Shown: positions 1 through 64,000 of the stretch, piece after piece | Numbering within the stretch: the first letter of the stretch is position 1 | Layout of the letters: every line of letters begins with the position of its first letter | UHGV virus genome: UHGV-0176771 | From: a virus | Length of the DNA: 64,000 nucleotides | Strand: one strand, 5' to 3' | Translations under genes and position numbers: made by a program | The notes under the pieces: generated by a model | The model's input: only the letters and a program-made list of their open reading frames with translations | Told to the model about the DNA's origin: nothing | The model's database searches: none

Positions 1-14
1 ATACCTATAAATAC

Positions 15-200
15 CTATATCCCTTTACTGTCCAGATCTGCCTTTATAAGTTCTTTTAAATAACTGTTTGCACTCTGTCCGGTATGTGCCAGATACTCTT
101 TTAACTTTTGTCCATACTCGATATCCGTAGGGTAGTATTTTACTAAAAAATTTATTGTTTTCTCTCTGTATTTTTTTTGAGCTTCTGCATTATATGCCAT
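15..200 (-). CDS. Small ribbon-helix-helix (RHH)-like DNA-binding protein (61 aa), divergent from downstream + strand genes
   Basis: ORF track. Predicted beta strand KTINFLV followed by two helices (DIEYGQKLKEYL / SANSYLKELIKADL), as in CopG/Arc RHH proteins. Only minus-strand gene besides the XRE at 22040. Confidence 0.45.
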   Translation of the reverse strand: MAYNAEAQKKYREKTINFLVKYYPTDIEYGQKLKEYLAHTGQSANSYLKELIKADLDSKGI

Positions 201-231
201 AAAACACCAACTTTCTTGTTTATTTTATATA

Positions 232-322
232 ATAGATTAACCTATAAAACAATATCAAATTGTGGTACATTACTAAATATAAAAAATATAGATTAATCTA
301 CTTGAAATATAGCTTAACCTAT
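232..322. repeat. Three iteron-like direct repeats (ATAGATTAACCTATA / ATAGATTAATCTACT / ATAGCTTAACCTATG) in the divergent intergenic region
   Basis: Repeats seen at 232-246, 288-302 and 308-322. Related CCTATA motifs at 1-23 and 402-420. Located between the minus-strand RHH gene and the first + strand gene. Confidence 0.4.
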
Positions 323-474
323 GATACCATAAGTACATCAAATGACAGAGACAAAAAGCTAAACAAAAACCATTTGACTGTACTTTGATAATTTAATAAG
401 GCTTTACACCTATAACTATATCCATTATAATATAGATAAATGTAAACCACAATATTTATATTATAAAAAAGGAT

Positions 475-660
475 GTGAGAGGAATGATACAAGGCATGAG
501 TGAAAACGAATTAAAACAAGTGACAATAGATTACTATGTTAACTTGCAACGTATTAAAAAGGCTGAAACAGGCAACAACCCAGAGCTTGATTATCAAATT
601 AAAGTTGTAAAAAATAAACTTGCTTCTTTAGGCATCCCGTCTGAAGAGTATGAAATGTAA
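475..660 (+). CDS. hypothetical protein (61 aa)
   Basis: ORF track. RBS-like AAAAGGATGTGAGAGGA precedes it. Followed by a hairpin AAAGGTGTA...TACACCTTT. Confidence 0.5.
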   Translation: MRGMIQGMSENELKQVTIDYYVNLQRIKKAETGNNPELDYQIKVVKNKLASLGIPSEEYEM

Positions 661-745
661 ACATTAAAATAAAAAGGTGTAAAGTCTTGTTAAGTTATTA
701 AAGGCAATACACCTTTTAATAAATTATAAGGTAGGTAGTAATAAT

Positions 746-970
746 ATGATAAAAACAAATGACGAGTTGCGACAGGCAGTAAACGATGCTATAAAAGAGT
801 CTGGTATTACTAAAACTGCATTGGCTAAAAAGTTAGGCACAAGTAGACAGGGATTTGATAAGCTCTTACAAAAAAAGCAATTTAGTCTCGATGATGCTAA
901 CTTAATATTAGATCATTTACAAATGTATGCAAGTGCTAATATAAAAAAATATGAAATAAAAAAGTATTAA
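746..970 (+). CDS. HTH DNA-binding protein (74 aa)
   Basis: ITKTALAKKLGTSRQGFDKLL matches the HTH helix-turn-helix pattern. RBS GGTAGGTAG upstream. Confidence 0.6.
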   Translation: MIKTNDELRQAVNDAIKESGITKTALAKKLGTSRQGFDKLLQKKQFSLDDANLILDHLQMYASANIKKYEIKKY

Positions 971-988
971 AAAAAGCATAAAAAAAGG

Positions 989-1017
989 TTGACAATATCG
1001 AGAGCATATGATATTAT
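989..1017 (+). promoter_or_regulatory. Near-consensus sigma-A-type promoter (TTGACA-17 bp-TATTAT)
   Basis: TTGACA at 989-994, 17-nt spacer, TATTAT at 1012-1017. No ORF immediately downstream. Confidence 0.5.
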
Positions 1018-1047
1018 AATTACAACGAAACGAGATAACAGTAAAAC

Positions 1048-1093
1048 AGGCAAGCGGTAAAGCCGTACAGATTCAATTCTAACTTGCCTTTTG
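1048..1093 (+). terminator. Hairpin plus T-run terminator about 30-75 nt downstream of the strong promoter (delimits a candidate short RNA)
   Basis: AGGCAAG (1048-1054) pairs with CTTGCCT (1084-1090). Internal sub-hairpin CGGTAAAGCCG. Followed by TTTTG. Confidence 0.4.
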
Positions 1094-1514
1094 AGGACAA
1101 TAAAAAAAGTCCTCATTCAAAATGAATAAGGACTTTCAGAAATGCGATAACGCACTTCTAATCTGAACAATTAGAATATATCACATTTCTGAATAGCTGT
1201 CAACTCTGACAGTGAAATTCCTTTTAAAAACTTTTGTACATTGAAAAATCGAAAAAGGTAAGTATCGCTGACGATAATTCGGGATAGCATTACAATAACA
1301 AGCCGTATCTGTACAAACTTGAGCATATAGCATCTAGCTTGTTAATTGGATGTAAAGGACATGAGATAAGATGATAGGCGAAAAAAACAGAGTAGACACA
1401 TAAAAACCGCTAAAAAATGTTATACAACACATTTTTAAATTGTGCAATGCGGTGGAACTAAAAAGAAATAAGCACATATAACTTTCACTTCCAACAGAAA
1501 GGAGGTGAAAACGT

Positions 1515-1628
1515 ATGTACTATATAACATACGACAACGAAACAGTCGTGTACAATTCCGATCACAAGCAACTTGTAAAGTGTCCAACGGAACAAGAGGC
1601 GAAAGAATATATACACGACAATTCATAA
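1515..1628 (+). CDS. small hypothetical protein (37 aa)
   Basis: Strong RBS AGGAGGTGAAAACGT then ATG. MYYITYDNETVVYNSDHKQLVKCPTEQEAKEYIHDNS. Below the ORF-track length cutoff. Confidence 0.4.
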   Translation: MYYITYDNETVVYNSDHKQLVKCPTEQEAKEYIHDNS

Positions 1629-2301
1629 AGATATTGTAACTTGTAAATCAGGACTTGTCAAGTCGGCAAGTCCTTTAAATAACAGGACGGAATAACAGAA
1701 ATTAAAACCTTGTATAGGCACGACAAGAATAAGACCTATCAAGTGCAACACTTCCGCATTAAGATTTTCCAGGAAGAAAAACAATGTGAAAGACGTGTGA
1801 CGGTGGCAAGGAGTGCACACAAAAATAACTAGGAATTGCAAAAGCATCGGAACGGCTCATACTTCCGGAAGGCTCAAGATCAGCAATGCCTCATAGTTGT
1901 GCTGACATTAAGGAGCTTGTATATCTCCTTTTTAAAACAGATTATACAAGGTTTATCGTAAGTAACTATTATCCTAAAAATAGTTGGAGCAGGAAGTCTA
2001 AAATTGACATGATGTTTGTATCTGTACCTGAAATAGAACTAAAAACAAACCGTGAGTACTTTAGTAGGCAACACGTAAAAACTTTATCAATCCTATAGAA
2101 TATGGATGTAATAAGCAAAAATTAAGCCACGCCTTAGTCACTGGCGTAGAATAATCTACAACAAACTTTGAAACCGCTTAAAATTATGCTTAATATCTGT
2201 TATCGGTATACGGTTTTCCAGTCCGGCATGAGTTCACGACTCTGACAGATATTTATTGTAACAGAGAATAAACAATCAGATAAGAATGAGAGGTAAACAA
2301 A

Positions 2302-2415
2302 ATGAGAAGCAAGAAAAGAAATCTGAAAAACAGAATTAACGAGATCACAACTCTGTTAATGCCGATTGTATTAACAGTCAGCATGGTTGGCTACTGGTTA
2401 GCTTTTGGATATTAA
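2302..2415 (+). CDS. small hydrophobic peptide (37 aa), putative membrane protein
   Basis: RBS AGAGGTAAACAAA then ATG. MRSKKRNLKNRINEITTLLMPIVLTVSMVGYWLAFGY, basic N-terminus plus one transmembrane (TM) helix. Confidence 0.35.
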   Translation: MRSKKRNLKNRINEITTLLMPIVLTVSMVGYWLAFGY

Positions 2416-2434
2416 AGAAATAGAGGTAGTAAAA

Positions 2435-2890
2435 ATGTATACTTTTAAAACATCAAATGAAAACATTGTTTTTTCTGCTGTATATTGTGACTGTTGCAAA
2501 CACAAATGGACAGCTACAAAATATGTTAATAAAGATGGTAAATGGATTGAAACAGATTTTTATAAACGTTTTGATACACTAGATGAACTGAAAGAATTTG
2601 TTGAAAATTATAAAGAAGCTGAAAACAGATATTATTTTTCAGAAGATAACAGGGAATCACACCCAGAAATAATGGATAAATCATTTACAGAAAATCAATT
2701 GAAAGAAGTCTATCGAGACATCATCGACAAAACAGAATATCATGACTTCCATGAATGGTTTTCGGATATGTTAAAAAGTGGACTGATCTTACATAAGGAA
2801 GAAAGAAAAACGACTAAATTAACAAATGAGCTTATGGACACAATTGCAACATATATGGATGATGAAAAAAAGAGAACAGGTGCATTTTGA
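2435..2890 (+). CDS. hypothetical protein (151 aa from ATG 2435; ORF track starts at a TTG at 2405)
   Basis: RBS TAGAGGTAG 8 nt before ATG 2435. Acidic protein with CDCC motif. Confidence 0.55.
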   Translation: MYTFKTSNENIVFSAVYCDCCKHKWTATKYVNKDGKWIETDFYKRFDTLDELKEFVENYKEAENRYYFSEDNRESHPEIMDKSFTENQLKEVYRDIIDKTEYHDFHEWFSDMLKSGLILHKEERKTTKLTNELMDTIATYMDDEKKRTGAF

Positions 2891-3031
2891 ACTAGCGCCA
2901 TGCAGCCAAGAAGAATTTTTAAAAAGGTATCTGGAATTGGATCCAGATTTTGCTAAACTGTTGTATAATGAGTTTGGGATTGAAATTTAAAGAATATCCA
3001 GCCTATCGGATGTGAAGAGAAAGAGGAAGAT

Positions 3032-3199
3032 ATGAAAGAGTATATTGTATATGAAGTTGGAAACGGTAGAAAATGGTTTGTTAAAAATTTAGGAACGGAT
3101 AAATTTACAGCAGAAGTTCTTTTTGATCACATGGTAACCGATTGGAATAACGGACATCATTCGACAGTTATTATTATGAAGGAAGAAATAACAGAATAA
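3032..3199 (+). CDS. small hypothetical protein (55 aa)
   Basis: RBS GAAAGAGGAAGAT then ATG. MKEYIVYEVGNGRKWFVKNLG... Confidence 0.35.
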   Translation: MKEYIVYEVGNGRKWFVKNLGTDKFTAEVLFDHMVTDWNNGHHSTVIIMKEEITE

Positions 3200-3286
3200 G
3201 CCGGACACGTTACGGCTCTGTCAAGAAATATATTGCACTGTAACGGGAAATCCTTTATAATATAGAAAGAAAGGGGATACAAAACT

Positions 3287-3547
3287 ATGACAAAAGAGCA
3301 GGAAATTGAGATATTAATGGAAGATTATTGTACTAGATCGGAAGCAGAAGATCATTTGAAATGTGGAACGATTGTATTTGAAGAATCTGATTTAAAAAAA
3401 CATTGTGAATTATATGTAAAAGAATGGAAATTTGATGAAGAAGAAGCCGAAAGTTTTCGGACTATGCTAAATGGTGGGAAGTTGTTTGCAGATTGGGGAA
3501 AGGTCGAAAAGGACGGTAATACATTCTATATCATGTATTGCTTATAG
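3287..3547 (+). CDS. hypothetical protein (86 aa)
   Basis: ORF track. RBS AAAGGGGATACAAAACT then ATG. Confidence 0.55.
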   Translation: MTKEQEIEILMEDYCTRSEAEDHLKCGTIVFEESDLKKHCELYVKEWKFDEEEAESFRTMLNGGKLFADWGKVEKDGNTFYIMYCL

Positions 3548-3555
3548 AATAGGAG

Positions 3556-3777
3556 GTGACGAAAATAACTCTAAAACAAAAAATTGAATCTGCATATACT
3601 ATGGCAGGAATGACACAAACAGAATTTGCGAAACGTATGGGAATGAGTCAACAAACATTTTCGAGCCGTTTAAAAGTGGGAAAGTTTACACAAGAGGAAC
3701 TTGAAAAAATGGCTAGTATTGTGGGTGCTGAATGGAAAAGTGGATTTTACTTTCATAATGGGAATAGGATCGAATAA
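3556..3777 (+). CDS. XRE-family HTH transcriptional regulator (73 aa; GTG start, start uncertain)
   Basis: MTQTEFAKRMGMSQQTFSSRL is a typical XRE HTH. GGAGGTG directly upstream. Terminator follows, then a promoter with palindromic operators. Confidence 0.6.
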   Translation: MTKITLKQKIESAYTMAGMTQTEFAKRMGMSQQTFSSRLKVGKFTQEELEKMASIVGAEWKSGFYFHNGNRIE

Positions 3778-3789
3778 AAAGAACTGTAC

Positions 3790-3812
3790 AGAACTTTGTA
3801 TAGTTCTTTTTT
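3790..3812 (+). terminator. Rho-independent terminator after the HTH gene
   Basis: AGAACT-TTGTAT-AGTTCT hairpin followed by TTTTTT. Confidence 0.45.
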
Positions 3813-3859
3813 AATACCTAAATTAACAAATAAAACTTTGTAAAATACAAATAAATATA

Positions 3860-3917
3860 TTGACACAAAGATTTCTTTGTGATATAGTAACATCAACGAT
3901 AACAAAGAAATCTTTGT
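3860..3917 (+). promoter_or_regulatory. Promoter TTGACA-17-TATAGT overlapped by palindromic operator CAAAGATTTCTTTG, with a second copy ACAAAGAAATCTTTGT 36 bp downstream
   Basis: TTGACA 3860-3865, TATAGT 3883-3888. Inverted repeats at 3866-3879 and 3902-3917 share half-sites CAAAGA/TCTTTG. Confidence 0.45.
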
Positions 3918-4069
3918 TAAGCGTATAGCACCTTGTCAACTTCATATAGTTAATCAAATACAACGCGTTTATACGAGCAGCCAACACTGTTTAGGTACAG
4001 AACTCTTATAAGCGGAAAATCAGCAAGTGAATTAAGGGAATAAACCGTAAACAGGCTGTGTTGTATGAT

Positions 4070-4123
4070 GTTCTAGTCTATCGGTAAAAGTCCGATACTG
4101 ATGAGCAGGAGCGAAACTAGAAG
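4070..4123 (+). ncRNA. Candidate type III hammerhead self-cleaving ribozyme
   Basis: Stem III UUCUAGU / ACUAGAA. Cleavage triplet GUC (4076-4078). Stem I UAUCGG-UAAAAGU-CCGAUA. Core CUGAUGA (4098-4104). Short stem II GC-AGGA-GC. GAAA (4113-4116). Confidence 0.55.
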
Positions 4124-4158
4124 AGAATAAGAAAACATACATAAAGAAAGGGCAAAGG

Positions 4159-4557
4159 GTGGAAATTATGAAAGAATTTAGAATTGAAAATAATAAAATT
4201 TACAGTAGTAGTGGACTTTGTGAAAAAACGGATATTTTTGAAATAGTGGATAAAATTCCGTCTGGCTTTTTTGTCTGGAATATCGGAGAAAATATGGGAA
4301 GTGATGAATATATTCCACTTGCACAGGATCTAAAGCCTGGCGATAAGGAAAGTTTTGAGATAAATCCATACACTCTTAAAGCTATCAAACTTGATTTCGA
4401 AGAAGTAAAACTTTTAAGAAATGCCGCAAGAGTTGGAGTTAATAACAGAATCACCGCAGAAAAAGCATTAAAAAGCAAAAGAAAAGGATATTGGAGTAAT
4501 AGAAAAAGAGAACAGGCAGAAAAAACAATTGAAATCTTTAATCGAATAACAGCGTAA
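4159..4557 (+). CDS. hypothetical protein (132 aa)
   Basis: ORF track. RBS AAAGGGTGGAAATT then ATG. Confidence 0.55.
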   Translation: MEIMKEFRIENNKIYSSSGLCEKTDIFEIVDKIPSGFFVWNIGENMGSDEYIPLAQDLKPGDKESFEINPYTLKAIKLDFEEVKLLRNAARVGVNNRITAEKALKSKRKGYWSNRKREQAEKTIEIFNRITA

Positions 4558-4635
4558 AACGAATTTGTTTCAGCATGGCTTTATCAAAAATTGTAAGAAA
4601 TACAAAACTTTATACTAGACAGGAGGAAAAATACA

Positions 4636-5253
4636 ATGTTAGCAAGAACAATCAAACACGAAGAATTAAAAGGCGGCTACACGATGGGAAAGAAAATCAT
4701 CATTGATGCCTGTGAGATTTTCGGAGAATTTGAAGTTATGGCAATGTATGAAGATGGTAAGGAGTTAGAAAGCAAAACCGTAACAACGGAAAGCGAAGCA
4801 ATTAAAGTATTTGATGAGCTGTTTTTAAAGTATGCGGAGCCGTTACAATGTGCGCTTTATAATAAATTACATTCTGGAAAGAAATATACACTTGTGTATT
4901 TGAATGACTTTGGTTTTCCGGTAGCTGAAAAGATCACTTTTCATTCTGTTAGATCATCCACATATGCACAACACAGCGATGTTATGGAAATGATTTTTAC
5001 ACCATACCGAAAAAGAACACAATATAGAAAACTCTTCTATAACTGTTCTATGATGATTTTTGAAGGTTGGCAGGATTTAAAAGAAGAGGAAATAAAAGAA
5101 ACTTTTGAAGATAATAAAAATGTAAAAATTACAAAATCAAAATATGGCTGCTTTGACAGTAGGTATATTGATGATTTAGAGAACTGTTTTAAAAATCCAG
5201 TTGTTATCTTTAAGAATTATAAAACAGGTGTAAATGGTAAAATTTACGCATAG
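4636..5253 (+). CDS. hypothetical protein (205 aa)
   Basis: ORF track. RBS CAGGAGGAAAAATACA then ATG. Confidence 0.6.
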   Translation: MLARTIKHEELKGGYTMGKKIIIDACEIFGEFEVMAMYEDGKELESKTVTTESEAIKVFDELFLKYAEPLQCALYNKLHSGKKYTLVYLNDFGFPVAEKITFHSVRSSTYAQHSDVMEMIFTPYRKRTQYRKLFYNCSMMIFEGWQDLKEEEIKETFEDNKNVKITKSKYGCFDSRYIDDLENCFKNPVVIFKNYKTGVNGKIYA

Positions 5254-5269
5254 TAAGGAGAAATAAACC

Positions 5270-5443
5270 ATGACAAAACAGTTTTTAAAACGTGTTATCA
5301 CTGAATCGATCGTTGATACAAAGATGCACAGATACATATACAATACAGGAAATGGAAATATTGAACGTTTACCACTGGAAAAGCTAAATACAACATATGC
5401 TTTAACAGATTGGGAAGTAGTCGGAAACGTAAGGGATTTATAG
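5270..5443 (+). CDS. small hypothetical protein (57 aa)
   Basis: Strong RBS TAAGGAGAAATAAACC then ATG. MTKQFLKRVITESIVDTKMHRYIYNTGNGNIERL... Confidence 0.45.
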   Translation: MTKQFLKRVITESIVDTKMHRYIYNTGNGNIERLPLEKLNTTYALTDWEVVGNVRDL

Positions 5444-5455
5444 AAAGAGGTTTGA

Positions 5456-5833
5456 ATGATGAAGCGGAAAATATTATATATCGGTGCTGTTGCAATTATT
5501 TCTTTTACCACATTTATAATAGGAAGAAACTCGGTTGAAAACACACCGAAACAAGCTCAGGAAACAGTCGCAGAAATGCCGGAAACATATATTGACACAG
5601 AAGAAATCGAAAGCGTTACTATTGGAACAGAGGGGTTTGAGTTAAATTTTTCGGACGGAACTGGCTATTATATCGAAACAGACGTTACACCGGATAGCGG
5701 ATATATCAATGTAAATGATATAAAAGGTTGGGAAACCTGGAACGATGATGAAAAAGTATATCTATCTGTAGGTGATTGGATAATCAGCAAAGAGCCATAT
5801 ACAACAAATACGAAAGCGGAAAGAATGGAATAG
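5456..5833 (+). CDS. membrane-anchored protein (125 aa, N-terminal TM helix)
   Basis: ILYIGAVAIISFTTFIIG hydrophobic segment after a basic N-terminus. RBS AGAGGTTTGA then ATGATG. Confidence 0.55.
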   Translation: MMKRKILYIGAVAIISFTTFIIGRNSVENTPKQAQETVAEMPETYIDTEEIESVTIGTEGFELNFSDGTGYYIETDVTPDSGYINVNDIKGWETWNDDEKVYLSVGDWIISKEPYTTNTKAERME

Positions 5834-5959
5834 GAAGAGACATGATGGAAAATTTTTATAACAAGCATCAGATACAGTTAATTAATATCACACAGAGGAA
5901 ACGCCAGATTGAGCTGATCTCGGTTGAAAGAAGTGGAACGAAGCAAAAGGAAAGGGGTC

Positions 5960-6184
5960 ATGATTATGATAACAGTAGGAAAATCTTTGGCAGATTATAC
6001 GTTTGAGGAACTGGAAAATTTAGACAAGAATATACTAACGAATGAAGAGTGTGAGCAGATTCGGGAGAATCCTCTCGTAACATTGGAGATTTTAGGAAGA
6101 AGTACATACAGACGCGGTAGAATATGGATTGATGTTCATATCGAAAATGAAGAAAGACAATGTAACATAGATGTATACGTTTAG
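5960..6184 (+). CDS. hypothetical protein (about 74 aa from ATG 5960; ORF track starts at 5924)
   Basis: RBS AAAGGAAAGGGGTC then ATG 5960. Terminator hairpin AAGCACTTGTA...TACAGGTGCTT follows. Confidence 0.45.
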   Translation: MIMITVGKSLADYTFEELENLDKNILTNEECEQIRENPLVTLEILGRSTYRRGRIWIDVHIENEERQCNIDVYV

Positions 6185-6251
6185 AAAGCACTTGTAATTA
6201 TACAGGTGCTTTTATTATAGAAAATTTTACATATTAAAGGAGATTAGAAAA

Positions 6252-7196
6252 ATGAGTAGAAACGGAAAACTTGAACCTATGGAAGTGGAAACAATGATGA
6301 ATGAAGCAAGAATGCTAAACAATATCATTGAAGTTGGAGAAAGAATGATCGTATCAGACAAAATGGAAGAAGCAAGATCGAAACATGATGGAAGAGAAAA
6401 GGCAATTATCAGCATCAATCCGTTGCTTATTCATGTTCCAGATTGGCAAAGAGATTTAACAGTTAATACAGCGAAGAAAATCGGTTCCGAATTTAGTCCA
6501 TATAAATGGGATTTACCAAAAATCATGCATAAGAATAATAAATTTTATGTTGTTGACGGTATGCACAGAATCATTGGCGCTTATTTTGGAAACATGAAAT
6601 TGATTCAGGTTGAAGTATTGATCGGAATTACAGAAGCAGAAGCGGTTGACTTATTCTTGTCACAGCAAGACGATCGAAAAACCATGACTCCTGTCGATAT
6701 CTACAGTGCGGCGCTTGTAGCTAAAAAAGAAGAATATGTTACATTAAAATCTATCTGTGACAGAAACCACATTGCTGTTAAGGGAGATAGGAGCCCAGTA
6801 AAAAATCCTATTGGTATTTTAACTTCTGTCTCTGACGGTGCAAAGATGTCGAGAGCTTGTCCGGATTTATTAGACAGAATTTTACAACTTATCGTAAAAC
6901 TACAATGGAACGGGGGCAAAACTTATCGTGAAGGAAAGGCATTTAGCGCGAAAGTATTAAGAGTATTTAGAAAATTATATGCCTACTACTCTGGAAGAGA
7001 GACAGACATGGAAAGGGTTCTGTTGAATAACTGTAAAGGAAGTAAATATTTTAATGATAATTTATCAGAGAAGTGGCAAGATTCATTATTCGATTTCCTT
7101 TCCGGTGTGATCGAAAGGAATATTGATATTCCGGCAATTGAGTCTAAGACAACACGAAAAAGAACATCAAGAAAAGCAGTAGCAAAGACTGCATGA
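6252..7196 (+). CDS. ParB/Srx-fold (ParB N-terminal nuclease-like) domain protein (314 aa)
   Basis: KFYVVDGMHRIIGAYFG matches the ParB/sulfiredoxin DGxxR motif region. RBS AAAGGAGATTAGAAAA then ATG. Confidence 0.65.
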   Translation: MSRNGKLEPMEVETMMNEARMLNNIIEVGERMIVSDKMEEARSKHDGREKAIISINPLLIHVPDWQRDLTVNTAKKIGSEFSPYKWDLPKIMHKNNKFYVVDGMHRIIGAYFGNMKLIQVEVLIGITEAEAVDLFLSQQDDRKTMTPVDIYSAALVAKKEEYVTLKSICDRNHIAVKGDRSPVKNPIGILTSVSDGAKMSRACPDLLDRILQLIVKLQWNGGKTYREGKAFSAKVLRVFRKLYAYYSGRETDMERVLLNNCKGSKYFNDNLSEKWQDSLFDFLSGVIERNIDIPAIESKTTRKRTSRKAVAKTA

Positions 7197-7301
7197 GAAA
7201 AACTTACATATTACGTTCTGTGAGTGTCACAGCTTGCAGAATGATTTCAGGGAAATAAAAAATACAACAAATAAACACAACAACAAAAGGAGAATAATAC
7301 A

Positions 7302-7442
7302 ATGGAGATTTTGAGCGAATTTACAATTTGCGGAAAGAAGTATTGCACTGTAAGAACAAAAGGCGGTGTATCAGTGGTGGAAAAATGGGAGTATAACAAC
7401 GTAGTGAACAAGTATATGAAGAACGGAGGACGTATGAAATGA
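7302..7442 (+). CDS. small hypothetical protein (46 aa)
   Basis: RBS AAAAGGAGAATAATACA then ATG. Stop overlaps the next start (ATGAAATGAATG). Confidence 0.4.
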   Translation: MEILSEFTICGKKYCTVRTKGGVSVVEKWEYNNVVNKYMKNGGRMK

Positions 7443-7687
7443 ATGTAGTTGAAACTGTTATGACGGAAAAGGAATGGAAGAAACATAATAAAGAATGGTT
7501 AGAAGGATATGTTATGGCTGCTACGAGTCAAAAATTTAAACAGTGGAAACGCAGACTGAACTTTCAGAAATTTTCTGGATTAGTTTTATTGCTGATCGCA
7601 CTGTTTATTGTAGAAACGGACGCTAAATTGTATGTTGCAATGTTTGGTGCAGCACTGATCGCATACTGGAAACCATTTTGCAAGTAA
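7439..7687 (+). CDS. membrane protein (82 aa)
   Basis: ORF track. C-terminal two TM segments LVLLLIALFIVETDAKLYVAMFGAALIAYW. Confidence 0.5.
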   Translation: MNVVETVMTEKEWKKHNKEWLEGYVMAATSQKFKQWKRRLNFQKFSGLVLLLIALFIVETDAKLYVAMFGAALIAYWKPFCK

Positions 7688-7718
7688 GAATTATTAGAAA
7701 GAAAGCAGAGGAAATATT

Positions 7719-8231
7719 ATGAATATCGAAGTAAATAAGACAAATGTAAAAGTAGAAGGAAATAATCTGGTTATCGAATTGACGGAAGAACTAAGGAAGT
7801 CTTTAGGAATGAGGCAAGAGAAACAGTTATATGAATGCAAGGTTGGAAACGTGATTGTAGACAACATTGGAAATGAATGGTATGTGGTGGAACATGATAA
7901 CAAGAACAATAGAACCAAAGTTTGGAGAAAAGAACTTCTTGACGGAACTTATAAATTCGACAGTGAATCAAATGATTTTAGAACTTCTGAAATCAAGAAT
8001 ATGTTGAATGATGAAAGAGAGAAGATTCTTACTGATATTTACAAAGGTTTTGGAAAAGAAAATGTATTAGTTGATACAGTTGATTTGCTTTCTATGGATG
8101 GACTGGATACTTACGGAATATGTAATTGTAAAGTACATTTAGGCACTTTTGATGATTACAGAAAAGCAAAAAAGAATGGTATGTTTAGGACAGAAAATGA
8201 AAAACCGTTTTGGTTAGATACACCAACCTGA
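7719..8231 (+). CDS. Second DGR target protein (170 aa). Ends at an in-frame TGA; the homologous variable repeat continues in the same frame to 8372
   Basis: C-terminus ...FWLDTPT* aligns codon-for-codon with target 1 ...YWLSTPNQT. The TGA aligns with a Gln codon. Downstream in frame is ...SSSFVQVVGGRGNVDYSVCGWGVRGVRPF, the VR. Confidence 0.65.
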   Translation: MNIEVNKTNVKVEGNNLVIELTEELRKSLGMRQEKQLYECKVGNVIVDNIGNEWYVVEHDNKNNRTKVWRKELLDGTYKFDSESNDFRTSEIKNMLNDEREKILTDIYKGFGKENVLVDTVDLLSMDGLDTYGICNCKVHLGTFDDYRKAKKNGMFRTENEKPFWLDTPT

Positions 8232-8250
8232 ACAAATGAAGGATGCTCAT

Positions 8251-8334
8251 CTTCCTTTGTTCAGGTTGTTGGCGGTCGTGGGAACGTGGATTACAGCGTT
8301 TGCGGCTGGGGCGTTCGTGGAGTTCGTCCGTTTT
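8251..8334 (+). repeat. DGR variable repeat 2 (VR2), cognate to the TR at 28394..28480, located 20 kb from the TR
   Basis: CTTCCTTTGTTCAGGTTGTTGGCGGTCGTGGGAACGTGGATTACAGCGTTTGCGGCTGGGGCGTTCGTGGAGTTCGTCCGTTTT. About 19 differences from the TR fall on TR adenines and one does not (C to T). Shares the VR-type 3' end GGAGTTCGTCCGTTTT. Confidence 0.75.
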
Positions 8335-8459
8335 GCTCTTTAGACTCTTCAATCTGTGTATCAGTTGAATAACGTAGAACTTTGGAACAGTCAGGAACAG
8401 CTTTTTGCTGTTCCGTATGTTATGGAAACAAATAATGATTTTATCGGGAGGAAATAGTT

Positions 8460-8672
8460 ATGACTTATGATGACTTGAATGTAGGAATGAATTTGATATG
8501 TGAACTATCAGATGGAACAAAAAAAGAAATGATAGTCGTTAGAAAAGGAATAGATGGTTTTGGAGAAAAATCAGTTGTATTTCAAAATAAGAGTTCCATT
8601 GCACAATTTTATTGTAAAGCAGCAGATGTTCCTAGATGGCATATAATGCCTAGTAAAAGAATAAAAAGATAA
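8460..8672 (+). CDS. hypothetical protein (70 aa)
   Basis: ORF track. RBS GGGAGGAAATAGTT then ATG. Confidence 0.5.
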   Translation: MTYDDLNVGMNLICELSDGTKKEMIVVRKGIDGFGEKSVVFQNKSSIAQFYCKAADVPRWHIMPSKRIKR

Positions 8673-8693
8673 TTTCAAATGGAGGAAATAGGT

Positions 8694-9020
8694 ATGAGAA
8701 AAGTAATTTTTAAAATTGATGATAAAGAATATTTCAGAAGAGAATTAGAAAAAGATAATTGTATAGGAAAACAGGCAGATGATATTCTGAAAGGTTTGGG
8801 AAATTTCAAAGCAATTTACACATTGTACGGAGTAGGAAATAATGTGGATAGATACGAATTAACAGATTATGACGGAAATAAAATCAGTATCAATGATTTA
8901 AACGGTTATGAAAAAGGAGTTGTTTTGAATGATTGCTGCGCCTATTTTACAGGTGGTAAATACCATAGTAATGCAAGTCAGCCTTGCGGTGTAGTGGAAA
9001 TTGTGGAAGAGGAGGTGTAG
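8694..9020 (+). CDS. hypothetical protein (108 aa from ATG 8694)
   Basis: RBS GGAGGAAATAGGT then ATG 8694. ORF track gives 8679. Confidence 0.5.
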   Translation: MRKVIFKIDDKEYFRRELEKDNCIGKQADDILKGLGNFKAIYTLYGVGNNVDRYELTDYDGNKISINDLNGYEKGVVLNDCCAYFTGGKYHSNASQPCGVVEIVEEEV

Positions 9021-9022
9021 AT

Positions 9023-9250
9023 ATGAAAATTCATTTATTTTGGATTGATAATAATTGGAGGAAAACAGGAGGAACGGCAAATAACTATAATCTTATTATT
9101 GATATGGAAAATAAAGTTTATAAGCAGTTTGTCAATCCTTTTTATGGGTATTATAAAGCGGAGGACATAGAAGTTAAAAGAAAGTCAGATATTGTAGATT
9201 ACATAAAATACTTAAAAGACAATGATTTTAAAGAAGTAGAAAAAATTTAA
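9023..9250 (+). CDS. hypothetical protein (75 aa from ATG 9023)
   Basis: RBS GAGGAGGTGTAGAT then ATG 9023. ORF-track start 8984 overlaps the upstream gene. Confidence 0.5.
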   Translation: MKIHLFWIDNNWRKTGGTANNYNLIIDMENKVYKQFVNPFYGYYKAEDIEVKRKSDIVDYIKYLKDNDFKEVEKI

Positions 9251-9283
9251 AGAACAGACGAAAGCACGATTTTAAGAGGTGAA

Positions 9284-9466
9284 ATGAGTATGAACATAAA
9301 TACCAGGAAGAAACAAAAAACGGACAAAATGTTATTAAGAAATAATGAACGCAAGATGTGTGGATTACCATTACATAGAAAGAAAAGTAAAAAGCGAAGA
9401 TATTTGACTAGGTGCGAAGCAGAAGAAACAATAGGCGCTTTTTTAGATTATTGTAACAGGGATTAG
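9284..9466 (+). CDS. small basic protein (60 aa)
   Basis: ORF track. Lys/Arg-rich (RKKQKTDK...HRKKSKKRRY). RBS AAGAGGTGAAATGAGT then ATG. Confidence 0.45.
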   Translation: MSMNINTRKKQKTDKMLLRNNERKMCGLPLHRKKSKKRRYLTRCEAEETIGAFLDYCNRD

Positions 9467-9485
9467 TTATTGGGAGGAAATAAAC

Positions 9486-9773
9486 ATGGAAATTAAAAAT
9501 TTATCACAGATAAAAAAAGCAATCAAAGAGGGACGTAAATTTATTATCAAAAAACACTATATTAGATCAGAATATGAGGGACAGATCAGAAAACCGAATG
9601 TAGTACAGACAAACGGATTTTACAGTATTGAAGATGGAAAACCAGGTAGCAAAATTACATTAGCTAACAATGGAAAAGGAAGTTGGATAGAATACGGAAA
9701 GGCTTCTGATTGGAAATTTGAAGATGGTGTTTGCAAACAGTCTAATGTGTGGGAAATCGAATTCGTGCAATAA
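9486..9773 (+). CDS. hypothetical protein (95 aa)
   Basis: ORF track. RBS TGGGAGGAAATAAAC then ATG. Confidence 0.55.
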   Translation: MEIKNLSQIKKAIKEGRKFIIKKHYIRSEYEGQIRKPNVVQTNGFYSIEDGKPGSKITLANNGKGSWIEYGKASDWKFEDGVCKQSNVWEIEFVQ

Positions 9774-9812
9774 GGAAAGTGATGTTTTATATAAGGAACA
9801 GGAGAGGTAATA

Positions 9813-10982
9813 ATGTTAAAATTTACAATGAATGCAAAATATTTAAAAGAAATTATGAGAAAAGGATTGGCAGCCATTGATAAGAAAGTAACACTTGACA
9901 GCTTGAAAAAGTTATATATGCAGGTCGAAGAAGATGGAACGGTGAAAATGTGGGGTACCGATATGGAACATTTTGCAGAAATAAGAACAAATAATGCATT
10001 TGACACAAGTCCAGGCGTTTTGGGGATTGACATTGACGATATCAAGATCATTTCCAAAATGAGCGGAGAAGTAACACTGGAAGATGTCAGTACGAAAACG
10101 CAGCAGAGAATAAACATAAAGTGCGGAAAAAAGATTGTTACTATTCCACGGTATGCGAATACAGATATTTTTCTTCCAGCAATGGATGATACAGAAGCAC
10201 ATATTATTACAACAACGGAGAGTTGGTTATTGGAAACAATCGCTAATCTTTCTTTATTTGTGGCAGGAGATGACGTTAATAAAATGCTGAATGTATTTAA
10301 CTTTAACACAAAGCGGAAACGTATAGAGGCGTTGGACAATCACAGAATTGCATTAAGATCACTTGATAGCCAGGAGATTATAACAGTGACGGAAAATCCA
10401 TTTGACACTGTAAAACTCCATGTGAAATGCTTGCCAGTATTCAAGAAAATCATGGATAAAAAATCAGATGCTGGAGTCAAAGTATATCAGGATCAGAAAT
10501 ATATCAGAATTTCCGGAAAAGATTTTACATACGTTATCAGAAGAATTGATGGACAATATTTCAATATTGAACAGATGTTGTGCGATAGCAGAGATTTTGT
10601 ATTCAATGCTGATAGAGAAGAAATGTTAAAAATTATGAAGTATAACGCAGATATGGTAAAAGAAGAAAAGGAACCTACTATCTTTCATAGTGAGAACGGA
10701 AAACTTTACACATATTTGCAGACTTCCAGATATCAAACTTTTGACGAGATTGAAACGAAAAATCTTGTAATGGACGAGGACTTATTTATTGGATTCAATT
10801 CACATTATCTTGTGGATGCATTATCAGTTATTGATTCAGAGAATCCGGTATTCAGAGGAAGCAAAAGAAATGCTCCAATGTACATTGATGGAAACGAGTA
10901 CAATTTCTTGATTCTTCCGATCAATATTGCTGAAGAAAGTTATATTATAAATTTTAGAACACAACTTGATAGAGCAGTTTAA
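9813..10982 (+). CDS. DNA polymerase sliding clamp (DnaN / beta-clamp-like), phage-encoded (389 aa)
   Basis: N-terminal MLKFTMNAKYLKEIMRKGLAAIDKK...LKKLYMQVEEDGTVKMWGTDMEHFAEI and ...RINIKCGKKIVTIPRYANTDIFLP follow the DnaN domain I pattern (TDLE / aedFP-like). Three-domain size. Confidence 0.65.
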   Translation: MLKFTMNAKYLKEIMRKGLAAIDKKVTLDSLKKLYMQVEEDGTVKMWGTDMEHFAEIRTNNAFDTSPGVLGIDIDDIKIISKMSGEVTLEDVSTKTQQRINIKCGKKIVTIPRYANTDIFLPAMDDTEAHIITTTESWLLETIANLSLFVAGDDVNKMLNVFNFNTKRKRIEALDNHRIALRSLDSQEIITVTENPFDTVKLHVKCLPVFKKIMDKKSDAGVKVYQDQKYIRISGKDFTYVIRRIDGQYFNIEQMLCDSRDFVFNADREEMLKIMKYNADMVKEEKEPTIFHSENGKLYTYLQTSRYQTFDEIETKNLVMDEDLFIGFNSHYLVDALSVIDSENPVFRGSKRNAPMYIDGNEYNFLILPINIAEESYIINFRTQLDRAV

Positions 10983-11038
10983 CGGCTGCTTTATCGTTTA
11001 TTTAATAAAAGAACGCTTTCATAGGAGGAAATGATAAT

Positions 11039-11257
11039 ATGTGTATTAATGAATTATGTGAACAGTTTGAAATTCAGGGGTGCTTCATAATTAAAGTATG
11101 GAAAGATGACATTTCAGATTATGAAATTTTGGCAAAAGGAAAAGATTTTGAACTTGATAAATTAGAAATTAATGATGAAATTTTAGAAAGAGAAATCACA
11201 TATATGTTTGCAAATGACGGAGTTTTGAATATCGAAGTTAAAGATATTGAAGAATGA
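11039..11257 (+). CDS. hypothetical protein (72 aa)
   Basis: ORF track. RBS ATAGGAGGAAATGATAAT then ATG. Confidence 0.5.
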   Translation: MCINELCEQFEIQGCFIIKVWKDDISDYEILAKGKDFELDKLEINDEILEREITYMFANDGVLNIEVKDIEE

Positions 11258-11789
11258 TAAGAAGATAATCTTAATGGAGGACGGAAATAATATGGAATTA
11301 AAAGATAGAATGGCGATTATTAATGATAAAGCAAGGAGAATCAATGATGAAAAAAGAATTAAAGAAGAAAAAATAGATATGGAAAGAAAAGAACTGTTGA
11401 ACAAAATTTCCTCACTTGAAGAAAGAATCCATGATCTAATCACACTTGTAAATGAATGTGCTAAAAATGGAATAAAACTTCCAGCTAATACAGAAAAATA
11501 TGGTTACGGAACCGGATATAGAAGTCATAATTTCTATGCTGACGGCATTTATCATCATGTTGGATTTATGGGGGGTAAAAAAGAAATGTGTAATTATATT
11601 GGAATATATAATGGCGGATTTTGTGGAGCATGGGATTTTTATACGAATGGAAAAGAAGTATTCTTGAAACATGAAAAAGATAAAAGTATAAGATATGATG
11701 TAGAAATCTATCATTTAGAAAAATTTCTTTCTGAGTTTGATATTTTCGAAAGTGCTTTTTATAAATGGATTAATTCATTGAGCGAATAG
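11247..11789 (+). CDS. hypothetical protein with N-terminal coiled coil (180 aa; alternative start ATG 11292 after GGAGGA)
   Basis: ORF track. Lys/Glu-rich heptad-like N-terminus, Gly/aromatic-rich C-terminus (GYGTGYRSHNFYADGIYHHVGFMGG). Confidence 0.5.
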   Translation: MKNDKKIILMEDGNNMELKDRMAIINDKARRINDEKRIKEEKIDMERKELLNKISSLEERIHDLITLVNECAKNGIKLPANTEKYGYGTGYRSHNFYADGIYHHVGFMGGKKEMCNYIGIYNGGFCGAWDFYTNGKEVFLKHEKDKSIRYDVEIYHLEKFLSEFDIFESAFYKWINSLSE

Positions 11790-11803
11790 AGTGAGGAAAA
11801 GTT

Positions 11804-12028
11804 ATGGAAGAACTAAAGCAGTACAGAGAAAATTCATATTATGACATTGAAGATGTAGCAGAACAGTTGATTGAATTATCTAATCTGGGACGATCAGAAG
11901 AATTGAAACAAGAATTGGAAGATGGTTTATGTCTTTTACAAGCAATGGCACAGAAAGAATATAATAAAGATTGCTTCAGAGTATTATATAATGTGCTGCT
12001 TGTGATTGCCGGGAATGAATTTTTATAA
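11804..12028 (+). CDS. hypothetical protein (74 aa)
   Basis: ORF track. RBS GAGTGAGGAAAAGTT then ATG. Confidence 0.5.
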   Translation: MEELKQYRENSYYDIEDVAEQLIELSNLGRSEELKQELEDGLCLLQAMAQKEYNKDCFRVLYNVLLVIAGNEFL

Positions 12029-12055
12029 AAATTTTCATGATAGGATTGAAAGGTT

Positions 12056-12268
12056 ATGAACGAAAATAAGAAAATAGTGACAGTAGGGGAATTAAGAGAA
12101 TTTATTAAAGATATTTCATACGATACGCAAGTTTTTGTTTGTTGTCAGGGATATAGCAATTACGATTTTCAAAATGAAAGGATGTATCAAGACAGTGATA
12201 CAAATGTAAGTATATATAATGGGAAACTTTTCATAGCGGATTCATGTGCAATAAGTGATTCTAAGTGA
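12056..12268 (+). CDS. hypothetical protein (70 aa)
   Basis: ORF track. RBS TTGAAAGGTT then ATG. Confidence 0.5.
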   Translation: MNENKKIVTVGELREFIKDISYDTQVFVCCQGYSNYDFQNERMYQDSDTNVSIYNGKLFIADSCAISDSK

Positions 12269-12295
12269 AATGCAGATTTTTAGAGAGGGAATAAC

Positions 12296-12505
12296 ATGGA
12301 CACACAGAAAATTGCGAAAATATTATATAATCTGTCTTTAGATATGGACTATGCTGACGCATTAGAATACAAAGATGAAGAAGTAAAGTGTATCACAGAA
12401 GAACTGGAAATTTTAAAACAAAATGAATGTTTCAGTACGCTGCAAATGTTGGAAATGATCGCATTAAAAAATGAAGATATGGAACATTGGAAAGAGGGAA
12501 AATAG
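12296..12505 (+). CDS. hypothetical protein (69 aa)
   Basis: ORF track. RBS AGAGAGGGAATAAC then ATG. Confidence 0.5.
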   Translation: MDTQKIAKILYNLSLDMDYADALEYKDEEVKCITEELEILKQNECFSTLQMLEMIALKNEDMEHWKEGK

Positions 12506-12506
12506 T

Positions 12507-12866
12507 ATGTCATTAAGAGAATATTTAAAAGAACTGAAAATTGATCAGATTGAAGATGATGCAGAATTTTGTGACAAGGAATACAACGCAATAATGGACT
12601 ATTGCACAGAACGGAAATTCTTAATCACAGATGATGATTTAGCATGTATTGTCAATCGTGGTATGAATGATAGTTATGAGTATAGACGCGCACAATATAT
12701 TAAGGATTTATGGTTAGACTTTGGAGACGTTCCAATGAATCCTGAAACAGAATGTATTGAAGAGGAATGGAGCGAATTTGCAGCAGGAACACACAGATAT
12801 GAAATCTGGTCGTGGTTTGAAGAAACTTATGGTGTTAGTGTTGCAAAAGATTTGATGGGATTATAG
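12507..12866 (+). CDS. hypothetical protein (119 aa from ATG 12507)
   Basis: RBS AAAGAGGGAAAATAGT then ATG 12507. ORF-track start 12471 overlaps the upstream gene. Confidence 0.5.
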   Translation: MSLREYLKELKIDQIEDDAEFCDKEYNAIMDYCTERKFLITDDDLACIVNRGMNDSYEYRRAQYIKDLWLDFGDVPMNPETECIEEEWSEFAAGTHRYEIWSWFEETYGVSVAKDLMGL

Positions 12867-12878
12867 GAGAAAATGATT

Positions 12879-13052
12879 ATGGCAAAATATATTGTAGATT
12901 ATTACGAAACATACAGTAAATCATATGAAGTAGAAGCGAATAGTAAAGAAGAAGCGGAAGAAATTGTAAAGAATGATATTCGCGAAGGACGTAGAGACGC
13001 GCCGTATAATTGTAGTAATTCATGGTGTGAAACGGAAATTATGGAAGAGTAG
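12879..13052 (+). CDS. small hypothetical protein (57 aa)
   Basis: RBS ATAGGAGAAAATGATT then ATG 12879. MAKYIVDYYETYSKSYEVEANSKEEAEEIVKND... Confidence 0.35.
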   Translation: MAKYIVDYYETYSKSYEVEANSKEEAEEIVKNDIREGRRDAPYNCSNSWCETEIMEE

Positions 13053-13091
13053 GAAATCAGTATTTTATCCTAGAATGGAGAATATATAATT

Positions 13092-13286
13092 ATGAATGGA
13101 AAACAGATTATACTTTATGATTTTGAAGATTTACCGCATGGAACGAAAGCTACTATCGTTTTAAACAAAACTGATTTAATGAGAGTGGTTTCGTTTGGAG
13201 AAAATTTTGGAACAAAAACAGGAGAAGTTATCACATCATCTGAAATAAGTAGAAAAAAATGGGAAGTTATTTTAGGATGGGATTAG
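13092..13286 (+). CDS. hypothetical protein (64 aa)
   Basis: ORF track. RBS AATGGAGAATATATAATT then ATG. Confidence 0.5.
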   Translation: MNGKQIILYDFEDLPHGTKATIVLNKTDLMRVVSFGENFGTKTGEVITSSEISRKKWEVILGWD

Positions 13287-13322
13287 AATGAATTCGGAAA
13301 TTTATCTAAAGGGGTTTTTAAT

Positions 13323-13505
13323 GTGGCTTTTCAAATAATCGAAAAAGATGGAAAAAGTTATAGAAAGAATATTAATAAAACAGGACAATGCAAACATTAT
13401 CCAGAAATACGGTGTGTTTGCTGCAATCCAGAATGTGACCATAATTGTAGTGTAGATGATGAATTGGAAGAAATGTTAGAAAATCAGTTGATGAATTTTC
13501 TTTGA
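13323..13505 (+). CDS. Cys-rich small protein (60 aa, GTG start)
   Basis: ORF track. CKHYPEIRCVCCNPECDHNC cysteine cluster. Confidence 0.4.
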   Translation: MAFQIIEKDGKSYRKNINKTGQCKHYPEIRCVCCNPECDHNCSVDDELEEMLENQLMNFL

Positions 13506-13534
13506 AACTCGTATTTTAAAAGGAGTGGTAAAGA

Positions 13535-13771
13535 GTGAAAATTGAAAAGATTATTTGTGATTGCTGCGGAGAAGAAATTCCGACAGTAAAGAAGAAAGAT
13601 ATTTTCGGAATTGAAAGAGAATATTATCGTTTTGGAAAATTAAATTACGGAGAACCTTTTACAGATATTAATTGCCATAATTTAGGTCTTGATTTATGTG
13701 AGCGGTGTGCCGGGAAGATCAGTTTAGAGATGTATAAAACTAGAATGGAAATGTTAAACGGTACAAAATGA
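13535..13771 (+). CDS. zinc-ribbon protein (78 aa, GTG start)
   Basis: CDCCGEE...CHNLGLDLCERCAGK, two CxxC pairs. RBS AAGGAGTGGTAAAGA then GTG. Confidence 0.5.
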   Translation: MKIEKIICDCCGEEIPTVKKKDIFGIEREYYRFGKLNYGEPFTDINCHNLGLDLCERCAGKISLEMYKTRMEMLNGTK

Positions 13772-13792
13772 TAAAAGAAGGATGTGGAGTTT

Positions 13793-13945
13793 ATGAGAAG
13801 TGTTAGTTGTGCAATAATTAGCTTTGTGCTGTTTTATATGGCATTATGTTTTAAGGGAAAATACTATACAGCAAAAGGAGTTTTGATTTTTATTTCGTTT
13901 ATTATGATCGGAATTGCAATTATACTAATGATATTAGGAATGTGA
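13793..13945 (+). CDS. small membrane peptide (50 aa)
   Basis: RBS AAGGATGTGGAGTTT then ATG. Two hydrophobic helices (ISFVLFYMALCF / VLIFISFIMIGIAIILMILG). Confidence 0.35.
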   Translation: MRSVSCAIISFVLFYMALCFKGKYYTAKGVLIFISFIMIGIAIILMILGM

Positions 13946-13980
13946 TGAAAGTCGCATTTCAAGAGAGGATGGAAAAATAA

Positions 13981-14202
13981 ATGAAAAATATTTTTATTAT
14001 TGATATAGACACAAAAGAAAGGGTTGGAATGATTGATTTTCTTCCACGTAGAGAAGAACGAATAATCATTAATTATCATGGTAGAAATTTAGAATACAAG
14101 GTTGGTTGTGTTGTATGCCATCCTTCCGAGAATGGTATACTTGTGTTTGTAAATTTAGTAGATAATTATTACGAGAAGATAATTAAAAATATCAAGTGGT
14201 AA
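13981..14202 (+). CDS. hypothetical protein (73 aa)
   Basis: ORF track. RBS AGAGGATGGAAAAATAA then ATG. Confidence 0.5.
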   Translation: MKNIFIIDIDTKERVGMIDFLPRREERIIINYHGRNLEYKVGCVVCHPSENGILVFVNLVDNYYEKIIKNIKW

Positions 14203-14279
14203 TGAACTTCACATTTCTTTTGCGCGAGAAATGACAACAATAAAAGAATTGGCAGCAGGAAATAAAGGAGTAAGAAATT

Positions 14280-14588
14280 ATGATGTGGACATTATTTGTA
14301 TTGGATTTTGATGGAACCTATAACAATGAATACAAAGAAGGTTACGGAGCAAGACCAGAAGTATATCAGATTCCATTAGATAGACAGAGAGAGGTGGAAA
14401 GTCTTGCCGGAGAAGCAACTAGAAAGTTTAATTCATGTACAGACGTATGTGAACCTATTGGAGATATTTTTAAAGGATTGCTCGAAGAGCATGGTATTAA
14501 ATTCCACTATGTTGGATATTTAAAAATACGTTTCAAAGAGAGACAAGAAGATTATCTTGCAGATTATATTCCTAGGGAGATTGTGTAA
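14280..14588 (+). CDS. hypothetical protein (102 aa)
   Basis: ORF track. RBS AAAGGAGTAAGAAATT then ATG. Confidence 0.5.
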   Translation: MMWTLFVLDFDGTYNNEYKEGYGARPEVYQIPLDRQREVESLAGEATRKFNSCTDVCEPIGDIFKGLLEEHGIKFHYVGYLKIRFKERQEDYLADYIPREIV

Positions 14589-14590
14589 GT

Positions 14591-15133
14591 ATGGCTCAAA
14601 GATGGACAGACAGAGAGATTAGGTATTTAGAATCGAAATATTTGAATCAGGCTGTGTCAATTACAGCAAAAAGACTTAATAGAACAGAACGTGCAGTTGT
14701 TAAAAAGGCTTTGGAAATAGGCTTGAGCAAGGTGCATGATATTTTAAGCGTGAATAAACTTGCTGAGTGTTTCAATGTTACTCATAAGGTGGTCATGAAG
14801 TGGATAAATCAATATGATCTTCCATGTCGGAAATTTAAATGTTCGTGCTGCACAAAATATATGATTGATCTTGAAAATTTCTGGAAATGGGCTGAACAGC
14901 ATAAGGATATTATCAACTGGTCTAGGTATAATTGTACGACATTGGCTTTGGAACCGGCGTGGGTAAGGTGTGAAAAATTCTCATATGACAGACCAAACAA
15001 AGGAAAATACTGGACAGATATGGAAATAAACTATGCAAAATCCATGTTACGTAGAGGAATGTCTTATAGAGAAGTTGCAAAAGAGTTAGGAAGAACGCAG
15101 AGTGGTGTTGCACATAAGTGTGCTTACATATAA
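14591..15133 (+). CDS. Tandem GcrA-like / Myb-like HTH regulator (180 aa, two repeats)
   Basis: WTDREIRYLESKYL...ITAKRLNRTERAVVKKALEIGL and WTDMEINYAKSMLRRGMSYREVAKELGRTQSGVAHKCAYI both follow the GcrA N-terminal pattern (W.d.e...L...w..G.s...IA..lgrt..av.gK..rlgL). Confidence 0.55.
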   Translation: MAQRWTDREIRYLESKYLNQAVSITAKRLNRTERAVVKKALEIGLSKVHDILSVNKLAECFNVTHKVVMKWINQYDLPCRKFKCSCCTKYMIDLENFWKWAEQHKDIINWSRYNCTTLALEPAWVRCEKFSYDRPNKGKYWTDMEINYAKSMLRRGMSYREVAKELGRTQSGVAHKCAYI

Positions 15134-15257
15134 TAGATAATGAAGGGAGATATGCATATGGGAGCGTTAATTGGAGGAATATTTTTATTGATGCTATGTG
15201 CGTTTTTGGAAAATCTCAGTGATAGTTTAAAGTAAAAAATATTTGGAGGTAAACATT

Positions 15258-15395
15258 ATGGGTGGAATTATTTTTGGGTTGATTGTTCTTGTTATTGGAG
15301 GTTTGTTTGCATTGGCAGAAGATCATAAGACAAGTAAAATGTCAGAAGATGAACGATGGGAATATGAATGGAAGAAAGCAAAAAAAGGAAGATAG
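15258..15395 (+). CDS. small membrane peptide (45 aa)
   Basis: RBS TTTGGAGGTAAACATT then ATG. MGGIIFGLIVLVIGGLFALAEDHK... Confidence 0.3.
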   Translation: MGGIIFGLIVLVIGGLFALAEDHKTSKMSEDERWEYEWKKAKKGR

Positions 15396-15527
15396 TGTAT
15401 GTATAGTTAGAAGTCATCAGAAATTGTCCTGGTGACTTTTGTAGTGTATATAAGAAAAAAATATGAATCAATTAAAGCAATCGGAAATATCTGATTGTTT
15501 TTTTATTGCAAAAATAGGAGGGATATT

Positions 15528-15704
15528 ATGAGAAGAGAAAAGGACAGCATGGAGTATTTATTTAAGAAACAAAGTAGAGGAATCAAAGAGAGAATAAGAA
15601 GAGAAGAAAATTCTGTGCATAATAGTCATAACATTTGCTGCATGGATTTTGAATTTTACGCAGAAACAAGGGTAGATGGACTGTTACATGGACGAAGAAT
15701 ATAA
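15528..15704 (+). CDS. hypothetical protein (58 aa from ATG 15528)
   Basis: RBS AATAGGAGGGATATT then ATG 15528. Two upstream hairpin+T-run terminators at about 15408-15440 and 15474-15500. Confidence 0.45.
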   Translation: MRREKDSMEYLFKKQSRGIKERIRREENSVHNSHNICCMDFEFYAETRVDGLLHGRRI

Positions 15705-15707
15705 ATT

Positions 15708-15971
15708 ATGAAAGGATGCTGTAAAGTGCAAGAACTTGAAAAAGAAGATATCCCATTGAGAGAATACGAAAAATTGTATTGTCGGAATGTATATGAATAC
15801 CTTACACGGAATAACAAGCCACAGGAACAGAAATATTATAGAACCGATGACGGAGAGTTATGGGAAATTAGTTGTTTTCACAGAAGAGAATCAAAAGAAT
15901 TTGCAGAACGATTGTCTGCATTAGAATATTTACAAAAGAAAATAGATATTGCAGAAGCGTTGGGATTTTAG
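15708..15971 (+). CDS. hypothetical protein (87 aa)
   Basis: ORF track. Starts 4 nt after the preceding stop. Confidence 0.5.
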   Translation: MKGCCKVQELEKEDIPLREYEKLYCRNVYEYLTRNNKPQEQKYYRTDDGELWEISCFHRRESKEFAERLSALEYLQKKIDIAEALGF

Positions 15972-15982
15972 GAGGACATTAT

Positions 15983-16978
15983 ATGTGTTATAAAATTGAA
16001 AAACAAAGAAAAATAGAACAAAAACTTGCAAAAGAATTAAAAGATATTCCTGATTTTATATCAGATTTTTTTGATAGATATAAATCAGCAGCTACAAAGA
16101 GAGTTAATTGGATATATATTAGAGATATGCTTAATTGGATGATCAATAATAAATATATAAATAAACAAAGCATAGCAGAAATCAATGAAACAGATATACA
16201 GATTATTACTAGTAATAATCTTATTAAATATCTTAACGAATTAAAAAATGGAATTTTAGGAAGAACAAATTCACTGGATTCTATCAATACAAAGAAGAAT
16301 GTATTCAGTGCTTTTTGGAATTATTTACGACAAAATAAATATGTCGATGATAATGTGATTTCACATATACCTGGCAATCTATATAAATCTGAAAAAAGAT
16401 ATAAAGAAGTAGAAATCCCAACAGATGAGCAAGTGGAAAAATTCTTAGTAAATATCACAGATGGAAATAAAAATGAATTTAATATTATTAGAAATATTGC
16501 CATTGTTCAACTTATAAAAGGAAGTGGTATTCGTTCAGAAGAGCTAATAAATATGGATATTTCCGATTTACATCTATACGAAGAAAAAAGACCGTATATG
16601 ATGATTCTTGGAAAGGGAAATATACAAGAATATGATAAAGTTTATATGTCTGAACAGGCTAGAATGAATATTGAGGAGTATTTGAAAATTAGAACTTTTT
16701 TCGTAACAGAGAGAAAAATTAAAGATAATGCATTGTTTTTATCAAATGAAAATAACAGATTAAGTAAAGGTGCAATTACAGGGTTTTTTAATTTATATTC
16801 GGAAGGTGAAATTTACCCACATATGTTAAGACATTGGGTTGGAAGTAAATTGTATGAAGAAACAAAAGATATTGTTCTTGTTCAAAGACAATTAAGGCAC
16901 AAGAATTTGGAAACAGCAGCAAGATACTATGTACACATGGATGAATCTACTATAGCAGATGCTGTACTCACGCTTTAA
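15983..16978 (+). CDS. Tyrosine recombinase / phage integrase family protein (331 aa)
   Basis: C-terminal catalytic signature HMLRHWVGSKL...LVQRQLRHKNLETAARYYVH (R..H-R-Y). RBS GGAGGACATTAT then ATG 15983. ORF-track start 15872 is an in-frame upstream extension overlapping the previous gene. Confidence 0.8.
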   Translation: MCYKIEKQRKIEQKLAKELKDIPDFISDFFDRYKSAATKRVNWIYIRDMLNWMINNKYINKQSIAEINETDIQIITSNNLIKYLNELKNGILGRTNSLDSINTKKNVFSAFWNYLRQNKYVDDNVISHIPGNLYKSEKRYKEVEIPTDEQVEKFLVNITDGNKNEFNIIRNIAIVQLIKGSGIRSEELINMDISDLHLYEEKRPYMMILGKGNIQEYDKVYMSEQARMNIEEYLKIRTFFVTERKIKDNALFLSNENNRLSKGAITGFFNLYSEGEIYPHMLRHWVGSKLYEETKDIVLVQRQLRHKNLETAARYYVHMDESTIADAVLTL

Positions 16979-17013
16979 AATATGGTAATATAGTATATAA
17001 CGGAGGAATAAAA

Positions 17014-17211
17014 TTGAGAGGAAAATATATTGGAAGAGACGGAAGTATGGGGTTTCGTACAGGACAAACATATGAGATAAGCACAGAACTTACGAAAATC
17101 TACAGAGATAAGAAAAAGATTGATGTGATTATGGTGCGTAGTGGGAAATTGTTTTGCCCATATGATTCTGTGGAAAGCATCTTGGAAAATTGGATTTTGG
17201 AGAAAATGTGA
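17014..17211 (+). CDS. hypothetical protein (65 aa)
   Basis: ORF track. RBS AACGGAGGAATAAAA then TTG. Confidence 0.45.
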   Translation: MRGKYIGRDGSMGFRTGQTYEISTELTKIYRDKKKIDVIMVRSGKLFCPYDSVESILENWILEKM

Positions 17212-17363
17212 TGGAAAATTTTATGAACGAGCCAGTGGAGTATAACTGGACAGAGAATGATATTATAAAAGAATTCCAAAAATATAATGATAAGAAGAAA
17301 GTTGCAAAGGTATATGGAATTACAGTGCAGCAGGTGACGAAAATTTTGAAAAGGAATGTATAA
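17211..17363 (+). CDS. small HTH protein (50 aa), candidate HipB-like partner of the downstream kinase
   Basis: MENFMNEPVEYNWTENDIIKEFQKYNDKKKVAKVYGITVQQVTKILKRNV. VAKVYGITVQQVTKIL is HTH-like. Start overlaps the upstream stop (TGATG). Its 3' end overlaps the next gene by 8 nt. Confidence 0.4.
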   Translation: MENFMNEPVEYNWTENDIIKEFQKYNDKKKVAKVYGITVQQVTKILKRNV

Positions 17364-18453
17364 TATGAATAATAATATTTTTGAGATTATGCATAAAGAT
17401 AGAAGAGTTGCAAGAGTTGACTCATCTTCTGGTAGATGTAAAATATATTATAAAAGCTTTATGCCGTATAACCTATATCTTGAAGAAGAAGAAGATGTTG
17501 ATACTCTTGTTAATAATATTACAAATTTCAATTATTGGTGTGCAACAAGAGTTCTCACATTGGATAGAAAATACGCTAAAGAAATTTTGAACAGTATAGG
17601 AATGAATCAGGCTGTAACGGATAAGGATCGTGCAAAAGTAGCATTATCATACAGGTGTACATCCTTGATAGATGTTTTCTGGGTAAGAAATAAAGGTGAA
17701 AAGATAACATTTTCTGAAGTGAATTTGTATGACAACCATCTTGAAAATATTTTTATAGATATTGCTCTGCGAGGAAAACAATATACGGTAAATAATGAAG
17801 ATCTGGCGAAAGACTTATCTACGAATGGTGTTTTCCCAAAAGCCTGGAAACGGACAGAAAAAGGATTTTCTCTGTTGAAAGACGGAGGGATAGAAGTTGT
17901 CGAGAAGGAACTTCTATCAAGTAAAATTTGTCAGTGTTTTGATGTAAAGCAGGTCATATACAACAGAAGTGTATTTGCTGAAGAACCGGTAACTATAAGT
18001 GAAAATATCACATCAAAGGACTTTTCCATTGTGTCTATGGAAGCATTTGAAGTGTATTCGCAAAATCATGACCGAAATATCCGAAAATATATTTTAGCAC
18101 TTGATAAGCATGATTACTACATGATGAACATTATTGATTACCTTGTGGGAAACACTGATCGTCACTGGGGAAACTGGGGAGTTCTGGTAAATAATGTGAA
18201 TAATAAACCAGTATCTCTTCATCCATTGATGGATTTCAATAAGACATTTAACTCGTATGAAACAATAGAAGGTTCTAATTGCCAGACTTGCTTTGGGAAA
18301 AGAATCAACCAGAAAGACGCTGCATTAGAAGCTGTAAGAAAAATTGGATTGAATCAAATCAAAGAAGTGAATTATGATTGGTTTGAATATTTTCCAGAAT
18401 ATGTTGGGATGTTCAAGAAACGGTATGGAATTTTGAAGAGAATAAATGATTGA
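17356..18453 (+). CDS. HipA-like / PI3-4-kinase-fold protein kinase domain protein (365 aa)
   Basis: IIDYLVGNTDRHWGNWGVLV matches the HipA_C catalytic loop (GNxDxHxxN; DRHxxN of PI3/4K-like kinases). HPLMDFNKT downstream resembles the metal-binding P.YD/DFG-like segment. Confidence 0.6.
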   Translation: MYNMNNNIFEIMHKDRRVARVDSSSGRCKIYYKSFMPYNLYLEEEEDVDTLVNNITNFNYWCATRVLTLDRKYAKEILNSIGMNQAVTDKDRAKVALSYRCTSLIDVFWVRNKGEKITFSEVNLYDNHLENIFIDIALRGKQYTVNNEDLAKDLSTNGVFPKAWKRTEKGFSLLKDGGIEVVEKELLSSKICQCFDVKQVIYNRSVFAEEPVTISENITSKDFSIVSMEAFEVYSQNHDRNIRKYILALDKHDYYMMNIIDYLVGNTDRHWGNWGVLVNNVNNKPVSLHPLMDFNKTFNSYETIEGSNCQTCFGKRINQKDAALEAVRKIGLNQIKEVNYDWFEYFPEYVGMFKKRYGILKRIND

Positions 18454-18472
18454 TTTCAAGTGAAGGGAAATT

Positions 18473-18667
18473 ATGGAGGAACAAAAAATATGCCCGTTTT
18501 GTGGTTCAGGGAAAGGATACTATATAACAGAAAGAGTAATTAGAGATTTGCTTTTTGATTACAATGATGAGCCATGTGGAGCTTCTGAAGATATTACAGA
18601 ATTTTGTAGTAGAAGACGAAGGTGTATAAACTGCAATAAAATACTCCCGAAAAAGATGTTTGAGTAA
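18473..18667 (+). CDS. zinc-ribbon protein (64 aa), paralog of 34474..34683
   Basis: MEEQKICPFCGSGKGYY...RRRRCINCNKILPKKMFE versus MEELKKCPFCGSNRGYY...RRKQCIDCGKILPRKLFE at 34474. Confidence 0.55.
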   Translation: MEEQKICPFCGSGKGYYITERVIRDLLFDYNDEPCGASEDITEFCSRRRRCINCNKILPKKMFE

Positions 18668-18698
18668 TATATAATCTAGGATATACAAGGAGAAATAT

Positions 18699-18968
18699 AT
18701 GTTTAAAATAGAAGTTGATTGTGTGAATGTGTGTACTTGTACCATTTCTGATGAAGACGAACAAAGAATAAAAGACTATATAAAGAATAATCCAGAAAAA
18801 TTTAAATTTATGTCAGATAAGGAGGCTATTGTAGAAGCTGTTTCTGAATTGGAAATTGATTTATATAATGATTATGTAGAGTCTGACAGTTATACAAATG
18901 ATATTCGATGGTCTGAATTTGAAGAACGTAGTGCGGAGGAAATATTGAATGGACAATCTAAAAGTTGA
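18699..18968 (+). CDS. hypothetical acidic protein (89 aa)
   Basis: ORF track. RBS ACAAGGAGAAATAT then ATG. A truncated copy of its N-terminus lies at 19731. Confidence 0.5.
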   Translation: MFKIEVDCVNVCTCTISDEDEQRIKDYIKNNPEKFKFMSDKEAIVEAVSELEIDLYNDYVESDSYTNDIRWSEFEERSAEEILNGQSKS

Positions 18969-19116
18969 GCTTTGTAACCATTGTAAATCTAAATCGGATT
19001 ATAGTAATTTAACAATAGAAGAACAAAGAAAATATTTTGAAGAACATCAAGAGAAATTTAAGGAAAGAATTAGAAAATATAATTCAGGACAAATAGATGT
19101 TGGTGATTTTATATAA
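18949..19116 (+). CDS. small hypothetical protein (55 aa)
   Basis: RBS GCGGAGGAAATATTGA then ATG 18949. MDNLKVELCNHCKSKSDYSNLTIEEQRKYFEEHQEKFKERIRKYNSGQIDVGDFI. Overlaps the 3' end of the previous gene. Confidence 0.3.
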   Translation: MDNLKVELCNHCKSKSDYSNLTIEEQRKYFEEHQEKFKERIRKYNSGQIDVGDFI

Positions 19117-19333
19117 AGAATGGGGCAACAATTATGGTTAAATGTAATAGTCCTTTCGCATATTGCGAAAAATGTATAATAGATATGGACGGCATGGATA
19201 GCCAGGGTGGAATAATCAGTTGCGACACCGCAGAAGATCTTGATTTTGATAAGAAAGAAATATTAAATCAATGTGAATATGCTGAAGAAATATAGGTTTC
19301 ATGCCGGTTTAGATGACAGAAAGTGAGGATAAT

Positions 19334-19714
19334 ATGACTACACAAGAAAGATTTAATATTGTAAAACAGATTTTGGAAGAAAACGATTTGCCTGTTTGCA
19401 CTTTGAATATTAAACAGTTTGACAAAGTATCAGAGTTACAGTTAATTGCAGGTGCAAAGGATATTGTAAAAAAAATAAAGAGATATGAAGAGCATATTGA
19501 TTCTAATAACATGAAATACCCTGAATATATTATGAGGTGTGTGAGGAAGAATTTAGACTTAGACGAAATAGATGTGAGCAGAGATATGGAAATCTATTCG
19601 ATGAGCAGAAAAGAAATTTTTAACGCAGTATGCACATGGAACGGATTAATTGGATATGGAAATAAAATAGCAGATTGGGTAGAAGATATTTATCAAATTA
19701 GCTTAAACGATTGA
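19334..19714 (+). CDS. hypothetical protein (126 aa from ATG 19334)
   Basis: RBS AAGTGAGGATAAT then ATG 19334. ORF track starts at 19313. Confidence 0.5.
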   Translation: MTTQERFNIVKQILEENDLPVCTLNIKQFDKVSELQLIAGAKDIVKKIKRYEEHIDSNNMKYPEYIMRCVRKNLDLDEIDVSRDMEIYSMSRKEIFNAVCTWNGLIGYGNKIADWVEDIYQISLND

Positions 19715-19730
19715 TTGAATGGAATAATAT

Positions 19731-19805
19731 ATGTTTGAGATAGAAGTTGATTGTGTTCAGGTATACATTTGTAAGATATCTGATGAAGATGAACAGAGAA
19801 GCTGA
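19731..19805 (+). pseudogene. Truncated duplicate (24 codons) of the N-terminus of gene 18699..18968
   Basis: MFEIEVDCVQVYICKISDEDEQRS* versus MFKIEVDCVNVCTCTISDEDEQRIK... at 18699. Confidence 0.35.
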
Positions 19806-19834
19806 AGAAATCTAAGTTTTATTCAGGAGGATAT

Positions 19835-20104
19835 ATGGTTAAATATAGACCGCATAGAGGATCATTGAGTGAATCAATGGATGAAGTAAAAGAATTTGAT
19901 ACTATTGATAAGATGTATGATTTTATTTTAAGAGACTGGAATACTGGACACAAATTTTTCGACAGAGAGGATTTGAGCGTTTCGGAAGATTTTGGAAGAG
20001 ATGAGAGAATTAATTGGAAAGAGTACAGATATGTGTGTACTAAAAGGATTGGTAAAGATAAATATGACATACCTCAATGTATTGGATATTGCAGCATAGA
20101 ATAG
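19835..20104 (+). CDS. hypothetical protein (89 aa)
   Basis: ORF track. RBS TTCAGGAGGATAT then ATG. Confidence 0.5.
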   Translation: MVKYRPHRGSLSESMDEVKEFDTIDKMYDFILRDWNTGHKFFDREDLSVSEDFGRDERINWKEYRYVCTKRIGKDKYDIPQCIGYCSIE

Positions 20105-20128
20105 TTATGTTTTCTTGGAGGTGTATAA

Positions 20129-20362
20129 TTGCAGTATAAAATAGCAGATGCCAACAATCCTAGAATGGGAATAGATAATAAAATATGTATTGATCCGGAA
20201 TATTGGTGTAGATTACATCAAGTATGGTTATCTGAAAATGATGTAAAGAAAAAAGAATGTCTTAATAAACCAACGATTGATATGATCTCATATGAAAAAT
20301 GTAGATGCTTGGAGAAAGTAGATTATTATTCAGAACTCAAGAAGAGAGGATGGAAGAGGTAA
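20129..20362 (+). CDS. hypothetical Cys-containing protein (77 aa, TTG start)
   Basis: ORF track. RBS TTGGAGGTGTATAA then TTG. Confidence 0.45.
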   Translation: MQYKIADANNPRMGIDNKICIDPEYWCRLHQVWLSENDVKKKECLNKPTIDMISYEKCRCLEKVDYYSELKKRGWKR

Positions 20363-20411
20363 GTTTGTTAATATGTGTTGTGAAACAAGTTTGAAAGGAT
20401 AAGAGAATATC

Positions 20412-20744
20412 ATGTTAAAATATAGAGAGTTTCTTGATTTGACTGATGAAGAAATTGAATTTATTCTTACTGAAATGTTCAATCCTACTAAGATTGAAAA
20501 TATTGAAAGAAACAAAGAATACAACGAAATCACAGCAGAAATTACAACTGATGGTTGGGATGATGGTGAGGGTGGAGAATTTGAAATAGAGGATGTAATC
20601 ACTTTAAATATTCCAACAATTGATAGTTGTGGTTTGGAAGTGGATTTCTATTTAACAAGTGAAAATAAATTGAAATGGAGACAGTTTCTTTTGGCAAAGG
20701 GTTGCGATTACAGGTTGAAAGATAATCCGTATATGGAAGAATAG
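20412..20744 (+). CDS. hypothetical acidic protein (110 aa)
   Basis: ORF track. RBS AAAGGATAAGAGAATATC then ATG. Confidence 0.5.
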   Translation: MLKYREFLDLTDEEIEFILTEMFNPTKIENIERNKEYNEITAEITTDGWDDGEGGEFEIEDVITLNIPTIDSCGLEVDFYLTSENKLKWRQFLLAKGCDYRLKDNPYMEE

Positions 20745-20755
20745 AGGCGAGTATT

Positions 20756-21130
20756 ATGAAATGGAAATGTCCAGTATGTGGAAAAGAGTATGAGCAATTT
20801 GGTCTTAAAGATTTTGCTATGTGTTCAAAAACAACACTGTTTGGGAATTTTAAAAAGAAAGATATCAATGAGAACATCATAACATTTAATAGAAGAGTCA
20901 ATGCTCCTGTATGTTCCGAAGGGTGTAAAAGAAAAAATGAAGATCAATATTTTGTGGAAGAGTATAAAGGAAACAAAATTTATTGTGTAGATGGAAAATA
21001 TATGCCATATCTGGAGTGCGATTATTGGTACGATAGTATTGATGGAGTGAAAGATAGGATTGATAGTCCACATTTGACACCGGTTACACCAAATCTTTTA
21101 AGAGGTTTGAAATCTGCAATTAGTGGATAA
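20756..21130 (+). CDS. zinc-binding protein (124 aa)
   Basis: MKWKCPVCGKEY...CSEGCKRK cysteine pairs. RBS AGAGGCGAGTATT then ATG. Confidence 0.5.
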   Translation: MKWKCPVCGKEYEQFGLKDFAMCSKTTLFGNFKKKDINENIITFNRRVNAPVCSEGCKRKNEDQYFVEEYKGNKIYCVDGKYMPYLECDYWYDSIDGVKDRIDSPHLTPVTPNLLRGLKSAISG

Positions 21131-21178
21131 TCTGGAAATATAAAATAAAGTAAAGTCTGAATTTTATAAGGAGATAAA

Positions 21179-21391
21179 ATGAAAGTGATAGAAAAGATAA
21201 AGGAAGAAATTAAAAGTATTGATAGTGCTGTAGAAATGGCAGGATTTTTAGACGGAATTAGAGTATCTGCGGCGCTGTATTGTAAGAAAGAATATCCCGA
21301 TGAAGTAATTATTGAAAATGGAGAGTTGAAGGATATTTCTATTTATGGGATGATTCGGTATATCGAAAGTGATATTTTAGATGAATTTTAA
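21179..21391 (+). CDS. hypothetical protein (70 aa)
   Basis: ORF track. RBS TAAGGAGATAAA then ATG. Confidence 0.5.
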   Translation: MKVIEKIKEEIKSIDSAVEMAGFLDGIRVSAALYCKKEYPDEVIIENGELKDISIYGMIRYIESDILDEF

Positions 21392-21421
21392 CTTTCATTT
21401 TTTGTTTAGAGGTGTAAAATT

Positions 21422-21595
21422 ATGTATAATCAAAGAAAAGTTATCCTGGAACCTCATAAAGAAAAGACAAATTTGTGGTGCTGGAACGTATTGCAATATA
21501 GTGAAAAACAAGATACATGGTACAGTATTGGTTCCGGAATAGAAGTAAGTTGGGACATAGCAGTTAGAAAAGCAAAGGATACAATTCAAAGATAA
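21422..21595 (+). CDS. small hypothetical protein (57 aa)
   Basis: RBS TAGAGGTGTAAAATT then ATG 21422. MYNQRKVILEPHKEKTNLWCWNVLQYSEKQDTWYSIGSGIEVSWDIAVRKAKDTIQR. Confidence 0.4.
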   Translation: MYNQRKVILEPHKEKTNLWCWNVLQYSEKQDTWYSIGSGIEVSWDIAVRKAKDTIQR

Positions 21596-21621
21596 TTTCA
21601 AAGAAAGAAGAGGTGTAATGT

Positions 21622-22014
21622 ATGAAGAAAAGAGATGCAGTAGTGATAAGCGCATACACAGGAGAATTATGCTGTGATTTTAAGGATGTACAAAAGTACG
21701 TGGAGAAAGTTACCGGCAGAAAAATTACGAAACAAGATTATGAAAACGAGAATATTATTGAGTCATTGAAGGAATTCATTAAGCCAGATTTTGTTGCGAC
21801 ATGTGATAATTTAAGCTCAGAAGAGGCAGCAGTTATAACTATACATACAGATACGGTTTGCTGCAATTTTGATTACGCACAGAAGTATGCAAATAAATTA
21901 CTTGGTGAATCAACATGGACTCATGAGTTTGCTGATAAGAAACTTGTTGCGAAGCTCAAAGAGTTGAGTAAACCGGATTTTATTAAAATCTTTGAAAATC
22001 TTACAGATGAATAA
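21622..22014 (+). CDS. hypothetical protein with internal tandem duplication (130 aa)
   Basis: ORF track. Two repeats (...ISAYTGELCCDFKDVQKYVEKVTG...LKEFIKPDFV / ...IHTDTVCCNFDYAQKYANKLLG...LKELSKPDFI). Confidence 0.5.
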   Translation: MKKRDAVVISAYTGELCCDFKDVQKYVEKVTGRKITKQDYENENIIESLKEFIKPDFVATCDNLSSEEAAVITIHTDTVCCNFDYAQKYANKLLGESTWTHEFADKKLVAKLKELSKPDFIKIFENLTDE

Positions 22015-22029
22015 TTGAAGATATATGTA

Positions 22030-22056
22030 AAGACGATACTTATTTGGTATCGTCTT
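22030..22056. terminator. Bidirectional hairpin terminator between convergent genes
   Basis: AAGACGATAC-TTATTTG-GTATCGTCTT followed by TTTTC. The 3' arm also encodes the last codons of the minus-strand XRE gene. Confidence 0.45.
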
Positions 22057-22306
22057 TTTCAATAGATTCATGTAACTTGCAATAATATAAAAGAAGTCTA
22101 TTTAACGCTGGATCGTCAGATTTGAATAAATCAGTTGGAGTACATTCTAGTGCGATACATATTCTTTCTAGTGTGTCAAAATTTATTTTGCTTGTATCTC
22201 CATCGTAAAGTTTACAAGCAGCAGGATATCCAACACCGATTGCTTTTGCAAATTGATTTTTATTTTGGAATTTTTTATCCACTAAATCTTTAATATCTAA
22301 GCGCAT
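22040..22306 (-). CDS. XRE-family HTH transcriptional repressor (88 aa), divergent from the MazF gene
   Basis: NQFAKAIGVGYPAACKLYDGDTSKINFDTLERICIALECTPTDLF is a typical XRE/Cro-CI HTH domain. Palindromic operator in the divergent intergenic region. Confidence 0.65.
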   Translation of the reverse strand: MRLDIKDLVDKKFQNKNQFAKAIGVGYPAACKLYDGDTSKINFDTLERICIALECTPTDLFKSDDPALNRLLLYYCKLHESIEKDDTK

Positions 22307-22388
22307 GTATCCATCTCCTGTTCTTCGTATATTGTTTACAGTATATAGTTTAGCATATATTCTTGAGAAAATAAATATATTTTATAGA

Positions 22389-22425
22389 ATATACTCTTGA
22401 CAATATACTGTAAAGAGTATATACT
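22389..22425. promoter_or_regulatory. Perfect 10-bp inverted repeat operator (ATATACTCTT-14 bp-AAGAGTATAT) overlapping a promoter TTGACA-17-TATACT that reads toward the MazF gene
   Basis: Inverted-repeat arms at 22389-22398 and 22413-22422. TTGACA at 22397-22402, TATACT at 22420-22425. Confidence 0.5.
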
Positions 22426-22480
22426 TATAACAACGAAAGAGAGAAGTACATAGATTCAAAAGAAAGGAGGATGCGTAATT

Positions 22481-22852
22481 ATGAAAATTAAATTTGAAAA
22501 ATTTGATATTGTAATGGTTGACTTTGGAGATAACACTATAGGAAGTGAACAAGGCGGGAAAAGACCAGCAATTATTGTACAGAATGATATAGGAAATCAT
22601 TTCGCTGCAACAACCATCGTTATACCATTTAGTACAAAATTAAAAAAGATAAACCAACCTACGCATACTCTTATCAAAAAGGGAAGAGGTACAGGGTTGG
22701 TAAAAGATTCTATTGTTTTGTGCGAATGCATAAGAAATATTTCAGAATTAAGAATAGAAAAATACCTTGGAAAGATAACATCTATGGACGATAAACGTGC
22801 AATAAAGATTGCATGTGACGCAAATTTTATGTGGGGAGATGATGTGGCATGA
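22481..22852 (+). CDS. PemK/MazF-family endoribonuclease toxin (123 aa)
   Basis: FDIVMVDFGDNTIGSEQGGKRPAIIVQNDIGNHFAATTIVIPFSTKLKK matches the MazF/PemK/Kid signature. RBS AAAGGAGGATGCGTAATT then ATG. Confidence 0.8.
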   Translation: MKIKFEKFDIVMVDFGDNTIGSEQGGKRPAIIVQNDIGNHFAATTIVIPFSTKLKKINQPTHTLIKKGRGTGLVKDSIVLCECIRNISELRIEKYLGKITSMDDKRAIKIACDANFMWGDDVA

Positions 22853-23184
22853 GATATGTATTGATGGACATTGAAGAAGCTGTTAAGCACTGTAAAGGGA
22901 AAAAAGTTTTAGTTGCAGAACAAGACCTTGCAAATAATGAGGTAGTAGGTTTTGAAAGAAAAACTTTTCAAGAATGCAAGGATATTATCGAGCGATCTGA
23001 AACAATAGCAAAAATTTGTGATGACTTTTTAAACCAGTTGAGAGTGTTTTCTGAAAAACAATTAGATTTGATGAACATAAAACCTATCGGAACCATGAGT
23101 ACAATATTAGTTCATGATCCTTTCCCGGATACAGAAGCGCAGAAAAAGAACAAAAAATCGAACAAACGTTCTGGCGACTATTGA
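22849..23184 (+). CDS. hypothetical protein (111 aa) overlapping the MazF stop (ATGA), candidate downstream-encoded partner
   Basis: ORF track. 4-nt overlap with the toxin gene. No recognisable antitoxin fold. Confidence 0.5.
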   Translation: MRYVLMDIEEAVKHCKGKKVLVAEQDLANNEVVGFERKTFQECKDIIERSETIAKICDDFLNQLRVFSEKQLDLMNIKPIGTMSTILVHDPFPDTEAQKKNKKSNKRSGDY

Positions 23185-23503
23185 CAAGAACAAGTGTTCG
23201 TGTTAATATACATTTTGTAAACATAATAAAAAAGAAGAGACGGAAATCCATCACAGGTGCGCCAACACCTCCGGTTCCGGCTCTTCTAAAACCAAAAAAC
23301 GCATTTCCCAAAATGGGAGTGCTAAGAACAGCTTACGCTATCCCTACTAGTATAATACATATTTTTTTCACAGTAGTCAAGCGTATCAGCTAAAAATTCC
23401 AAATATTGGAAAACTGAATATTGAAATTTACTTTTTATTCGTGTGGACAAGTTTCTAAACGTTTATTTCTGATGCAATTTTTTAAATAGGAGTGAAATAA
23501 ACA

Positions 23504-24190
23504 GTGAATAACGTAATGAAAAGTAAAAAAGAAAGGGTGGTTGAAATGAATTATGTCGTGACGAACGACAAATTGTACATTAGGTTAAGTTCTGATGGTT
23601 CTCCTGTAACTTGTTCTAAACGCAACGCTCAAGTATTTGAAAAGGACAAGGCGGATAATATTCTAAAGAATCTTCCAAAAGTATTGAAGAACTTTCGTTT
23701 TAAAGTAAAACCTGCTCCACAATCTGAACAGGAAGTTCCTCAGGGCAAAACAAAAACAGATAATGTGCAATCAGAAGAGAAGAAATACATAAGAAAAGAT
23801 TCGTACATACCGTGCGACGAGGTTGTTCAGTGGATCGAAAAATCAAGACAGTGTAGCGAATTTGTGGAAGACGCTACGAGAAGAAGAACAGTATTACATA
23901 AAAAATTGGCAAATGTTGATCGTGAATTGTCAAACTGTATGCATCAGATTGAATTAGAAAAATGGAAGTCAGGTTGTGATGGATACAAATTATATAAGTT
24001 GGAAAAAGAAATTCTTGAAAAACGAAGACAGATTAAAGATGAGTTGGTAATTATTCAATCCGTCCTGGACAATACAAAATGTACGATTGGGATTAAGAAC
24101 ATCGAAAAAACTTTTAATCGTCTTGGTACTAGAAGATTTGAGATAAGAATCATTGAAGACGATGATTTCTTTGATGAGGAGCATACATAA
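23504..24190 (+). CDS. hypothetical protein with coiled-coil C-terminal half (228 aa, GTG start; alternative ATG 23516)
   Basis: ORF track. RBS AATAGGAGTGAAATAAACA then GTG. Confidence 0.5.
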   Translation: MNNVMKSKKERVVEMNYVVTNDKLYIRLSSDGSPVTCSKRNAQVFEKDKADNILKNLPKVLKNFRFKVKPAPQSEQEVPQGKTKTDNVQSEEKKYIRKDSYIPCDEVVQWIEKSRQCSEFVEDATRRRTVLHKKLANVDRELSNCMHQIELEKWKSGCDGYKLYKLEKEILEKRRQIKDELVIIQSVLDNTKCTIGIKNIEKTFNRLGTRRFEIRIIEDDDFFDEEHT

Positions 24191-24220
24191 ATATTGTGAC
24201 ATTGTGAGAGGTTTATAAAG

Positions 24221-24847
24221 ATGGACAAGAATAAAATTCTCGAAGATTATATCGGAAATGACATGAAAAAAATTCGTAAGATTTGCAAAAAGATTATTTC
24301 AAAAACAAATGTTCCAGATGGATATCTTGAAGAATATTACGACAAAGCAGTTGATGTTTTAATGGAAAGTATGAATACCTATGATGAATCAAGAAATTGT
24401 AAATTCAGTACATATTTTTATGGAAATCTTGTACGAAGAACAGGAACGTGGATAAGAGATTGTATGAGATTTAAAAGATGCAATCTTGAAACAGATAGTA
24501 AAGGAAAAATTAAAAGAGACGAAGATGGAAATCCGATAGTTATTCCAGATATGTCCATCAATATGCAAATTGATTTAGACGAAGATTATACATTAGAAAA
24601 CAGTATTGCTTCTGATTTTAATCTGGAAGGGGAAATTATAAATAGACTTCACCCCACAACAGATAAAATTGAAATGTATAAGAGCAATTTATCTTATAAG
24701 CAACAAAAGGCGGTCGATCTCATATGCGATGGATACACTCAAGATGAAATTATTGAAGAATTAAACATAACAGAAAGAGAATATAAAGACAATATACTTG
24801 GGACTATGCGTCTTTATGAAAATGTAAAAGTGTTGTTGTGCGAATAA
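24221..24847 (+). CDS. Sigma-70-family sigma factor-like protein (208 aa)
   Basis: KFSTYFYGNLVRRTGTWIRD (region 2-like) and QQKAVDLICDGYTQDEIIEELNITEREYKDNILGTMRLYENVK (region 4 HTH-like). Confidence 0.55.
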   Translation: MDKNKILEDYIGNDMKKIRKICKKIISKTNVPDGYLEEYYDKAVDVLMESMNTYDESRNCKFSTYFYGNLVRRTGTWIRDCMRFKRCNLETDSKGKIKRDEDGNPIVIPDMSINMQIDLDEDYTLENSIASDFNLEGEIINRLHPTTDKIEMYKSNLSYKQQKAVDLICDGYTQDEIIEELNITEREYKDNILGTMRLYENVKVLLCE

Positions 24848-24867
24848 AAAATTGGAGGAATATAATC

Positions 24868-26331
24868 ATGGCAAAGAAAATTAGAAAAAAGACATTATCG
24901 CTAGATTCCTATTTAGAGAAGATTGTGGAAGAAGATATTAGTGATAATCAGGACGTTCAAAGACTGTTTTGTTGGGAAAATGGAATGGTGAATGAGTTAA
25001 TCAAAACTGTATTAACTGATGATTATATTCCACCAATTATCTTAGGAGAAGAAGATTTGGACGAAGACGTTGTGCAGCAATACATTGTTGATGGAATGCA
25101 AAGAAGTTCTGCGTTGGTTAAATTTAAGCATGAAAACTATAAAATTACAGCTACTTTAGAAGATCCGATTATCCAATATCAGAGAAAAAAGAAAGATGAA
25201 AATAATAAAATCTGTAAAGATGAATACGGAAAAGTTATTTGGGAATCTGTTGAATATGATTTGAGAAGAAAAACATATGAAATGTTACCGCCAGAATTGA
25301 AAAAAATGTTTGATGATTATCAGATTGACATTACAATACATCAGCATTGTACGATGTCACAGATTAGTAAATTGGTGAGAAGATACAACAATCATTTGGG
25401 AATGAATACATCTCAGAAAGCATTTACTTATATTGATTTACATGCAAGAAAAATAAGGACAATATCTGAGAAAAATAAATTCTTTAAAAATTGTATGTCT
25501 TGTTCCGGTAAGCAGCAATCGAAAGGTATTAGAGAAAGACTTGTATGTGAATCTGTCATGACAACGTTTTTCTTTGATAACTGGAAAAGTGCAATAAAGA
25601 ACATGAGCAAATATCTAAATGAGAACGCAACGGAAGAACACTTTGATACTGTAAATGAATATTTTAGCAGGATTGAATCTGTGTGCAAAGATAATTTCAC
25701 AGAAGTGTTTGTGCCAAAAAATGTTATTGTTTGGATCCCTGTGTTTAAAGAGTTTGCTAAATTTGGATTAGATGATATTAAGTTTAAGGATTTTGTAGAA
25801 GAATTTGAAAAGTCTTTATATAAAAAAGATGTAAATGGAGTAACATTTGACAAATTAAATGAGGATCGACATACAAAAGGCAAGGCTATTTTAAAAGAGA
25901 AAATTAACATCTTAACTGCTCTCATGAAAGAGTATTTACATATTAAAGAAGATGAAGAAAGTCTTGTCAAAGTGGGAGAGAATAATGTAATAGATAATGC
26001 TTCTTCAGACCAGAACGCTCTTGAATTTATCAAAGAAAATGTTAAAGAAGATGTGATTGATGAAGACATCGAATTATATAAAATTCAGTTAGATGACTGG
26101 ACAGTAGAGGTTGATAACTCATCGAAACTTCTTGAACCTGAAAACATGAATTCTTTACTTGCTGTTGTTGCGTACAGCTTTGAAACAAACATAGATTTAG
26201 AAATTCCGGAGTGGATGGTAAGTTTCTTTAACAGAAATTCTACATATATTAAAGATCAAAAAGAAAATTATACATACATGGTAAATGATATTGGTGAATT
26301 TTTAAGGAACAAGTATGAACTTGTAGGATAA
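24868..26331 (+). CDS. DUF262 (ParB/Srx-fold; GmrSD N-terminal-type) domain protein (487 aa)
   Basis: QQYIVDGMQRSSALVKF matches the DUF262 DGQQR motif. RBS ATTGGAGGAATATAATC then ATG 24868. ORF-track start 24838 overlaps the sigma-like gene. Confidence 0.6.
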   Translation: MAKKIRKKTLSLDSYLEKIVEEDISDNQDVQRLFCWENGMVNELIKTVLTDDYIPPIILGEEDLDEDVVQQYIVDGMQRSSALVKFKHENYKITATLEDPIIQYQRKKKDENNKICKDEYGKVIWESVEYDLRRKTYEMLPPELKKMFDDYQIDITIHQHCTMSQISKLVRRYNNHLGMNTSQKAFTYIDLHARKIRTISEKNKFFKNCMSCSGKQQSKGIRERLVCESVMTTFFFDNWKSAIKNMSKYLNENATEEHFDTVNEYFSRIESVCKDNFTEVFVPKNVIVWIPVFKEFAKFGLDDIKFKDFVEEFEKSLYKKDVNGVTFDKLNEDRHTKGKAILKEKINILTALMKEYLHIKEDEESLVKVGENNVIDNASSDQNALEFIKENVKEDVIDEDIELYKIQLDDWTVEVDNSSKLLEPENMNSLLAVVAYSFETNIDLEIPEWMVSFFNRNSTYIKDQKENYTYMVNDIGEFLRNKYELVG

Positions 26332-26346
26332 GGTGGTGAATTACAT

Positions 26347-26511
26347 ATGGAGAAAACTTTTTGGAACATAATGTCAATTGGTGGGTTGATTACATCCTGT
26401 TTAGCCGGTGCCAGATTATATGAACTTGGAGAAGAGGCATTTTTCTACGGGTTTGTACTAGGAGTTGGAGCATTGATGTTTGTAGCAAAATATATAAAAG
26501 AGGAAGAATGA
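26347..26511 (+). CDS. small membrane protein (54 aa)
   Basis: MEKTFWNIMSIGGLITSCLAGARLYELGEEAFFYGFVLGVGALMFVAKYIKEEE, two TM segments. RBS GGTGGTGAATTACAT then ATG. Confidence 0.3.
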   Translation: MEKTFWNIMSIGGLITSCLAGARLYELGEEAFFYGFVLGVGALMFVAKYIKEEE

Positions 26512-26776
26512 GGTAAAAAAGATGAGATTTAACTGGGAAGAATTTAAGGATGCAGATAATAAGATTGCGGTGCATTGCAAGACCGAGGAAGAAGCGAAAG
26601 ATTTTTGCAAGCAGATGAATGAGAAAGGGATGAAGTAGAGAGCTGGAGATAGTTATTTAGAGTATACAGAATATGGAAAATATCTCAGTAAAACATGCTA
26701 TACAGGAACCGGAGGGTTTGGATATTACGAATATTACGAAAGTGAAGGATATAAAATCTTAGAATGGAGCGACTAC

Positions 26777-27118
26777 ATGAGCAAAGAATTTACCAAAGCA
26801 GATTTAAAAAGTGGGATGGTAGTGGAATATAGAAATGAGTCATTGGGTAGAAGAGTTGTTATTGAAGACCTTTTGATTGGTGCAGATACTTATACAGATC
26901 TTAAAAATTACAATCATGATCTCACTAACAGAGCAAGAATAGCTGATCTTGATATTGTGAATGTGTACAAAATCAAACAAGGATATCCGTTTAGAAGTAT
27001 CATGTATGATGACAATCTCGAACTTATCTGGGAGCGCAAAGAATCAAAGAAAATGACAGTGGAAGAAATGCAACAGAAGCTTCAAGAGCTGACAGGAGAA
27101 GAAATTGAAATTGTCTAA
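26777..27118 (+). CDS. hypothetical protein (113 aa)
   Basis: ORF track. RBS AATGGAGCGACTAC then ATG. Confidence 0.5.
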   Translation: MSKEFTKADLKSGMVVEYRNESLGRRVVIEDLLIGADTYTDLKNYNHDLTNRARIADLDIVNVYKIKQGYPFRSIMYDDNLELIWERKESKKMTVEEMQQKLQELTGEEIEIV

Positions 27119-27141
27119 ATAAGGGAAAGGAGAAATAAATT

Positions 27142-27906
27142 ATGTGTGAATTTAAAAGTGGGATTATTTTTAAGAATAGGGTGGAACTTGCACCATTAGG
27201 GAATGAAAGTCATTCAAGTTTACTTGAAAACTTGGGTGTAGAAGATAATGAATTTAATGCTTCTAAGAAATTTGTGAGAGCAGAATTAATTCCGCCAGAG
27301 AGATATGTTATCACTTCTGACATTTCAAAGTGGACTTATAAAGTCGATCAGGATATTGTGCCAGAATGGTATAGTAACGATCCAGAGAGATATGAAGAAG
27401 AATTTAGAGAATCCGTTAAAGATTTTATGAACAAGCACTTTAAAGAGGAATTTGGATACTATTGGACAAACATTCAAATGGATGGAAAGATATATCATTT
27501 TATGTATGGAGTTCTTACGAATATGACTTTCGGCAGCAACAATAATTATGGAGAGTCTTTAGTAAGAAAATATCTTAAAGAGTGTAAACTTGCAAAAGAT
27601 ATTAAAGAAAAATATGGAAATAGTATTGTTCCATTTGAAAATAACTTGCTTAGTATGTATGGATTTAATGATTATGGCGTTGTAAAAGACGATGTATTAT
27701 CTATTCCGACATTTGATTTATTTAGAAAATGTGGTGAAAAACTTCCATTAATCAATTATGCATACTGGCTGTCAACTCCAAACCAGACACCGTCAAGAAA
27801 AGATTCTTCCTATGTTCAGGTTGTCTACGGTTGTGGGGACGTGCATTACAACGATTGCTACTGGAACGTTCTTGGAGTTCGTCCGTTTTTTATCACCGAA
27901 TCTTAA
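27142..27906 (+). CDS. DGR target (variable) protein 1 (254 aa) with a C-terminal C-type-lectin-like variable region
   Basis: C-terminus ...SSYVQVVYGCGDVHYNDCYWNVLGVRPFFITES is encoded by VR1. RBS AAGGGAAAGGAGAAATAAATT then ATG. Confidence 0.8.
   Translation: MCEFKSGIIFKNRVELAPLGNESHSSLLENLGVEDNEFNASKKFVRAELIPPERYVITSDISKWTYKVDQDIVPEWYSNDPERYEEEFRESVKDFMNKHFKEEFGYYWTNIQMDGKIYHFMYGVLTNMTFGSNNNYGESLVRKYLKECKLAKDIKEKYGNSIVPFENNLLSMYGFNDYGVVKDDVLSIPTFDLFRKCGEKLPLINYAYWLSTPNQTPSRKDSSYVQVVYGCGDVHYNDCYWNVLGVRPFFITES
27806..27888 (+). repeat. DGR variable repeat 1 (VR1)
   Basis: Aligns with the TR at 28396-28478. All 11 differences are at TR adenines (A to G/T/C). 3' end GGAGTTCGTCCGTTTT versus TR GGAGTTCGTCCGTTCT (IMH versus IMH*-like). 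Confidence 0.8.
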
Positions 27907-28045
27907 ATCTGTTTATCTTGTCGATAACGTTTTGTGGAGACGAAGACAGAACAATGCGCAAGCGTTGTTCGTAAGTCTCCGAAGAACCAAACTCAGCAAG
28001 ATTGGAGTGATTTATGTGGAAGTTATTACAAAAGCTATCGACTTA

Positions 28046-28369
28046 ATGCAATATACATATTCTGTAACAGCGAATAAAAAGAGATATCCAGCAAAATATA
28101 AAATGCTTATAGAAAGAATTCAGAATGAATGTATGAATATATATGATTTTCTGATGAGTGCAAATAGAATACAAATAAATGCAGAAAAACAGAAAAGATT
28201 AGATTTACAAACTAGATCTATTTCCTCATGTGATAAATTGTCCTGCTATGTTGAATTATCAATGAATCTTAGCCTTATAGGATCAGATACAGTTGAATAT
28301 TGGCAGAAAAAGATATGCGATGTTAAGTACATGACAATAGCATGGAGAAGCAAAGATAAAACAAGATAA
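28046..28369 (+). CDS. Avd-like accessory variability determinant candidate (108 aa; alternative GTG start 28007)
   Basis: Small basic helical ORF between VR and TR (MQYTYSVTANKKRYPAKYKMLIERIQNECMNIYDFLMSANRIQ...YMTIAWRSKDKTR). Position and size fit an Avd four-helix bundle. ORF-track 27758 start is an N-terminal extension through the VR. Confidence 0.5.
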   Translation: MQYTYSVTANKKRYPAKYKMLIERIQNECMNIYDFLMSANRIQINAEKQKRLDLQTRSISSCDKLSCYVELSMNLSLIGSDTVEYWQKKICDVKYMTIAWRSKDKTR

Positions 28370-28393
28370 AATTTTTTTGGTTGTTTGCTATAC

Positions 28394-28480
28394 GACTTCC
28401 TATGTTCAGATTGTCAACAGTAATGGGAACATGAATTACAACGATTGCAACTGGAACGATCATGGAGTTCGTCCGTTCTG
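28394..28480 (+). repeat. DGR template repeat (TR)
   Basis: CTTCCTATGTTCAGATTGTCAACAGTAATGGGAACATGAATTACAACGATTGCAACTGGAACGATCATGGAGTTCGTCCGTTCTGG. Adenine-rich (AAC/AAT codons) where the VRs vary. Confidence 0.8.
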
Positions 28481-28552
28481 GATCGGAAGACGAAATAGAG
28501 TAAGAGAAACACTGAAATTAGAGTCCCGATATCAAAAGAGCAAACAACCTTT

Positions 28553-28572
28553 CCTGTCTAATCAAAGACAGG
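28553..28572 (+). other. Spacer hairpin between TR and RT (CCTGTCT-AATCAA-AGACAGG)
   Basis: Perfect 7-bp stem in the TR-RT spacer, where DGR RNAs carry structure needed for cDNA priming. Confidence 0.4.
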
Positions 28573-28596
28573 ATAAATACAAAGGTAAAATATATC

Positions 28597-29634
28597 ATGA
28601 TAAAAGATAACACAGATTTTGATAAGATTATTGATTTTGAAAATTTATATAAAGCATACAGAGATTCAAAAAGTGGCAAAGGTTTTACGAAAAGCAGAAT
28701 TAAATTTGAATTATCTGCTCTTGACGGAATTTATCAAATTAAGAAACTTTTAGAATCAAAGCAATATGAAGTAGATAGATATAATAGATTTAAAGTATAT
28801 GAACCGAAAGAGAGAATTATAGAAGCAGGAAGTTTTAAAGACAAAATTGTGCAGCACAGTTTATGTGATAATGTGCTTCTTCCTATTTTAAGTAATGAAT
28901 TTATATACACGAATTATGCCGGACAAATAGGAAAAGGAACATTGTTTGGTTTGGATTGTCTGAAATATCAAATTTATTTAGCATATCAGAAATACGGATA
29001 TGATTGTTGGATTATTAAAGGTGATATTAAAAAATTTTTCTATAATATTGATCATAATATTCTGAAAGATATTGTTCCATATTTTATATCTAATCCAGAT
29101 ACATACTGGTTATGTGAAAAATTTATTGATAGTACAAGTGAGAAAGGGTTGCCTCTTGGAAATCAAGTTAGTCAGGTATTTGCTTTATTATATTTGTCTG
29201 GTTTTGATCATTTTATAACTGGAGAGTTAGGTGTCAAATATTATGGAAGATATATGGATGATTTCTATTTAATTGTAGAATCAAAACAATATGCAAAATA
29301 TTGTTTGTGTGCAATAGAAGATTTTGTAAACACTCTAAATCTTGAATTGAACGGTAAAACTCAGATTATACCTTTTAAAAATGGAATTAAATTTTGTGGT
29401 TTTCATACACATGTCACAAAAGATGGAAAGGTAATTAGAAAACTTACAAATGAAAAGAAGAGAAAATCGAAAAAGAAATATCGAAAAATGGCAAAGATGG
29501 TAAAAGAGAATAAGTTATCAAAAGAAAAATTCATAGAATCTTATGAGTCTTGGAAGAATCATATTTCACATGGTAATTGTATCAAATTTACATATGAGAT
29601 GGATAAGATGATAGATGAGATATTATCAAGTTAA
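28597..29634 (+). CDS. DGR-type reverse transcriptase (345 aa)
   Basis: RT motifs RIIEAGSFKDKIVQHSL, GDIKKFFYNIDHN, YGRYMDDFYLI (YMDD) and the DGR-specific LGNQVSQ (SQ motif). Confidence 0.9.
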   Translation: MIKDNTDFDKIIDFENLYKAYRDSKSGKGFTKSRIKFELSALDGIYQIKKLLESKQYEVDRYNRFKVYEPKERIIEAGSFKDKIVQHSLCDNVLLPILSNEFIYTNYAGQIGKGTLFGLDCLKYQIYLAYQKYGYDCWIIKGDIKKFFYNIDHNILKDIVPYFISNPDTYWLCEKFIDSTSEKGLPLGNQVSQVFALLYLSGFDHFITGELGVKYYGRYMDDFYLIVESKQYAKYCLCAIEDFVNTLNLELNGKTQIIPFKNGIKFCGFHTHVTKDGKVIRKLTNEKKRKSKKKYRKMAKMVKENKLSKEKFIESYESWKNHISHGNCIKFTYEMDKMIDEILSS

Positions 29635-29732
29635 AATCTCGATTTCATTCGGAATTTGATACAATATATAGTTGTTTGTAACTTGTTTAAATACCATATA
29701 TAGCATATAAAAATTTGAAGGAGAATAGATGA

Positions 29733-30377
29733 ATGAGAAAAATTAAGAAAATTGTAACTATAGTAACAATGTGTTGCTTTATTACAGCTCTATCTGGATG
29801 TGCAATGTTGGAATCGGAATTTAACGATATCAAAGGTTCATTGATTGGAAATGGATATCGTATTGATACATATGATAATTATGGTTCAAAGGTACTAGAA
29901 ACATCAGGAGACAAAATCAATATTTCTGGGAACAAAGTGGAGACTACAAGTTACAGTAGTGATGGATCTACATCCACTAATTATGATTTATCATCTGTAA
30001 TTACAATTACAATTGACGGTAAAGAAATTGAAAGTTGCGGAGATACTTGTATTTTTGTACAGGATGGACTAAATAGCGAAGTTGATTTTACCGAAGAGAG
30101 AATTAAAAGTATGACAGATGGTTCATTTTCTGATAATACATTCGTTGCTGAGTTTGTAAATAAATACAAAAATATGTTTGGGAAGTCGCGGGTGGTCGTT
30201 ATTAAATCGCAGCTTGGACAACCTATTACAGCGTATTCCGGGGAAGAAGTATATTGGGAAATCCCGGATGATCTACCTAAAATGACAAAGCTAATGATTG
30301 ACGGAAAAGCATTGTATATACATAGAGCTAATTTTCAGATTATTGACAAAGCATTATTAGATCAAAAAGGAGAATAA
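29733..30377 (+). CDS. lipoprotein (214 aa)
   Basis: Signal peptide MRKIKKIVTIVTMCCFITALSGC with lipobox LSGC. RBS GAAGGAGAATAGATGA then ATG. Confidence 0.6.
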   Translation: MRKIKKIVTIVTMCCFITALSGCAMLESEFNDIKGSLIGNGYRIDTYDNYGSKVLETSGDKINISGNKVETTSYSSDGSTSTNYDLSSVITITIDGKEIESCGDTCIFVQDGLNSEVDFTEERIKSMTDGSFSDNTFVAEFVNKYKNMFGKSRVVVIKSQLGQPITAYSGEEVYWEIPDDLPKMTKLMIDGKALYIHRANFQIIDKALLDQKGE

Positions 30378-30381
30378 AACT

Positions 30382-30756
30382 ATGACAGTATGTGATTTAG
30401 TAGCAATTGTGAACTTACTAGAAGACCAGAACAAAAAAGATTATGGATTTGCATTATATAAGGAAGAATATGAATTACTTAGAACAGCAAATTTTAATAA
30501 TACACTTGTGGTTGTAAATGCAAGAAGTAAAGATAGGAGAGTATTAGGAAAAGTAAAAGTGGTTTTACCTGTGAGTGTATATGGCAAAAATCCTACAGCT
30601 CAGGTAGTTGGCGTTGTCAATATGAATGCATATATGAAGAGGAAAAAAGAAGAGGAAAAACGTATTAATAAAATCAATGAACTTAAATCGTTAATCAAAA
30701 AGAATGAAAGAGAACTTGCAGATCTTGTTATGGAATTGAGAATGTTAGAAGGCTAA
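30382..30756 (+). CDS. hypothetical protein (124 aa)
   Basis: ORF track. Starts 5 nt after the lipoprotein stop. C-terminal coiled coil. Confidence 0.5.
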   Translation: MTVCDLVAIVNLLEDQNKKDYGFALYKEEYELLRTANFNNTLVVVNARSKDRRVLGKVKVVLPVSVYGKNPTAQVVGVVNMNAYMKRKKEEEKRINKINELKSLIKKNERELADLVMELRMLEG

Positions 30757-30775
30757 AAGGAGAGAAATAAATAAT

Positions 30776-30958
30776 ATGAATTATCCATTTCAATGTCCAA
30801 AATGTGGACACAAAGAAATTATCACGATGTCGATGAAAGAGTATGCAGGAGAAGGACATATGTGTCCGGAATGTGGGGAAGAAATGAAACGAGAAATTGA
30901 CTCTATGGTTTGCAGGAGCATTGATAAAACTGGAGGTTTTTATAGAAGTTTCAATTAA
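30776..30958 (+). CDS. zinc-ribbon protein (60 aa)
   Basis: FQCPKCGHKE...HMCPECGEEM. RBS AAAGGAGAGAAATAAATAAT then ATG. Confidence 0.5.
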   Translation: MNYPFQCPKCGHKEIITMSMKEYAGEGHMCPECGEEMKREIDSMVCRSIDKTGGFYRSFN

Positions 30959-30966
30959 AAGATAGT

Positions 30967-31037
30967 TGTGGATTAGTGTAAATGGTAGCACGATGCGGCA
31001 TATAGCATTAGAAGAGGTTCGAATCCTTTATTCACAA
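30967..31037 (+). tRNA. tRNA-like gene (anticodon probably CAT, Met/Ile2-type) with an irregular anticodon arm
   Basis: Acceptor TGTGGAT/ATTCACA. D-arm GTGT-AAATGGTA-GCAC. T-arm AGAGG-TTCGAAT-CCTTT (GGTTCGAATCC). Anticodon stem GATGC/GCATT encloses an 8-nt loop GGCATATA instead of 7. No encoded CCA. Confidence 0.45.
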
Positions 31038-31283
31038 TTCATATGCGGAATAAATTTCTATACATGTTTCATACCTCCAATAAAATAAGATACATAAAGT
31101 TCTGCATATGATTTTCATCGGTGTTTATAATCAAATATCACCTGCAGTAAATCAAATATTTAGAAACTGTAAACGTTGATTCAACAAACTATTTCATTTG
31201 TCGCTATTTGAAAATGTTTGTGAACAGCATGTGATATAAGATCGTAAATACCGATGTGATTAATATTAAAAGAGGTAAATAAA

Positions 31284-31832
31284 ATGAGCAGTTGGACATA
31301 TGTACATGGAACAATTGTTGTTTCTCCTCCAGGTAGGACACAACATGAAAAGAGATATATTCTTGAAACCGTACTCGATCATCTTCCTGTCGTAACAGGG
31401 TCAGAAAGAGATATGGAAGTATATGTGATTCAAAAAAGAGGACATAATTGTTCAAGTTTTTCTGACGAATTTCTTGAGAGAACAAATAACTTAAGAGATA
31501 GATTTGGAGACAGAAGTCGAAAACGAGGATCGTTACAAACGCAAGACGAATATATTCTCGTAGTAGACGCTGCATTGCGTGATAGAGAATTTGAAGAAAC
31601 TTTTCAAGAATTCTTGAAGTGGATTTGCAGATTATCGAAAAGAATCATTGTAGATGATGTAAATGTGAAAATTAAAGGATTTGACAAGCAATATGTTATA
31701 GATGATCCTGATCCGTTTTACAACATGAGTGATTTCGATAAAGACAATTGGTGCGATTATTTGATGTGGAAATATGACAGAGATGAAGATGGAAATTTGT
31801 TAGGTGGAAAGCCAGCGAATAGAAATGTGTAA
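31284..31832 (+). CDS. hypothetical protein (182 aa)
   Basis: ORF track. RBS AAAGAGGTAAATAAA then ATG. Confidence 0.55.
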   Translation: MSSWTYVHGTIVVSPPGRTQHEKRYILETVLDHLPVVTGSERDMEVYVIQKRGHNCSSFSDEFLERTNNLRDRFGDRSRKRGSLQTQDEYILVVDAALRDREFEETFQEFLKWICRLSKRIIVDDVNVKIKGFDKQYVIDDPDPFYNMSDFDKDNWCDYLMWKYDRDEDGNLLGGKPANRNV

Positions 31833-31848
31833 TTTTATGGAGGTAATT

Positions 31849-32010
31849 ATGGCTAGTGAAGATATAACTTTTTGCATGTCAGATTGTGAGAACATGAAAT
31901 GTTTTAGGAATAAGAAACATATTAAACATCCTGAGTTCCCACATAGTTTCGCATTTTTAGAAAATACAAAGGATTGTATAAATAATAGAAAGGATTTTAA
32001 AAATGTGTAA
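31849..32010 (+). CDS. small Cys-rich protein (53 aa from ATG 31849)
   Basis: RBS TTATGGAGGTAATT then ATG 31849. FCMSDCENMKCF. Confidence 0.45.
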   Translation: MASEDITFCMSDCENMKCFRNKKHIKHPEFPHSFAFLENTKDCINNRKDFKNV

Positions 32011-32166
32011 TTACGACTATTTAAATGATTTATATGATCATTGTGATGAATGTAGAATTTATGGTGATGATTATTACGTAGATGAAAATGGAGAATGGAT
32101 TGATGCATGTGAAAATTGCTCTATGAATCCATCGAATTTTGATGATTAAAAAGTGAGGCATAGAAA

Positions 32167-32496
32167 GTGGACAAGAAAAAAGTTAGAGAAGCGATAGGAA
32201 GGCTTCAAGTTGGGATTAATGCGAAAAGAGAAAATATAAAACTCAACAAAAAATTTTATCCAAAACAAGACAATATTCAATTAGAAGAAGATATTACTGT
32301 TTATGAAACTGCAATCGAAGCACTGAAAAAGCAGTTGCCGAAGAAAGTGAAGATGCGAACAGAATACAGAGACTTAAACGATGAATTGATATGTTACAAA
32401 GGGTTTTGCCCTAGTTGCGGAAACGTTGTTGACTCTTACAGAAATAAAAGTTGCAATCATTGCACACAGATGCTTGATTGGTCGGAAGCGCATTAA
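32167..32496 (+). CDS. zinc-ribbon protein (109 aa, GTG start)
   Basis: ORF track. CYKGFCPSCGN...CNHCTQ. Confidence 0.5.
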   Translation: MDKKKVREAIGRLQVGINAKRENIKLNKKFYPKQDNIQLEEDITVYETAIEALKKQLPKKVKMRTEYRDLNDELICYKGFCPSCGNVVDSYRNKSCNHCTQMLDWSEAH

Positions 32497-32614
32497 AACG
32501 TGTTAGGAAGCGTTAGAACGTGTTAAAAGTGCGTTAGAGTCGAGTCAAAACAAATTGAGTTGGGTTTCCTGAGAACTCTCTTTAGAACTTGTATTGACTC
32601 AGGAAAGGAATGGA

Positions 32615-32794
32615 ATGTGCTGGAAGTATAAAAACAATCATGGAACAGTTTATATTTATTGCGATATTTTGAACGGAAAAAGGCATTCATCAAGTTATTT
32701 AACAGTGTTTAATGATTTAATAGATGGCTACGAAAGTAATTATAATTACTGCCCTTATTGTGGAAAGAAACTTGAAAACAAGGAGAGAATATAA
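32615..32794 (+). CDS. small zinc-ribbon protein (59 aa from ATG 32615)
   Basis: RBS AGGAAAGGAATGGA then ATG 32615. ...YNYCPYCGKKLENKERI. Stop abuts the next start (TAAATG). Confidence 0.45.
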   Translation: MCWKYKNNHGTVYIYCDILNGKRHSSSYLTVFNDLIDGYESNYNYCPYCGKKLENKERI

Positions 32795-32986
32795 ATGGAA
32801 GAACTAAAGAAATGCCCGTTTTGTGGCGGAGAAGCAAGCCTTATTAAAACAATTTGTTTGAATAATAATTACGAAGGATATTTTGTGCAACATGATTGTA
32901 AGATGACAATAGCACCTATTGAGACAAGTAATTTTACCACCGAGAAAATGGCAATCAGAGCATGGAATAGGAGAGTGGAAGAATGA
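32795..32986 (+). CDS. Lar-family restriction alleviation protein-like (63 aa)
   Basis: MEELKKCPFCGGEASL...CKMTIAP...EKMAIRAWNRRVEE follows the Lar pattern (CPFCGG near the N-terminus, AW-N-RR at the C-terminus). Confidence 0.55.
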   Translation: MEELKKCPFCGGEASLIKTICLNNNYEGYFVQHDCKMTIAPIETSNFTTEKMAIRAWNRRVEE

Positions 32987-33031
32987 AAGAACAAACATTT
33001 GAAAGCATCCTGTACATGATTAAAAGATCAT

Positions 33032-33343
33032 GTGACAAGAATTTTACACAAGGAACTGAAACCAGAAATTGTAAGGTGCGCCACAAACATTTACATAGAG
33101 CAGATGCGACAGAACGGAGGAAAGGAAGATGAGCAGAAGGCACTTGGAAATATGGGAGAATACGGTGGAAGAATGACAAATTCAGAAAAAATAAGGAATA
33201 TGACAGATGAAGAACTCGCGACGGTGCTCATATGTCCAGCGGGATTCGATTTGAATTATAATATTAATTATGAGTGTAAAGGTGAAGAAGAATCTGATTG
33301 TTTGGAATGTATAAAACAGTGGTTACAGTCAGAGGAGGTTTAA
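33032..33343 (+). CDS. hypothetical protein (103 aa, GTG start; start uncertain)
   Basis: ORF track. A 49-codon ORF (32983-33132, RBS GGAGAGTGGAAGA then ATG) overlaps its 5' part in another frame, so the true start may be an internal ATG. Confidence 0.4.
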   Translation: MTRILHKELKPEIVRCATNIYIEQMRQNGGKEDEQKALGNMGEYGGRMTNSEKIRNMTDEELATVLICPAGFDLNYNINYECKGEEESDCLECIKQWLQSEEV

Positions 33344-33345
33344 TT

Positions 33346-33888
33346 ATGAACAGACAAATCCTTTTTAAAGCAAAGAGAACAGATTGGGAAGAGCTTCCAA
33401 AAGATCAGTGGTGGGTGGAAGGTGATTTGTTGCACACGAGGTATGATGATATAGTTCTGATAAGCAATTTCGAAGACCAATTATTTAGATGTGACGGTAA
33501 TACAGTCTGCCAGTTCACAGGATTACATGACAATACAAAATGGGGAGATCTTACCGAAGCAGAAAAAGAATCATTTCTTTCCGATTGGAATTATAGAGAA
33601 GACAGAAAAAATAAAATTGAAGATTGGAGTGGTCGGAAGATTTGGGAGAATGATATTCTTAGATATAGCTATGACTATGATGGAAGTCCGTTTTTAAAAG
33701 ATGGCGAAGAGATAAAATATCGTGTAGGTGCTGTGTTTTGGAGCGAATGGAGGGGATCATGGGCAGTATGTGGACGAGGAAATAAAAAATATACTAATAA
33801 CGATGTTTTTAAATATAATCGGAATCCAAATAGAGCGGAAGTTATCGGAAACATTTCCGATAATCCAGAGCTGTTGGAGGTGGAATGA
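33346..33888 (+). CDS. hypothetical protein (180 aa from ATG 33346)
   Basis: RBS CAGAGGAGGTTTAATT then ATG 33346. ORF-track start 33298 overlaps the upstream gene. Confidence 0.55.
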   Translation: MNRQILFKAKRTDWEELPKDQWWVEGDLLHTRYDDIVLISNFEDQLFRCDGNTVCQFTGLHDNTKWGDLTEAEKESFLSDWNYREDRKNKIEDWSGRKIWENDILRYSYDYDGSPFLKDGEEIKYRVGAVFWSEWRGSWAVCGRGNKKYTNNDVFKYNRNPNRAEVIGNISDNPELLEVE

Positions 33889-34100
33889 TGGATCTAAAAA
33901 TGGAATATTTAGGAATGGACACTATGACTTACAATTGTCTTCTTCGTGCAGGCGCAAGATCAATATTAGATGTATGTGATATTTTAAATGGCAAGAGAGC
34001 AATGCAGAGAAAAATTCCAGAATACGTTTTGAGAAAAGCGAAGGAATATGTTGAGACACAAGAAAGTATTTTGGGAGTCCGGTTGTTGGGAGAAGAGTAA
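33885..34100 (+). CDS. hypothetical protein (71 aa)
   Basis: ORF track. Start within the conserved junction TTGGAGGTGGAATGATG. Confidence 0.5.
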   Translation: MMDLKMEYLGMDTMTYNCLLRAGARSILDVCDILNGKRAMQRKIPEYVLRKAKEYVETQESILGVRLLGEE

Positions 34101-34285
34101 TGAAGTATAACAGGCTGAAGTATAACAGACAAAAGTTTTGCGATTGTAGCGACAAAGAAAAGTTGCGAATTGTAAAGGAAGAATTAGCACTTGAAACACA
34201 CGACAGAACTACGAAAGATGATTTATTGATGCTGCTTGATTGGACGTATAACAGATTAATAAAAGGTGATTTGGAGGTGGAGTGA
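34100..34285 (+). CDS. hypothetical protein (61 aa)
   Basis: ORF track. Start overlaps the previous stop (TAATG). C-terminus ...KGDLEVE. Confidence 0.45.
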   Translation: MKYNRLKYNRQKFCDCSDKEKLRIVKEELALETHDRTTKDDLLMLLDWTYNRLIKGDLEVE

Positions 34286-34467
34286 TGAACGTATTAGAGA
34301 AAATCGTGGAAGAAATCGAATCCATGAAAAATGACGCCTACGAAACGCTGAAAGAAGAAAGGAAAAGACATGGATCAAGCAAAACAGCAGAAGAGCTGGA
34401 AAGTTATATCTATAGGTTGACCAGTGCAGAAGATATTGTGGAGAAGTATGCAGATAAGGAGGAATAA
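34282..34467 (+). CDS. hypothetical protein (61 aa); N-terminus paralogous to 34932
   Basis: ORF track. MNVLEKIVEEIE... versus MNVLEKILEEIE... at 34932. Start within TTGGAGGTGGAGTGATG. Confidence 0.45.
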   Translation: MMNVLEKIVEEIESMKNDAYETLKEERKRHGSSKTAEELESYIYRLTSAEDIVEKYADKEE

Positions 34468-34473
34468 CATAAC

Positions 34474-34683
34474 ATGGAAGAATTGAAGAAATGTCCATTT
34501 TGTGGTTCCAACAGAGGGTATTACCAGATTGAAAGAGTACATAGGGCGTTGCTGTTTGATTTTGACGGCGAACCGATCGGAGGAACAGAAGATGTTACAG
34601 ATTATGCAGGACGTAGGAAACAGTGTATCGATTGTGGCAAGATACTCCCGAGGAAACTGTTTGAGGAAGTGATGGAAAAGTAA
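34474..34683 (+). CDS. zinc-ribbon protein (69 aa), paralog of 18473..18667
   Basis: MEELKKCPFCGSNRGYYQIERVHRALLFDFDGEPIGGTEDVTDYAGRRKQCIDCGKILPRKLFE. Confidence 0.55.
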   Translation: MEELKKCPFCGSNRGYYQIERVHRALLFDFDGEPIGGTEDVTDYAGRRKQCIDCGKILPRKLFEEVMEK

Positions 34684-34746
34684 ATTATTATTCCAAATTT
34701 CAGAAGAGCATTTGGAAAAATATTTTGAACTGTTGGAGGTGGAGTG

Positions 34747-34923
34747 ATGAAAATTCCAGATTGTGATTTTGTAGAGTCTACAGAATATGGGAATTATTGT
34801 TGTTTGGAACACTGTTCTTGTACCGAGGAAGAATGCGAAGTTCTTAGATATGGACTCGGGAAAGCGGATTTAGAAATAGCAGCCGAAGAGATGATGTTAT
34901 TGAAATCGAGCATGAATAGGTAG
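34747..34923 (+). CDS. small Cys-rich protein (58 aa)
   Basis: RBS/junction TTGGAGGTGGAGTG then ATG 34747. MKIPDCDFVESTEYGNYCCLEHCSCTEEECEVLRYGLG... Confidence 0.4.
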   Translation: MKIPDCDFVESTEYGNYCCLEHCSCTEEECEVLRYGLGKADLEIAAEEMMLLKSSMNR

Positions 34924-34931
34924 GTGAAATT

Positions 34932-35399
34932 ATGAACGTATTAGAGAAGATTTTGGAAGAGATTGAAGAACGTGTGAACATGGTTGAAAACATTCCAGTA
35001 GATGAAGATGATGGTTTTCTGGATGGCGAGGAGTGTTATGAAGCCGGAAGAATACAAGGTCGATATGAAGAGCTAGTATGGTGCAGAAATATAATTCGTT
35101 CTCACATGGATGAAGTTCAAAATTGCGGAGATTGTAGCCGAAGAAAATGGTATCAGAAAGGATATGAAGACAGTAAGAAAGATAATGGGTGGATTCCTTA
35201 TACAGAACAAAATATGCCTAAGAAAGAAGGTATATATCTTGTAACGTGTGACGATAAAGAATATCCGGTAAAGAGAATGAGATTTAAAAAAGAGGATGAA
35301 TATGGTCTCTGGTATGACGATTATGGGATTTATGACGGGGTAATATTTGCATGGCAGCCACTTCCAAAACCGTACAAAATGAAGAATGAAGGAGAATAA
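34932..35399 (+). CDS. hypothetical protein (155 aa)
   Basis: ORF track. RBS AATAGGTAGGTGAAATT then ATG. Confidence 0.55.
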   Translation: MNVLEKILEEIEERVNMVENIPVDEDDGFLDGEECYEAGRIQGRYEELVWCRNIIRSHMDEVQNCGDCSRRKWYQKGYEDSKKDNGWIPYTEQNMPKKEGIYLVTCDDKEYPVKRMRFKKEDEYGLWYDDYGIYDGVIFAWQPLPKPYKMKNEGE

Positions 35400-35402
35400 A
35401 TA

Positions 35403-35585
35403 ATGTCTGAAAATGCGAAAGAGCAAATAGAAATTGTTCTTGAATTATTGAGAAAATCATTGATAGATAATGGTGTTTCTATGGGGATATCAGAAAAGAA
35501 AATAATGTTTTTTGATACGGAAGAATATTTATCAACAGGAAAGTTTGATGGATTTTCTGTAAATATTGATAGCTTAGTTAAATAA
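35403..35585 (+). CDS. hypothetical protein (60 aa)
   Basis: ORF track. Starts 4 nt after the previous stop. Confidence 0.45.
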   Translation: MSENAKEQIEIVLELLRKSLIDNGVSMGISEKKIMFFDTEEYLSTGKFDGFSVNIDSLVK

Positions 35586-35625
35586 TGAAAGCAGAATTTC
35601 AAAAGGAGAAAGAGAGAGCTAATAT

Positions 35626-35907
35626 ATGAAGAAAAACAATGTAAAAACAGCCACCATCAGATGTGATGATAATGCAGAAGCAGTTGTGTTTTCTAAATAT
35701 ATAACGGAAAATTCAACTGATTTTGAAATCTCTTTTGAGGATTCATATTGCGGTGGAGATTTTAAAGGAATTATTGGAAGATTTAAAAGAGCATGGATGG
35801 CGTTCTGGAATAAGCCGGTATGTTATACAGGTATATATTGTGAAAGTGGGCGTGATAGAGTAAGAAACTTTCTGAAAGAATGCTTGGAATTGGTAGAAGG
35901 AGAATAG
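35626..35907 (+). CDS. hypothetical protein (93 aa)
   Basis: ORF track. RBS AAAAGGAGAAAGAGAGAGCTAATAT then ATG. Confidence 0.5.
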   Translation: MKKNNVKTATIRCDDNAEAVVFSKYITENSTDFEISFEDSYCGGDFKGIIGRFKRAWMAFWNKPVCYTGIYCESGRDRVRNFLKECLELVEGE

Positions 35908-35912
35908 GGAAT

Positions 35913-36452
35913 ATGAAGGTTTTAGTTGTAGTAGATATGCAAAACGATTTTGTGAGTGGAAATTTGGGAACAAAAGAAGCAGTTGCAATTGTTCCGGATG
36001 TAAAGAAAAAAATTGAAGAATATTACAATAACGGTGATGTAGTTTTCTTCACAAAAGACACACATTTGGATGGTTATTTAGATACTCAGGAAGGTAAAAA
36101 ATTGCCTGTAGAGCATTGTGTTATTGGAACAAACGGATGGGAAATTGTAGACGAATTAAAATCTTACGCAAAACACGTAATTAATAAAAATAGATTTGGA
36201 AGTAATTACCTTGCAGAATGTATCCATGGCGGTTTTGCTAGTAATGATTATGATAGCGTTGAACTTGTTGGTGTATGTACTGATATTTGTGTAGTGTCGA
36301 ATGCTCTATTAATTAAAGCATGGGTGCCAGAAATGGAAATTACAGTCGATGCGTCGTGCTGCGCTGGTGTCACTCCTGAAAAGCATAGAGCTGCGTTAGA
36401 AGTGATGAAATCTTGTCAAATTAATGTGATTGGAGAGAAAACTTATGATTAA
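35913..36452 (+). CDS. Isochorismatase-family cysteine hydrolase, nicotinamidase (PncA)-like (179 aa)
   Basis: MKVLVVVDMQNDFVSG...KDTHLDGY...VELVGVCTDICVVSNA matches the PncA/isochorismatase catalytic Asp-Lys-Cys pattern. RBS GAAGGAGAATAGGGAAT then ATG 35913. Confidence 0.7.
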   Translation: MKVLVVVDMQNDFVSGNLGTKEAVAIVPDVKKKIEEYYNNGDVVFFTKDTHLDGYLDTQEGKKLPVEHCVIGTNGWEIVDELKSYAKHVINKNRFGSNYLAECIHGGFASNDYDSVELVGVCTDICVVSNALLIKAWVPEMEITVDASCCAGVTPEKHRAALEVMKSCQINVIGEKTYD

Positions 36453-37260
36453 AATTAACGGAGAGGTGTTAAATACAAAGAAGTTTCCAGACGGAACACT
36501 TTTGATTAAAGAGGATGTTCCTTATAATTTTGAAAATTATAGAGAGGCAACTATTACATGGTTGTTTGAAAATAATGAAGAATTAGTGACGCTAATTTAT
36601 ATTGTAAAGCATCTTAATTCTCATGGTATTGCAAGTCTGTATCTGAATATGCCATATATCCCAAACAGTCGTCAAGACCGTGTTAAAACAACTGAAGACG
36701 TATTTACATTAAAGTATTTTGCGGAAGTTATTAATTGGTTGGATTTTGATTCTGTAACAGTATTAGATCCACATTCATCTGTAAGCGAAGCTCTTATTGA
36801 TAGAGTTTTAATTAAATATCCAGACAAATATGTGTGGAAAGCGATTGAAAGTGAATACATTGGTGGCACAAATAATCTTACAATGTTCTATCCGGACGAA
36901 GGAGCTATGAAACGTTATTCTACAATGTTTGATCTTCCTTATGCTTTTGGTATTAAAAAGCGCGATTGGGAAACAGGGGAGATTAAAGGACTAGATGTTT
37001 CAGGCATGACAAATCTGATTAAAGGAAGAAAAATTTTAATTGTAGATGATATTTCAAGTCGTGGCGGAACATTTTATCATTCAGCTATTAAGTTAAAGGA
37101 ACTGGGAGCAAAGGAGATTTATCTATATGTATCTCATTGTGAAAATACAATCCTCGAAGGAGAAGTATTGAGTAGTGGATTGATTGACAGAGTGTTCACG
37201 ACAAATAGTATTTTTACAAAAGAACATGAGAAAGTAGAGGTATTTGAATATGACGAATAA
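36445..37260 (+). CDS. Ribose-phosphate pyrophosphokinase (Prs)-like protein; candidate ADP-ribose pyrophosphate synthetase (Adps) of an NAD+ reconstitution pathway (271 aa)
   Basis: PRPP-synthetase fold with PRPP/ribose-phosphate binding loop ILIVDDISSRGGTF. Overlaps the NAMPT-like gene by 11 nt. RBS GGAGAGAAAACTT then ATG 36445. Confidence 0.7.
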   Translation: MIKINGEVLNTKKFPDGTLLIKEDVPYNFENYREATITWLFENNEELVTLIYIVKHLNSHGIASLYLNMPYIPNSRQDRVKTTEDVFTLKYFAEVINWLDFDSVTVLDPHSSVSEALIDRVLIKYPDKYVWKAIESEYIGGTNNLTMFYPDEGAMKRYSTMFDLPYAFGIKKRDWETGEIKGLDVSGMTNLIKGRKILIVDDISSRGGTFYHSAIKLKELGAKEIYLYVSHCENTILEGEVLSSGLIDRVFTTNSIFTKEHEKVEVFEYDE

Positions 37261-38734
37261 GACAAATCCAATGTTATTAATTGACTTTTATAAAGCGGTT
37301 CATGCAGAAATGCTACCTGAAAATATTACAAAATCAGTTTCCTATTTTACTCCTAGAATGAGTCGTGTAAAACGATGGGATAAAGTAGTAATGTTTGGAT
37401 TACAGGGGTTTATTAAAACGTATCTGATTGATTATTTCAATGAAGAATTTTTTGACAAACCTTTTGAAGAAATTATTTATGAATATAAAAGAATTATGGA
37501 TGCATCACTTGGTAAGGATGCGTATAAAATTGACAAGATTGAAAGTCTACATAAATTGGGATATTTGCCAATTGAGATTGTTGCATTGCCAGAAGGTACA
37601 ATTGTTCCAATGCATGTGCCTATGTTTGGTATTACAAATACACATAAAGATTTTGCATGGCTGCCTCAGAGTTTAGAAAGTCTTATCTCGGCAGAAATGT
37701 GGCATCCAATGTTAGCAGCAACAGTAGGAATGACCTATCGTGGCATCGTTAATCACTATTATGGTCTAACTTGTGATGACTATATTCCAAGATCAAAAGC
37801 TCTTGGTGCCTTTGACTTCCGGGGAGAAGAGTGTTTGGAATCAGCGGTAAAAGCAGGCGCTGGGTGGTGTTTATCATTTTTGAATACAGCAACCGTTCCA
37901 ACTATTCCTTATCTTGAAAAGAATTATTTTTGTGATTGTACAAAAGAACCTGTTGCATATGGAAGTCCTAGTACAGAACATTCTGTAATGTGCAGTAATT
38001 ATGCAGTAGATGGAGACGAGATTACATTATTAAGAAGATTACTTACTGAAATCTATCCAAACACAAGTTTTTCAGCAGTTCTTGACTCTTATGATTATTG
38101 GAATATCATCGATAATATTCTTCCTCAATTAAAAACAGAAATCATGAATCATAACGGATGCATGTTGATGCGTGGAGATTCTGGAGATTGTGTAGAAGTT
38201 GTAACAAAAACTGTATTTAAATTATGGGAAGAATTTGGCGGGACAGTTAATAGCAAGGGGTATAAAGTGTTAGATCCACATGTAAAAGCAATTTACGGTG
38301 ACTCAATTACAGTACAGAGATGTGAAAAAATTTACAGAATTCTTATGGAAAATGGATTTGCGTGTTCAAATGTAGCACTAGGAGTTGGATCGTTTTCATT
38401 TCAGTGCATCGAAGAAGATGGAGTATTAAAACCATTTACAAGGGACACTTTTAGTTCTTGTATTAAAGCAACATATTGTGAGATTGATGGAAAAGCTACT
38501 CCAATTTTTAAAAATCCTAAGGACGGTGGTTTTAAGAAATCACAGAAAGGATGCTGCAGAGTATATACACGATGTGATGGAAGTATTTATTACGAGGATG
38601 GGCTTACATGGAAACAGGCTATTGATTATGAAAAACGTGGAAATATGTTAATTCCAGTCTTTAAAGATGGAGAATTATTAAAAGAACAATCGTTAAAAGA
38701 AATTAGAGATAGACTACATGGAGGAGAATTTTAA
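37250..38734 (+). CDS. Nicotinamide phosphoribosyltransferase (NAMPT/NadV)-like protein; candidate nicotinamide ADP-ribose transferase (Namat) (494 aa)
   Basis: N-terminus NPMLLIDFYKAVHAEMLPENITKSVSYFTPR...VMFGLQ parallels NAMPT ([29 protein letters not shown]...YGLQ). Type II PRTase size. Confidence 0.75.
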   Translation: MTNKTNPMLLIDFYKAVHAEMLPENITKSVSYFTPRMSRVKRWDKVVMFGLQGFIKTYLIDYFNEEFFDKPFEEIIYEYKRIMDASLGKDAYKIDKIESLHKLGYLPIEIVALPEGTIVPMHVPMFGITNTHKDFAWLPQSLESLISAEMWHPMLAATVGMTYRGIVNHYYGLTCDDYIPRSKALGAFDFRGEECLESAVKAGAGWCLSFLNTATVPTIPYLEKNYFCDCTKEPVAYGSPSTEHSVMCSNYAVDGDEITLLRRLLTEIYPNTSFSAVLDSYDYWNIIDNILPQLKTEIMNHNGCMLMRGDSGDCVEVVTKTVFKLWEEFGGTVNSKGYKVLDPHVKAIYGDSITVQRCEKIYRILMENGFACSNVALGVGSFSFQCIEEDGVLKPFTRDTFSSCIKATYCEIDGKATPIFKNPKDGGFKKSQKGCCRVYTRCDGSIYYEDGLTWKQAIDYEKRGNMLIPVFKDGELLKEQSLKEIRDRLHGGEF

Positions 38735-39486
38735 TGTTTAATGCAAATGAAATTAAAACTGAAATTATTGAATGGATCCAGAACTTCTTTAAAGAGAACG
38801 GGAGTGGTTGTAAAGCAGTTGTTGGTATTTCAGGAGGGAAGGATTCGACGATTGTTGCTGCACTCTGCGTTGAAGCTCTAGGAAAAGAAAGAGTGCTTGG
38901 AGTCCTAATGCCAAACGGTAAACAAAAAGATATTGATGTTGCAAAGAAGGTGGTTGATCATCTTGGAATTGAAAATATCGAGGTGAATATTTTCAATGCA
39001 GTAAGAGATATTAAACATGAAGTGAAGTCTGAATTGGACGATCACTGGAGCAGACAGTCTTCTATCAATCTGCCGGCGCGAATTAGAATGGCTACATTAT
39101 ATGCTGTGTCTCAGACTGTAAATGGAAGAGTTGCGAATACATGTAATTTATCTGAAGATTGGATTGGATATAGTACAAGGTGGGGAGATAGTGTTGGTGA
39201 TTTCAGTCCATTGTCTAATCTGACTGTTACGGAAGTTAAGGAAGTCGGATATGCACTTGGACTTCCGAAAGAGTTCATTGAGAAAATTCCATCAGATGGT
39301 CTTTGTGATAAAACAGATGAAGATAATTTAGGATTTACATATGAAGTTCTCGATAAATATATCAGAACAGGCGTAATTGATGACAAACAATTAAAGAAAA
39401 AAATTGACCAGATGCACGAAAAGAATTTGTTTAAATTGCAAATGATGCCGTCATTTAGTTTTAAACACGAGAGTGATAAAAGTTGA
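38734..39486 (+). CDS. nadE: NH3-dependent NAD+ synthetase (NadE) (250 aa)
   Basis: PP-loop motif VVGISGGKDSTIVAAL (SGGxDS). NadE-type length. Start overlaps the NAMPT-like stop (TAATG). Confidence 0.8.
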   Translation: MFNANEIKTEIIEWIQNFFKENGSGCKAVVGISGGKDSTIVAALCVEALGKERVLGVLMPNGKQKDIDVAKKVVDHLGIENIEVNIFNAVRDIKHEVKSELDDHWSRQSSINLPARIRMATLYAVSQTVNGRVANTCNLSEDWIGYSTRWGDSVGDFSPLSNLTVTEVKEVGYALGLPKEFIEKIPSDGLCDKTDEDNLGFTYEVLDKYIRTGVIDDKQLKKKIDQMHEKNLFKLQMMPSFSFKHESDKS

Positions 39487-39517
39487 TAACAAAAATAAAA
39501 TAATGGAGAGATTAAAT

Positions 39518-40000
39518 ATGAGAACAGTATATATTGCAGACGATGGAAAACAGTTTGAAGATGAGTATGAATGCGAACATCATGAATTTGAGTTGAAACA
39601 TCCACATCTTCAAACAATTGAAGCGTACAATAAAGACGGAGAAAAAATGACAGATCTCTTGGATGAAGATACATATAATAATTGTGAAAAAATTATTCTT
39701 CATTCAGAAGAAGAGTTATCTGATTTACAATATGCCGCAGACTATTTAGGATTTTATTCATACAATGACATTACCGAAATCGGGGAATGGATTTTTGATT
39801 ATGAAACAGAGAATTTTAGTAAAAACAAAAAGTCTACTTTTGTACAGGAGTTATCTGACAAATATGTGGAGATATTAAATGAATGTAGATCAATAAATTA
39901 TCATGAATATGCGGATAATACACTATTAAAATTGTTATCTGATTTAGGATATGCAGATGTTGTTAAAGAATATAAACATATTCCAAAAGTATATTTTTAG
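39518..40000 (+). CDS. hypothetical protein (160 aa from ATG 39518)
   Basis: RBS ATGGAGAGATTAAAT then ATG 39518. ORF track starts at 39473. Confidence 0.5.
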   Translation: MRTVYIADDGKQFEDEYECEHHEFELKHPHLQTIEAYNKDGEKMTDLLDEDTYNNCEKIILHSEEELSDLQYAADYLGFYSYNDITEIGEWIFDYETENFSKNKKSTFVQELSDKYVEILNECRSINYHEYADNTLLKLLSDLGYADVVKEYKHIPKVYF

Positions 40001-40035
40001 TATGAATCTGTGATTTCAATCGAAGGGGAATTAAA

Positions 40036-40377
40036 ATGAACGAGATTATTTTAAGAAAAAGGGAACCAAACATAATCAATGTAGAGTATTGCTGTGAGAT
40101 TACAGAATATTTAAATGAAAATGTTAGATATAATTTTAGGGATGTACATCCATATTCGTTCTGTTATATATATGATTCAAGAAATTTTTGTAATAACACA
40201 GTTGTAATACGTATGCCAGGATCAACAATTGGATGTATTAGATTTAATGATGAAAATGTAATTACAGAATGTTGTATTTATGATGATGTAATGTCTAAGA
40301 GTAGATGTTTTTCCGAAGATATAAATGAGCGGCTGAAGCGATTTGTTGGAAGTGTATTAAAATTTCCGGAAGAATAG
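40036..40377 (+). CDS. hypothetical Cys-rich protein (113 aa)
   Basis: ORF track. RBS GAAGGGGAATTAAA then ATG. Confidence 0.5.
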   Translation: MNEIILRKREPNIINVEYCCEITEYLNENVRYNFRDVHPYSFCYIYDSRNFCNNTVVIRMPGSTIGCIRFNDENVITECCIYDDVMSKSRCFSEDINERLKRFVGSVLKFPEE

Positions 40378-40387
40378 AGGTGATAGA

Positions 40388-40987
40388 GTGAATTATTATA
40401 TTAGTGATCTACATTTATTCCATAAAAATGTGACGAATGAAGGTTCTAATTTTGACAATAGACCGTTTGATACAATGGAAGAAATGCATAAAGTGATTAG
40501 AGAAAATTGGAACTCAAAAGTGACGAATGCAGATCATGTCTATATTTTAGGAGATCTGGCATGGAAAGAAAATGAAGATGCTATTGCATTTGTAAGTACA
40601 TTACGCGGAAACAAACATCTGATTCTTGGAAACCATGATAAAGCGACAGATCAAAGGTATAAACAGTTATTTGTAGAAATAGCAAATTATAAAGAAGCGA
40701 AAGATATGATTGACGGAAAAGAGTATCATGTCGTAATGTCTCACTTTCCATTGGCCTTTTGGAATCATCAGCATCATTACAGAAGAGATGGAAAAGAGCA
40801 TAAAGTGTGGTCTGTTCACTTATATGGGCACGTACATAATTCTGTAGAAGAAGGTTATTATCAAGAATTTATCAGAAAACTAAACATGGAATACGGAATT
40901 AAGTGTATTGCAAAAAATGTAGGATGTATGTTATGGAATTATACTCCAGTAACATTAAAAGAAATTTTAGATAACAAAGGAGAATAA
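40388..40987 (+). CDS. Calcineurin-like metallophosphoesterase (199 aa, GTG start)
   Basis: YYISDLHLFH, ILGDLAWK, GNHD and MSHFP match the metallophosphoesterase motifs D-x-H, GD, GNHD/E. RBS ATAGAGGTGATAGA then GTG. Confidence 0.65.
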   Translation: MNYYISDLHLFHKNVTNEGSNFDNRPFDTMEEMHKVIRENWNSKVTNADHVYILGDLAWKENEDAIAFVSTLRGNKHLILGNHDKATDQRYKQLFVEIANYKEAKDMIDGKEYHVVMSHFPLAFWNHQHHYRRDGKEHKVWSVHLYGHVHNSVEEGYYQEFIRKLNMEYGIKCIAKNVGCMLWNYTPVTLKEILDNKGE

Positions 40988-40991
40988 GAAT

Positions 40992-41309
40992 ATGAGAGCA
41001 ATGATTTGTCAGCCGATGCCGGGGAAAACAGATGAAGAGATTGTGAATACAAGAGAAAAGGCAGCGCAGTATCTGTTAGATAGAGGATGTGAAATTGTCG
41101 ATACCTTGTTTACAGATGAATGGTATTCAAAAGAGAAGAACGAACGTGATATTTCAAATAGAGCACTTTTCTTTTTGGCAAAGTCTTTAGAGAAGATGTC
41201 GTTATGTAATATTGCTTATTTCTGCAAAGGTTGGGAAGATTACAGAGGATGTCGTATTGAACATGCTGCAGCATCTGCTTACGGGCTAGATATTATTTAT
41301 GAGGAGTAA
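40992..41309 (+). CDS. Nucleoside 2-deoxyribosyltransferase-like (DUF4406-type) small protein (105 aa)
   Basis: MRAMICQPMPGKTDEEIVNTREKAAQYLLDRGCEIVDT resembles the DUF4406 N-terminus (ISGPMTG...G.EVVNP). Weak call. Confidence 0.4.
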   Translation: MRAMICQPMPGKTDEEIVNTREKAAQYLLDRGCEIVDTLFTDEWYSKEKNERDISNRALFFLAKSLEKMSLCNIAYFCKGWEDYRGCRIEHAAASAYGLDIIYEE

Positions 41310-41314
41310 TTTTA

Positions 41315-41623
41315 ATGGGTAGTTTTGGACTATATGGAATTCAAAATGTAAGTTTTATTGATCTTGAAACTGGAAAGAAGATTAATATAGATAATGCTTC
41401 AGTGTCGATTGAGGATGAAAAAAGAAATTACAATAATAGTAAACTAAATTTCAAGAATATGAATTTAAAGGATAAAACCTTCGTGTGTGAACTTCCTTAT
41501 ATTAATAAGAAGAAATTGTACAATATATTATATGGGATTACAAATAATTACAGACGTTTGCATGGTGGACATGCTTTGAGAGAAGTAACTAGAAGAAGAT
41601 ACATAATGAAAAATAAAAGATAA
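41315..41623 (+). CDS. hypothetical protein (102 aa)
   Basis: ORF track. Starts 6 nt after the previous stop. Confidence 0.45.
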   Translation: MGSFGLYGIQNVSFIDLETGKKINIDNASVSIEDEKRNYNNSKLNFKNMNLKDKTFVCELPYINKKKLYNILYGITNNYRRLHGGHALREVTRRRYIMKNKR

Positions 41624-41647
41624 GCAAGAAAAAGAGAGGTAATAAGT

Positions 41648-43705
41648 ATGGAATTTAAAGAATTTAGAAATATGATTTCTGATCATTTTAAAACAATGAC
41701 AAAAGATGTTGATAGGTTGTTTGAAGTTGGTGTAGATAAGGATGAAATGTGGAATACATATCTTGATAGTTTTCCGTCAGGAACAAATGAGATTTACAGG
41801 AAAAGAAGGGAATATGATTGTAGTTGTTGTAGACAGTTTATCAAGCAAATTGGTAATGCTGTAGTAGTTAAAGACAATAAGCTGGAGACAATTTGGGATT
41901 TAGACATTCATGATAATAAATTTGAAACTGTTGCAAAAGCTATGTCTGATTTTATAAGAAGGCACTGTGTGACAGACGTGTATGTAAGCAAATTCAAAAA
42001 AATTGGAACAGAGTCCAACTATGAACAGTATGAAGACGGAACAATGAAAAAGTGGGAACATTTTCAAATTATTTTAGACGATAAATTTGTGGACAAAACT
42101 ACTCGATCAATTGGTGATATTAAAGGCGGATTTAGAGACACGAAAAATGTATTTAAAAGGTCTCTTGATGAAATTTCTATGGATGCGTTAGAGACAGTGC
42201 TTGAGCTTATCAATTCCAACACTCTATACAAAGGAGAAGAGTGGAAGTCTATCCTGATGGAATTTAAGAGATATAAGAAAGAATATGAAAAATTAAATTC
42301 TGATGAGGATCGCGATTTATATGCATGGGAGAATTCTGTAAAAGCAGGTATTGCAATTGGACGAATTAGAAATCACAGTATCGGAACACTTCTTGTGAAT
42401 GTAAGTAATGACATGGATCTTGATACAGCAGTAAAAAAATATGAACAGATTGTAGCACCGGCAAATTATAAAAGACCTAAAGCAATTTTTACGAAAAAAA
42501 TGTTAGAAGATGCAAAGAAGACAATTTCTGAATTAGGATATATGGATTCTCTCAATAGAAGATTTGCAACTTTGGATGATATTACGGTGAATAATATTTT
42601 GTTCTCAAATAAAGATGCAGCGAAACGAATTTCAGATTCATCTGACATCTTTGGAGAATTAGAAAAACAGGTTGTAGTTAATCCAAGAAAATTTTCAAGA
42701 GTAGAAGAAATTTCTGCAAATGATTTCATTAAAAATGTCTTACCATCAGCGAAAGAAGTAGAAGTGCTAGTGGAAAACAAGCATTCGAATAATTTTGTTT
42801 CTCTAATTGCTCCTTGCAACAAAGATTCTAAATCAATGTTTAAATGGAACAATGGATTGAGTTGGGCTTATTCAGGCAATATTACGGATTCTGACATGAA
42901 GCAGAATGTAAAAGCTGCAGGTGGAAATGTGGATGGTGTTCTTAGATTCTCTATCCAATGGAATGAAGATGGAAGAGACAATTGTGATTTAGATGCACAT
43001 TGTATTGAACCAAACGGAAATGAAATTTATTTCAGTAATTGTAGAAAACCATCAATGTCATATATGACAGGTCAACTTGATGTAGACATTATTCATCCAA
43101 ATGGCAAGGTTGCTGTGGAAAATATTACATGGTCAGATAAATCAAAAATGAAACCAGGTGTTTACAAATTTTTTGTAAATCAGTATTCAGGAAGTGCTAG
43201 AAATGGATTTAGAGCAGAGATTGAATTCAATGGAGAAATTTATTCTTTTGATTATAGCAATTCAATGAGAACGGGACAAGATGTTTATGTAGCTGATGTA
43301 ATTTTGGATACTAATGGGGAATTTACAATCAAGGAAAAAATTTCCGGGAACTCTAAAGTCTCAAGTAGAACAGTTTGGGGAATTTCAACAAATGAGTTTA
43401 CGCCGGTATCGGTAGTTTGTTATAGCCCAAATTATTTTGACGAACAGGACGGTATTGGTCATAGACATTTGTTCTTTATGTTGAACGGATGTAAAAATGA
43501 TGAAGAACCAAATGGATACTATAATGAATTCTTAAAGAGTGAATTAGAAAAGCATAAAAGAGTATTTGAAGCTCTAGGATCAAAATGCCATGTAGAAGAT
43601 TCTGAGGATCAGCTTTCTGGAATTGGTTTTAGCATGACAAAAAGAGCAGAGCTGGTTGTAAAAGTAAAAGGTGCAACAGAGAGAATTTTAAAAATTAAGT
43701 TTTAA
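41648..43705 (+). CDS. large hypothetical protein (685 aa)
   Basis: Longest ORF in the window. RBS AAAGAGAGGTAATAAGT then ATG. No family recognised. C-terminal third is beta-rich (GGNVDGVLRFSIQWNEDGRDNCDLDAHCIEPNGNEIYF...). Confidence 0.6.
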   Translation: MEFKEFRNMISDHFKTMTKDVDRLFEVGVDKDEMWNTYLDSFPSGTNEIYRKRREYDCSCCRQFIKQIGNAVVVKDNKLETIWDLDIHDNKFETVAKAMSDFIRRHCVTDVYVSKFKKIGTESNYEQYEDGTMKKWEHFQIILDDKFVDKTTRSIGDIKGGFRDTKNVFKRSLDEISMDALETVLELINSNTLYKGEEWKSILMEFKRYKKEYEKLNSDEDRDLYAWENSVKAGIAIGRIRNHSIGTLLVNVSNDMDLDTAVKKYEQIVAPANYKRPKAIFTKKMLEDAKKTISELGYMDSLNRRFATLDDITVNNILFSNKDAAKRISDSSDIFGELEKQVVVNPRKFSRVEEISANDFIKNVLPSAKEVEVLVENKHSNNFVSLIAPCNKDSKSMFKWNNGLSWAYSGNITDSDMKQNVKAAGGNVDGVLRFSIQWNEDGRDNCDLDAHCIEPNGNEIYFSNCRKPSMSYMTGQLDVDIIHPNGKVAVENITWSDKSKMKPGVYKFFVNQYSGSARNGFRAEIEFNGEIYSFDYSNSMRTGQDVYVADVILDTNGEFTIKEKISGNSKVSSRTVWGISTNEFTPVSVVCYSPNYFDEQDGIGHRHLFFMLNGCKNDEEPNGYYNEFLKSELEKHKRVFEALGSKCHVEDSEDQLSGIGFSMTKRAELVVKVKGATERILKIKF

Positions 43706-43724
43706 TCAAGAAGGAGAAAGTAAT

Positions 43725-44102
43725 ATGAGTACGAACATGTTTGAAATTGCTACTAGAAACAAATTTAGATTTCCATTTAAAGGTGTGATTTCTACCGAAG
43801 ATTTATGGGATTTAAGTGTAGAGAGTCTTGACAATGTGTTCAAGACGCTTAACTCTGAGATGAAGAAAACAAAAGAAGAAAGTCTTTTGAGTACAAAGAG
43901 CAAGGACGATGAAGTGCTTGAACTAAAAATTGAAATTGTTAAACATATTGTTACGGTAAAACAGGAAGAAAAGGAAGCAAGAGAAAGGAAATTCTTGGAT
44001 AGAGAACGTAATCAGAAAATTATGTCTATTATTGCTGCGAAGCAGGATGAACAGTTACATAATATGTCAGTAGAAGAATTGCAGAAATTGCTTGTAGAAT
44101 AA
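43725..44102 (+). CDS. hypothetical coiled-coil protein (125 aa)
   Basis: ORF track. RBS AAGAAGGAGAAAGTAAT then ATG. Confidence 0.5.
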   Translation: MSTNMFEIATRNKFRFPFKGVISTEDLWDLSVESLDNVFKTLNSEMKKTKEESLLSTKSKDDEVLELKIEIVKHIVTVKQEEKEARERKFLDRERNQKIMSIIAAKQDEQLHNMSVEELQKLLVE

Positions 44103-44260
44103 GTGAATAATAAAACAGACACTCATCTCCGCGACCAAACTTTGATGGGTGTCTGAAAACACAATACATTGGACAATTAGGAATCCAACGCAACTAATAT
44201 ATTACATATCTTTACATGTTTAGTCAAGCATGGATTCCAAATTTACAAAATTAAATATAG

Positions 44261-45100
44261 GTGGGAGTGATTATTATCGGAGAGTACAAGCCAATTAATT
44301 TTACATATTATAATCCGAGAACCAGCATTTTTAAATCTGGGAAAAGTGACAGAGAACGTATTTCTGTTTATAAGTGTAATAATTGCGAAAATTGCGATGC
44401 TTATAAGCGCAAATGTTGTGTGATGCTGAATGGATTATGGTGGCATAAGTGTCCTTACGGCACAATTGAAAAGAAAGAAGGTTTTACAAAAGCAGCACGT
44501 AAATGCGGATATTTAGTAAGTGAATATAAGGAAAAATACGGAGATGTTGAATATGCGTTAAAACCATTAAATTTTGTATGCGAAATTGGAGATTATGTTT
44601 ATCTTGGATTGCCACATCTTAATGGTTATAATAATCCGATTCGAAATAGTGATTTCTTTGTAGATGATGACATGATTAAGAAAGAAGATTTTACGCCTGA
44701 ATTTATTGTGGGACTTATTAAATATAGACCATATGCACTTATGGGCGGAGAAATATCTTCTTATCAGAAAGAATATGTCCCAAAGTTCTGTGATCAACTT
44801 AAAAGATTTATGCCTGATATGTATACAAGAGTGTGTGAAATTTATCCGGAAATTAGGTCATTGGTAGAGAATATTGATTATACAGGCAAGAGAGCAAAGT
44901 TAATGACACTTCTTCCTGGGGAAGTTAAATTATCGACAGATGTTCTTGAATGGGATGGTGAATTATTACACGGGAAAGGTAAACAAATTTCATTTTGGGG
45001 ATTAGACGACGAAGAAGTAACTATTATTCCAAATGAAAATACAATCGTGACGATTTGTGATAATTCGACAGTGACAAATGAAACAGAATTCGAGGAGTAA
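44261..45100 (+). CDS. Cys-rich hypothetical protein (279 aa, GTG start)
   Basis: ORF track. CNNCENCDAYKRKCCVM...WHKCPYG cysteine cluster. Confidence 0.5.
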   Translation: MGVIIIGEYKPINFTYYNPRTSIFKSGKSDRERISVYKCNNCENCDAYKRKCCVMLNGLWWHKCPYGTIEKKEGFTKAARKCGYLVSEYKEKYGDVEYALKPLNFVCEIGDYVYLGLPHLNGYNNPIRNSDFFVDDDMIKKEDFTPEFIVGLIKYRPYALMGGEISSYQKEYVPKFCDQLKRFMPDMYTRVCEIYPEIRSLVENIDYTGKRAKLMTLLPGEVKLSTDVLEWDGELLHGKGKQISFWGLDDEEVTIIPNENTIVTICDNSTVTNETEFEE

Positions 45101-45178
45101 AGAAGACAAGAAAAGATACGATGCAGAACGCCGCAGCGACTAGAACATGGTTTGATGAATATGAGAAAGGAAAACAAA

Positions 45179-45505
45179 ATGGTAACTAAAGAATTAGGGA
45201 AAATCACTTTCGCTGAATATGGAACCATTAGAGATTACCCATATTATATAGGTTTGCAACTCGGTTTTCGTATGAATGGAAGTGCTGTTATGGACGGCGG
45301 AAAATATACAGTAAATATTAGTCCAGAATGTAAATGGTGGAAAACGAACCGAGAAGAGTCTATTACGAAATCTGTTGAAGAAGTTAATCGGATTTTAAAA
45401 GATGCAAAAGTAAATTATGTATCTGAGTTAGTAAATAAACCGGTTGAAGTAACTATTGAAAATAACACATTTAAAGACTTCAGGATTCTTACTGAGGTGT
45501 TGTAG
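45179..45505 (+). CDS. hypothetical protein (108 aa from ATG 45179)
   Basis: RBS GAGAAAGGAAAACAAA then ATG 45179. ORF track starts at 45152. Confidence 0.5.
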   Translation: MVTKELGKITFAEYGTIRDYPYYIGLQLGFRMNGSAVMDGGKYTVNISPECKWWKTNREESITKSVEEVNRILKDAKVNYVSELVNKPVEVTIENNTFKDFRILTEVL

Positions 45506-45514
45506 GGGTGAAAT

Positions 45515-45979
45515 ATGTTTTTTAAAACAAAGAAGAAAGAAAAACAAAAAACATTTATTTATTGTCCAAAATGCAATACTGAATTAATTAAAAATGGATT
45601 GTTCATAAAAGATGAAGATGGAGTGCTCGAATACGGATGTCCGAAGTGCGGAACAACATCTTTTTGGGATTTTAGTTTCCCGGCTCCGTATTTAAGAACA
45701 TGTAAGGATTGTATGCATATACATGATAATGATTTTGGTTCACCTTATTGTGAAAAAGAGGTAAACAAAAAATGTAGTCCAAATACACAAAAAATGTTTG
45801 ATGTGCGAGGATGTGAATATTGTGATACCGGACTTCCTTTTGCATATGGAAGAACAAACTCTCAAGGAATCTCTATTCAATATCCAAATGAATTAACTGC
45901 TTATGCGTATGACAAAAATATAGCTACTATGAAAATTAAATATTGTCCTATGTGTGGCAAGAAATTGAAAGAGGGATAA
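45515..45979 (+). CDS. multi-zinc-ribbon protein (154 aa)
   Basis: CPKCNTE...CPKCGT...CKDCMH...CEYCDTG...CPMCGKK, five CxxC pairs. RBS GTAGGGGTGAAAT then ATG. Confidence 0.5.
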   Translation: MFFKTKKKEKQKTFIYCPKCNTELIKNGLFIKDEDGVLEYGCPKCGTTSFWDFSFPAPYLRTCKDCMHIHDNDFGSPYCEKEVNKKCSPNTQKMFDVRGCEYCDTGLPFAYGRTNSQGISIQYPNELTAYAYDKNIATMKIKYCPMCGKKLKEG

Positions 45980-46045
45980 AACAAATAATGGATAAGTTAT
46001 CAAATAAAAACTGGATTTCAAATTATGTTTTAAAAGGAGATATAA

Positions 46046-46327
46046 ATGAAACCTAAAATCGGTAGAAAAGTATATTGTATTTATGGTACAGGAATCATGG
46101 TTGATTATGTTGGTTATGTAGGGAAAGATAGCTTTATAGTTGATAGTTATGGGGGGTGTAAAGAATCAGATAGCTGGGAATGGGATTATGATTTATATGG
46201 TGAAAAATGGTTCACAAGTTTGTCTAAAGCTAAAAAGAAACTAATTGATATGTATAAAGATAAATATGAAAACAAATTAAAAATAGTGAAAATTGCAGAT
46301 GATTGGTATGCACTTGAGTTTTGTTAA
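46046..46327 (+). CDS. hypothetical protein (93 aa)
   Basis: ORF track. RBS AAAAGGAGATATAA then ATG. Confidence 0.5.
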   Translation: MKPKIGRKVYCIYGTGIMVDYVGYVGKDSFIVDSYGGCKESDSWEWDYDLYGEKWFTSLSKAKKKLIDMYKDKYENKLKIVKIADDWYALEFC

Positions 46328-46350
46328 TATGGGAGAAGGTGGTATAGAAA

Positions 46351-46629
46351 ATGAATAAAGATTGGACTTCAGTTAAAAAGACGGGGTTGCCTGAATTAGA
46401 AGAAGTTTCAACAACAAATTTCAGTTCTGTATATAAAAGCAAAGAAGTTTTAATTCAAACCAAACGAGGCGAGCGATTTGTGGCATATTGTAGAAAAGAA
46501 ATGTACGCGAATAAGAAATGGAAAGATGAAGTTTATTGGTTTATATATGGAACAGGCGGAAGGAAAATGAAAGTAATTAGTAAAGTGATTGCTTGGATGG
46601 AATTACCGGATAGATATGAAGGAGAATAG
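46351..46629 (+). CDS. hypothetical protein (92 aa)
   Basis: ORF track. RBS GGGAGAAGGTGGTATAGAAA then ATG. Confidence 0.5.
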   Translation: MNKDWTSVKKTGLPELEEVSTTNFSSVYKSKEVLIQTKRGERFVAYCRKEMYANKKWKDEVYWFIYGTGGRKMKVISKVIAWMELPDRYEGE

Positions 46630-46633
46630 TACA

Positions 46634-47272
46634 GTGAACAAATATTTAAGTATTATTACAAATTTTGGGTGTCATTATACATGTCCGTATTGCATTGTAA
46701 AAGAAAATAATTTAAAGATCCCTAAAACAACTATCAAAGGTCTTCACAAGTTGTTGCCTGATATTAATAAATATTGTTGTGATATTATCTCTGTTTCGGG
46801 TGGTGGTGATCCGTTACATAATTACGAAGAAAACAAAGATTGGTGGGATGTACTTTTTAAAAAAGCCGATTCGTATCATTTGCCAATAGAGATTCATACA
46901 TCTTATATTGATAATTTAGCGGTGAACAAATTAGCAGCGAAAACAAAACGAATGGTGTATCATCTTAGAGATTTTTCGCAACTTGAAAAAATTAAAAGGT
47001 TTGGAGATGAAATCATTCGTGTTGTATATGTTGTAACGAAAGATTTTACATTACAGCAGTTAATGGATATTAGTTTATTCGTTAAGAACTCAGACTGTAT
47101 TGATGAATTGAGTTTTAGACAAATGGTGAACGAGGATTACCAAGAAGAACATTATTTAGAAGATTACTTGAAATTAGGACATAAGAAATTATGGCACTAT
47201 ATTGAGCAAAATGATTACAACTTATATTATGCGGAGAATAAAATTTATACAAGTTTTGAAGAGTTTAATTAG
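46634..47272 (+). CDS. Radical SAM domain protein, COG0602-like (QueE/NrdG-type organic radical activating enzyme family) (212 aa, GTG start)
   Basis: CxxxCxxC cluster motif GCHYTCPYC and glycine-rich SAM motif SVSGGGDPL. RBS GAAGGAGAATAGTACA then GTG 46634. ORF track starts at 46589. Confidence 0.65.
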   Translation: MNKYLSIITNFGCHYTCPYCIVKENNLKIPKTTIKGLHKLLPDINKYCCDIISVSGGGDPLHNYEENKDWWDVLFKKADSYHLPIEIHTSYIDNLAVNKLAAKTKRMVYHLRDFSQLEKIKRFGDEIIRVVYVVTKDFTLQQLMDISLFVKNSDCIDELSFRQMVNEDYQEEHYLEDYLKLGHKKLWHYIEQNDYNLYYAENKIYTSFEEFN

Positions 47273-47425
47273 TGATATGGATTTAAAGAGAGAGCAAGAA
47301 TACATTAAGAATTTTTTTTGAAGAGTTAACGTATAAAGAGTTTACGCAGATGCTTGATGAATGTGGAAATAATCTAATATTACCTACAAAACAAATTTAT
47401 TCGGAGTTGGTTAAGGAAGGATTTT

Positions 47426-47854
47426 ATGATTAAAGAATTTTGTTTAGCATGGGAGAAAAATAAAGACAAGCTTGAGGAGTATTTTAAGAATACAAAACAA
47501 GACGAGTATAGTGAGTATATGGATTTAGTTGGGTTACTATTTGATATTGTTATTAATCCTGAACTTGGGGGTTGGGATACTAACAAATTTGATACGAAAA
47601 ATATTTTGAAAATTGATGACGGAGATTATCAAGGAACAGAAATTTATATTTTACATAGGGATGTGTATCAGCCAGGTATCGAAGATTATGTATATACAAA
47701 TACATATTATGGTTCATGCAGCGGATGTGATACTTTGTTATCAATTAACGAATACGAAGATGGATTACCAAGTGAGTCTCAGGTTAATGATTACATGGAT
47801 CTATGTTTACATCTTTTACAAAGATGTCATTATATGATTGACGAGGAGAAATAA
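47426..47854 (+). CDS. hypothetical protein (142 aa)
   Basis: ORF track. RBS GTTAAGGAAGGATTTT then ATG. Confidence 0.5.
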   Translation: MIKEFCLAWEKNKDKLEEYFKNTKQDEYSEYMDLVGLLFDIVINPELGGWDTNKFDTKNILKIDDGDYQGTEIYILHRDVYQPGIEDYVYTNTYYGSCSGCDTLLSINEYEDGLPSESQVNDYMDLCLHLLQRCHYMIDEEK

Positions 47855-47958
47855 CAGGAAGTTAATAGAACAATAGATAATAACAAAAGAGTAAAAGTAA
47901 CAGAAAAATTATTCAAATACAAAGGATGAAATGTCTGTTTTATGAGGTGAAAAATAAA

Positions 47959-48513
47959 ATGAAAAGTTACAAAGAAGAGTATTTAAAAGTATTAGACACA
48001 CTGATAGAAGTACGGCAGATTCTAGAAGAAAATGGATTTGATAAAGGGATGTATAACAGTGACTTGTCAGAATTATATGCTCTAACGAAGAAGCTATTGA
48101 GTATTGCATATAAATATAAAAAATGGAACATTGATAAAAATGTTATGGCGTATAAAGGTTTTACAGAAATTGAATATGGAATAGGAATTTTCAGATTTAA
48201 AAATATTACAAATTATGGTGATATTGACGAGGAAGAATTATTAAAAATATCTTTTCCAACTGGAGGTTATATTTTTGGCGATTATTATGATGTTGAATAT
48301 TTTGAAGAGTTTTATAAAGAGCTACATAATGTAAAACCTAAATACGAAGACGTGTTGAATCACGCATTGTATTATTCAGTGGACAATGGAGATGAGGCAT
48401 ATGCTCATTATAAAAACACATATGATAAGTTTTTAAAAAAATATGACACCAGAAGAAAACAGATGCAGATTAAAGAATTGGAAGAACAGATTAGTAAACT
48501 GAAAGAAGAATAA
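47959..48513 (+). CDS. hypothetical protein (184 aa from ATG 47959)
   Basis: RBS TGAGGTGAAAAATAAA then ATG 47959. ORF track starts at 47926. Confidence 0.5.
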   Translation: MKSYKEEYLKVLDTLIEVRQILEENGFDKGMYNSDLSELYALTKKLLSIAYKYKKWNIDKNVMAYKGFTEIEYGIGIFRFKNITNYGDIDEEELLKISFPTGGYIFGDYYDVEYFEEFYKELHNVKPKYEDVLNHALYYSVDNGDEAYAHYKNTYDKFLKKYDTRRKQMQIKELEEQISKLKEE

Positions 48514-48561
48514 CATGACTGATAAAATACAATTTTCAAATTATTGTTGAGGTGAGAGAAA

Positions 48562-49251
48562 ATGAGATTTAAAGGAGACATTATTATCACGGATCCATGT
48601 TATATTTGCAAAGAAAAGAAAGAGGTAGGAAAATTTCCTAAAGCAAAAGATTATTTTTCTTATAGTAGAGAGAAATATTATCCAGATTACAGAAAAATGG
48701 ATGAAAACGAAATTGAAGCGTTAGAAGAAGATACTGGTTTTCCAAAAGAGTTTTTATTAGAAGAATGGATTCATAAATCTGAACAGTATGAAGAAGAGAA
48801 TAAAAGATATGAAGCAGCCATTCAGGAATATAGAAAAAATAATGTTGATGATTGGGAACTATGCAATTATGGGGAAGATATGGAAGTGTTAGGAATCAAA
48901 AATTATATTTGTAGAGACACATTGTATGGTGATTGGTCTTGCACTACTTACAATTCTGATACGCATGAAAAGATCGGAGAGTTCTGCGCGGATGCTGGGA
49001 TGGTAGGAGTATTTTTACTTGATGAAGTTTTAAAGTATAATCCAGATTTTAATTATCATATTGAATGTCCGTGGACAACAACACTGATTAAAGATTTTGA
49101 CGGAGAAATTGATTTTGAAATTATCCATACAGAAGGTGTATATGAAGATGATACGGAGTTTCATAGCAAGGGTGATAGATGGGAAGATGATTCTGTAAGT
49201 GTTATTGGAAGAGGGAATATTAATTTTGAAACAAGACAGACAGGATTTTAG
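48562..49251 (+). CDS. hypothetical protein (229 aa)
   Basis: ORF track. RBS TGAGGTGAGAGAAA then ATG. Confidence 0.5.
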   Translation: MRFKGDIIITDPCYICKEKKEVGKFPKAKDYFSYSREKYYPDYRKMDENEIEALEEDTGFPKEFLLEEWIHKSEQYEEENKRYEAAIQEYRKNNVDDWELCNYGEDMEVLGIKNYICRDTLYGDWSCTTYNSDTHEKIGEFCADAGMVGVFLLDEVLKYNPDFNYHIECPWTTTLIKDFDGEIDFEIIHTEGVYEDDTEFHSKGDRWEDDSVSVIGRGNINFETRQTGF

Positions 49252-49345
49252 AATTTGTAGTTTCATGGTTCCATAGACAACAGAATTTGGATTAAATAAG
49301 TGGGAATTAAATTGTGAGATTCGCTCATATGAAGTAGTCAGTAAT

Positions 49346-49651
49346 ATGTCTGATCCGGTTCACTTAGCAATAAATAAAGTAGAGGTGATTATATTGATTA
49401 ATAGTTTTAAAATTACAAACATTAATATCGATAAGTTGAACAAAAAAATAGATGAGTTTCAAGTTTCTAATCAACTTTCTCCATACATTTTTATGAATTC
49501 AGATACTATTGAAGAATTAATAAAAATAGCTGGATATAATCCAGACAAAGTGTGGGGAGTAATGGAACAAGAAGGTGTATATGGAACTTATAAAGGAAAT
49601 AAAATATTTTGTGATGAAGAAAAAGGTTTCGGAGAAGTCGAATTGAGATAA
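49346..49651 (+). CDS. hypothetical protein (101 aa)
   Basis: ORF track. Followed by the TTGACG-GTCATGAA-CGTCAA inverted repeat at 49690-49709. Confidence 0.5.
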   Translation: MSDPVHLAINKVEVIILINSFKITNINIDKLNKKIDEFQVSNQLSPYIFMNSDTIEELIKIAGYNPDKVWGVMEQEGVYGTYKGNKIFCDEEKGFGEVELR

Positions 49652-49830
49652 ATATTGTTTTGTTAAAAGCATAAAGAGAATAATATATTGACGGTCATGA
49701 ACGTCAAATAAAATATATTTTTCATTTGAATCAGATCAGTTGCAAATGGTCTAATTACATAGATATTTAAGAAAGGATAAATGAGCAATCCTAGGTAGAA
49801 TGTGTGTGCACACCTCTTATATAGAGGTAA

Positions 49831-51666
49831 ATGGTAGAAAATAAAGATAAAAAATATAATTCAGATAAACATTGGGAACTTGTAAATTTTTGTGAATTTG
49901 ATAAGTATGCAGCAAAGAGCTACTGTGCAATTCACAATGTAGATGAAAATTTGAATCTTGGTGATATCACAAAGGTCGATGAAACTGAATTAGATGATTT
50001 TAATATGATTTGTGGAGGGTCGCCGTGCCAGGATTTCAGCGTGGCAGGAAAACAAAAGGGGTCTGTATGGACTTGTAAAGATTGTGGACATGAATATAAT
50101 CCATTAACAGTTCATTGGAGTAAAAGAGATTGTTGTCCGAATTGTGGAAGTAAAAATATTGAAAAGACAAGATCTTCTCTCCTTGTAGAATATTTACGAG
50201 TAGTTAGATCAAATAGACCTAATTTTGGAATTTATGAAAATGTAAAGAATATTGTTGGAAAACAGTTTAAAGACACAACATTTAAATTATTTACTGATGA
50301 ATTAGAAGAATATGGATATAACGTATATTGGAAGGTTCTGAATGCTAAAAATTATGGAATTCCACAGAACAGAGAACGTGTGTATCTGTTATTTATTAAA
50401 AAGGATTTGGATAATGGTAAGTTTGAATTTCCAGAGCCTTTTGATAATGGATTAAGATTGAAGGATTTATTGGAAGATGAAGTCGATGAGAAGTTCTATA
50501 TTTCTGATGAGAAAGTTGAAAGATTTATTACAAATTTAAATGACAAAAATTCTTTATTATATGATCCATGCCAAGTGAAAAGAGAAGGAAAGAGCAGAGA
50601 ATATTCTGAATATGCACCAACATTAACTTCGAGAGATTATAAAGATCCAAGATTAGTAAATGAAAATGTTGTAAGACAAGTTGGAAATATTTCCGATTGT
50701 AATGGAGCATGGGACAATCCGCAAGTAGGGAGAGTTTATGATGTAAGTGGTTGCAGCCAAACATTGAATACATGTAGTGGTGGTGGTCATGAACCGAAGG
50801 TTATTACAGGAATTGATAAGTCATATAACAATCCAAAATTCATTGAAACGGCAAATTGTATTACTTCACGAGAAGATCGTGGTATTTCAAATAGGAAGTC
50901 TGAAGGTGCAGCAGTTTTAGAAACTCCAAATATTAGTTATTGTTTGGACTCTAACTATTACAAAGGAACAACAATAGAACAATATATGAATAAACATCGT
51001 AGACAATTGATAGTCGAAAATAATAAAGTTGCAATCAAACAAGCTACTAAACAAGGATATATCGAATGTGAAATTGGTGGTGTTGCAGATTTGTCTTATC
51101 CAGACAGTAAAACTAGAAGAGGCCGAGTGCAGGATAATGGGAATACACGCCCAACCATTACGGCTACAGAAACTTGTATTTGTAGAATTGAACCTAAAGA
51201 AAGATTTTTTAAACAAGCACTTGAAACTTTAAATGAAAATGATTGTAAACCAGGAGATACAATTAACGCATTTAATAAACATGTTGACAAAACTGGATTT
51301 TCTCCAACATTAACTACAAGACCAGAAGGATTTAAAACAGCAATTCTACCTGTTACAGATAATATTAGAATTCGTAAGCTAACGCCGAAGGAGTGCTTTA
51401 GGCTTATGGGATTTTCTGATGAAGATTTTGATTCAGCGCAGAAAGCAGGAATCTCAAACAGTCAATTGTACAAGCAAGCTGGAAATTCAATTGTAGTAGA
51501 TGTTCTTTATTACATATATGTAGAGCTTTATAAAGCTATGCCTTATTTGTTTGATGATCTGAAATTAAGTAGTTTCTTCTCTGGAATTGGCGCTTTTGAG
51601 ATTGCACTTGATAGATTATACAAAGGTATTAATTCCGGAAATTTTATCAATCCACAGACAGAGTAA
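49831..51666 (+). CDS. DNA cytosine-5 methyltransferase, apparently circularly permuted (motif I at the C-terminus), with a zinc-ribbon insertion after motif IV (611 aa)
   Basis: Motifs in order: EFDKYAAKSY (II/III-like), GGSPCQDFSVAGKQKG (IV), inserted WTCKDCGHEY...CCPNCGS, IYENVKN (VI), GIPQNRERVYLLF (VIII), long TRD, LTPKECFRLMGF (IX), LYKQAGNSIVVDV (X), then SSFFSGIGAFEIAL (motif I FxGxG) at the C-terminus. An in-frame TAA lies immediately upstream of the start ATG. Confidence 0.8.
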   Translation: MVENKDKKYNSDKHWELVNFCEFDKYAAKSYCAIHNVDENLNLGDITKVDETELDDFNMICGGSPCQDFSVAGKQKGSVWTCKDCGHEYNPLTVHWSKRDCCPNCGSKNIEKTRSSLLVEYLRVVRSNRPNFGIYENVKNIVGKQFKDTTFKLFTDELEEYGYNVYWKVLNAKNYGIPQNRERVYLLFIKKDLDNGKFEFPEPFDNGLRLKDLLEDEVDEKFYISDEKVERFITNLNDKNSLLYDPCQVKREGKSREYSEYAPTLTSRDYKDPRLVNENVVRQVGNISDCNGAWDNPQVGRVYDVSGCSQTLNTCSGGGHEPKVITGIDKSYNNPKFIETANCITSREDRGISNRKSEGAAVLETPNISYCLDSNYYKGTTIEQYMNKHRRQLIVENNKVAIKQATKQGYIECEIGGVADLSYPDSKTRRGRVQDNGNTRPTITATETCICRIEPKERFFKQALETLNENDCKPGDTINAFNKHVDKTGFSPTLTTRPEGFKTAILPVTDNIRIRKLTPKECFRLMGFSDEDFDSAQKAGISNSQLYKQAGNSIVVDVLYYIYVELYKAMPYLFDDLKLSSFFSGIGAFEIALDRLYKGINSGNFINPQTE

Positions 51667-51931
51667 AATCTGTTTGTGGCAAAGAATATTTATGTTTGAA
51701 ATATCAGAGAACTGAGTATGCAAAAAAAATCAGAAAAGAATATGAAGCGGGCAAAATCAAAGAACGTAGATGCAATATGAGAGAATATACATTTAGAACA
51801 GACAGATGCTGTAATACAATAACAACAGTTCAAAAAGATAATTATATTACAGAGATAAATAATTGAAACTCACGTTTCAAATGGAGAAAATATGAAGTAT
51901 AAAGCAAAATTTGTTTTTATTTGGAGGGATA

Positions 51932-52186
51932 ATGATGATTAAGACATTAAAAGATACAGTAGAATTGATGAACAGCGAAGATTATAGAGATCGGTTTGTC
52001 GCTGAATATAAACAGCTTGTAATTAGATATAAAGGATTAATGAATATGTTGGATAAATGGGATAGAGGAGAGTTGAATTTTGAACCGACTTGTCCAAGAA
52101 GTACATATAATATGCAGATTAAAGCAATGACAGATTATATTGTAGTTCTTGAGGCGAGAGCGGTTATGGAAGGAATTATATTATAA
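51932..52186 (+). CDS. hypothetical protein (84 aa from ATG 51932)
   Basis: RBS TTTGGAGGGATA then ATGATG 51932. ORF track starts at 51911. Confidence 0.45.
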   Translation: MMIKTLKDTVELMNSEDYRDRFVAEYKQLVIRYKGLMNMLDKWDRGELNFEPTCPRSTYNMQIKAMTDYIVVLEARAVMEGIIL

Positions 52187-52281
52187 AAATAGAATAAATA
52201 AGCACAACAGTTATGAATTTTTAAGAAAGGATAAATGTTCACATGTGAGTAAAGCTGCGCAGCTACTAAGGTGAACTAAAA

Positions 52282-53280
52282 TTGAAAAATTATATTCCCC
52301 AAAAGGCAAGTTCGATTGAAGAGTTAATCAAAGATTGTCCCAAAAATCAAGTTATTCTTGATAATCTAATAAGAGCGTGGGCGATTATTAATAGTCCTAA
52401 ATATAAAAAAATATTATGTAGTATTTCAGGTGGATCTGACAGCGATATTATGTTGGATATTGTTTGGAGATGTGATAAAGACAACAAGGTTGATTACGTT
52501 TGGTTTGATACTGGACTTGAATATCAAGCGACAAAAGACCATTTGGAATATCTTGAGAGAAAATATGATATAAAATTTATTCGCAAAAAAGCAATTAAGC
52601 CTATTCCTATTGCTTGTAAAGAACATGGGAAACCATTCATTTCTAAAAATGTTAGTGAATTTATACAAAGATTACAACGACATAATTTTCAATGGGAAGA
52701 TGAATCTTTTGATGTATTAATAAAAAAATATCCTAAGTGTCAATCTGCTCTTGAATGGTGGTGCAATACTAAAGGGGAAAATTCTCAATTTAATATAAAG
52801 AATAAGAAATGGTTGAAAGAATTTATGATTAAAAATCCACCAGTATTTAAGATTTCAAACAAGTGTTGTACTTACGCAAAAAAGAAAGTTGCGAATAAAA
52901 TATTAAAAGAAAATAAATATGATTTGAATATCATAGGTGTGAGAAAATCTGAAGGTGGTGCTAGAGCAACAGCATACAAAAATTGTTTTGATGATACTGA
53001 TGGAGACTATGATAATTACAGACCTATTTTTTGGTACAGAGATCAAGATAAGATTGATTATGAAAATACATATGGAATTATACATAGCAATTGTTATACA
53101 GAATATGGATTAAAACGTACGGGTTGTGTTGGATGTCCATATGGAAGAAATTTCGAGGATGAATTAGAAGTAGTAAAACAATATGAGCCAAAACTATACA
53201 AGGCTGTTTGTAATATATTTAAGGATTCTTATGAGTATACACGACAATACAAAGAGTTTATAGAAAATATGAAAGGTTAG
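52282..53280 (+). CDS. PP-loop ATP pyrophosphatase superfamily protein, PAPS-reductase-like (332 aa, TTG start)
   Basis: PP-loop ILCSISGGSDSDIMLDIV (SGGxDS). C-terminal cysteine cluster KCC...CVGCPYG as in Fe-S APS/PAPS reductase or DndC/QueC-type enzymes. Confidence 0.65.
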   Translation: MKNYIPQKASSIEELIKDCPKNQVILDNLIRAWAIINSPKYKKILCSISGGSDSDIMLDIVWRCDKDNKVDYVWFDTGLEYQATKDHLEYLERKYDIKFIRKKAIKPIPIACKEHGKPFISKNVSEFIQRLQRHNFQWEDESFDVLIKKYPKCQSALEWWCNTKGENSQFNIKNKKWLKEFMIKNPPVFKISNKCCTYAKKKVANKILKENKYDLNIIGVRKSEGGARATAYKNCFDDTDGDYDNYRPIFWYRDQDKIDYENTYGIIHSNCYTEYGLKRTGCVGCPYGRNFEDELEVVKQYEPKLYKAVCNIFKDSYEYTRQYKEFIENMKG

Positions 53281-53304
53281 TTTCGTTTGGAGGTGTATTA
53301 AGTT

Positions 53305-53550
53305 TTGACAGTTAAAGATCTGATTAAGAATAAAGATTACGATTACATCTCATGTAGATTAAAGATTCCAAAAGATAAAGAAAAATATTACGGAAAATCC
53401 ATATTCATTGGTTGCGCTGCGAGTAAGAATGGGAAACTGATTTCCATGGATGGAGACACCTATGAAGAAGATGATACAGTCTTGGAATATGAAGAGTGGA
53501 GTAAACCAGAAGAGAATATAAAGAGTGGATTAACTGTGGTGATAGATTGA
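53305..53550 (+). CDS. hypothetical protein (81 aa, TTG start)
   Basis: ORF track. RBS TTTGGAGGTGTATTAAGT then TTG. Confidence 0.45.
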   Translation: MTVKDLIKNKDYDYISCRLKIPKDKEKYYGKSIFIGCAASKNGKLISMDGDTYEEDDTVLEYEEWSKPEENIKSGLTVVID

Positions 53551-53579
53551 ATAGCATATAAAACAAGCGAGGTGATAGT

Positions 53580-54095
53580 ATGACCGATTATCAAAAACAG
53601 TTAGTAACTGACAATCATAATTTGATTTATAGATTTTTACAGAAAGAAAAATTAAATATGGAAGATTGGTATGATTTGGCTGCAATTGGAATGTGTAAAG
53701 CAGCGAAAACATTTAATGAAGGAACGTCCAAATTTTCTACATATGCATTCAAATGTATGTTTAATGAAGTGTATAGCGAAAAGAAAAAAGAATTGCGTCA
53801 GAGGGCAATTCCAAAAAATGAGATTCTATATTATAACACAGAGTACGAGAATGAATCCGGAAACAAGGTAGAATTTATTGATAAAATTCAATCGGATCAA
53901 AATGTTGAAAACGATTGTATTCATAAAGTTGCTATTCGAAATGCATTTAATAAAATGAAAGAAAAACATAAACCTATCATCTCATTATTTTTGCAAGGAT
54001 ATAAACAAGTGGAAATAATGAAAATTGCTGGATGTTCTCAGCCACATGTTTCGAGAGTAATGAAGAAATTTGTAGATGAATATGCGAGATGTTGA
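53580..54095 (+). CDS. Sigma-70-family RNA polymerase sigma factor (171 aa)
   Basis: Region 2-like NLIYRFLQK...DWYDLAAIGMCKAAKTFNEGTSKFSTYAFKCMFNEV and region 4 HTH ISLFLQGYKQVEIMKIAGCSQPHVSRVMKKF. RBS AGCGAGGTGATAGT then ATG. Confidence 0.75.
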   Translation: MTDYQKQLVTDNHNLIYRFLQKEKLNMEDWYDLAAIGMCKAAKTFNEGTSKFSTYAFKCMFNEVYSEKKKELRQRAIPKNEILYYNTEYENESGNKVEFIDKIQSDQNVENDCIHKVAIRNAFNKMKEKHKPIISLFLQGYKQVEIMKIAGCSQPHVSRVMKKFVDEYARC

Positions 54096-54115
54096 GATAA
54101 AAGGAGAATCAATTT

Positions 54116-54676
54116 ATGCCAATAGTAAGAAGCGTAGATAGTGTACATATTGAATATACAATTCCATCAGATATTAAAATTTTGATCACAGATGATTTTT
54201 TGAATGAATTTTTATATCAACTTATTCGAATTGCAGGAATTTCACCGTACGACTTTGCAGACGAAGGAATTGAGTATGTGACGGGAACGTGCTCGTGGTA
54301 TGCAGCTTTTGGAAAAGCTTGTATTGACACAGATAATAAGAAATTATTTGATTATAGAAATTCACTGGAATGGTATGATTCAGATATTTTTGATTCAGAA
54401 ATAATTGGGGTTTTAATTGAGAAAGAATTCATCCTAGGATATAAGATTGATATTATCAAAAGAGAACTTGATGTTGAATTTGAAGATGTAGATGTGTGTG
54501 ATAAATGCGGGATGCTAATGCGAACAGATATCCTTATTAAAAACGGAGAAGGATATATATGTCCATATTGTAAAGATGTAGATGATGGAGATAAATATGA
54601 AAATGGAACATCTGATTATTATAGGGAGATATGTAGAGAAGTAGACGAATATAGGGGAAATAATAATGAGCGATAA
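54116..54676 (+). CDS. hypothetical protein with C-terminal zinc ribbon (186 aa)
   Basis: ORF track. CDKCGM...CPYCKD. RBS AAAAGGAGAATCAATTT then ATG. Confidence 0.5.
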   Translation: MPIVRSVDSVHIEYTIPSDIKILITDDFLNEFLYQLIRIAGISPYDFADEGIEYVTGTCSWYAAFGKACIDTDNKKLFDYRNSLEWYDSDIFDSEIIGVLIEKEFILGYKIDIIKRELDVEFEDVDVCDKCGMLMRTDILIKNGEGYICPYCKDVDDGDKYENGTSDYYREICREVDEYRGNNNER

Positions 54677-55037
54677 AGAATTATGCGATGAGTACTTTCT
54701 GAATCGTGGATACAAAAAATACGACAAAACACAATTCCAGAGATCAGATATATATTTGTATAATTTTCAAAAAAGATTTGATGATGAAAAAGGCAAGAAA
54801 TATTTTATTGATGTACATAAAATATCGAACGAATGGATGCCGGAACACGATAAAAGTAAAGAGTGGTACAAGCCATTTCAATATACATATTCTTGTCAGT
54901 TATATAAGAAAGATACTCATGCACCTGTAAATATGGAATTCTTTTCTGATTGGACGATTGAGCAGGTAGAGAAGTTTGTTGAAAAACTATTTCAGAATGG
55001 TGAATTGGATTATTACGAAAGGTGGGATGAAGAGTGA
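54666..55037 (+). CDS. hypothetical protein (123 aa)
   Basis: ORF track. Overlaps the upstream gene by 11 nt. Confidence 0.5.
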   Translation: MSDKELCDEYFLNRGYKKYDKTQFQRSDIYLYNFQKRFDDEKGKKYFIDVHKISNEWMPEHDKSKEWYKPFQYTYSCQLYKKDTHAPVNMEFFSDWTIEQVEKFVEKLFQNGELDYYERWDEE

Positions 55038-55098
55038 ATAAATATTGTGCAAGCAAGGATGGATATATAGTTTTTGAAGATGGAGGGGGGTAAACCCA

Positions 55099-55326
55099 AT
55101 GTGTTATGGTGCTTCCGAAAGGTGGTTCCAGGATTACGATAAAGCAATGGAGTATGCCATAGGTATTGTATTAAAAAGAGTCAATGAATTCAAAGATCGT
55201 ATAGATTATAACTCCGTTGTAGTTTATGGGGGAAGCGAAGAACATTTGAAGTTAAATTCTGTTTCTGACAGGGGAAGGACAATCTTTCAATGGAATAATT
55301 ATGGAATGAATGTACGTAATAAATAA
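55099..55326 (+). CDS. hypothetical protein (75 aa)
   Basis: ORF track. RBS GATGGAGGGGGGTAAACCCA then ATG. Confidence 0.45.
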   Translation: MCYGASERWFQDYDKAMEYAIGIVLKRVNEFKDRIDYNSVVVYGGSEEHLKLNSVSDRGRTIFQWNNYGMNVRNK

Positions 55327-55341
55327 AGCGAGGTGTGAATA

Positions 55342-55644
55342 ATGAGAAAATTATCTGAAGAAAATTTCGATACAATTAGACAATATAACAAAAATTTGAG
55401 TGAATTATATTTGATGGTAGAAAACGGATGTCAATCAGATATTACTGTTAATGATATGACAGAATGTATGGAGTGTATTTGTTCATTGATAAAAACAAAT
55501 ACAATGGCTAATACATCTACTGACATGCATAAAAAAGATATTGAAATTTTACGCGAGATTATTTGTGATCAGGCAATTAAGATTCAGAAACAGAAGAAAG
55601 AAATGGAGCGATTTAAATATGAAGATTTGTACCGGAGCATGTAA
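55342..55644 (+). CDS. hypothetical protein (100 aa)
   Basis: ORF track. RBS AGCGAGGTGTGAATA then ATG. Confidence 0.5.
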   Translation: MRKLSEENFDTIRQYNKNLSELYLMVENGCQSDITVNDMTECMECICSLIKTNTMANTSTDMHKKDIEILREIICDQAIKIQKQKKEMERFKYEDLYRSM

Positions 55645-55789
55645 AAATTGTAGCGAAAAACCAGAGCCAGAGTGTGGAGAGATTTGCAGAGAAATGGCTG
55701 AATTGCAGCTTGATTTATTAAATGAGATTCTGCTTACAGAACTCACAGAAAAACAGGCGGATTTAGTAAATAAATGGTGTCATTTATAA
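55619..55789 (+). CDS. small Cys-rich protein (56 aa from ATG 55619)
   Basis: MKICTGACKNCSEKPEPECGEICREMAELQLDLLNEI... ORF-track start 55541 is an unlikely long 5' extension. Confidence 0.4.
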   Translation: MKICTGACKNCSEKPEPECGEICREMAELQLDLLNEILLTELTEKQADLVNKWCHL

Positions 55790-55812
55790 AAATAGGAAGG
55801 ATGACTGATTAT

Positions 55813-56055
55813 ATGAAAATTGTATCGAATAAGAAAATGATGACAAATGTAATGAATATTAAATCAGGACATGTATTTTGCTTCAGAGAAACTTACTATA
55901 TGAAACTTGCAGATATCGGAGAAAATTGTGCGGTGAATTTATTAGATGGACTTGTTTACAGTAACTCATTCTTTAAGTCGGATGTCTATGAAGTTTATGC
56001 AGAACTACATGTAAAAGATAATCCTAAAGATAATAATGTAATCGTGCAAGAATAA
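55813..56055 (+). CDS. hypothetical protein (80 aa from ATG 55813)
   Basis: RBS ATAGGAAGGATGACTGATTAT then ATG 55813. ORF track starts at 55774. Confidence 0.45.
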   Translation: MKIVSNKKMMTNVMNIKSGHVFCFRETYYMKLADIGENCAVNLLDGLVYSNSFFKSDVYEVYAELHVKDNPKDNNVIVQE

Positions 56056-56090
56056 TTTGAAAGAGAACTTTTATTCAGGAGAATAAAAAT

Positions 56091-56384
56091 ATGAACAAGC
56101 AATTTATTGATAAACAAAAATTGGCGGAGCAGTTTGTAAAAGAGACAGGATTTTCTCCTGGTCAAGTTGGAGTTGGATACATTGACGATTTGATTGATAA
56201 ACAGCCGGTAGCTTTTGATATGGATAGGGTTATTGATCAAATCAGATTGTATGCAGCATTAAATGGAGAATTTATTTGCGGAGATAATTCAATGGATGAA
56301 ACTGTTTATATTCCAGTTAATATTGCTATTGAGATTGTAAAGTTATGTGGAATTGGAGATCCGTATAGATTACTTAGAAAGTAG
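56091..56384 (+). CDS. hypothetical protein (97 aa)
   Basis: ORF track. RBS TTCAGGAGAATAAAAAT then ATG. Confidence 0.5.
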   Translation: MNKQFIDKQKLAEQFVKETGFSPGQVGVGYIDDLIDKQPVAFDMDRVIDQIRLYAALNGEFICGDNSMDETVYIPVNIAIEIVKLCGIGDPYRLLRK

Positions 56385-56391
56385 GTGAAAT

Positions 56392-57144
56392 ATGAAACAG
56401 GGATTTGAGAAAAGATTTAAAAATGGAGATATTGTTTATTGGTGTCATAGTGAAGGGAATGGAAGATACACAGTAAAATATGGAATGGTAGATGAGCAGT
56501 TTTCTGATGCGGTTGTGATTGATCATTTAACTGCAAGGGAAAGAAGATTAGTAAATGGAATCCCAATTGATGAGTTTGAGAGCGAAACAAAATACAAGAA
56601 GCTTCCAAAAGGTTGGACATATGATACTAGGTTATTTGAAATTACACATTCTGATTTAACAGACGAAGAAATTTCATTTCTTATCGATTTTAAGAAACCA
56701 GAAATGATTAAGAAAGGATATGATTTTGGATATTTGGTAAAGGATTGTACAATTTTCCACGGCGTAATTGAAAATGAAATTACAAAGGACGGATATAGAA
56801 TTGTAAAGAAATATCCAATGTGGAAACATCATATTGATCATGTATCTATTCGTCCGGACAAAGTCTATTTTACATATGAAGAAGCAAAATCCGAAGTAAA
56901 CAAAAATGTAAAAGAGTTTGAAAGACAATTATCGTTAACGGATTATGAATGGTCAGTAGAGCATATTTGTAAGAATTTAGACATTTTTAAAGCAATTCAT
57001 GGTTTATCCGAGAGAGATATTGATTCTTATAGAGAATTTATCCTTGGTATGGATAATGTAGAGAATATAGAAACCAGAATTTACCAAGGACAGATCCAGT
57101 GGAAATATGAAGATAAGAAAAGATGGAATTATATTGAATTGTAA
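56392..57144 (+). CDS. hypothetical protein (250 aa)
   Basis: ORF track. RBS AGTAGGTGAAAT then ATG. Confidence 0.55.
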   Translation: MKQGFEKRFKNGDIVYWCHSEGNGRYTVKYGMVDEQFSDAVVIDHLTARERRLVNGIPIDEFESETKYKKLPKGWTYDTRLFEITHSDLTDEEISFLIDFKKPEMIKKGYDFGYLVKDCTIFHGVIENEITKDGYRIVKKYPMWKHHIDHVSIRPDKVYFTYEEAKSEVNKNVKEFERQLSLTDYEWSVEHICKNLDIFKAIHGLSERDIDSYREFILGMDNVENIETRIYQGQIQWKYEDKKRWNYIEL

Positions 57145-57158
57145 GGGAGAATAAATGA

Positions 57159-57374
57159 ATGTGTGGAATATATAGATATGATAAATGTTTGAGATGTGGA
57201 CGTGGAAATATTTTATATATTTCTGAACAAGAACATGATTATGAGTGGACGTGTAAAAATTGTAATCATGTAAATAGAAAATTAAATAAATGGGTACAAC
57301 CTCCTAATTTAAAGAGAAGAGTTTCGTTAGGCTGGATTCCATTAGAGGAGTTAAAAAAATATGAAAAAAGTTGA
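57159..57374 (+). CDS. zinc-ribbon protein (71 aa)
   Basis: CLRCGRG...CKNCNH. RBS AAGGGAGAATAAATGA then ATG. Confidence 0.5.
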   Translation: MCGIYRYDKCLRCGRGNILYISEQEHDYEWTCKNCNHVNRKLNKWVQPPNLKRRVSLGWIPLEELKKYEKS

Positions 57375-57603
57375 AGAGAGATACTATTGTGATATATGCG
57401 GTAAAGAGTGTGAACATACGCCTGATTATGTGTTACCGGAGTTGTTTACAGGAGCTTTTCAAAATGTAAAAGTTAATTCTGTAGAAAAGGATTTATGTCC
57501 TGAATGTGAAAAAGAAATTGCTAGTATCGTGCGACTATTAAAAGGAAGCCATACTATCAGTATTGCGAATCAAAATGGAGAATCATTTACTATTGTAAAA
57601 TAA
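57361..57603 (+). CDS. zinc-ribbon protein (80 aa)
   Basis: CDICGKEC...CPECEKE. Overlaps the upstream gene by 14 nt. Confidence 0.5.
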   Translation: MKKVEERYYCDICGKECEHTPDYVLPELFTGAFQNVKVNSVEKDLCPECEKEIASIVRLLKGSHTISIANQNGESFTIVK

Positions 57604-57645
57604 ATTCTTGGTTTTATATTGCAGCAGAACGGAGGGTGGATTTTA

Positions 57646-57951
57646 GTGATTATTGTATCGTGGATTTTTGTAGGTTTTCTTTCATGGCTGTTTTTGCTTC
57701 TTAGTACTTTAAGGAAAAGTGAATATAACAAAGAAGATTTAAAGGATTATTTTAATGTAAGAGATTTATCGTGTATATGTTTATGCGGATGGTTTTCACC
57801 TGTAATTATATTTGTAATCATATTACTTTGCTACATAGCTGATAAACTTGAATCACGAAAGTGTAGTTTTCGTGAATGGTTATACGATATTCTTTATAAA
57901 ATAGCGAACGTTGGAGTAAATCAAAAAGAGAATAAGAAAAAAGAGGACTAA
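57646..57951 (+). CDS. membrane protein (101 aa from GTG 57646), two TM helices
   Basis: RBS GGAGGGTGGATTTTA then GTG. VIIVSWIFVGFLSWLFLLL and ICLCGWFSPVIIFVIILLCYIA hydrophobic segments. Confidence 0.45.
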   Translation: MIIVSWIFVGFLSWLFLLLSTLRKSEYNKEDLKDYFNVRDLSCICLCGWFSPVIIFVIILLCYIADKLESRKCSFREWLYDILYKIANVGVNQKENKKKED

Positions 57952-57953
57952 TT

Positions 57954-58367
57954 ATGCTGGTGAGATCAGAGAGAACATGTAGGACAGTTCAGGACGCAGT
58001 TGATTTTATTATGGACGAATGTAAAAACAAAAATATGCGCATTGACCGTCTTGTAAAAGAGAATAAAAGACTGACAGACGAATATAGCAAAGATGAAGAA
58101 ATTCAGAAGATGAATCAACAGTTAGATAATATGAGAGAAGATCTTCTGCGCGGATTTCCAATTACAGAGATTGAAAATGAGAGAATTAAGGAATGGAAGA
58201 ATGAACACGAAGAAAAAGTTCATGGAATTACAAAATCTTCTAAAAAGATTAGGTATGGTGGAGCAATTGGCGGAAGCTATACATATAAATTTACACCAAC
58301 ATCAATTGGAGTGTTTGGAACAGTTGAGTGTAGCTGCGGAGAGCGATTTGATTTTTCGGAATTGTAA
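57954..58367 (+). CDS. hypothetical protein (137 aa)
   Basis: ORF track. Starts 3 nt after the previous stop. Confidence 0.5.
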   Translation: MLVRSERTCRTVQDAVDFIMDECKNKNMRIDRLVKENKRLTDEYSKDEEIQKMNQQLDNMREDLLRGFPITEIENERIKEWKNEHEEKVHGITKSSKKIRYGGAIGGSYTYKFTPTSIGVFGTVECSCGERFDFSEL

Positions 58368-58470
58368 TTAAATAAAATGGAATAAAATTAATATGTATAT
58401 AGCTTTATTATTTTTTGACTAATTTTTGTTATAGATATTATAAAACATATAGATAAAAGGAGAATAGAGA

Positions 58471-58638
58471 ATGTGGGTAGTATTTTTACTTGCAGCAATG
58501 GGATTTGCGGTTGCTACCTTGTTAGTGATTTACATCGGAAATAAAGTTGTGATTGCAATGAAAAAAGATGATGCAAAATTGAACAAGGATATCAATAAAG
58601 AAAACACAAACGAAAAGGAGAATGTAGCACATGAGTAA
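58471..58638 (+). CDS. small single-TM membrane peptide (55 aa) immediately upstream of the SPFH gene, overlapping it by 8 nt
   Basis: RBS AAAAGGAGAATAGAGA then ATG 58471. MWVVFLLAAMGFAVATLLVIYIGNKVVIAMKKDDAKLNKDINKENTNEKENVAHE. Confidence 0.35.
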   Translation: MWVVFLLAAMGFAVATLLVIYIGNKVVIAMKKDDAKLNKDINKENTNEKENVAHE

Positions 58639-59473
58639 AAAGGGATTAGTATTGGGAGTTGTTGTAGCTGTAGCAGTTGTAGGAGGAGTGTTTACTGTTA
58701 AATCTGTAGAGAGAATTGGAACCGGTAAATTAGGAGTGCAGTATTCAGTAAATGGGATTAAAGAAGAGACATTGTCCGAGGGGTGGCATTTTATTAATCC
58801 ATTCTTAAAGATTAAGGAATTTTCCATTGGGAATGAACAGCTTGTACTTGAAAAGGGCAAAGAAGATAATTCAATTAAGGTTGCTACTTCAGATGATGCA
58901 AGTATTTCAGTAAGTTTTCAGATGTCGTATCGGTATAAACCAGAAGAAGTAGTTTCTACATATAAGAAGTTCCGCGGTATGGACGGAGAAGACATCGTTG
59001 ATCAGAGAGTGAAATCCGTACTCAAATCGAAAATTTCAGAAGTGACATCTGGATATTCCATGATGGACGTATATTCAGGAAGTCGTACTGAAATTAACAA
59101 TAAAATTACAGAATATTTAAATGAAGTATTTGGCAAAGAATATGGAATTGAAGTGCTTGATGCGTCTATTATTGATGTCCATCCGGATGACAAATTAAAG
59201 GAATCTATCGATGCTAGAGTTAAAGCGCTTCAGGAGAAACAGCAAGCAGAGGCGGAGCAGGAGAAGGTAAAAGTTCAGAAAGAGACTGAAAAAATTCAGG
59301 CAGAAGCAGATGCTCAGATTGAAATTACAAAGGCGAAAGCTGAAGCGGAGGCTAACAGATTAAAGTCAGAATCGATTACAGATGAACTGATCAGAATGAA
59401 AGAAGCAGAAGCTCACATGGAACATGGATTTGTAACAGTGAATGGAGCAAATACTGTTGTAACGGACAAATAA
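58631..59473 (+). CDS. SPFH / band-7 (stomatin-prohibitin-flotillin-HflKC) domain membrane protein (280 aa)
   Basis: N-terminal TM LVLGVVVAVAVVGGVF. SPFH-like core (GTGKLGVQYSVNGI...HFINPFLKIKEFSIGNEQLVLE...). C-terminal Ala/Glu/Gln-rich coiled coil typical of HflK/C/YqiK. Confidence 0.7.
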   Translation: MSKKGLVLGVVVAVAVVGGVFTVKSVERIGTGKLGVQYSVNGIKEETLSEGWHFINPFLKIKEFSIGNEQLVLEKGKEDNSIKVATSDDASISVSFQMSYRYKPEEVVSTYKKFRGMDGEDIVDQRVKSVLKSKISEVTSGYSMMDVYSGSRTEINNKITEYLNEVFGKEYGIEVLDASIIDVHPDDKLKESIDARVKALQEKQQAEAEQEKVKVQKETEKIQAEADAQIEITKAKAEAEANRLKSESITDELIRMKEAEAHMEHGFVTVNGANTVVTDK

Positions 59474-59551
59474 GAGAATAATATATTAGCTGCATATGGT
59501 GTCACAGCTATATGCAGTATTCCAAAATGACAAGTAAAAGGAGAATGAGAT

Positions 59552-60331
59552 TTGAAATCTATTTATGAAGTAAGTAAAAGATTGGTAATAAATGAAGAAA
59601 TATTTGTTTACATATCTGACGGCAATTTAAGATACATAGAGGATAAAGGCGATATGTACGATACGAAAGAAGTTGTTGATGTTGATTATATTAGGAAAAT
59701 GATAATTGATGAAATTATACCTTGGTCAAAAATAAAAAAATCTCTTATAAAAAAGGAAGAAGTATTTTGTTTTTGGGACGAGTTTGTCGTTAAGATAAAA
59801 AGTAAAAAAATACAAAATGCATATATACACACTCTTTTTAGTAAAAGGAATAGAGTGTTTACATTTGAAGATGCAAAAAAGAAATTGCCGTTAGATGAGT
59901 TTGTTGAGTATTTAAGTGAGCAGGATCAAAAGATTTTTTTAAATAAAACTTTCGTTTTATGGGAGGTGAATAAAGAAATGGGAAGAGATACTGAATTAAA
60001 AAATGCTGAATTGTATCGAGAAAACGGAGAATATTTTTTAGATTTGACGTATGTTGAAAAAGGTTGTGGCAATGAATGCGAATTGAAAATTCCAAAGGTG
60101 AGTTTAAATTTTTTGAATAGTGATTTTTATTTAAAACGTTCATCAGATGGTTATTTTGATAACTGTTCTATTGAATATTGTTATCCTAATCATGTCTCTC
60201 TTAATTTATTTCAAGATGATAATAAAGAATATTTTTATCAAAAACTACTAAAGAAAAAAATGACGATAAAAGACATCGAAAAAGAATTAGGATATGAAAT
60301 TGAACTAATAAATGAGGAAGAAGGTGAATAA
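59552..60331 (+). CDS. hypothetical protein (259 aa, TTG start)
   Basis: ORF track. RBS AAAAGGAGAATGAGAT then TTG. Confidence 0.5.
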   Translation: MKSIYEVSKRLVINEEIFVYISDGNLRYIEDKGDMYDTKEVVDVDYIRKMIIDEIIPWSKIKKSLIKKEEVFCFWDEFVVKIKSKKIQNAYIHTLFSKRNRVFTFEDAKKKLPLDEFVEYLSEQDQKIFLNKTFVLWEVNKEMGRDTELKNAELYRENGEYFLDLTYVEKGCGNECELKIPKVSLNFLNSDFYLKRSSDGYFDNCSIEYCYPNHVSLNLFQDDNKEYFYQKLLKKKMTIKDIEKELGYEIELINEEEGE

Positions 60332-60336
60332 ATAGC

Positions 60337-60861
60337 ATGTCAGAACACGGATTAGATTTTAGCAATATAAGACATGTTAAAGTTTGGCATGAACAGTTTG
60401 AAGCTATTAAAAATAAAGGGGAATTCTTAATTGTAGAAGATAAGACTAATGGTAAATGTGTGTCATTTACAAGAGATAATCCTGAAGGTCGTGAACAAGA
60501 TGAGTCTTATTTAAAATTAAAAAAGATATTAGAAGACACAAGAGAAATTGTAAGAAATTTAGAAAGAAAAAAGGAGAACAAGATTATGAGTAGTGAAAAA
60601 TTTATTGAATTATGTAAAGAAAATGTGGTGAAGTATTTTAATGAAAATGCTGATAAAACAGACAACGTACTTATTACGCAGGAAGATGTATATCTTGTGT
60701 GGTATTGCAAAACGCTACAGAATCATAAAGCATTATTAAGCACAAATATTTCTGACGGTATGTATTACGAACTTACATATAACGGTGATAAAAATGAATT
60801 GTATTTGGACGCTTATAAAAAATGGCAGAATGTAAAAATTAATTTGAACGAAGAGGAGTAA
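60337..60861 (+). CDS. hypothetical protein (174 aa)
   Basis: ORF track. Starts 5 nt after the previous stop. Confidence 0.5.
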   Translation: MSEHGLDFSNIRHVKVWHEQFEAIKNKGEFLIVEDKTNGKCVSFTRDNPEGREQDESYLKLKKILEDTREIVRNLERKKENKIMSSEKFIELCKENVVKYFNENADKTDNVLITQEDVYLVWYCKTLQNHKALLSTNISDGMYYELTYNGDKNELYLDAYKKWQNVKINLNEEE

Positions 60862-60867
60862 TTAAGT

Positions 60868-61371
60868 ATGGAGAATAACATTACAGTAAATATGGAGAAT
60901 CTTTCAGAAGAAGAAAGAGAACAGTTAATGAAATTGATTCAGAAATCCAATGGATCTAAAAGAAAGATTTGGAAGCCGAATTATGGGAGAAAATATTTTT
61001 ATATAAATGACTGCGGTGGAATTATGAATAGCGAATGGTACGATGATAGAATTGATAGTGAATTCTATAAAATTGGCAACTGCTTTAAAACTAAAGAAGG
61101 AGCAGAATTTGAATTAGAAAGAATAAAAGTAAAAACAGAATTGCGTCGATTTTCAGAAGAAAATAATGAGTATGAAATTGATTGGAAAGATAGGAAACAG
61201 GAGAAATGGGTCATTTTTTATAATTGTAAAGAAGAAATCATCAATCCAATGTATGTATATGATTTTTGTATTTGTAATATTTGTTTTACGTCAGAAGAGA
61301 TCGCACGACAGGCAATTAAATCTATTGGCGAGGAACGCTTAAAGAAATATTATTTTGGAATTGAGGATTGA
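60868..61371 (+). CDS. hypothetical protein (167 aa)
   Basis: ORF track. RBS GAAGAGGAGTAATTAAGT then ATG. Confidence 0.5.
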   Translation: MENNITVNMENLSEEEREQLMKLIQKSNGSKRKIWKPNYGRKYFYINDCGGIMNSEWYDDRIDSEFYKIGNCFKTKEGAEFELERIKVKTELRRFSEENNEYEIDWKDRKQEKWVIFYNCKEEIINPMYVYDFCICNICFTSEEIARQAIKSIGEERLKKYYFGIED

Positions 61372-61829
61372 TTATGTTGATTGGTAAGACAGAATATGAT
61401 ACATTGCTTCGAAGCGTAGAAGATACAAATAGATTAGTCAGAGAAATTTATGAAGACCTGTGGTACTATACTCATCTTTACGAAGATTTAAAAGAACAGT
61501 TTGATGAAATTAACAGATATTTTAGATACGGAAACGAAAAAGGCATCGTTGTTGTTAATCCAAAAGGAGACCATTTTGTAGAAACAGATAAAGGAAGAAA
61601 ATGCGTTCATGATTGTTTTTACATCTATAAGAATGGTAAAGAATATAAAGTAAAAGGTGTTCTTTTAGGTGGAAGAGATAATGATCCGGGAGCTATTTTT
61701 GAAGCCGAACAGGATATAGACGATGTGGATATTATTAGGCTGAAAGAAACTTATATGGATAAGTATAGAGAGAAGCATGTTAATAAATATGTAATTAACT
61801 TAAGAAACTGCAATTGTGTAAAGATTTAA
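61368..61829 (+). CDS. hypothetical protein (153 aa, TTG start; alternative ATG 3 codons in)
   Basis: ORF track. Overlaps the upstream stop. Confidence 0.45.
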   Translation: MIMLIGKTEYDTLLRSVEDTNRLVREIYEDLWYYTHLYEDLKEQFDEINRYFRYGNEKGIVVVNPKGDHFVETDKGRKCVHDCFYIYKNGKEYKVKGVLLGGRDNDPGAIFEAEQDIDDVDIIRLKETYMDKYREKHVNKYVINLRNCNCVKI

Positions 61830-61841
61830 AAAGGGGATGCT

Positions 61842-62051
61842 ATGAAAAAGAATTTTAAAATTACAGGATTCTCAGCATTTATATTTATCAGCATTCTGTT
61901 CTCCATTCAGTGTTTGCTTGTATGTGGAGCAATGAAATTATTAACGTTGATTTTACCTATTGACTTTAACCTGGAATTAACAGTTACAACATTTGTAGCA
62001 TGTAAAGCATTTCAGATTATTGGATATTTTGCTGGATTTAGAGGTGAATAA
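61842..62051 (+). CDS. membrane protein (69 aa), two TM helices
   Basis: ORF track. FSAFIFISILFSIQCLLVCGA / TTFVACKAFQIIGYFAGF. RBS AAAAGGGGATGCT then ATG. Confidence 0.4.
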   Translation: MKKNFKITGFSAFIFISILFSIQCLLVCGAMKLLTLILPIDFNLELTVTTFVACKAFQIIGYFAGFRGE

Positions 62052-62415
62052 AACGAAAGAGGTGTTAAAAGAAGTGTGGGTTAGCAAGGATAGATTTGTG
62101 GAGCTAGAAGAAAAATATAAGAAGTTAGAAGAAAAATGTGATCGTATTGAAAGGATTTTAGAATATTCAGATGAACCAACATGTGTGTGTACATCATATA
62201 TTAATAGTGAATATTATTTGTATCTTGATGGAAAAGAATATGAGCTTAAAATTCCAAGTGATTTGAATATATATTATTTAGATAAAACTAATGAGGATAA
62301 AATTGTTAAAGTTAAATGCTATGAAAAGTTATGTCCATGGAGAAAAAGATACTATCTTTTTGATTTAAAATCTGGTGAAAAGATAGAAGTAAATTCAGAA
62401 GATATGAAAATTTAG
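62020..62415 (+). CDS. hypothetical protein (131 aa, TTG start; start uncertain)
   Basis: ORF track. Overlaps the previous gene by 32 nt. An internal GTG after GAGGTG is an alternative start. Confidence 0.4.
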   Translation: MDILLDLEVNKTKEVLKEVWVSKDRFVELEEKYKKLEEKCDRIERILEYSDEPTCVCTSYINSEYYLYLDGKEYELKIPSDLNIYYLDKTNEDKIVKVKCYEKLCPWRKRYYLFDLKSGEKIEVNSEDMKI

Positions 62416-62441
62416 TTTCATTATAAATGAGAAGGGATAAT

Positions 62442-62732
62442 ATGAAAATAGGAAAATTATTAAATAAAGCCTACAAAAAGGGTGGGTATATTCGAATGAT
62501 TGACGGTCGTAAAAAAGGAGCTATTAGATATTCAAGAGCATGTGGAACTTTTGCTGAGGCAGATTATAAAACGGGTTCATTTATTTATAATGAAAATCAA
62601 AAACATAAGCCTGTTTATATAAATAATATAATGTTGCAATCTAAAGAATGGGAATATATACCTATGCCATGTAATTGTAGTTGTTGTGATATTTATAAAA
62701 AAGAATTAGTAGAGAAATATAATAATAGGTAA
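62442..62732 (+). CDS. hypothetical protein (96 aa from ATG 62442)
   Basis: RBS GAGAAGGGATAAT then ATG 62442. ORF track starts at 62427. C-terminal CNCSCCD. Confidence 0.45.
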   Translation: MKIGKLLNKAYKKGGYIRMIDGRKKGAIRYSRACGTFAEADYKTGSFIYNENQKHKPVYINNIMLQSKEWEYIPMPCNCSCCDIYKKELVEKYNNR

Positions 62733-62737
62733 AGAGT

Positions 62738-63766
62738 ATGAATCTGAAACAAATTAAAGAAACGATAAAGAAACAAGAATATGATTTCTTAAAAGAGAAT
62801 GAGCACTTAGGTAACAATATTGTCTTACTTACGCTTGGCGGCAGTCACGCATATGGAATGGATAAAGAGGACAGTGATTTAGACGTAAGAGGAGTTACAC
62901 TAAATAGCAAAGAGGAAATTCTTCTTGGAAAAGACTTTGAACAGGTTGTAGAGATTGATACAGATACGACAGTTTATTCATTTAATAAAATTTTACAATT
63001 ACTAAAATCAAACAATCCTAACACTATTGAAATTTTAGGATGCAAACCTGAGCATTATTTATATTTGTCTGATGTTGGGAGAGAATTATTAAATAATAGA
63101 AAAATGTTCTTATCCAAGATTTGTATTAATTCTTTTGCAGGATACGCATCAAGCCAATTACGACGTATGGAGAACAAAGCTGCTAGATTAGTTGGACAGG
63201 CACAAAACGAAGAGTACATTTTAAAATCAATCAATAATGCAAGCTATGACTTTAAAAACCATTACTTCCCAATGAGTGATGGATCACTCAATCTTTATAC
63301 AGATAAAGCAGTGCAGGAAGGTTATGACACTGAAATTTTTATGGACATTGATTTAAAGCATTATCCACTAAGAGATTGGACTGGTATGTGGAATGAGATG
63401 AAAGCTATTGTAAGTAGTTATAACAAAATTGGTAGGCGAAACGAAAAAGCAATGAACAAGGACAAACTTGGAAAGCATATGGCTCATTTGATCAGATTAT
63501 ACATGATGTGTATTGACATTCTTGAAAAAGAAGAAATTATCACTTATCGAGATAAAGAACATAATTTACTTATGAGTATACGAAACGGAGAATACTTAGA
63601 TAGCAATAGACAGCCAACTTCTGAATTTTATGATTTGCTAAATGAGTATGAAAAACGTTTTGATTATGCCAAAGAAAATACTTCGTTGTCAGATGTGCCG
63701 GACTACAAGAGAATTGAAGAGTTCAAAATGTATATAAATGAACGAATTGTGAAAGGAGATATTTAA
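62738..63766 (+). CDS. Polymerase-beta-superfamily nucleotidyltransferase domain protein (342 aa)
   Basis: LLTLGGSHAYGMDKEDSDLDVRGV matches the minimal-NTase motif (GS-x9-13-DxD). Substrate unknown. Both MNT-type and CD-NTase-type folds share this motif. Confidence 0.6.
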   Translation: MNLKQIKETIKKQEYDFLKENEHLGNNIVLLTLGGSHAYGMDKEDSDLDVRGVTLNSKEEILLGKDFEQVVEIDTDTTVYSFNKILQLLKSNNPNTIEILGCKPEHYLYLSDVGRELLNNRKMFLSKICINSFAGYASSQLRRMENKAARLVGQAQNEEYILKSINNASYDFKNHYFPMSDGSLNLYTDKAVQEGYDTEIFMDIDLKHYPLRDWTGMWNEMKAIVSSYNKIGRRNEKAMNKDKLGKHMAHLIRLYMMCIDILEKEEIITYRDKEHNLLMSIRNGEYLDSNRQPTSEFYDLLNEYEKRFDYAKENTSLSDVPDYKRIEEFKMYINERIVKGDI

Positions 63767-64000
63767 TGGATATTTCTGAAAAACTGAAAGAACGTTTCTG
63801 TAAAGATTGTAATATTCCATTGAAACTATTTAAGGAACCATATTTTACAGACAGACTTCAATTATATGATAACTATTACAATACATTGGATAAATGGAAT
63901 ATTTTTGTAAGAGAGTTAGAGAAATATAAGTGTGAGCAAGATTATCTTGAAGAATATAATCGAGTAAAGGATGCTGCAATAAAGGACATTAAAGATTCCG
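63766..64000 (+). CDS. hypothetical protein, 5' partial at window end (78 codons and more)
   Basis: ATG overlaps the previous stop (ATTTAATGG). MDISEKLKERFCKDCNIPLKLFKEPYFTDRLQLYDNYYNTLDKWN... continues past the window. Confidence 0.45.
   Translation, partial: MDISEKLKERFCKDCNIPLKLFKEPYFTDRLQLYDNYYNTLDKWNIFVRELEKYKCEQDYLEEYNRVKDAAIKDIKDS

Follow-up and report, generated by a model that had tools for sequence, protein, structure and literature searches.

A putative nicotinic acid variant of NARP1, a phage route of NAD+ reconstitution

The closest described relatives of the locus reported here are the NAD+ reconstitution pathways of phages. NARP1 consists of Adps and Namat and is known from SPbetaL1, Bas63 and FADO (Osterman et al., bioRxiv 10.1101/2024.02.11.579819); structures of Namat are available (9w5x/9w5w; PMC12774641), and in the NARP1 Adps clade a Namat homologue lies immediately adjacent to adps in 97% of cases. 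NARP1-AP comprises Adps, the Macro phosphatase Adpp and Namat (bioRxiv 10.64898/2026.01.28.702374), while NARP2 is made up of Nampt and Nmnat (phage KVP40) and NARP3 of PnuC and NadR (PMC13464706). Among bacteria, prs-nadV operons regulated by NrtR, a repressor responding to ADP-ribose (ADPR), occur in gamma-proteobacteria and Cytophaga, and the Preiss-Handler salvage genes of Clostridium acetobutylicum are arranged as nrtR-pncA-pncB-nadD-nadE (PMC2330246).

The window, that is, the whole stretch of 64,000 nucleotides analysed from the virus genome UHGV-0176771, carries four ORFs on its + strand between 35913 and 39486 (Table 1), whose family matches have E-values that exclude chance. The first-pass annotation had described them as a four-gene NAD+ cluster, which the ORF coordinates, the family matches and the overlaps bear out. 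The genes are tightly coupled: the Adps and transferase genes share 11 nt and the transferase and NadE genes 1 nt (TAATG), both as it had claimed, and an overlap of 8 nt at the PncA/Adps junction (ATGATTAA), on which it was silent, could likewise be read from the sequence. A GGAG-type ribosome-binding site precedes the PncA start codon (ATG). Between 33000 and 42000 there are no terminator-like sites and no excess of promoter-like sites over shuffled sequence, so the four genes are part of a long same-strand gene run.

Table 1. Genes and diagnostic sites of the NAD+ cluster (positions in the window)
Feature	Position	Strand	Match or remark
PncA-type nicotinamidase, 179 aa	35913..36452	+	Pfam Isochorismatase PF00857, E 3.9e-27
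Adps-clade Prs homologue, 271 aa	36445..37260	+	phrog_619, E 1e-67
Namat-family transferase, A/S type, 494 aa	37250..38734	+	phrog_448, E 1e-157; NF006629, 431 bits
Ala214 codon, GCA	37889..37891	+	replaces the nicotinamide-amide-binding Asp of Namat
Ser241 codon	37970..37972	+	replaces the nicotinamide-pocket Ala (SPbetaL1 A242); co-varies with 214
9-residue insertion I387-P395 in the adenine 'selectivity clamp' motif	38408..38434	+	gap in the alignment to 9w5x
NH3-dependent NAD+ synthetase NadE, 250 aa	38734..39486	+	PF02540, E 1.4e-54

Similarity places the middle gene pair clearly within the NARP1 families, both proteins being 43-44% identical to the validated SPbetaL1 proteins. The Prs-like protein, in which the proposed PRPP-loop string ILIVDDISSRGGTF was found at residues 197-210, stays under every NCBIfam Prs cut-off; it matches the experimentally validated SPbetaL1 Adps with 174 bits (43% identity, E 3e-58) and any solved Prs with 60 bits or less, which supports its grouping with Adps rather than with housekeeping Prs. 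Likewise, the anticipated placement of the NAMPT-like protein with Namat instead of Nampt is supported: its top PDB match in both sequence and fold is SPbetaL1 Namat (9w5x/9w5w, 395 bits, as against 313 bits for HdNadV and about 155-163 bits for the Xcc and human Nampt), and its AF2 model (pLDDT 94.5) superimposes on the Namat structures with a TM-score of 0.92-0.94. As in NARP1, the two genes are adjacent and overlapping, adps overlapping its other neighbour as well. The transferase shares with Namat the fold, the catalytic His, the ribose/phosphate residues, the clamp Arg and the TRD motif; D12, Y14, F188, R191, H244, R308, D310, R398 and D399 are retained, and the residues taken as the Namat catalytic core (His, Phe189, Arg192, Arg306, Asp308, Asp13' and Tyr15') are all matched, by H244, F188, R191, R308, D310, D12 and Y14, respectively. 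The pathway resembles NARP2 and NARP3 in being a candidate NAD+-restoring route of a phage, and NARP2 also in employing a NAMPT-family enzyme, but the window transferase resembles Namat more closely than it does the Nampt/NadV structures.

It differs from the NARP1 Namat in the pyridine pocket, where Ala and Ser stand for Asp215 and Ala242, and in a hairpin of nine residues in the adenine clamp. The segment around Ala214 aligns to 9w5x without gaps (HMMER), and the residue is equivalent to D215 of SPbetaL1, D219 of human NAMPT and D203 of the Xcc enzyme, a position taken by Ser in nicotinate phosphoribosyltransferases. The Asp hydrogen-bonds the amide of nicotinamide and, being negatively charged, presumably disfavours nicotinate (PMC12774641, PMC4442680, PMC10907753); the paper on the Namat crystal structure also counts A242 among the residues of the nicotinamide pocket (PMC12774641). 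The expectation that the gene encodes a canonical, nicotinamide-using Namat was therefore not borne out. Instead, on its sequence the window transferase is a member of a large sister type to canonical Namat. Column 214 is the strongest discriminator of the two types in the alignment and, with 241, 306, 212, 186, 238 and 184, one of the best separating columns, which cluster in sequence near the Namat pocket residues F189, D215, A242 and R306. Among the 150 closest representatives of 50%-identity clusters, 148 of which could be fully scored, positions 214 and 241 show nearly perfect covariation: they pair as D/A in 95, A/S in 31 and S/S in 16 (47 with Ala or Ser at 214 and Ser at 241), and only five show other combinations.

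Upstream and downstream of the pair lie genes which no canonical locus in our survey possesses. The best solved relatives of the PncA-like protein are nicotinamidases/pyrazinamidases (1ilw, 3s2s, 3o90, 3pl1), and its catalytic triad (D8, K92, C126) as well as the Asp/His/His metal site (D49, H51, H68), which in nicotinamidases binds the pyridine nitrogen, are all present; across 141 module homologues only K92 varies, being retained in 137, while the other five residues are invariant. The suggestion that it might be a different cysteine hydrolase is therefore unlikely. NadE scores 184 bits against TIGR00552 (cut-off 63.65, E 2e-54), has no glutaminase domain, and carries the P-loop SGGKDS (residues 33-38), which all of 121 module homologues share unchanged. 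A Pfam scan of 44 ORFs of the window revealed no adenylyltransferase domain and no NadD, Nmnat, NadR or PnuC gene, and the sole type II PRTase among them is the NAMPT/Namat-family protein, with no PncB-type NAPRT. An adenylyltransferase domain was not found in the related loci L159-L163 and L166, either. In Bacillus phage G, on the other hand, PncA occurs together with a true PncB (gp277), NadD (gp281) and NadE.

The module shares with Preiss-Handler salvage its first enzyme, PncA, its last enzyme, NadE, the predicted intermediate before NadE, nicotinic acid adenine dinucleotide (NaAD), and the linkage to NrtR in bacteria, but it lacks PncB and NadD, whose slot Adps and the transferase are predicted to fill. 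Such a replacement would account for the lack of an accompanying adenylyltransferase, since ADPR would supply the ribosyl-adenylate part preformed, in place of PRPP and ATP. We consider the cluster most likely to rebuild NAD+ from its breakdown products by a detour via nicotinic acid and, judging from the sequence, it is probably a deamidated variant of NARP1. After cleavage of NAD+ to ADPR and nicotinamide, PncA would convert nicotinamide to nicotinate and NH3, and the Adps homologue would pyrophosphorylate ADPR with ATP, giving ADPR-PP and AMP. The transferase with its Asp-less pocket would then join nicotinate and ADPR-PP directly to NaAD and PPi, unlike the NARP1 enzyme, whose product is NAD+, and NadE would amidate NaAD with ATP and NH3, possibly recycling the ammonia freed by PncA. 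The sequences show which genes are present, the families they fall into, the changes in the pocket and the tight coupling of these changes to PncA and NadE; the substrates of the Adps and transferase steps are what we infer. The nicotinate route would also account for an earlier puzzle, as PncA beside Namat had seemed to consume the very nicotinamide needed; its consumption probably is the purpose of the pathway and not a contradiction. One point against such a route is the extra ATP spent on deamidation and subsequent re-amidation. If it operates, the formation of NaAD from nicotinate and ADPR-PP would be a reaction not yet described (we found no description of a nicotinate-route NARP1 in the literature searched), and phages could rebuild NAD+ where hosts quickly deamidate or lose nicotinamide.

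Many other gut phages carry the module, and so do Clostridium chromosomes. We surveyed 243 loci in addition to the window (244 in all), scoring neighbours within 5 kb. PncA, NadE and Adps accompany 142, 124 and 146 of the 153 A/S-type loci, respectively; the 90 D/E-type loci have Adps in 74 and neither PncA nor NadE in any. At the level of 70%-identity clusters, PncA is found in 12/17 and NadE in 13/17 of the A/S type, as compared to 0/43 for each in the canonical type. It should be noted that the A/S proteins, which fall into 4 pure clades in a crude neighbour-joining tree, may share one or few ancestors, so that these counts are not independent events and Fisher p-values are too strong. The set stays together despite reordering, in agreement with the broader four-gene NAD+ module proposed in the first-pass annotation: the order is PncA-Adps-Namat-NadE in the window, PncA-Adps-Namat-x-NadE in Phass-1 (only 31% identical), Adps-x-x-Namat-Macro-NadE-PncA in MT835544 and Namat-x-NadE-Adps in L161. 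There are exceptions: the A/S-type locus L163 has none of Adps, PncA and NadE in the surrounding 5 kb or so, and in L160, for which 2.7 kb of sequence could be inspected, NadE is missing. A Macro-domain gene was detected with a custom HMM in 39 related A/S loci, and in many close relatives, such as MT835544, it sits between Namat and NadE. In this respect, and as a NARP1 operon extended by accessory enzymes, the module resembles NARP1-AP; the same HMM detected none between 27001 and 48000 of the window, which thus differs from NARP1-AP in lacking Adpp, and PncA and NadE would act on the pyridine half and not on ADPR-1''-phosphate.

In chromosomes, an adps-pncA-namat core of the A/S type is present in Clostridium intestinale as well as in some 40 further Clostridia, with nadE adjacent in about half of them, and a complete operon adps-pncA-namat-nadE-nrtR occurs in Clostridium. 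The regulator nrtR was confirmed beside the module in C. intestinale (Pfam) and on the metagenomic contig L159. A Prs-paralogue and a NadV-like protein under an ADPR-responsive repressor are also found in the prs-nadV operons mentioned above, but those listed in PMC2330246 lack pncA and nadE. The association with NrtR in chromosomes points to a housekeeping origin of the operon in ADPR recycling. Taken together, we lean only slightly towards a scenario in which a Namat-family enzyme with a remodelled pocket makes NaAD from nicotinate and ADPR-PP, its Clostridial housekeeping operon, NrtR-linked at least in C. intestinale, having been captured by many large gut phages.

An anti-defence role of the module in the phage is what we infer, only by analogy. 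The same chromosomal operons lend some weight to another purpose, since they lie among ordinary genes, the operon of C. intestinale includes an NrtR regulator of its own, and the original NARP1 study had already noted possibly housekeeping bacterial copies: the phage might simply have copied a Clostridial ADPR/nicotinamide recycling operon which raises NAD+ in any infection rather than answering NAD+-depleting immunity. We regard this as unlikely, however, because ADPR is scarce unless NAD+ is under cleavage, so that a pathway starting from ADPR best fits NADase activity, and because the Macro-domain gene added in the 39 A/S loci is of a kind shown to counter aRES defence. This question concerns the purpose of the module and not its chemistry, and a general metabolic role would be compatible with the deamidated route.

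Somewhat less probable is a look-alike of the Preiss-Handler pathway that makes no use of ADPR, in which the Prs-like protein would produce PRPP, the A/S transferase would form NaMN from nicotinate and PRPP, and host NadD together with phage NadE would finish the synthesis. The change from Asp to Ala or Ser favours nicotinate and is silent on the ribosyl donor, SPbetaL1 Namat retains PRPP activity in vitro, KVP40 Nampt prefers PRPP, NadD is certainly present in the host, and the NCBIfam family bears the name 'nicotinate phosphoribosyltransferase'. Moreover, the clamp motif of the window protein is interrupted (GSFSFQC[IEEDGVLKP]FTRD). The clamp helix of Namat follows the pattern GS-X-phi-X-phi-X-phi-TRD, whose third and seventh residues are aromatic; the window protein keeps the first aromatic and TRD, while position 7 is Cys386, aligned with the second clamp aromatic Y396 of SPbetaL1; the insertion is modelled as a beta hairpin (pLDDT about 91). 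Hairpin and Cys386 make binding of ADPR-PP less certain in the window lineage than in the Clostridium proteins. The insertion, however, is confined to the phage lineage of the window and absent from the A/S-type proteins of Phass-1 and Clostridium, whose GSYTYQY(N/V)TRD (GSYTYQYNTRD in Clostridium) shows the motif in full; these insertion-free proteins also keep the clamp Arg. For the clamp loop, where a stacking Arg, Lys or Tyr (R40 in SPbetaL1) was looked for, Arg39 of the window protein (in MSRVKR) aligns with R40. Further arguments against a PRPP-based route are the Prs-like protein itself, whose similarity to validated Adps far exceeds that to any Prs, the ADPR-sensing NrtR linked to the chromosomal operon, and the absence of NadD from the module loci, whereas phage G with its true PncB does have NadD.

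It is least probable, indeed rather improbable, that Adps and Namat use ADPR and nicotinamide as in canonical NARP1 while PncA and NadE independently boost the Preiss-Handler salvage of the host in parallel, for although family membership and gene adjacency fit NARP1, and the residual activity of SPbetaL1 Namat D215A (down about 8-fold) means that an Ala-bearing transferase could still use nicotinamide, PncA would compete with Namat for this substrate, selection for nicotinamide should preserve the Asp, as in 97 of the 98 D/E-type representatives (the remaining one has Glu), and neither the confinement of PncA and NadE to the Asp-less type nor the covariation of the second pocket residue would be explained. 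The Bacteroidota loci sampled are of the Asp type.

The four open reading frames that the first-pass annotation had placed in an NAD+ cluster could be confirmed in their positions (see table), in a window of about 32% GC in which nearly every gene lies on the plus strand. Direct reading of the sequence gives overlaps of 8, 11 and 1 nt between successive genes, and a GGAG-type ribosome-binding site stands upstream of the ATG at 35913; between 33000 and 42000 no terminator-like sites were found, and promoter-like sites were not in excess over the shuffled expectation. A nucleotide comparison of the cluster with 50,697 phage records gave no match, and the phage is known solely from metagenomes. 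Relatives were taken from IMG/VR and, in two cases, from gut-phage records in GenBank; they are gut and rumen viral contigs of 80-170 kb.

Coordinates of the features discussed in the text
Sequence	Feature	Position	Strand	Remarks
Window	PncA-like	35913..36452	+	Pfam Isochorismatase, E 3.9e-27
Window	Prs-like	36445..37260	+	phrog_619 'ribose-phosphate pyrophosphokinase', E 1e-67; under every NCBIfam Prs cut-off
Window	NAMPT-like	37250..38734	+	phrog_448, E 1e-157; NF006629, 431 bits
Window	NadE	38734..39486	+	TIGR00552, E 2e-54; PF02540, E 1.4e-54
Window	Flanking genes	39473..41623		kept only among closest relatives; rejected as module members
Window	199-aa ORF	40388..40987		metallophosphoesterase-like motifs by eye (DLH, GDL, GNHD, GHVH)
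Window	Retroelement-like region	27142..30377
Window	Variable repeat	27806-27894		89 nt, at 3' end of ORF 27142..27906
Window	Template repeat	28396-28484		84% identical to variable repeat; mismatches at template adenines
Window	Reverse transcriptase ORF	28597..29634		RVT_1, E 4.5e-14
Window	DUF5052 ORF	29733..30377		downstream of reverse transcriptase ORF
Window	Tyrosine integrase	15872..16978
Window	GmrSD_N-like protein	24838..26331		below Pfam cut-off
Window	C5 cytosine methylase	49831..51666		fused to zinc ribbon
Window	PAPS-reductase-domain protein	52282..53280
MT835544.1 (L001)	Macro-domain gene	~7690..8178		between Namat-like gene and NadE
Phass-1 (L002)	139-aa ORF	5576..5995		between Namat-like gene and NadE
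L161	139-aa ORF	2399..2818		between Namat-like gene and NadE
L163 (Logan SRR10386367 contig)	A/S-type Namat-family gene	7287..8780
C. intestinale DSM 6191 (L166)	Five-gene chromosomal operon	6639..11129		Adps-PncA-Namat(A/S)-NadE-NrtR
Bacillus phage G (L244, NC_023719.1)	Complete Preiss-Handler set	2124..9373		PncA gp275, PncB-type NAPRT gp277, NadD gp281, NadE gp283

The central pair had been read as NARP1, the published phage route from ADP-ribose (ADPR) and nicotinamide to NAD+ by the enzymes Adps and Namat, and this reading holds as far as family placement and conserved residues are concerned. The Prs-like protein shares 43% identity with the Adps of SPbetaL1 (174 bits, E 3e-58), one of the proteins on which NARP1 was established, whereas the best solved Prs relatives reach 60 bits at most. 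Its NAMPT-like partner, hereafter the transferase, scores 395 bits against the SPbetaL1 Namat crystal sequences (9w5x/9w5w), 313 bits against Haemophilus ducreyi NadV and about 155-163 bits against the Xanthomonas and human Nampt; its AlphaFold2 model (pLDDT 94.5) superposes best on the Namat structures (TM 0.92-0.94). Retained are the catalytic His (H244), the stacking pair F188/Y14, R191, R308, D310 and D12, as well as the clamp Arg39 and the TRD triplet. In place of the second aromatic residue of the adenine clamp, the window protein carries a confidently modelled nine-residue hairpin (I387-P395); this insertion was rejected as a hallmark of the PncA/NadE-linked type, the Phass-1 and Clostridium proteins being without it.

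The pyridine pocket, however, differs from that of Namat. In the crystal structure, nicotinamide is surrounded by F189, R192, D215, A242, R306, D13' and Y15', with D215 hydrogen-bonding the amide (PMC12774641). The equivalents of this residue are D219 in human and D203 in Xanthomonas NAMPT, but Ser in nicotinate phosphoribosyltransferases, and the negative charge of the Asp is presumed to give nicotinamide the advantage over nicotinate (PMC4442680, PMC10907753). In the window transferase, Ala214 replaces D215 and Ser241 replaces A242, both segments being aligned without gaps; judged by its sequence, the enzyme is not a canonical Namat. A phmmer comparison with 1.84 billion cluster representatives gave 150 top relatives, in which the residues at these two positions change together almost without exception: D/A occurs 95 times, A/S 31 times and S/S 16 times, beside five other combinations (148 representatives scored at both positions). 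The nicotinamide-reading Asp is missing in 51 of these 150 closest Namat-family clusters, about one third. The columns best separating the Asp-less (A/S) type from the canonical (D/E) type, which keeps an acidic residue at 214, are 214, 241, 306, 212, 186, 238 and 184; since they group in sequence near the pocket residues F189, D215, A242 and R306, the pocket has been remodelled as a unit.

Pocket type and gene neighbourhood go together. Loci were collected from close relatives in IMG/VR, a diverse, profile-found IMG/VR set, 80 GTDB genome loci (scanned with a profile from a 6-sequence alignment), five contigs with divergent representatives and the GenBank records MT835544, Phass-1 and SPbetaL1, and their six-frame ORFs were scanned with HMMs made from the window proteins. 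Within 5 kb, the 153 A/S loci contain PncA in 142, NadE in 124 and Adps in 146 cases; none of the 90 D/E loci has PncA or NadE, while 74 have Adps. When 3 kb or more is required on each side of a locus, the numbers are 128/131 for PncA and 110/131 for NadE in the A/S type, and 0/70 for either gene in the canonical type; the A/S loci missing one partner are mostly short contigs. Collapsed into 70%-identity clusters, the loci give PncA in 12/17 and NadE in 13/17 A/S clusters, and either gene in 0/43 canonical ones. The counts lack phylogenetic independence, and p-values drawn from them overstate the evidence. A crude, midpoint-rooted neighbour-joining tree resolves 4 pure clades and does not separate a single from several A/S origins.

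The important point is the survival of the four genes as a set through deep divergence and rearrangement. Gene order differs among lineages and the gene set is retained: PncA-Adps-Namat-NadE in the window and in the S/S-type locus L162, Adps-x-x-Namat-Macro-NadE-PncA in MT835544, PncA-Adps-Namat-139 aa-NadE in the recoded gut phage Phass-1, whose Namat is only 31% identical, and Namat-139 aa-NadE-Adps in L161. An ORF of 139 aa occupies this position in two distant lineages; a direct Pfam scan of the Phass-1 copy gave no match, and none is on record for that of L161. The Macro-domain gene of MT835544, which also occurs in 38 other A/S-type loci and in many relatives stands between the Namat-like gene and NadE, resembles the Adpp phosphatase of the extended system NARP1-AP; being absent from the window, this extension was rejected here. 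The 199-aa ORF, without a Pfam match at E <= 0.01, probably lies outside the module as well, since the loci that keep it, 15 of A/S and 2 of Asp type, belong mainly to the closer A/S-type relatives. One exception to the rule is L163, where Adps, PncA and NadE are all absent within ~5-7 kb of the A/S-type gene, with adenylosuccinate synthetase and RimK-like genes in the vicinity.

The module is not confined to phages. Chromosomes of Clostridia account for about 45 of the 50 A/S-type loci from GTDB, among them those of C. intestinale, C. beijerinckii, C. lundense, C. manihotivorum, Desnuesiella, Oscillospiraceae and Ruminococcus; a Nanoarchaeia MAG accounts for one. The C. intestinale operon is flanked by ordinary genes, with a TetR regulator/ferredoxin gene on one side and a pseudouridine synthase gene on the other, and the same core recurs in ~40 further Clostridia genomes. 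The NrtR of C. intestinale combines a Nudix domain with the NrtR winged helix, and a metagenomic contig shows NrtR-Adps-PncA-Namat-NadE adjoining a chemotaxis receptor gene. ADP-ribose releases repressors of the NrtR family (PMC2330246). Bacterial A/S proteins retain the full adenine-clamp signature GSYTYQYNTRD, which argues that the ribosyl donor still is ADPR-PP. Neither PncA nor NadE accompanies the 32 Asp-type genome loci, mainly from Bacteroidota.

The window PncA contains the catalytic triad D8, K92 and C126 and the metal site D49, H51 and H68, the Asp/His/His arrangement typical of nicotinamidases; across 141 module homologues only K92 varies, being kept in 137, and the other five residues are invariant. 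In nicotinamidase structures the metal binds the free pyridine nitrogen, pointing to free nicotinamide, not NMN or NAD+, as the substrate. NadE, a single-domain PP-loop enzyme of 250 aa with an invariant SGGxDS motif, passes the curated NadE cut-off; the known substrate of NadE is NaAD. Between PncA and NadE, a slot leading from nicotinate to NaAD would have to be filled, and in the present module it would be held by Adps and the Asp-less Namat-family enzyme. PncA would convert nicotinamide to nicotinate, Adps would turn ADPR into ADPR-PP, the transferase would join nicotinate and ADPR-PP to NaAD, and NadE would complete NAD+, possibly reusing the ammonia freed by PncA. We consider this four-step nicotinate route the most economical reading of the module and a probable one. 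It would also resolve the earlier objection that PncA starves Namat of nicotinamide. As to the reason for such a detour, in hosts with an active nicotinamidase the nicotinamide released by an NADase may quickly be converted or lost, and a nicotinate-based route would plausibly be more dependable there.

The same chemistry could serve a general boost of NAD+ instead of counter-defence; this is a real possibility, supported by the chromosomal operon, and concerns the purpose of the pathway. A transferase using nicotinate and PRPP, with host NadD completing the route, is kept alive by the insertion that interrupts the clamp of the window protein, but seems unlikely. Against it speak the placement of Adps, the clamp that relatives keep intact, the link to NrtR and the missing NadD; no adenylyltransferase domain was detected in the 44 window ORFs scanned or in other A/S loci with Pfam calls. 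Canonical NARP1 with unrelated helpers is distinctly improbable, being contradicted by the exclusive tie of PncA and NadE to the Asp-less pocket.

The nicotinate route via ADPR-PP would make the module a variant of NARP1, as predicted from sequence and gene context. Bacillus phage G, a cultured jumbo phage, was rejected as a member and serves as contrast only: it pairs PncA and NadE with a true PncB and NadD, gp277 does not match the Namat HMM, and neither Adps nor Namat occurs between 2124 and 9373. The same stretch encodes a Nudix hydrolase (gp273) and a KptA-like phosphotransferase (gp280). NARP3, which consists of PnuC and NadR, was likewise rejected as a related system. In bacteria, C. 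acetobutylicum has nrtR-pncA-pncB-nadD-nadE, and the NrtR study gives prs-nadV and pncA-pncB-nadD-nadE operons, the present combination not being among them (PMC2330246). NARP1 has so far been defined as a two-enzyme, nicotinamide-dependent pathway, and in surveys any Adps/Namat pair is taken for NARP1. Text searches found no mention of NadE, PncA or nicotinic acid in the NARP1 preprint, the NARP1-AP/aRES preprint and the Namat structure paper (PMC12774641), nor of NadE, PncA, nicotinamidase, NAD synthetase or isochorismatase in the 2022 viral NAD+ survey. A full-text literature search, whose coverage excludes many subscription papers, returned no description of the module. Neither the module nor the predicted nicotinate:ADPR-PP transferase activity is described in the literature searched; an earlier description elsewhere is possible. 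If the prediction is true, a considerable fraction of the 'NARP1' found in Clostridia and gut phages uses a different chemistry, with a new enzyme activity making NaAD without NadD; it would represent the fourth known route for phage NAD+ restoration, assign a function to the NrtR-linked operons of Clostridia and provide a two-residue signature telling both routes apart in genomes.

Many Namat-family representatives (P0053, P0081, P0111 and others) measure 550-1100 aa and align in two or three separate segments, the break falling within the clamp motif (G[IV]GS[FY]CV...) in some and near residue 320 in others; several Bacillus phage genes likewise match in two pieces. Inteins or inserted domains are possible explanations. 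The window further contains phage-type genes, namely YopX, a sliding clamp, an integrase, a sigma factor, a C5 methylase and what looks like a diversity-generating retroelement. The tyrosine integrase, GmrSD_N-like, C5 methylase and PAPS-reductase genes point to a large gut phage that is temperate or plasmid-like and has functions in DNA modification.
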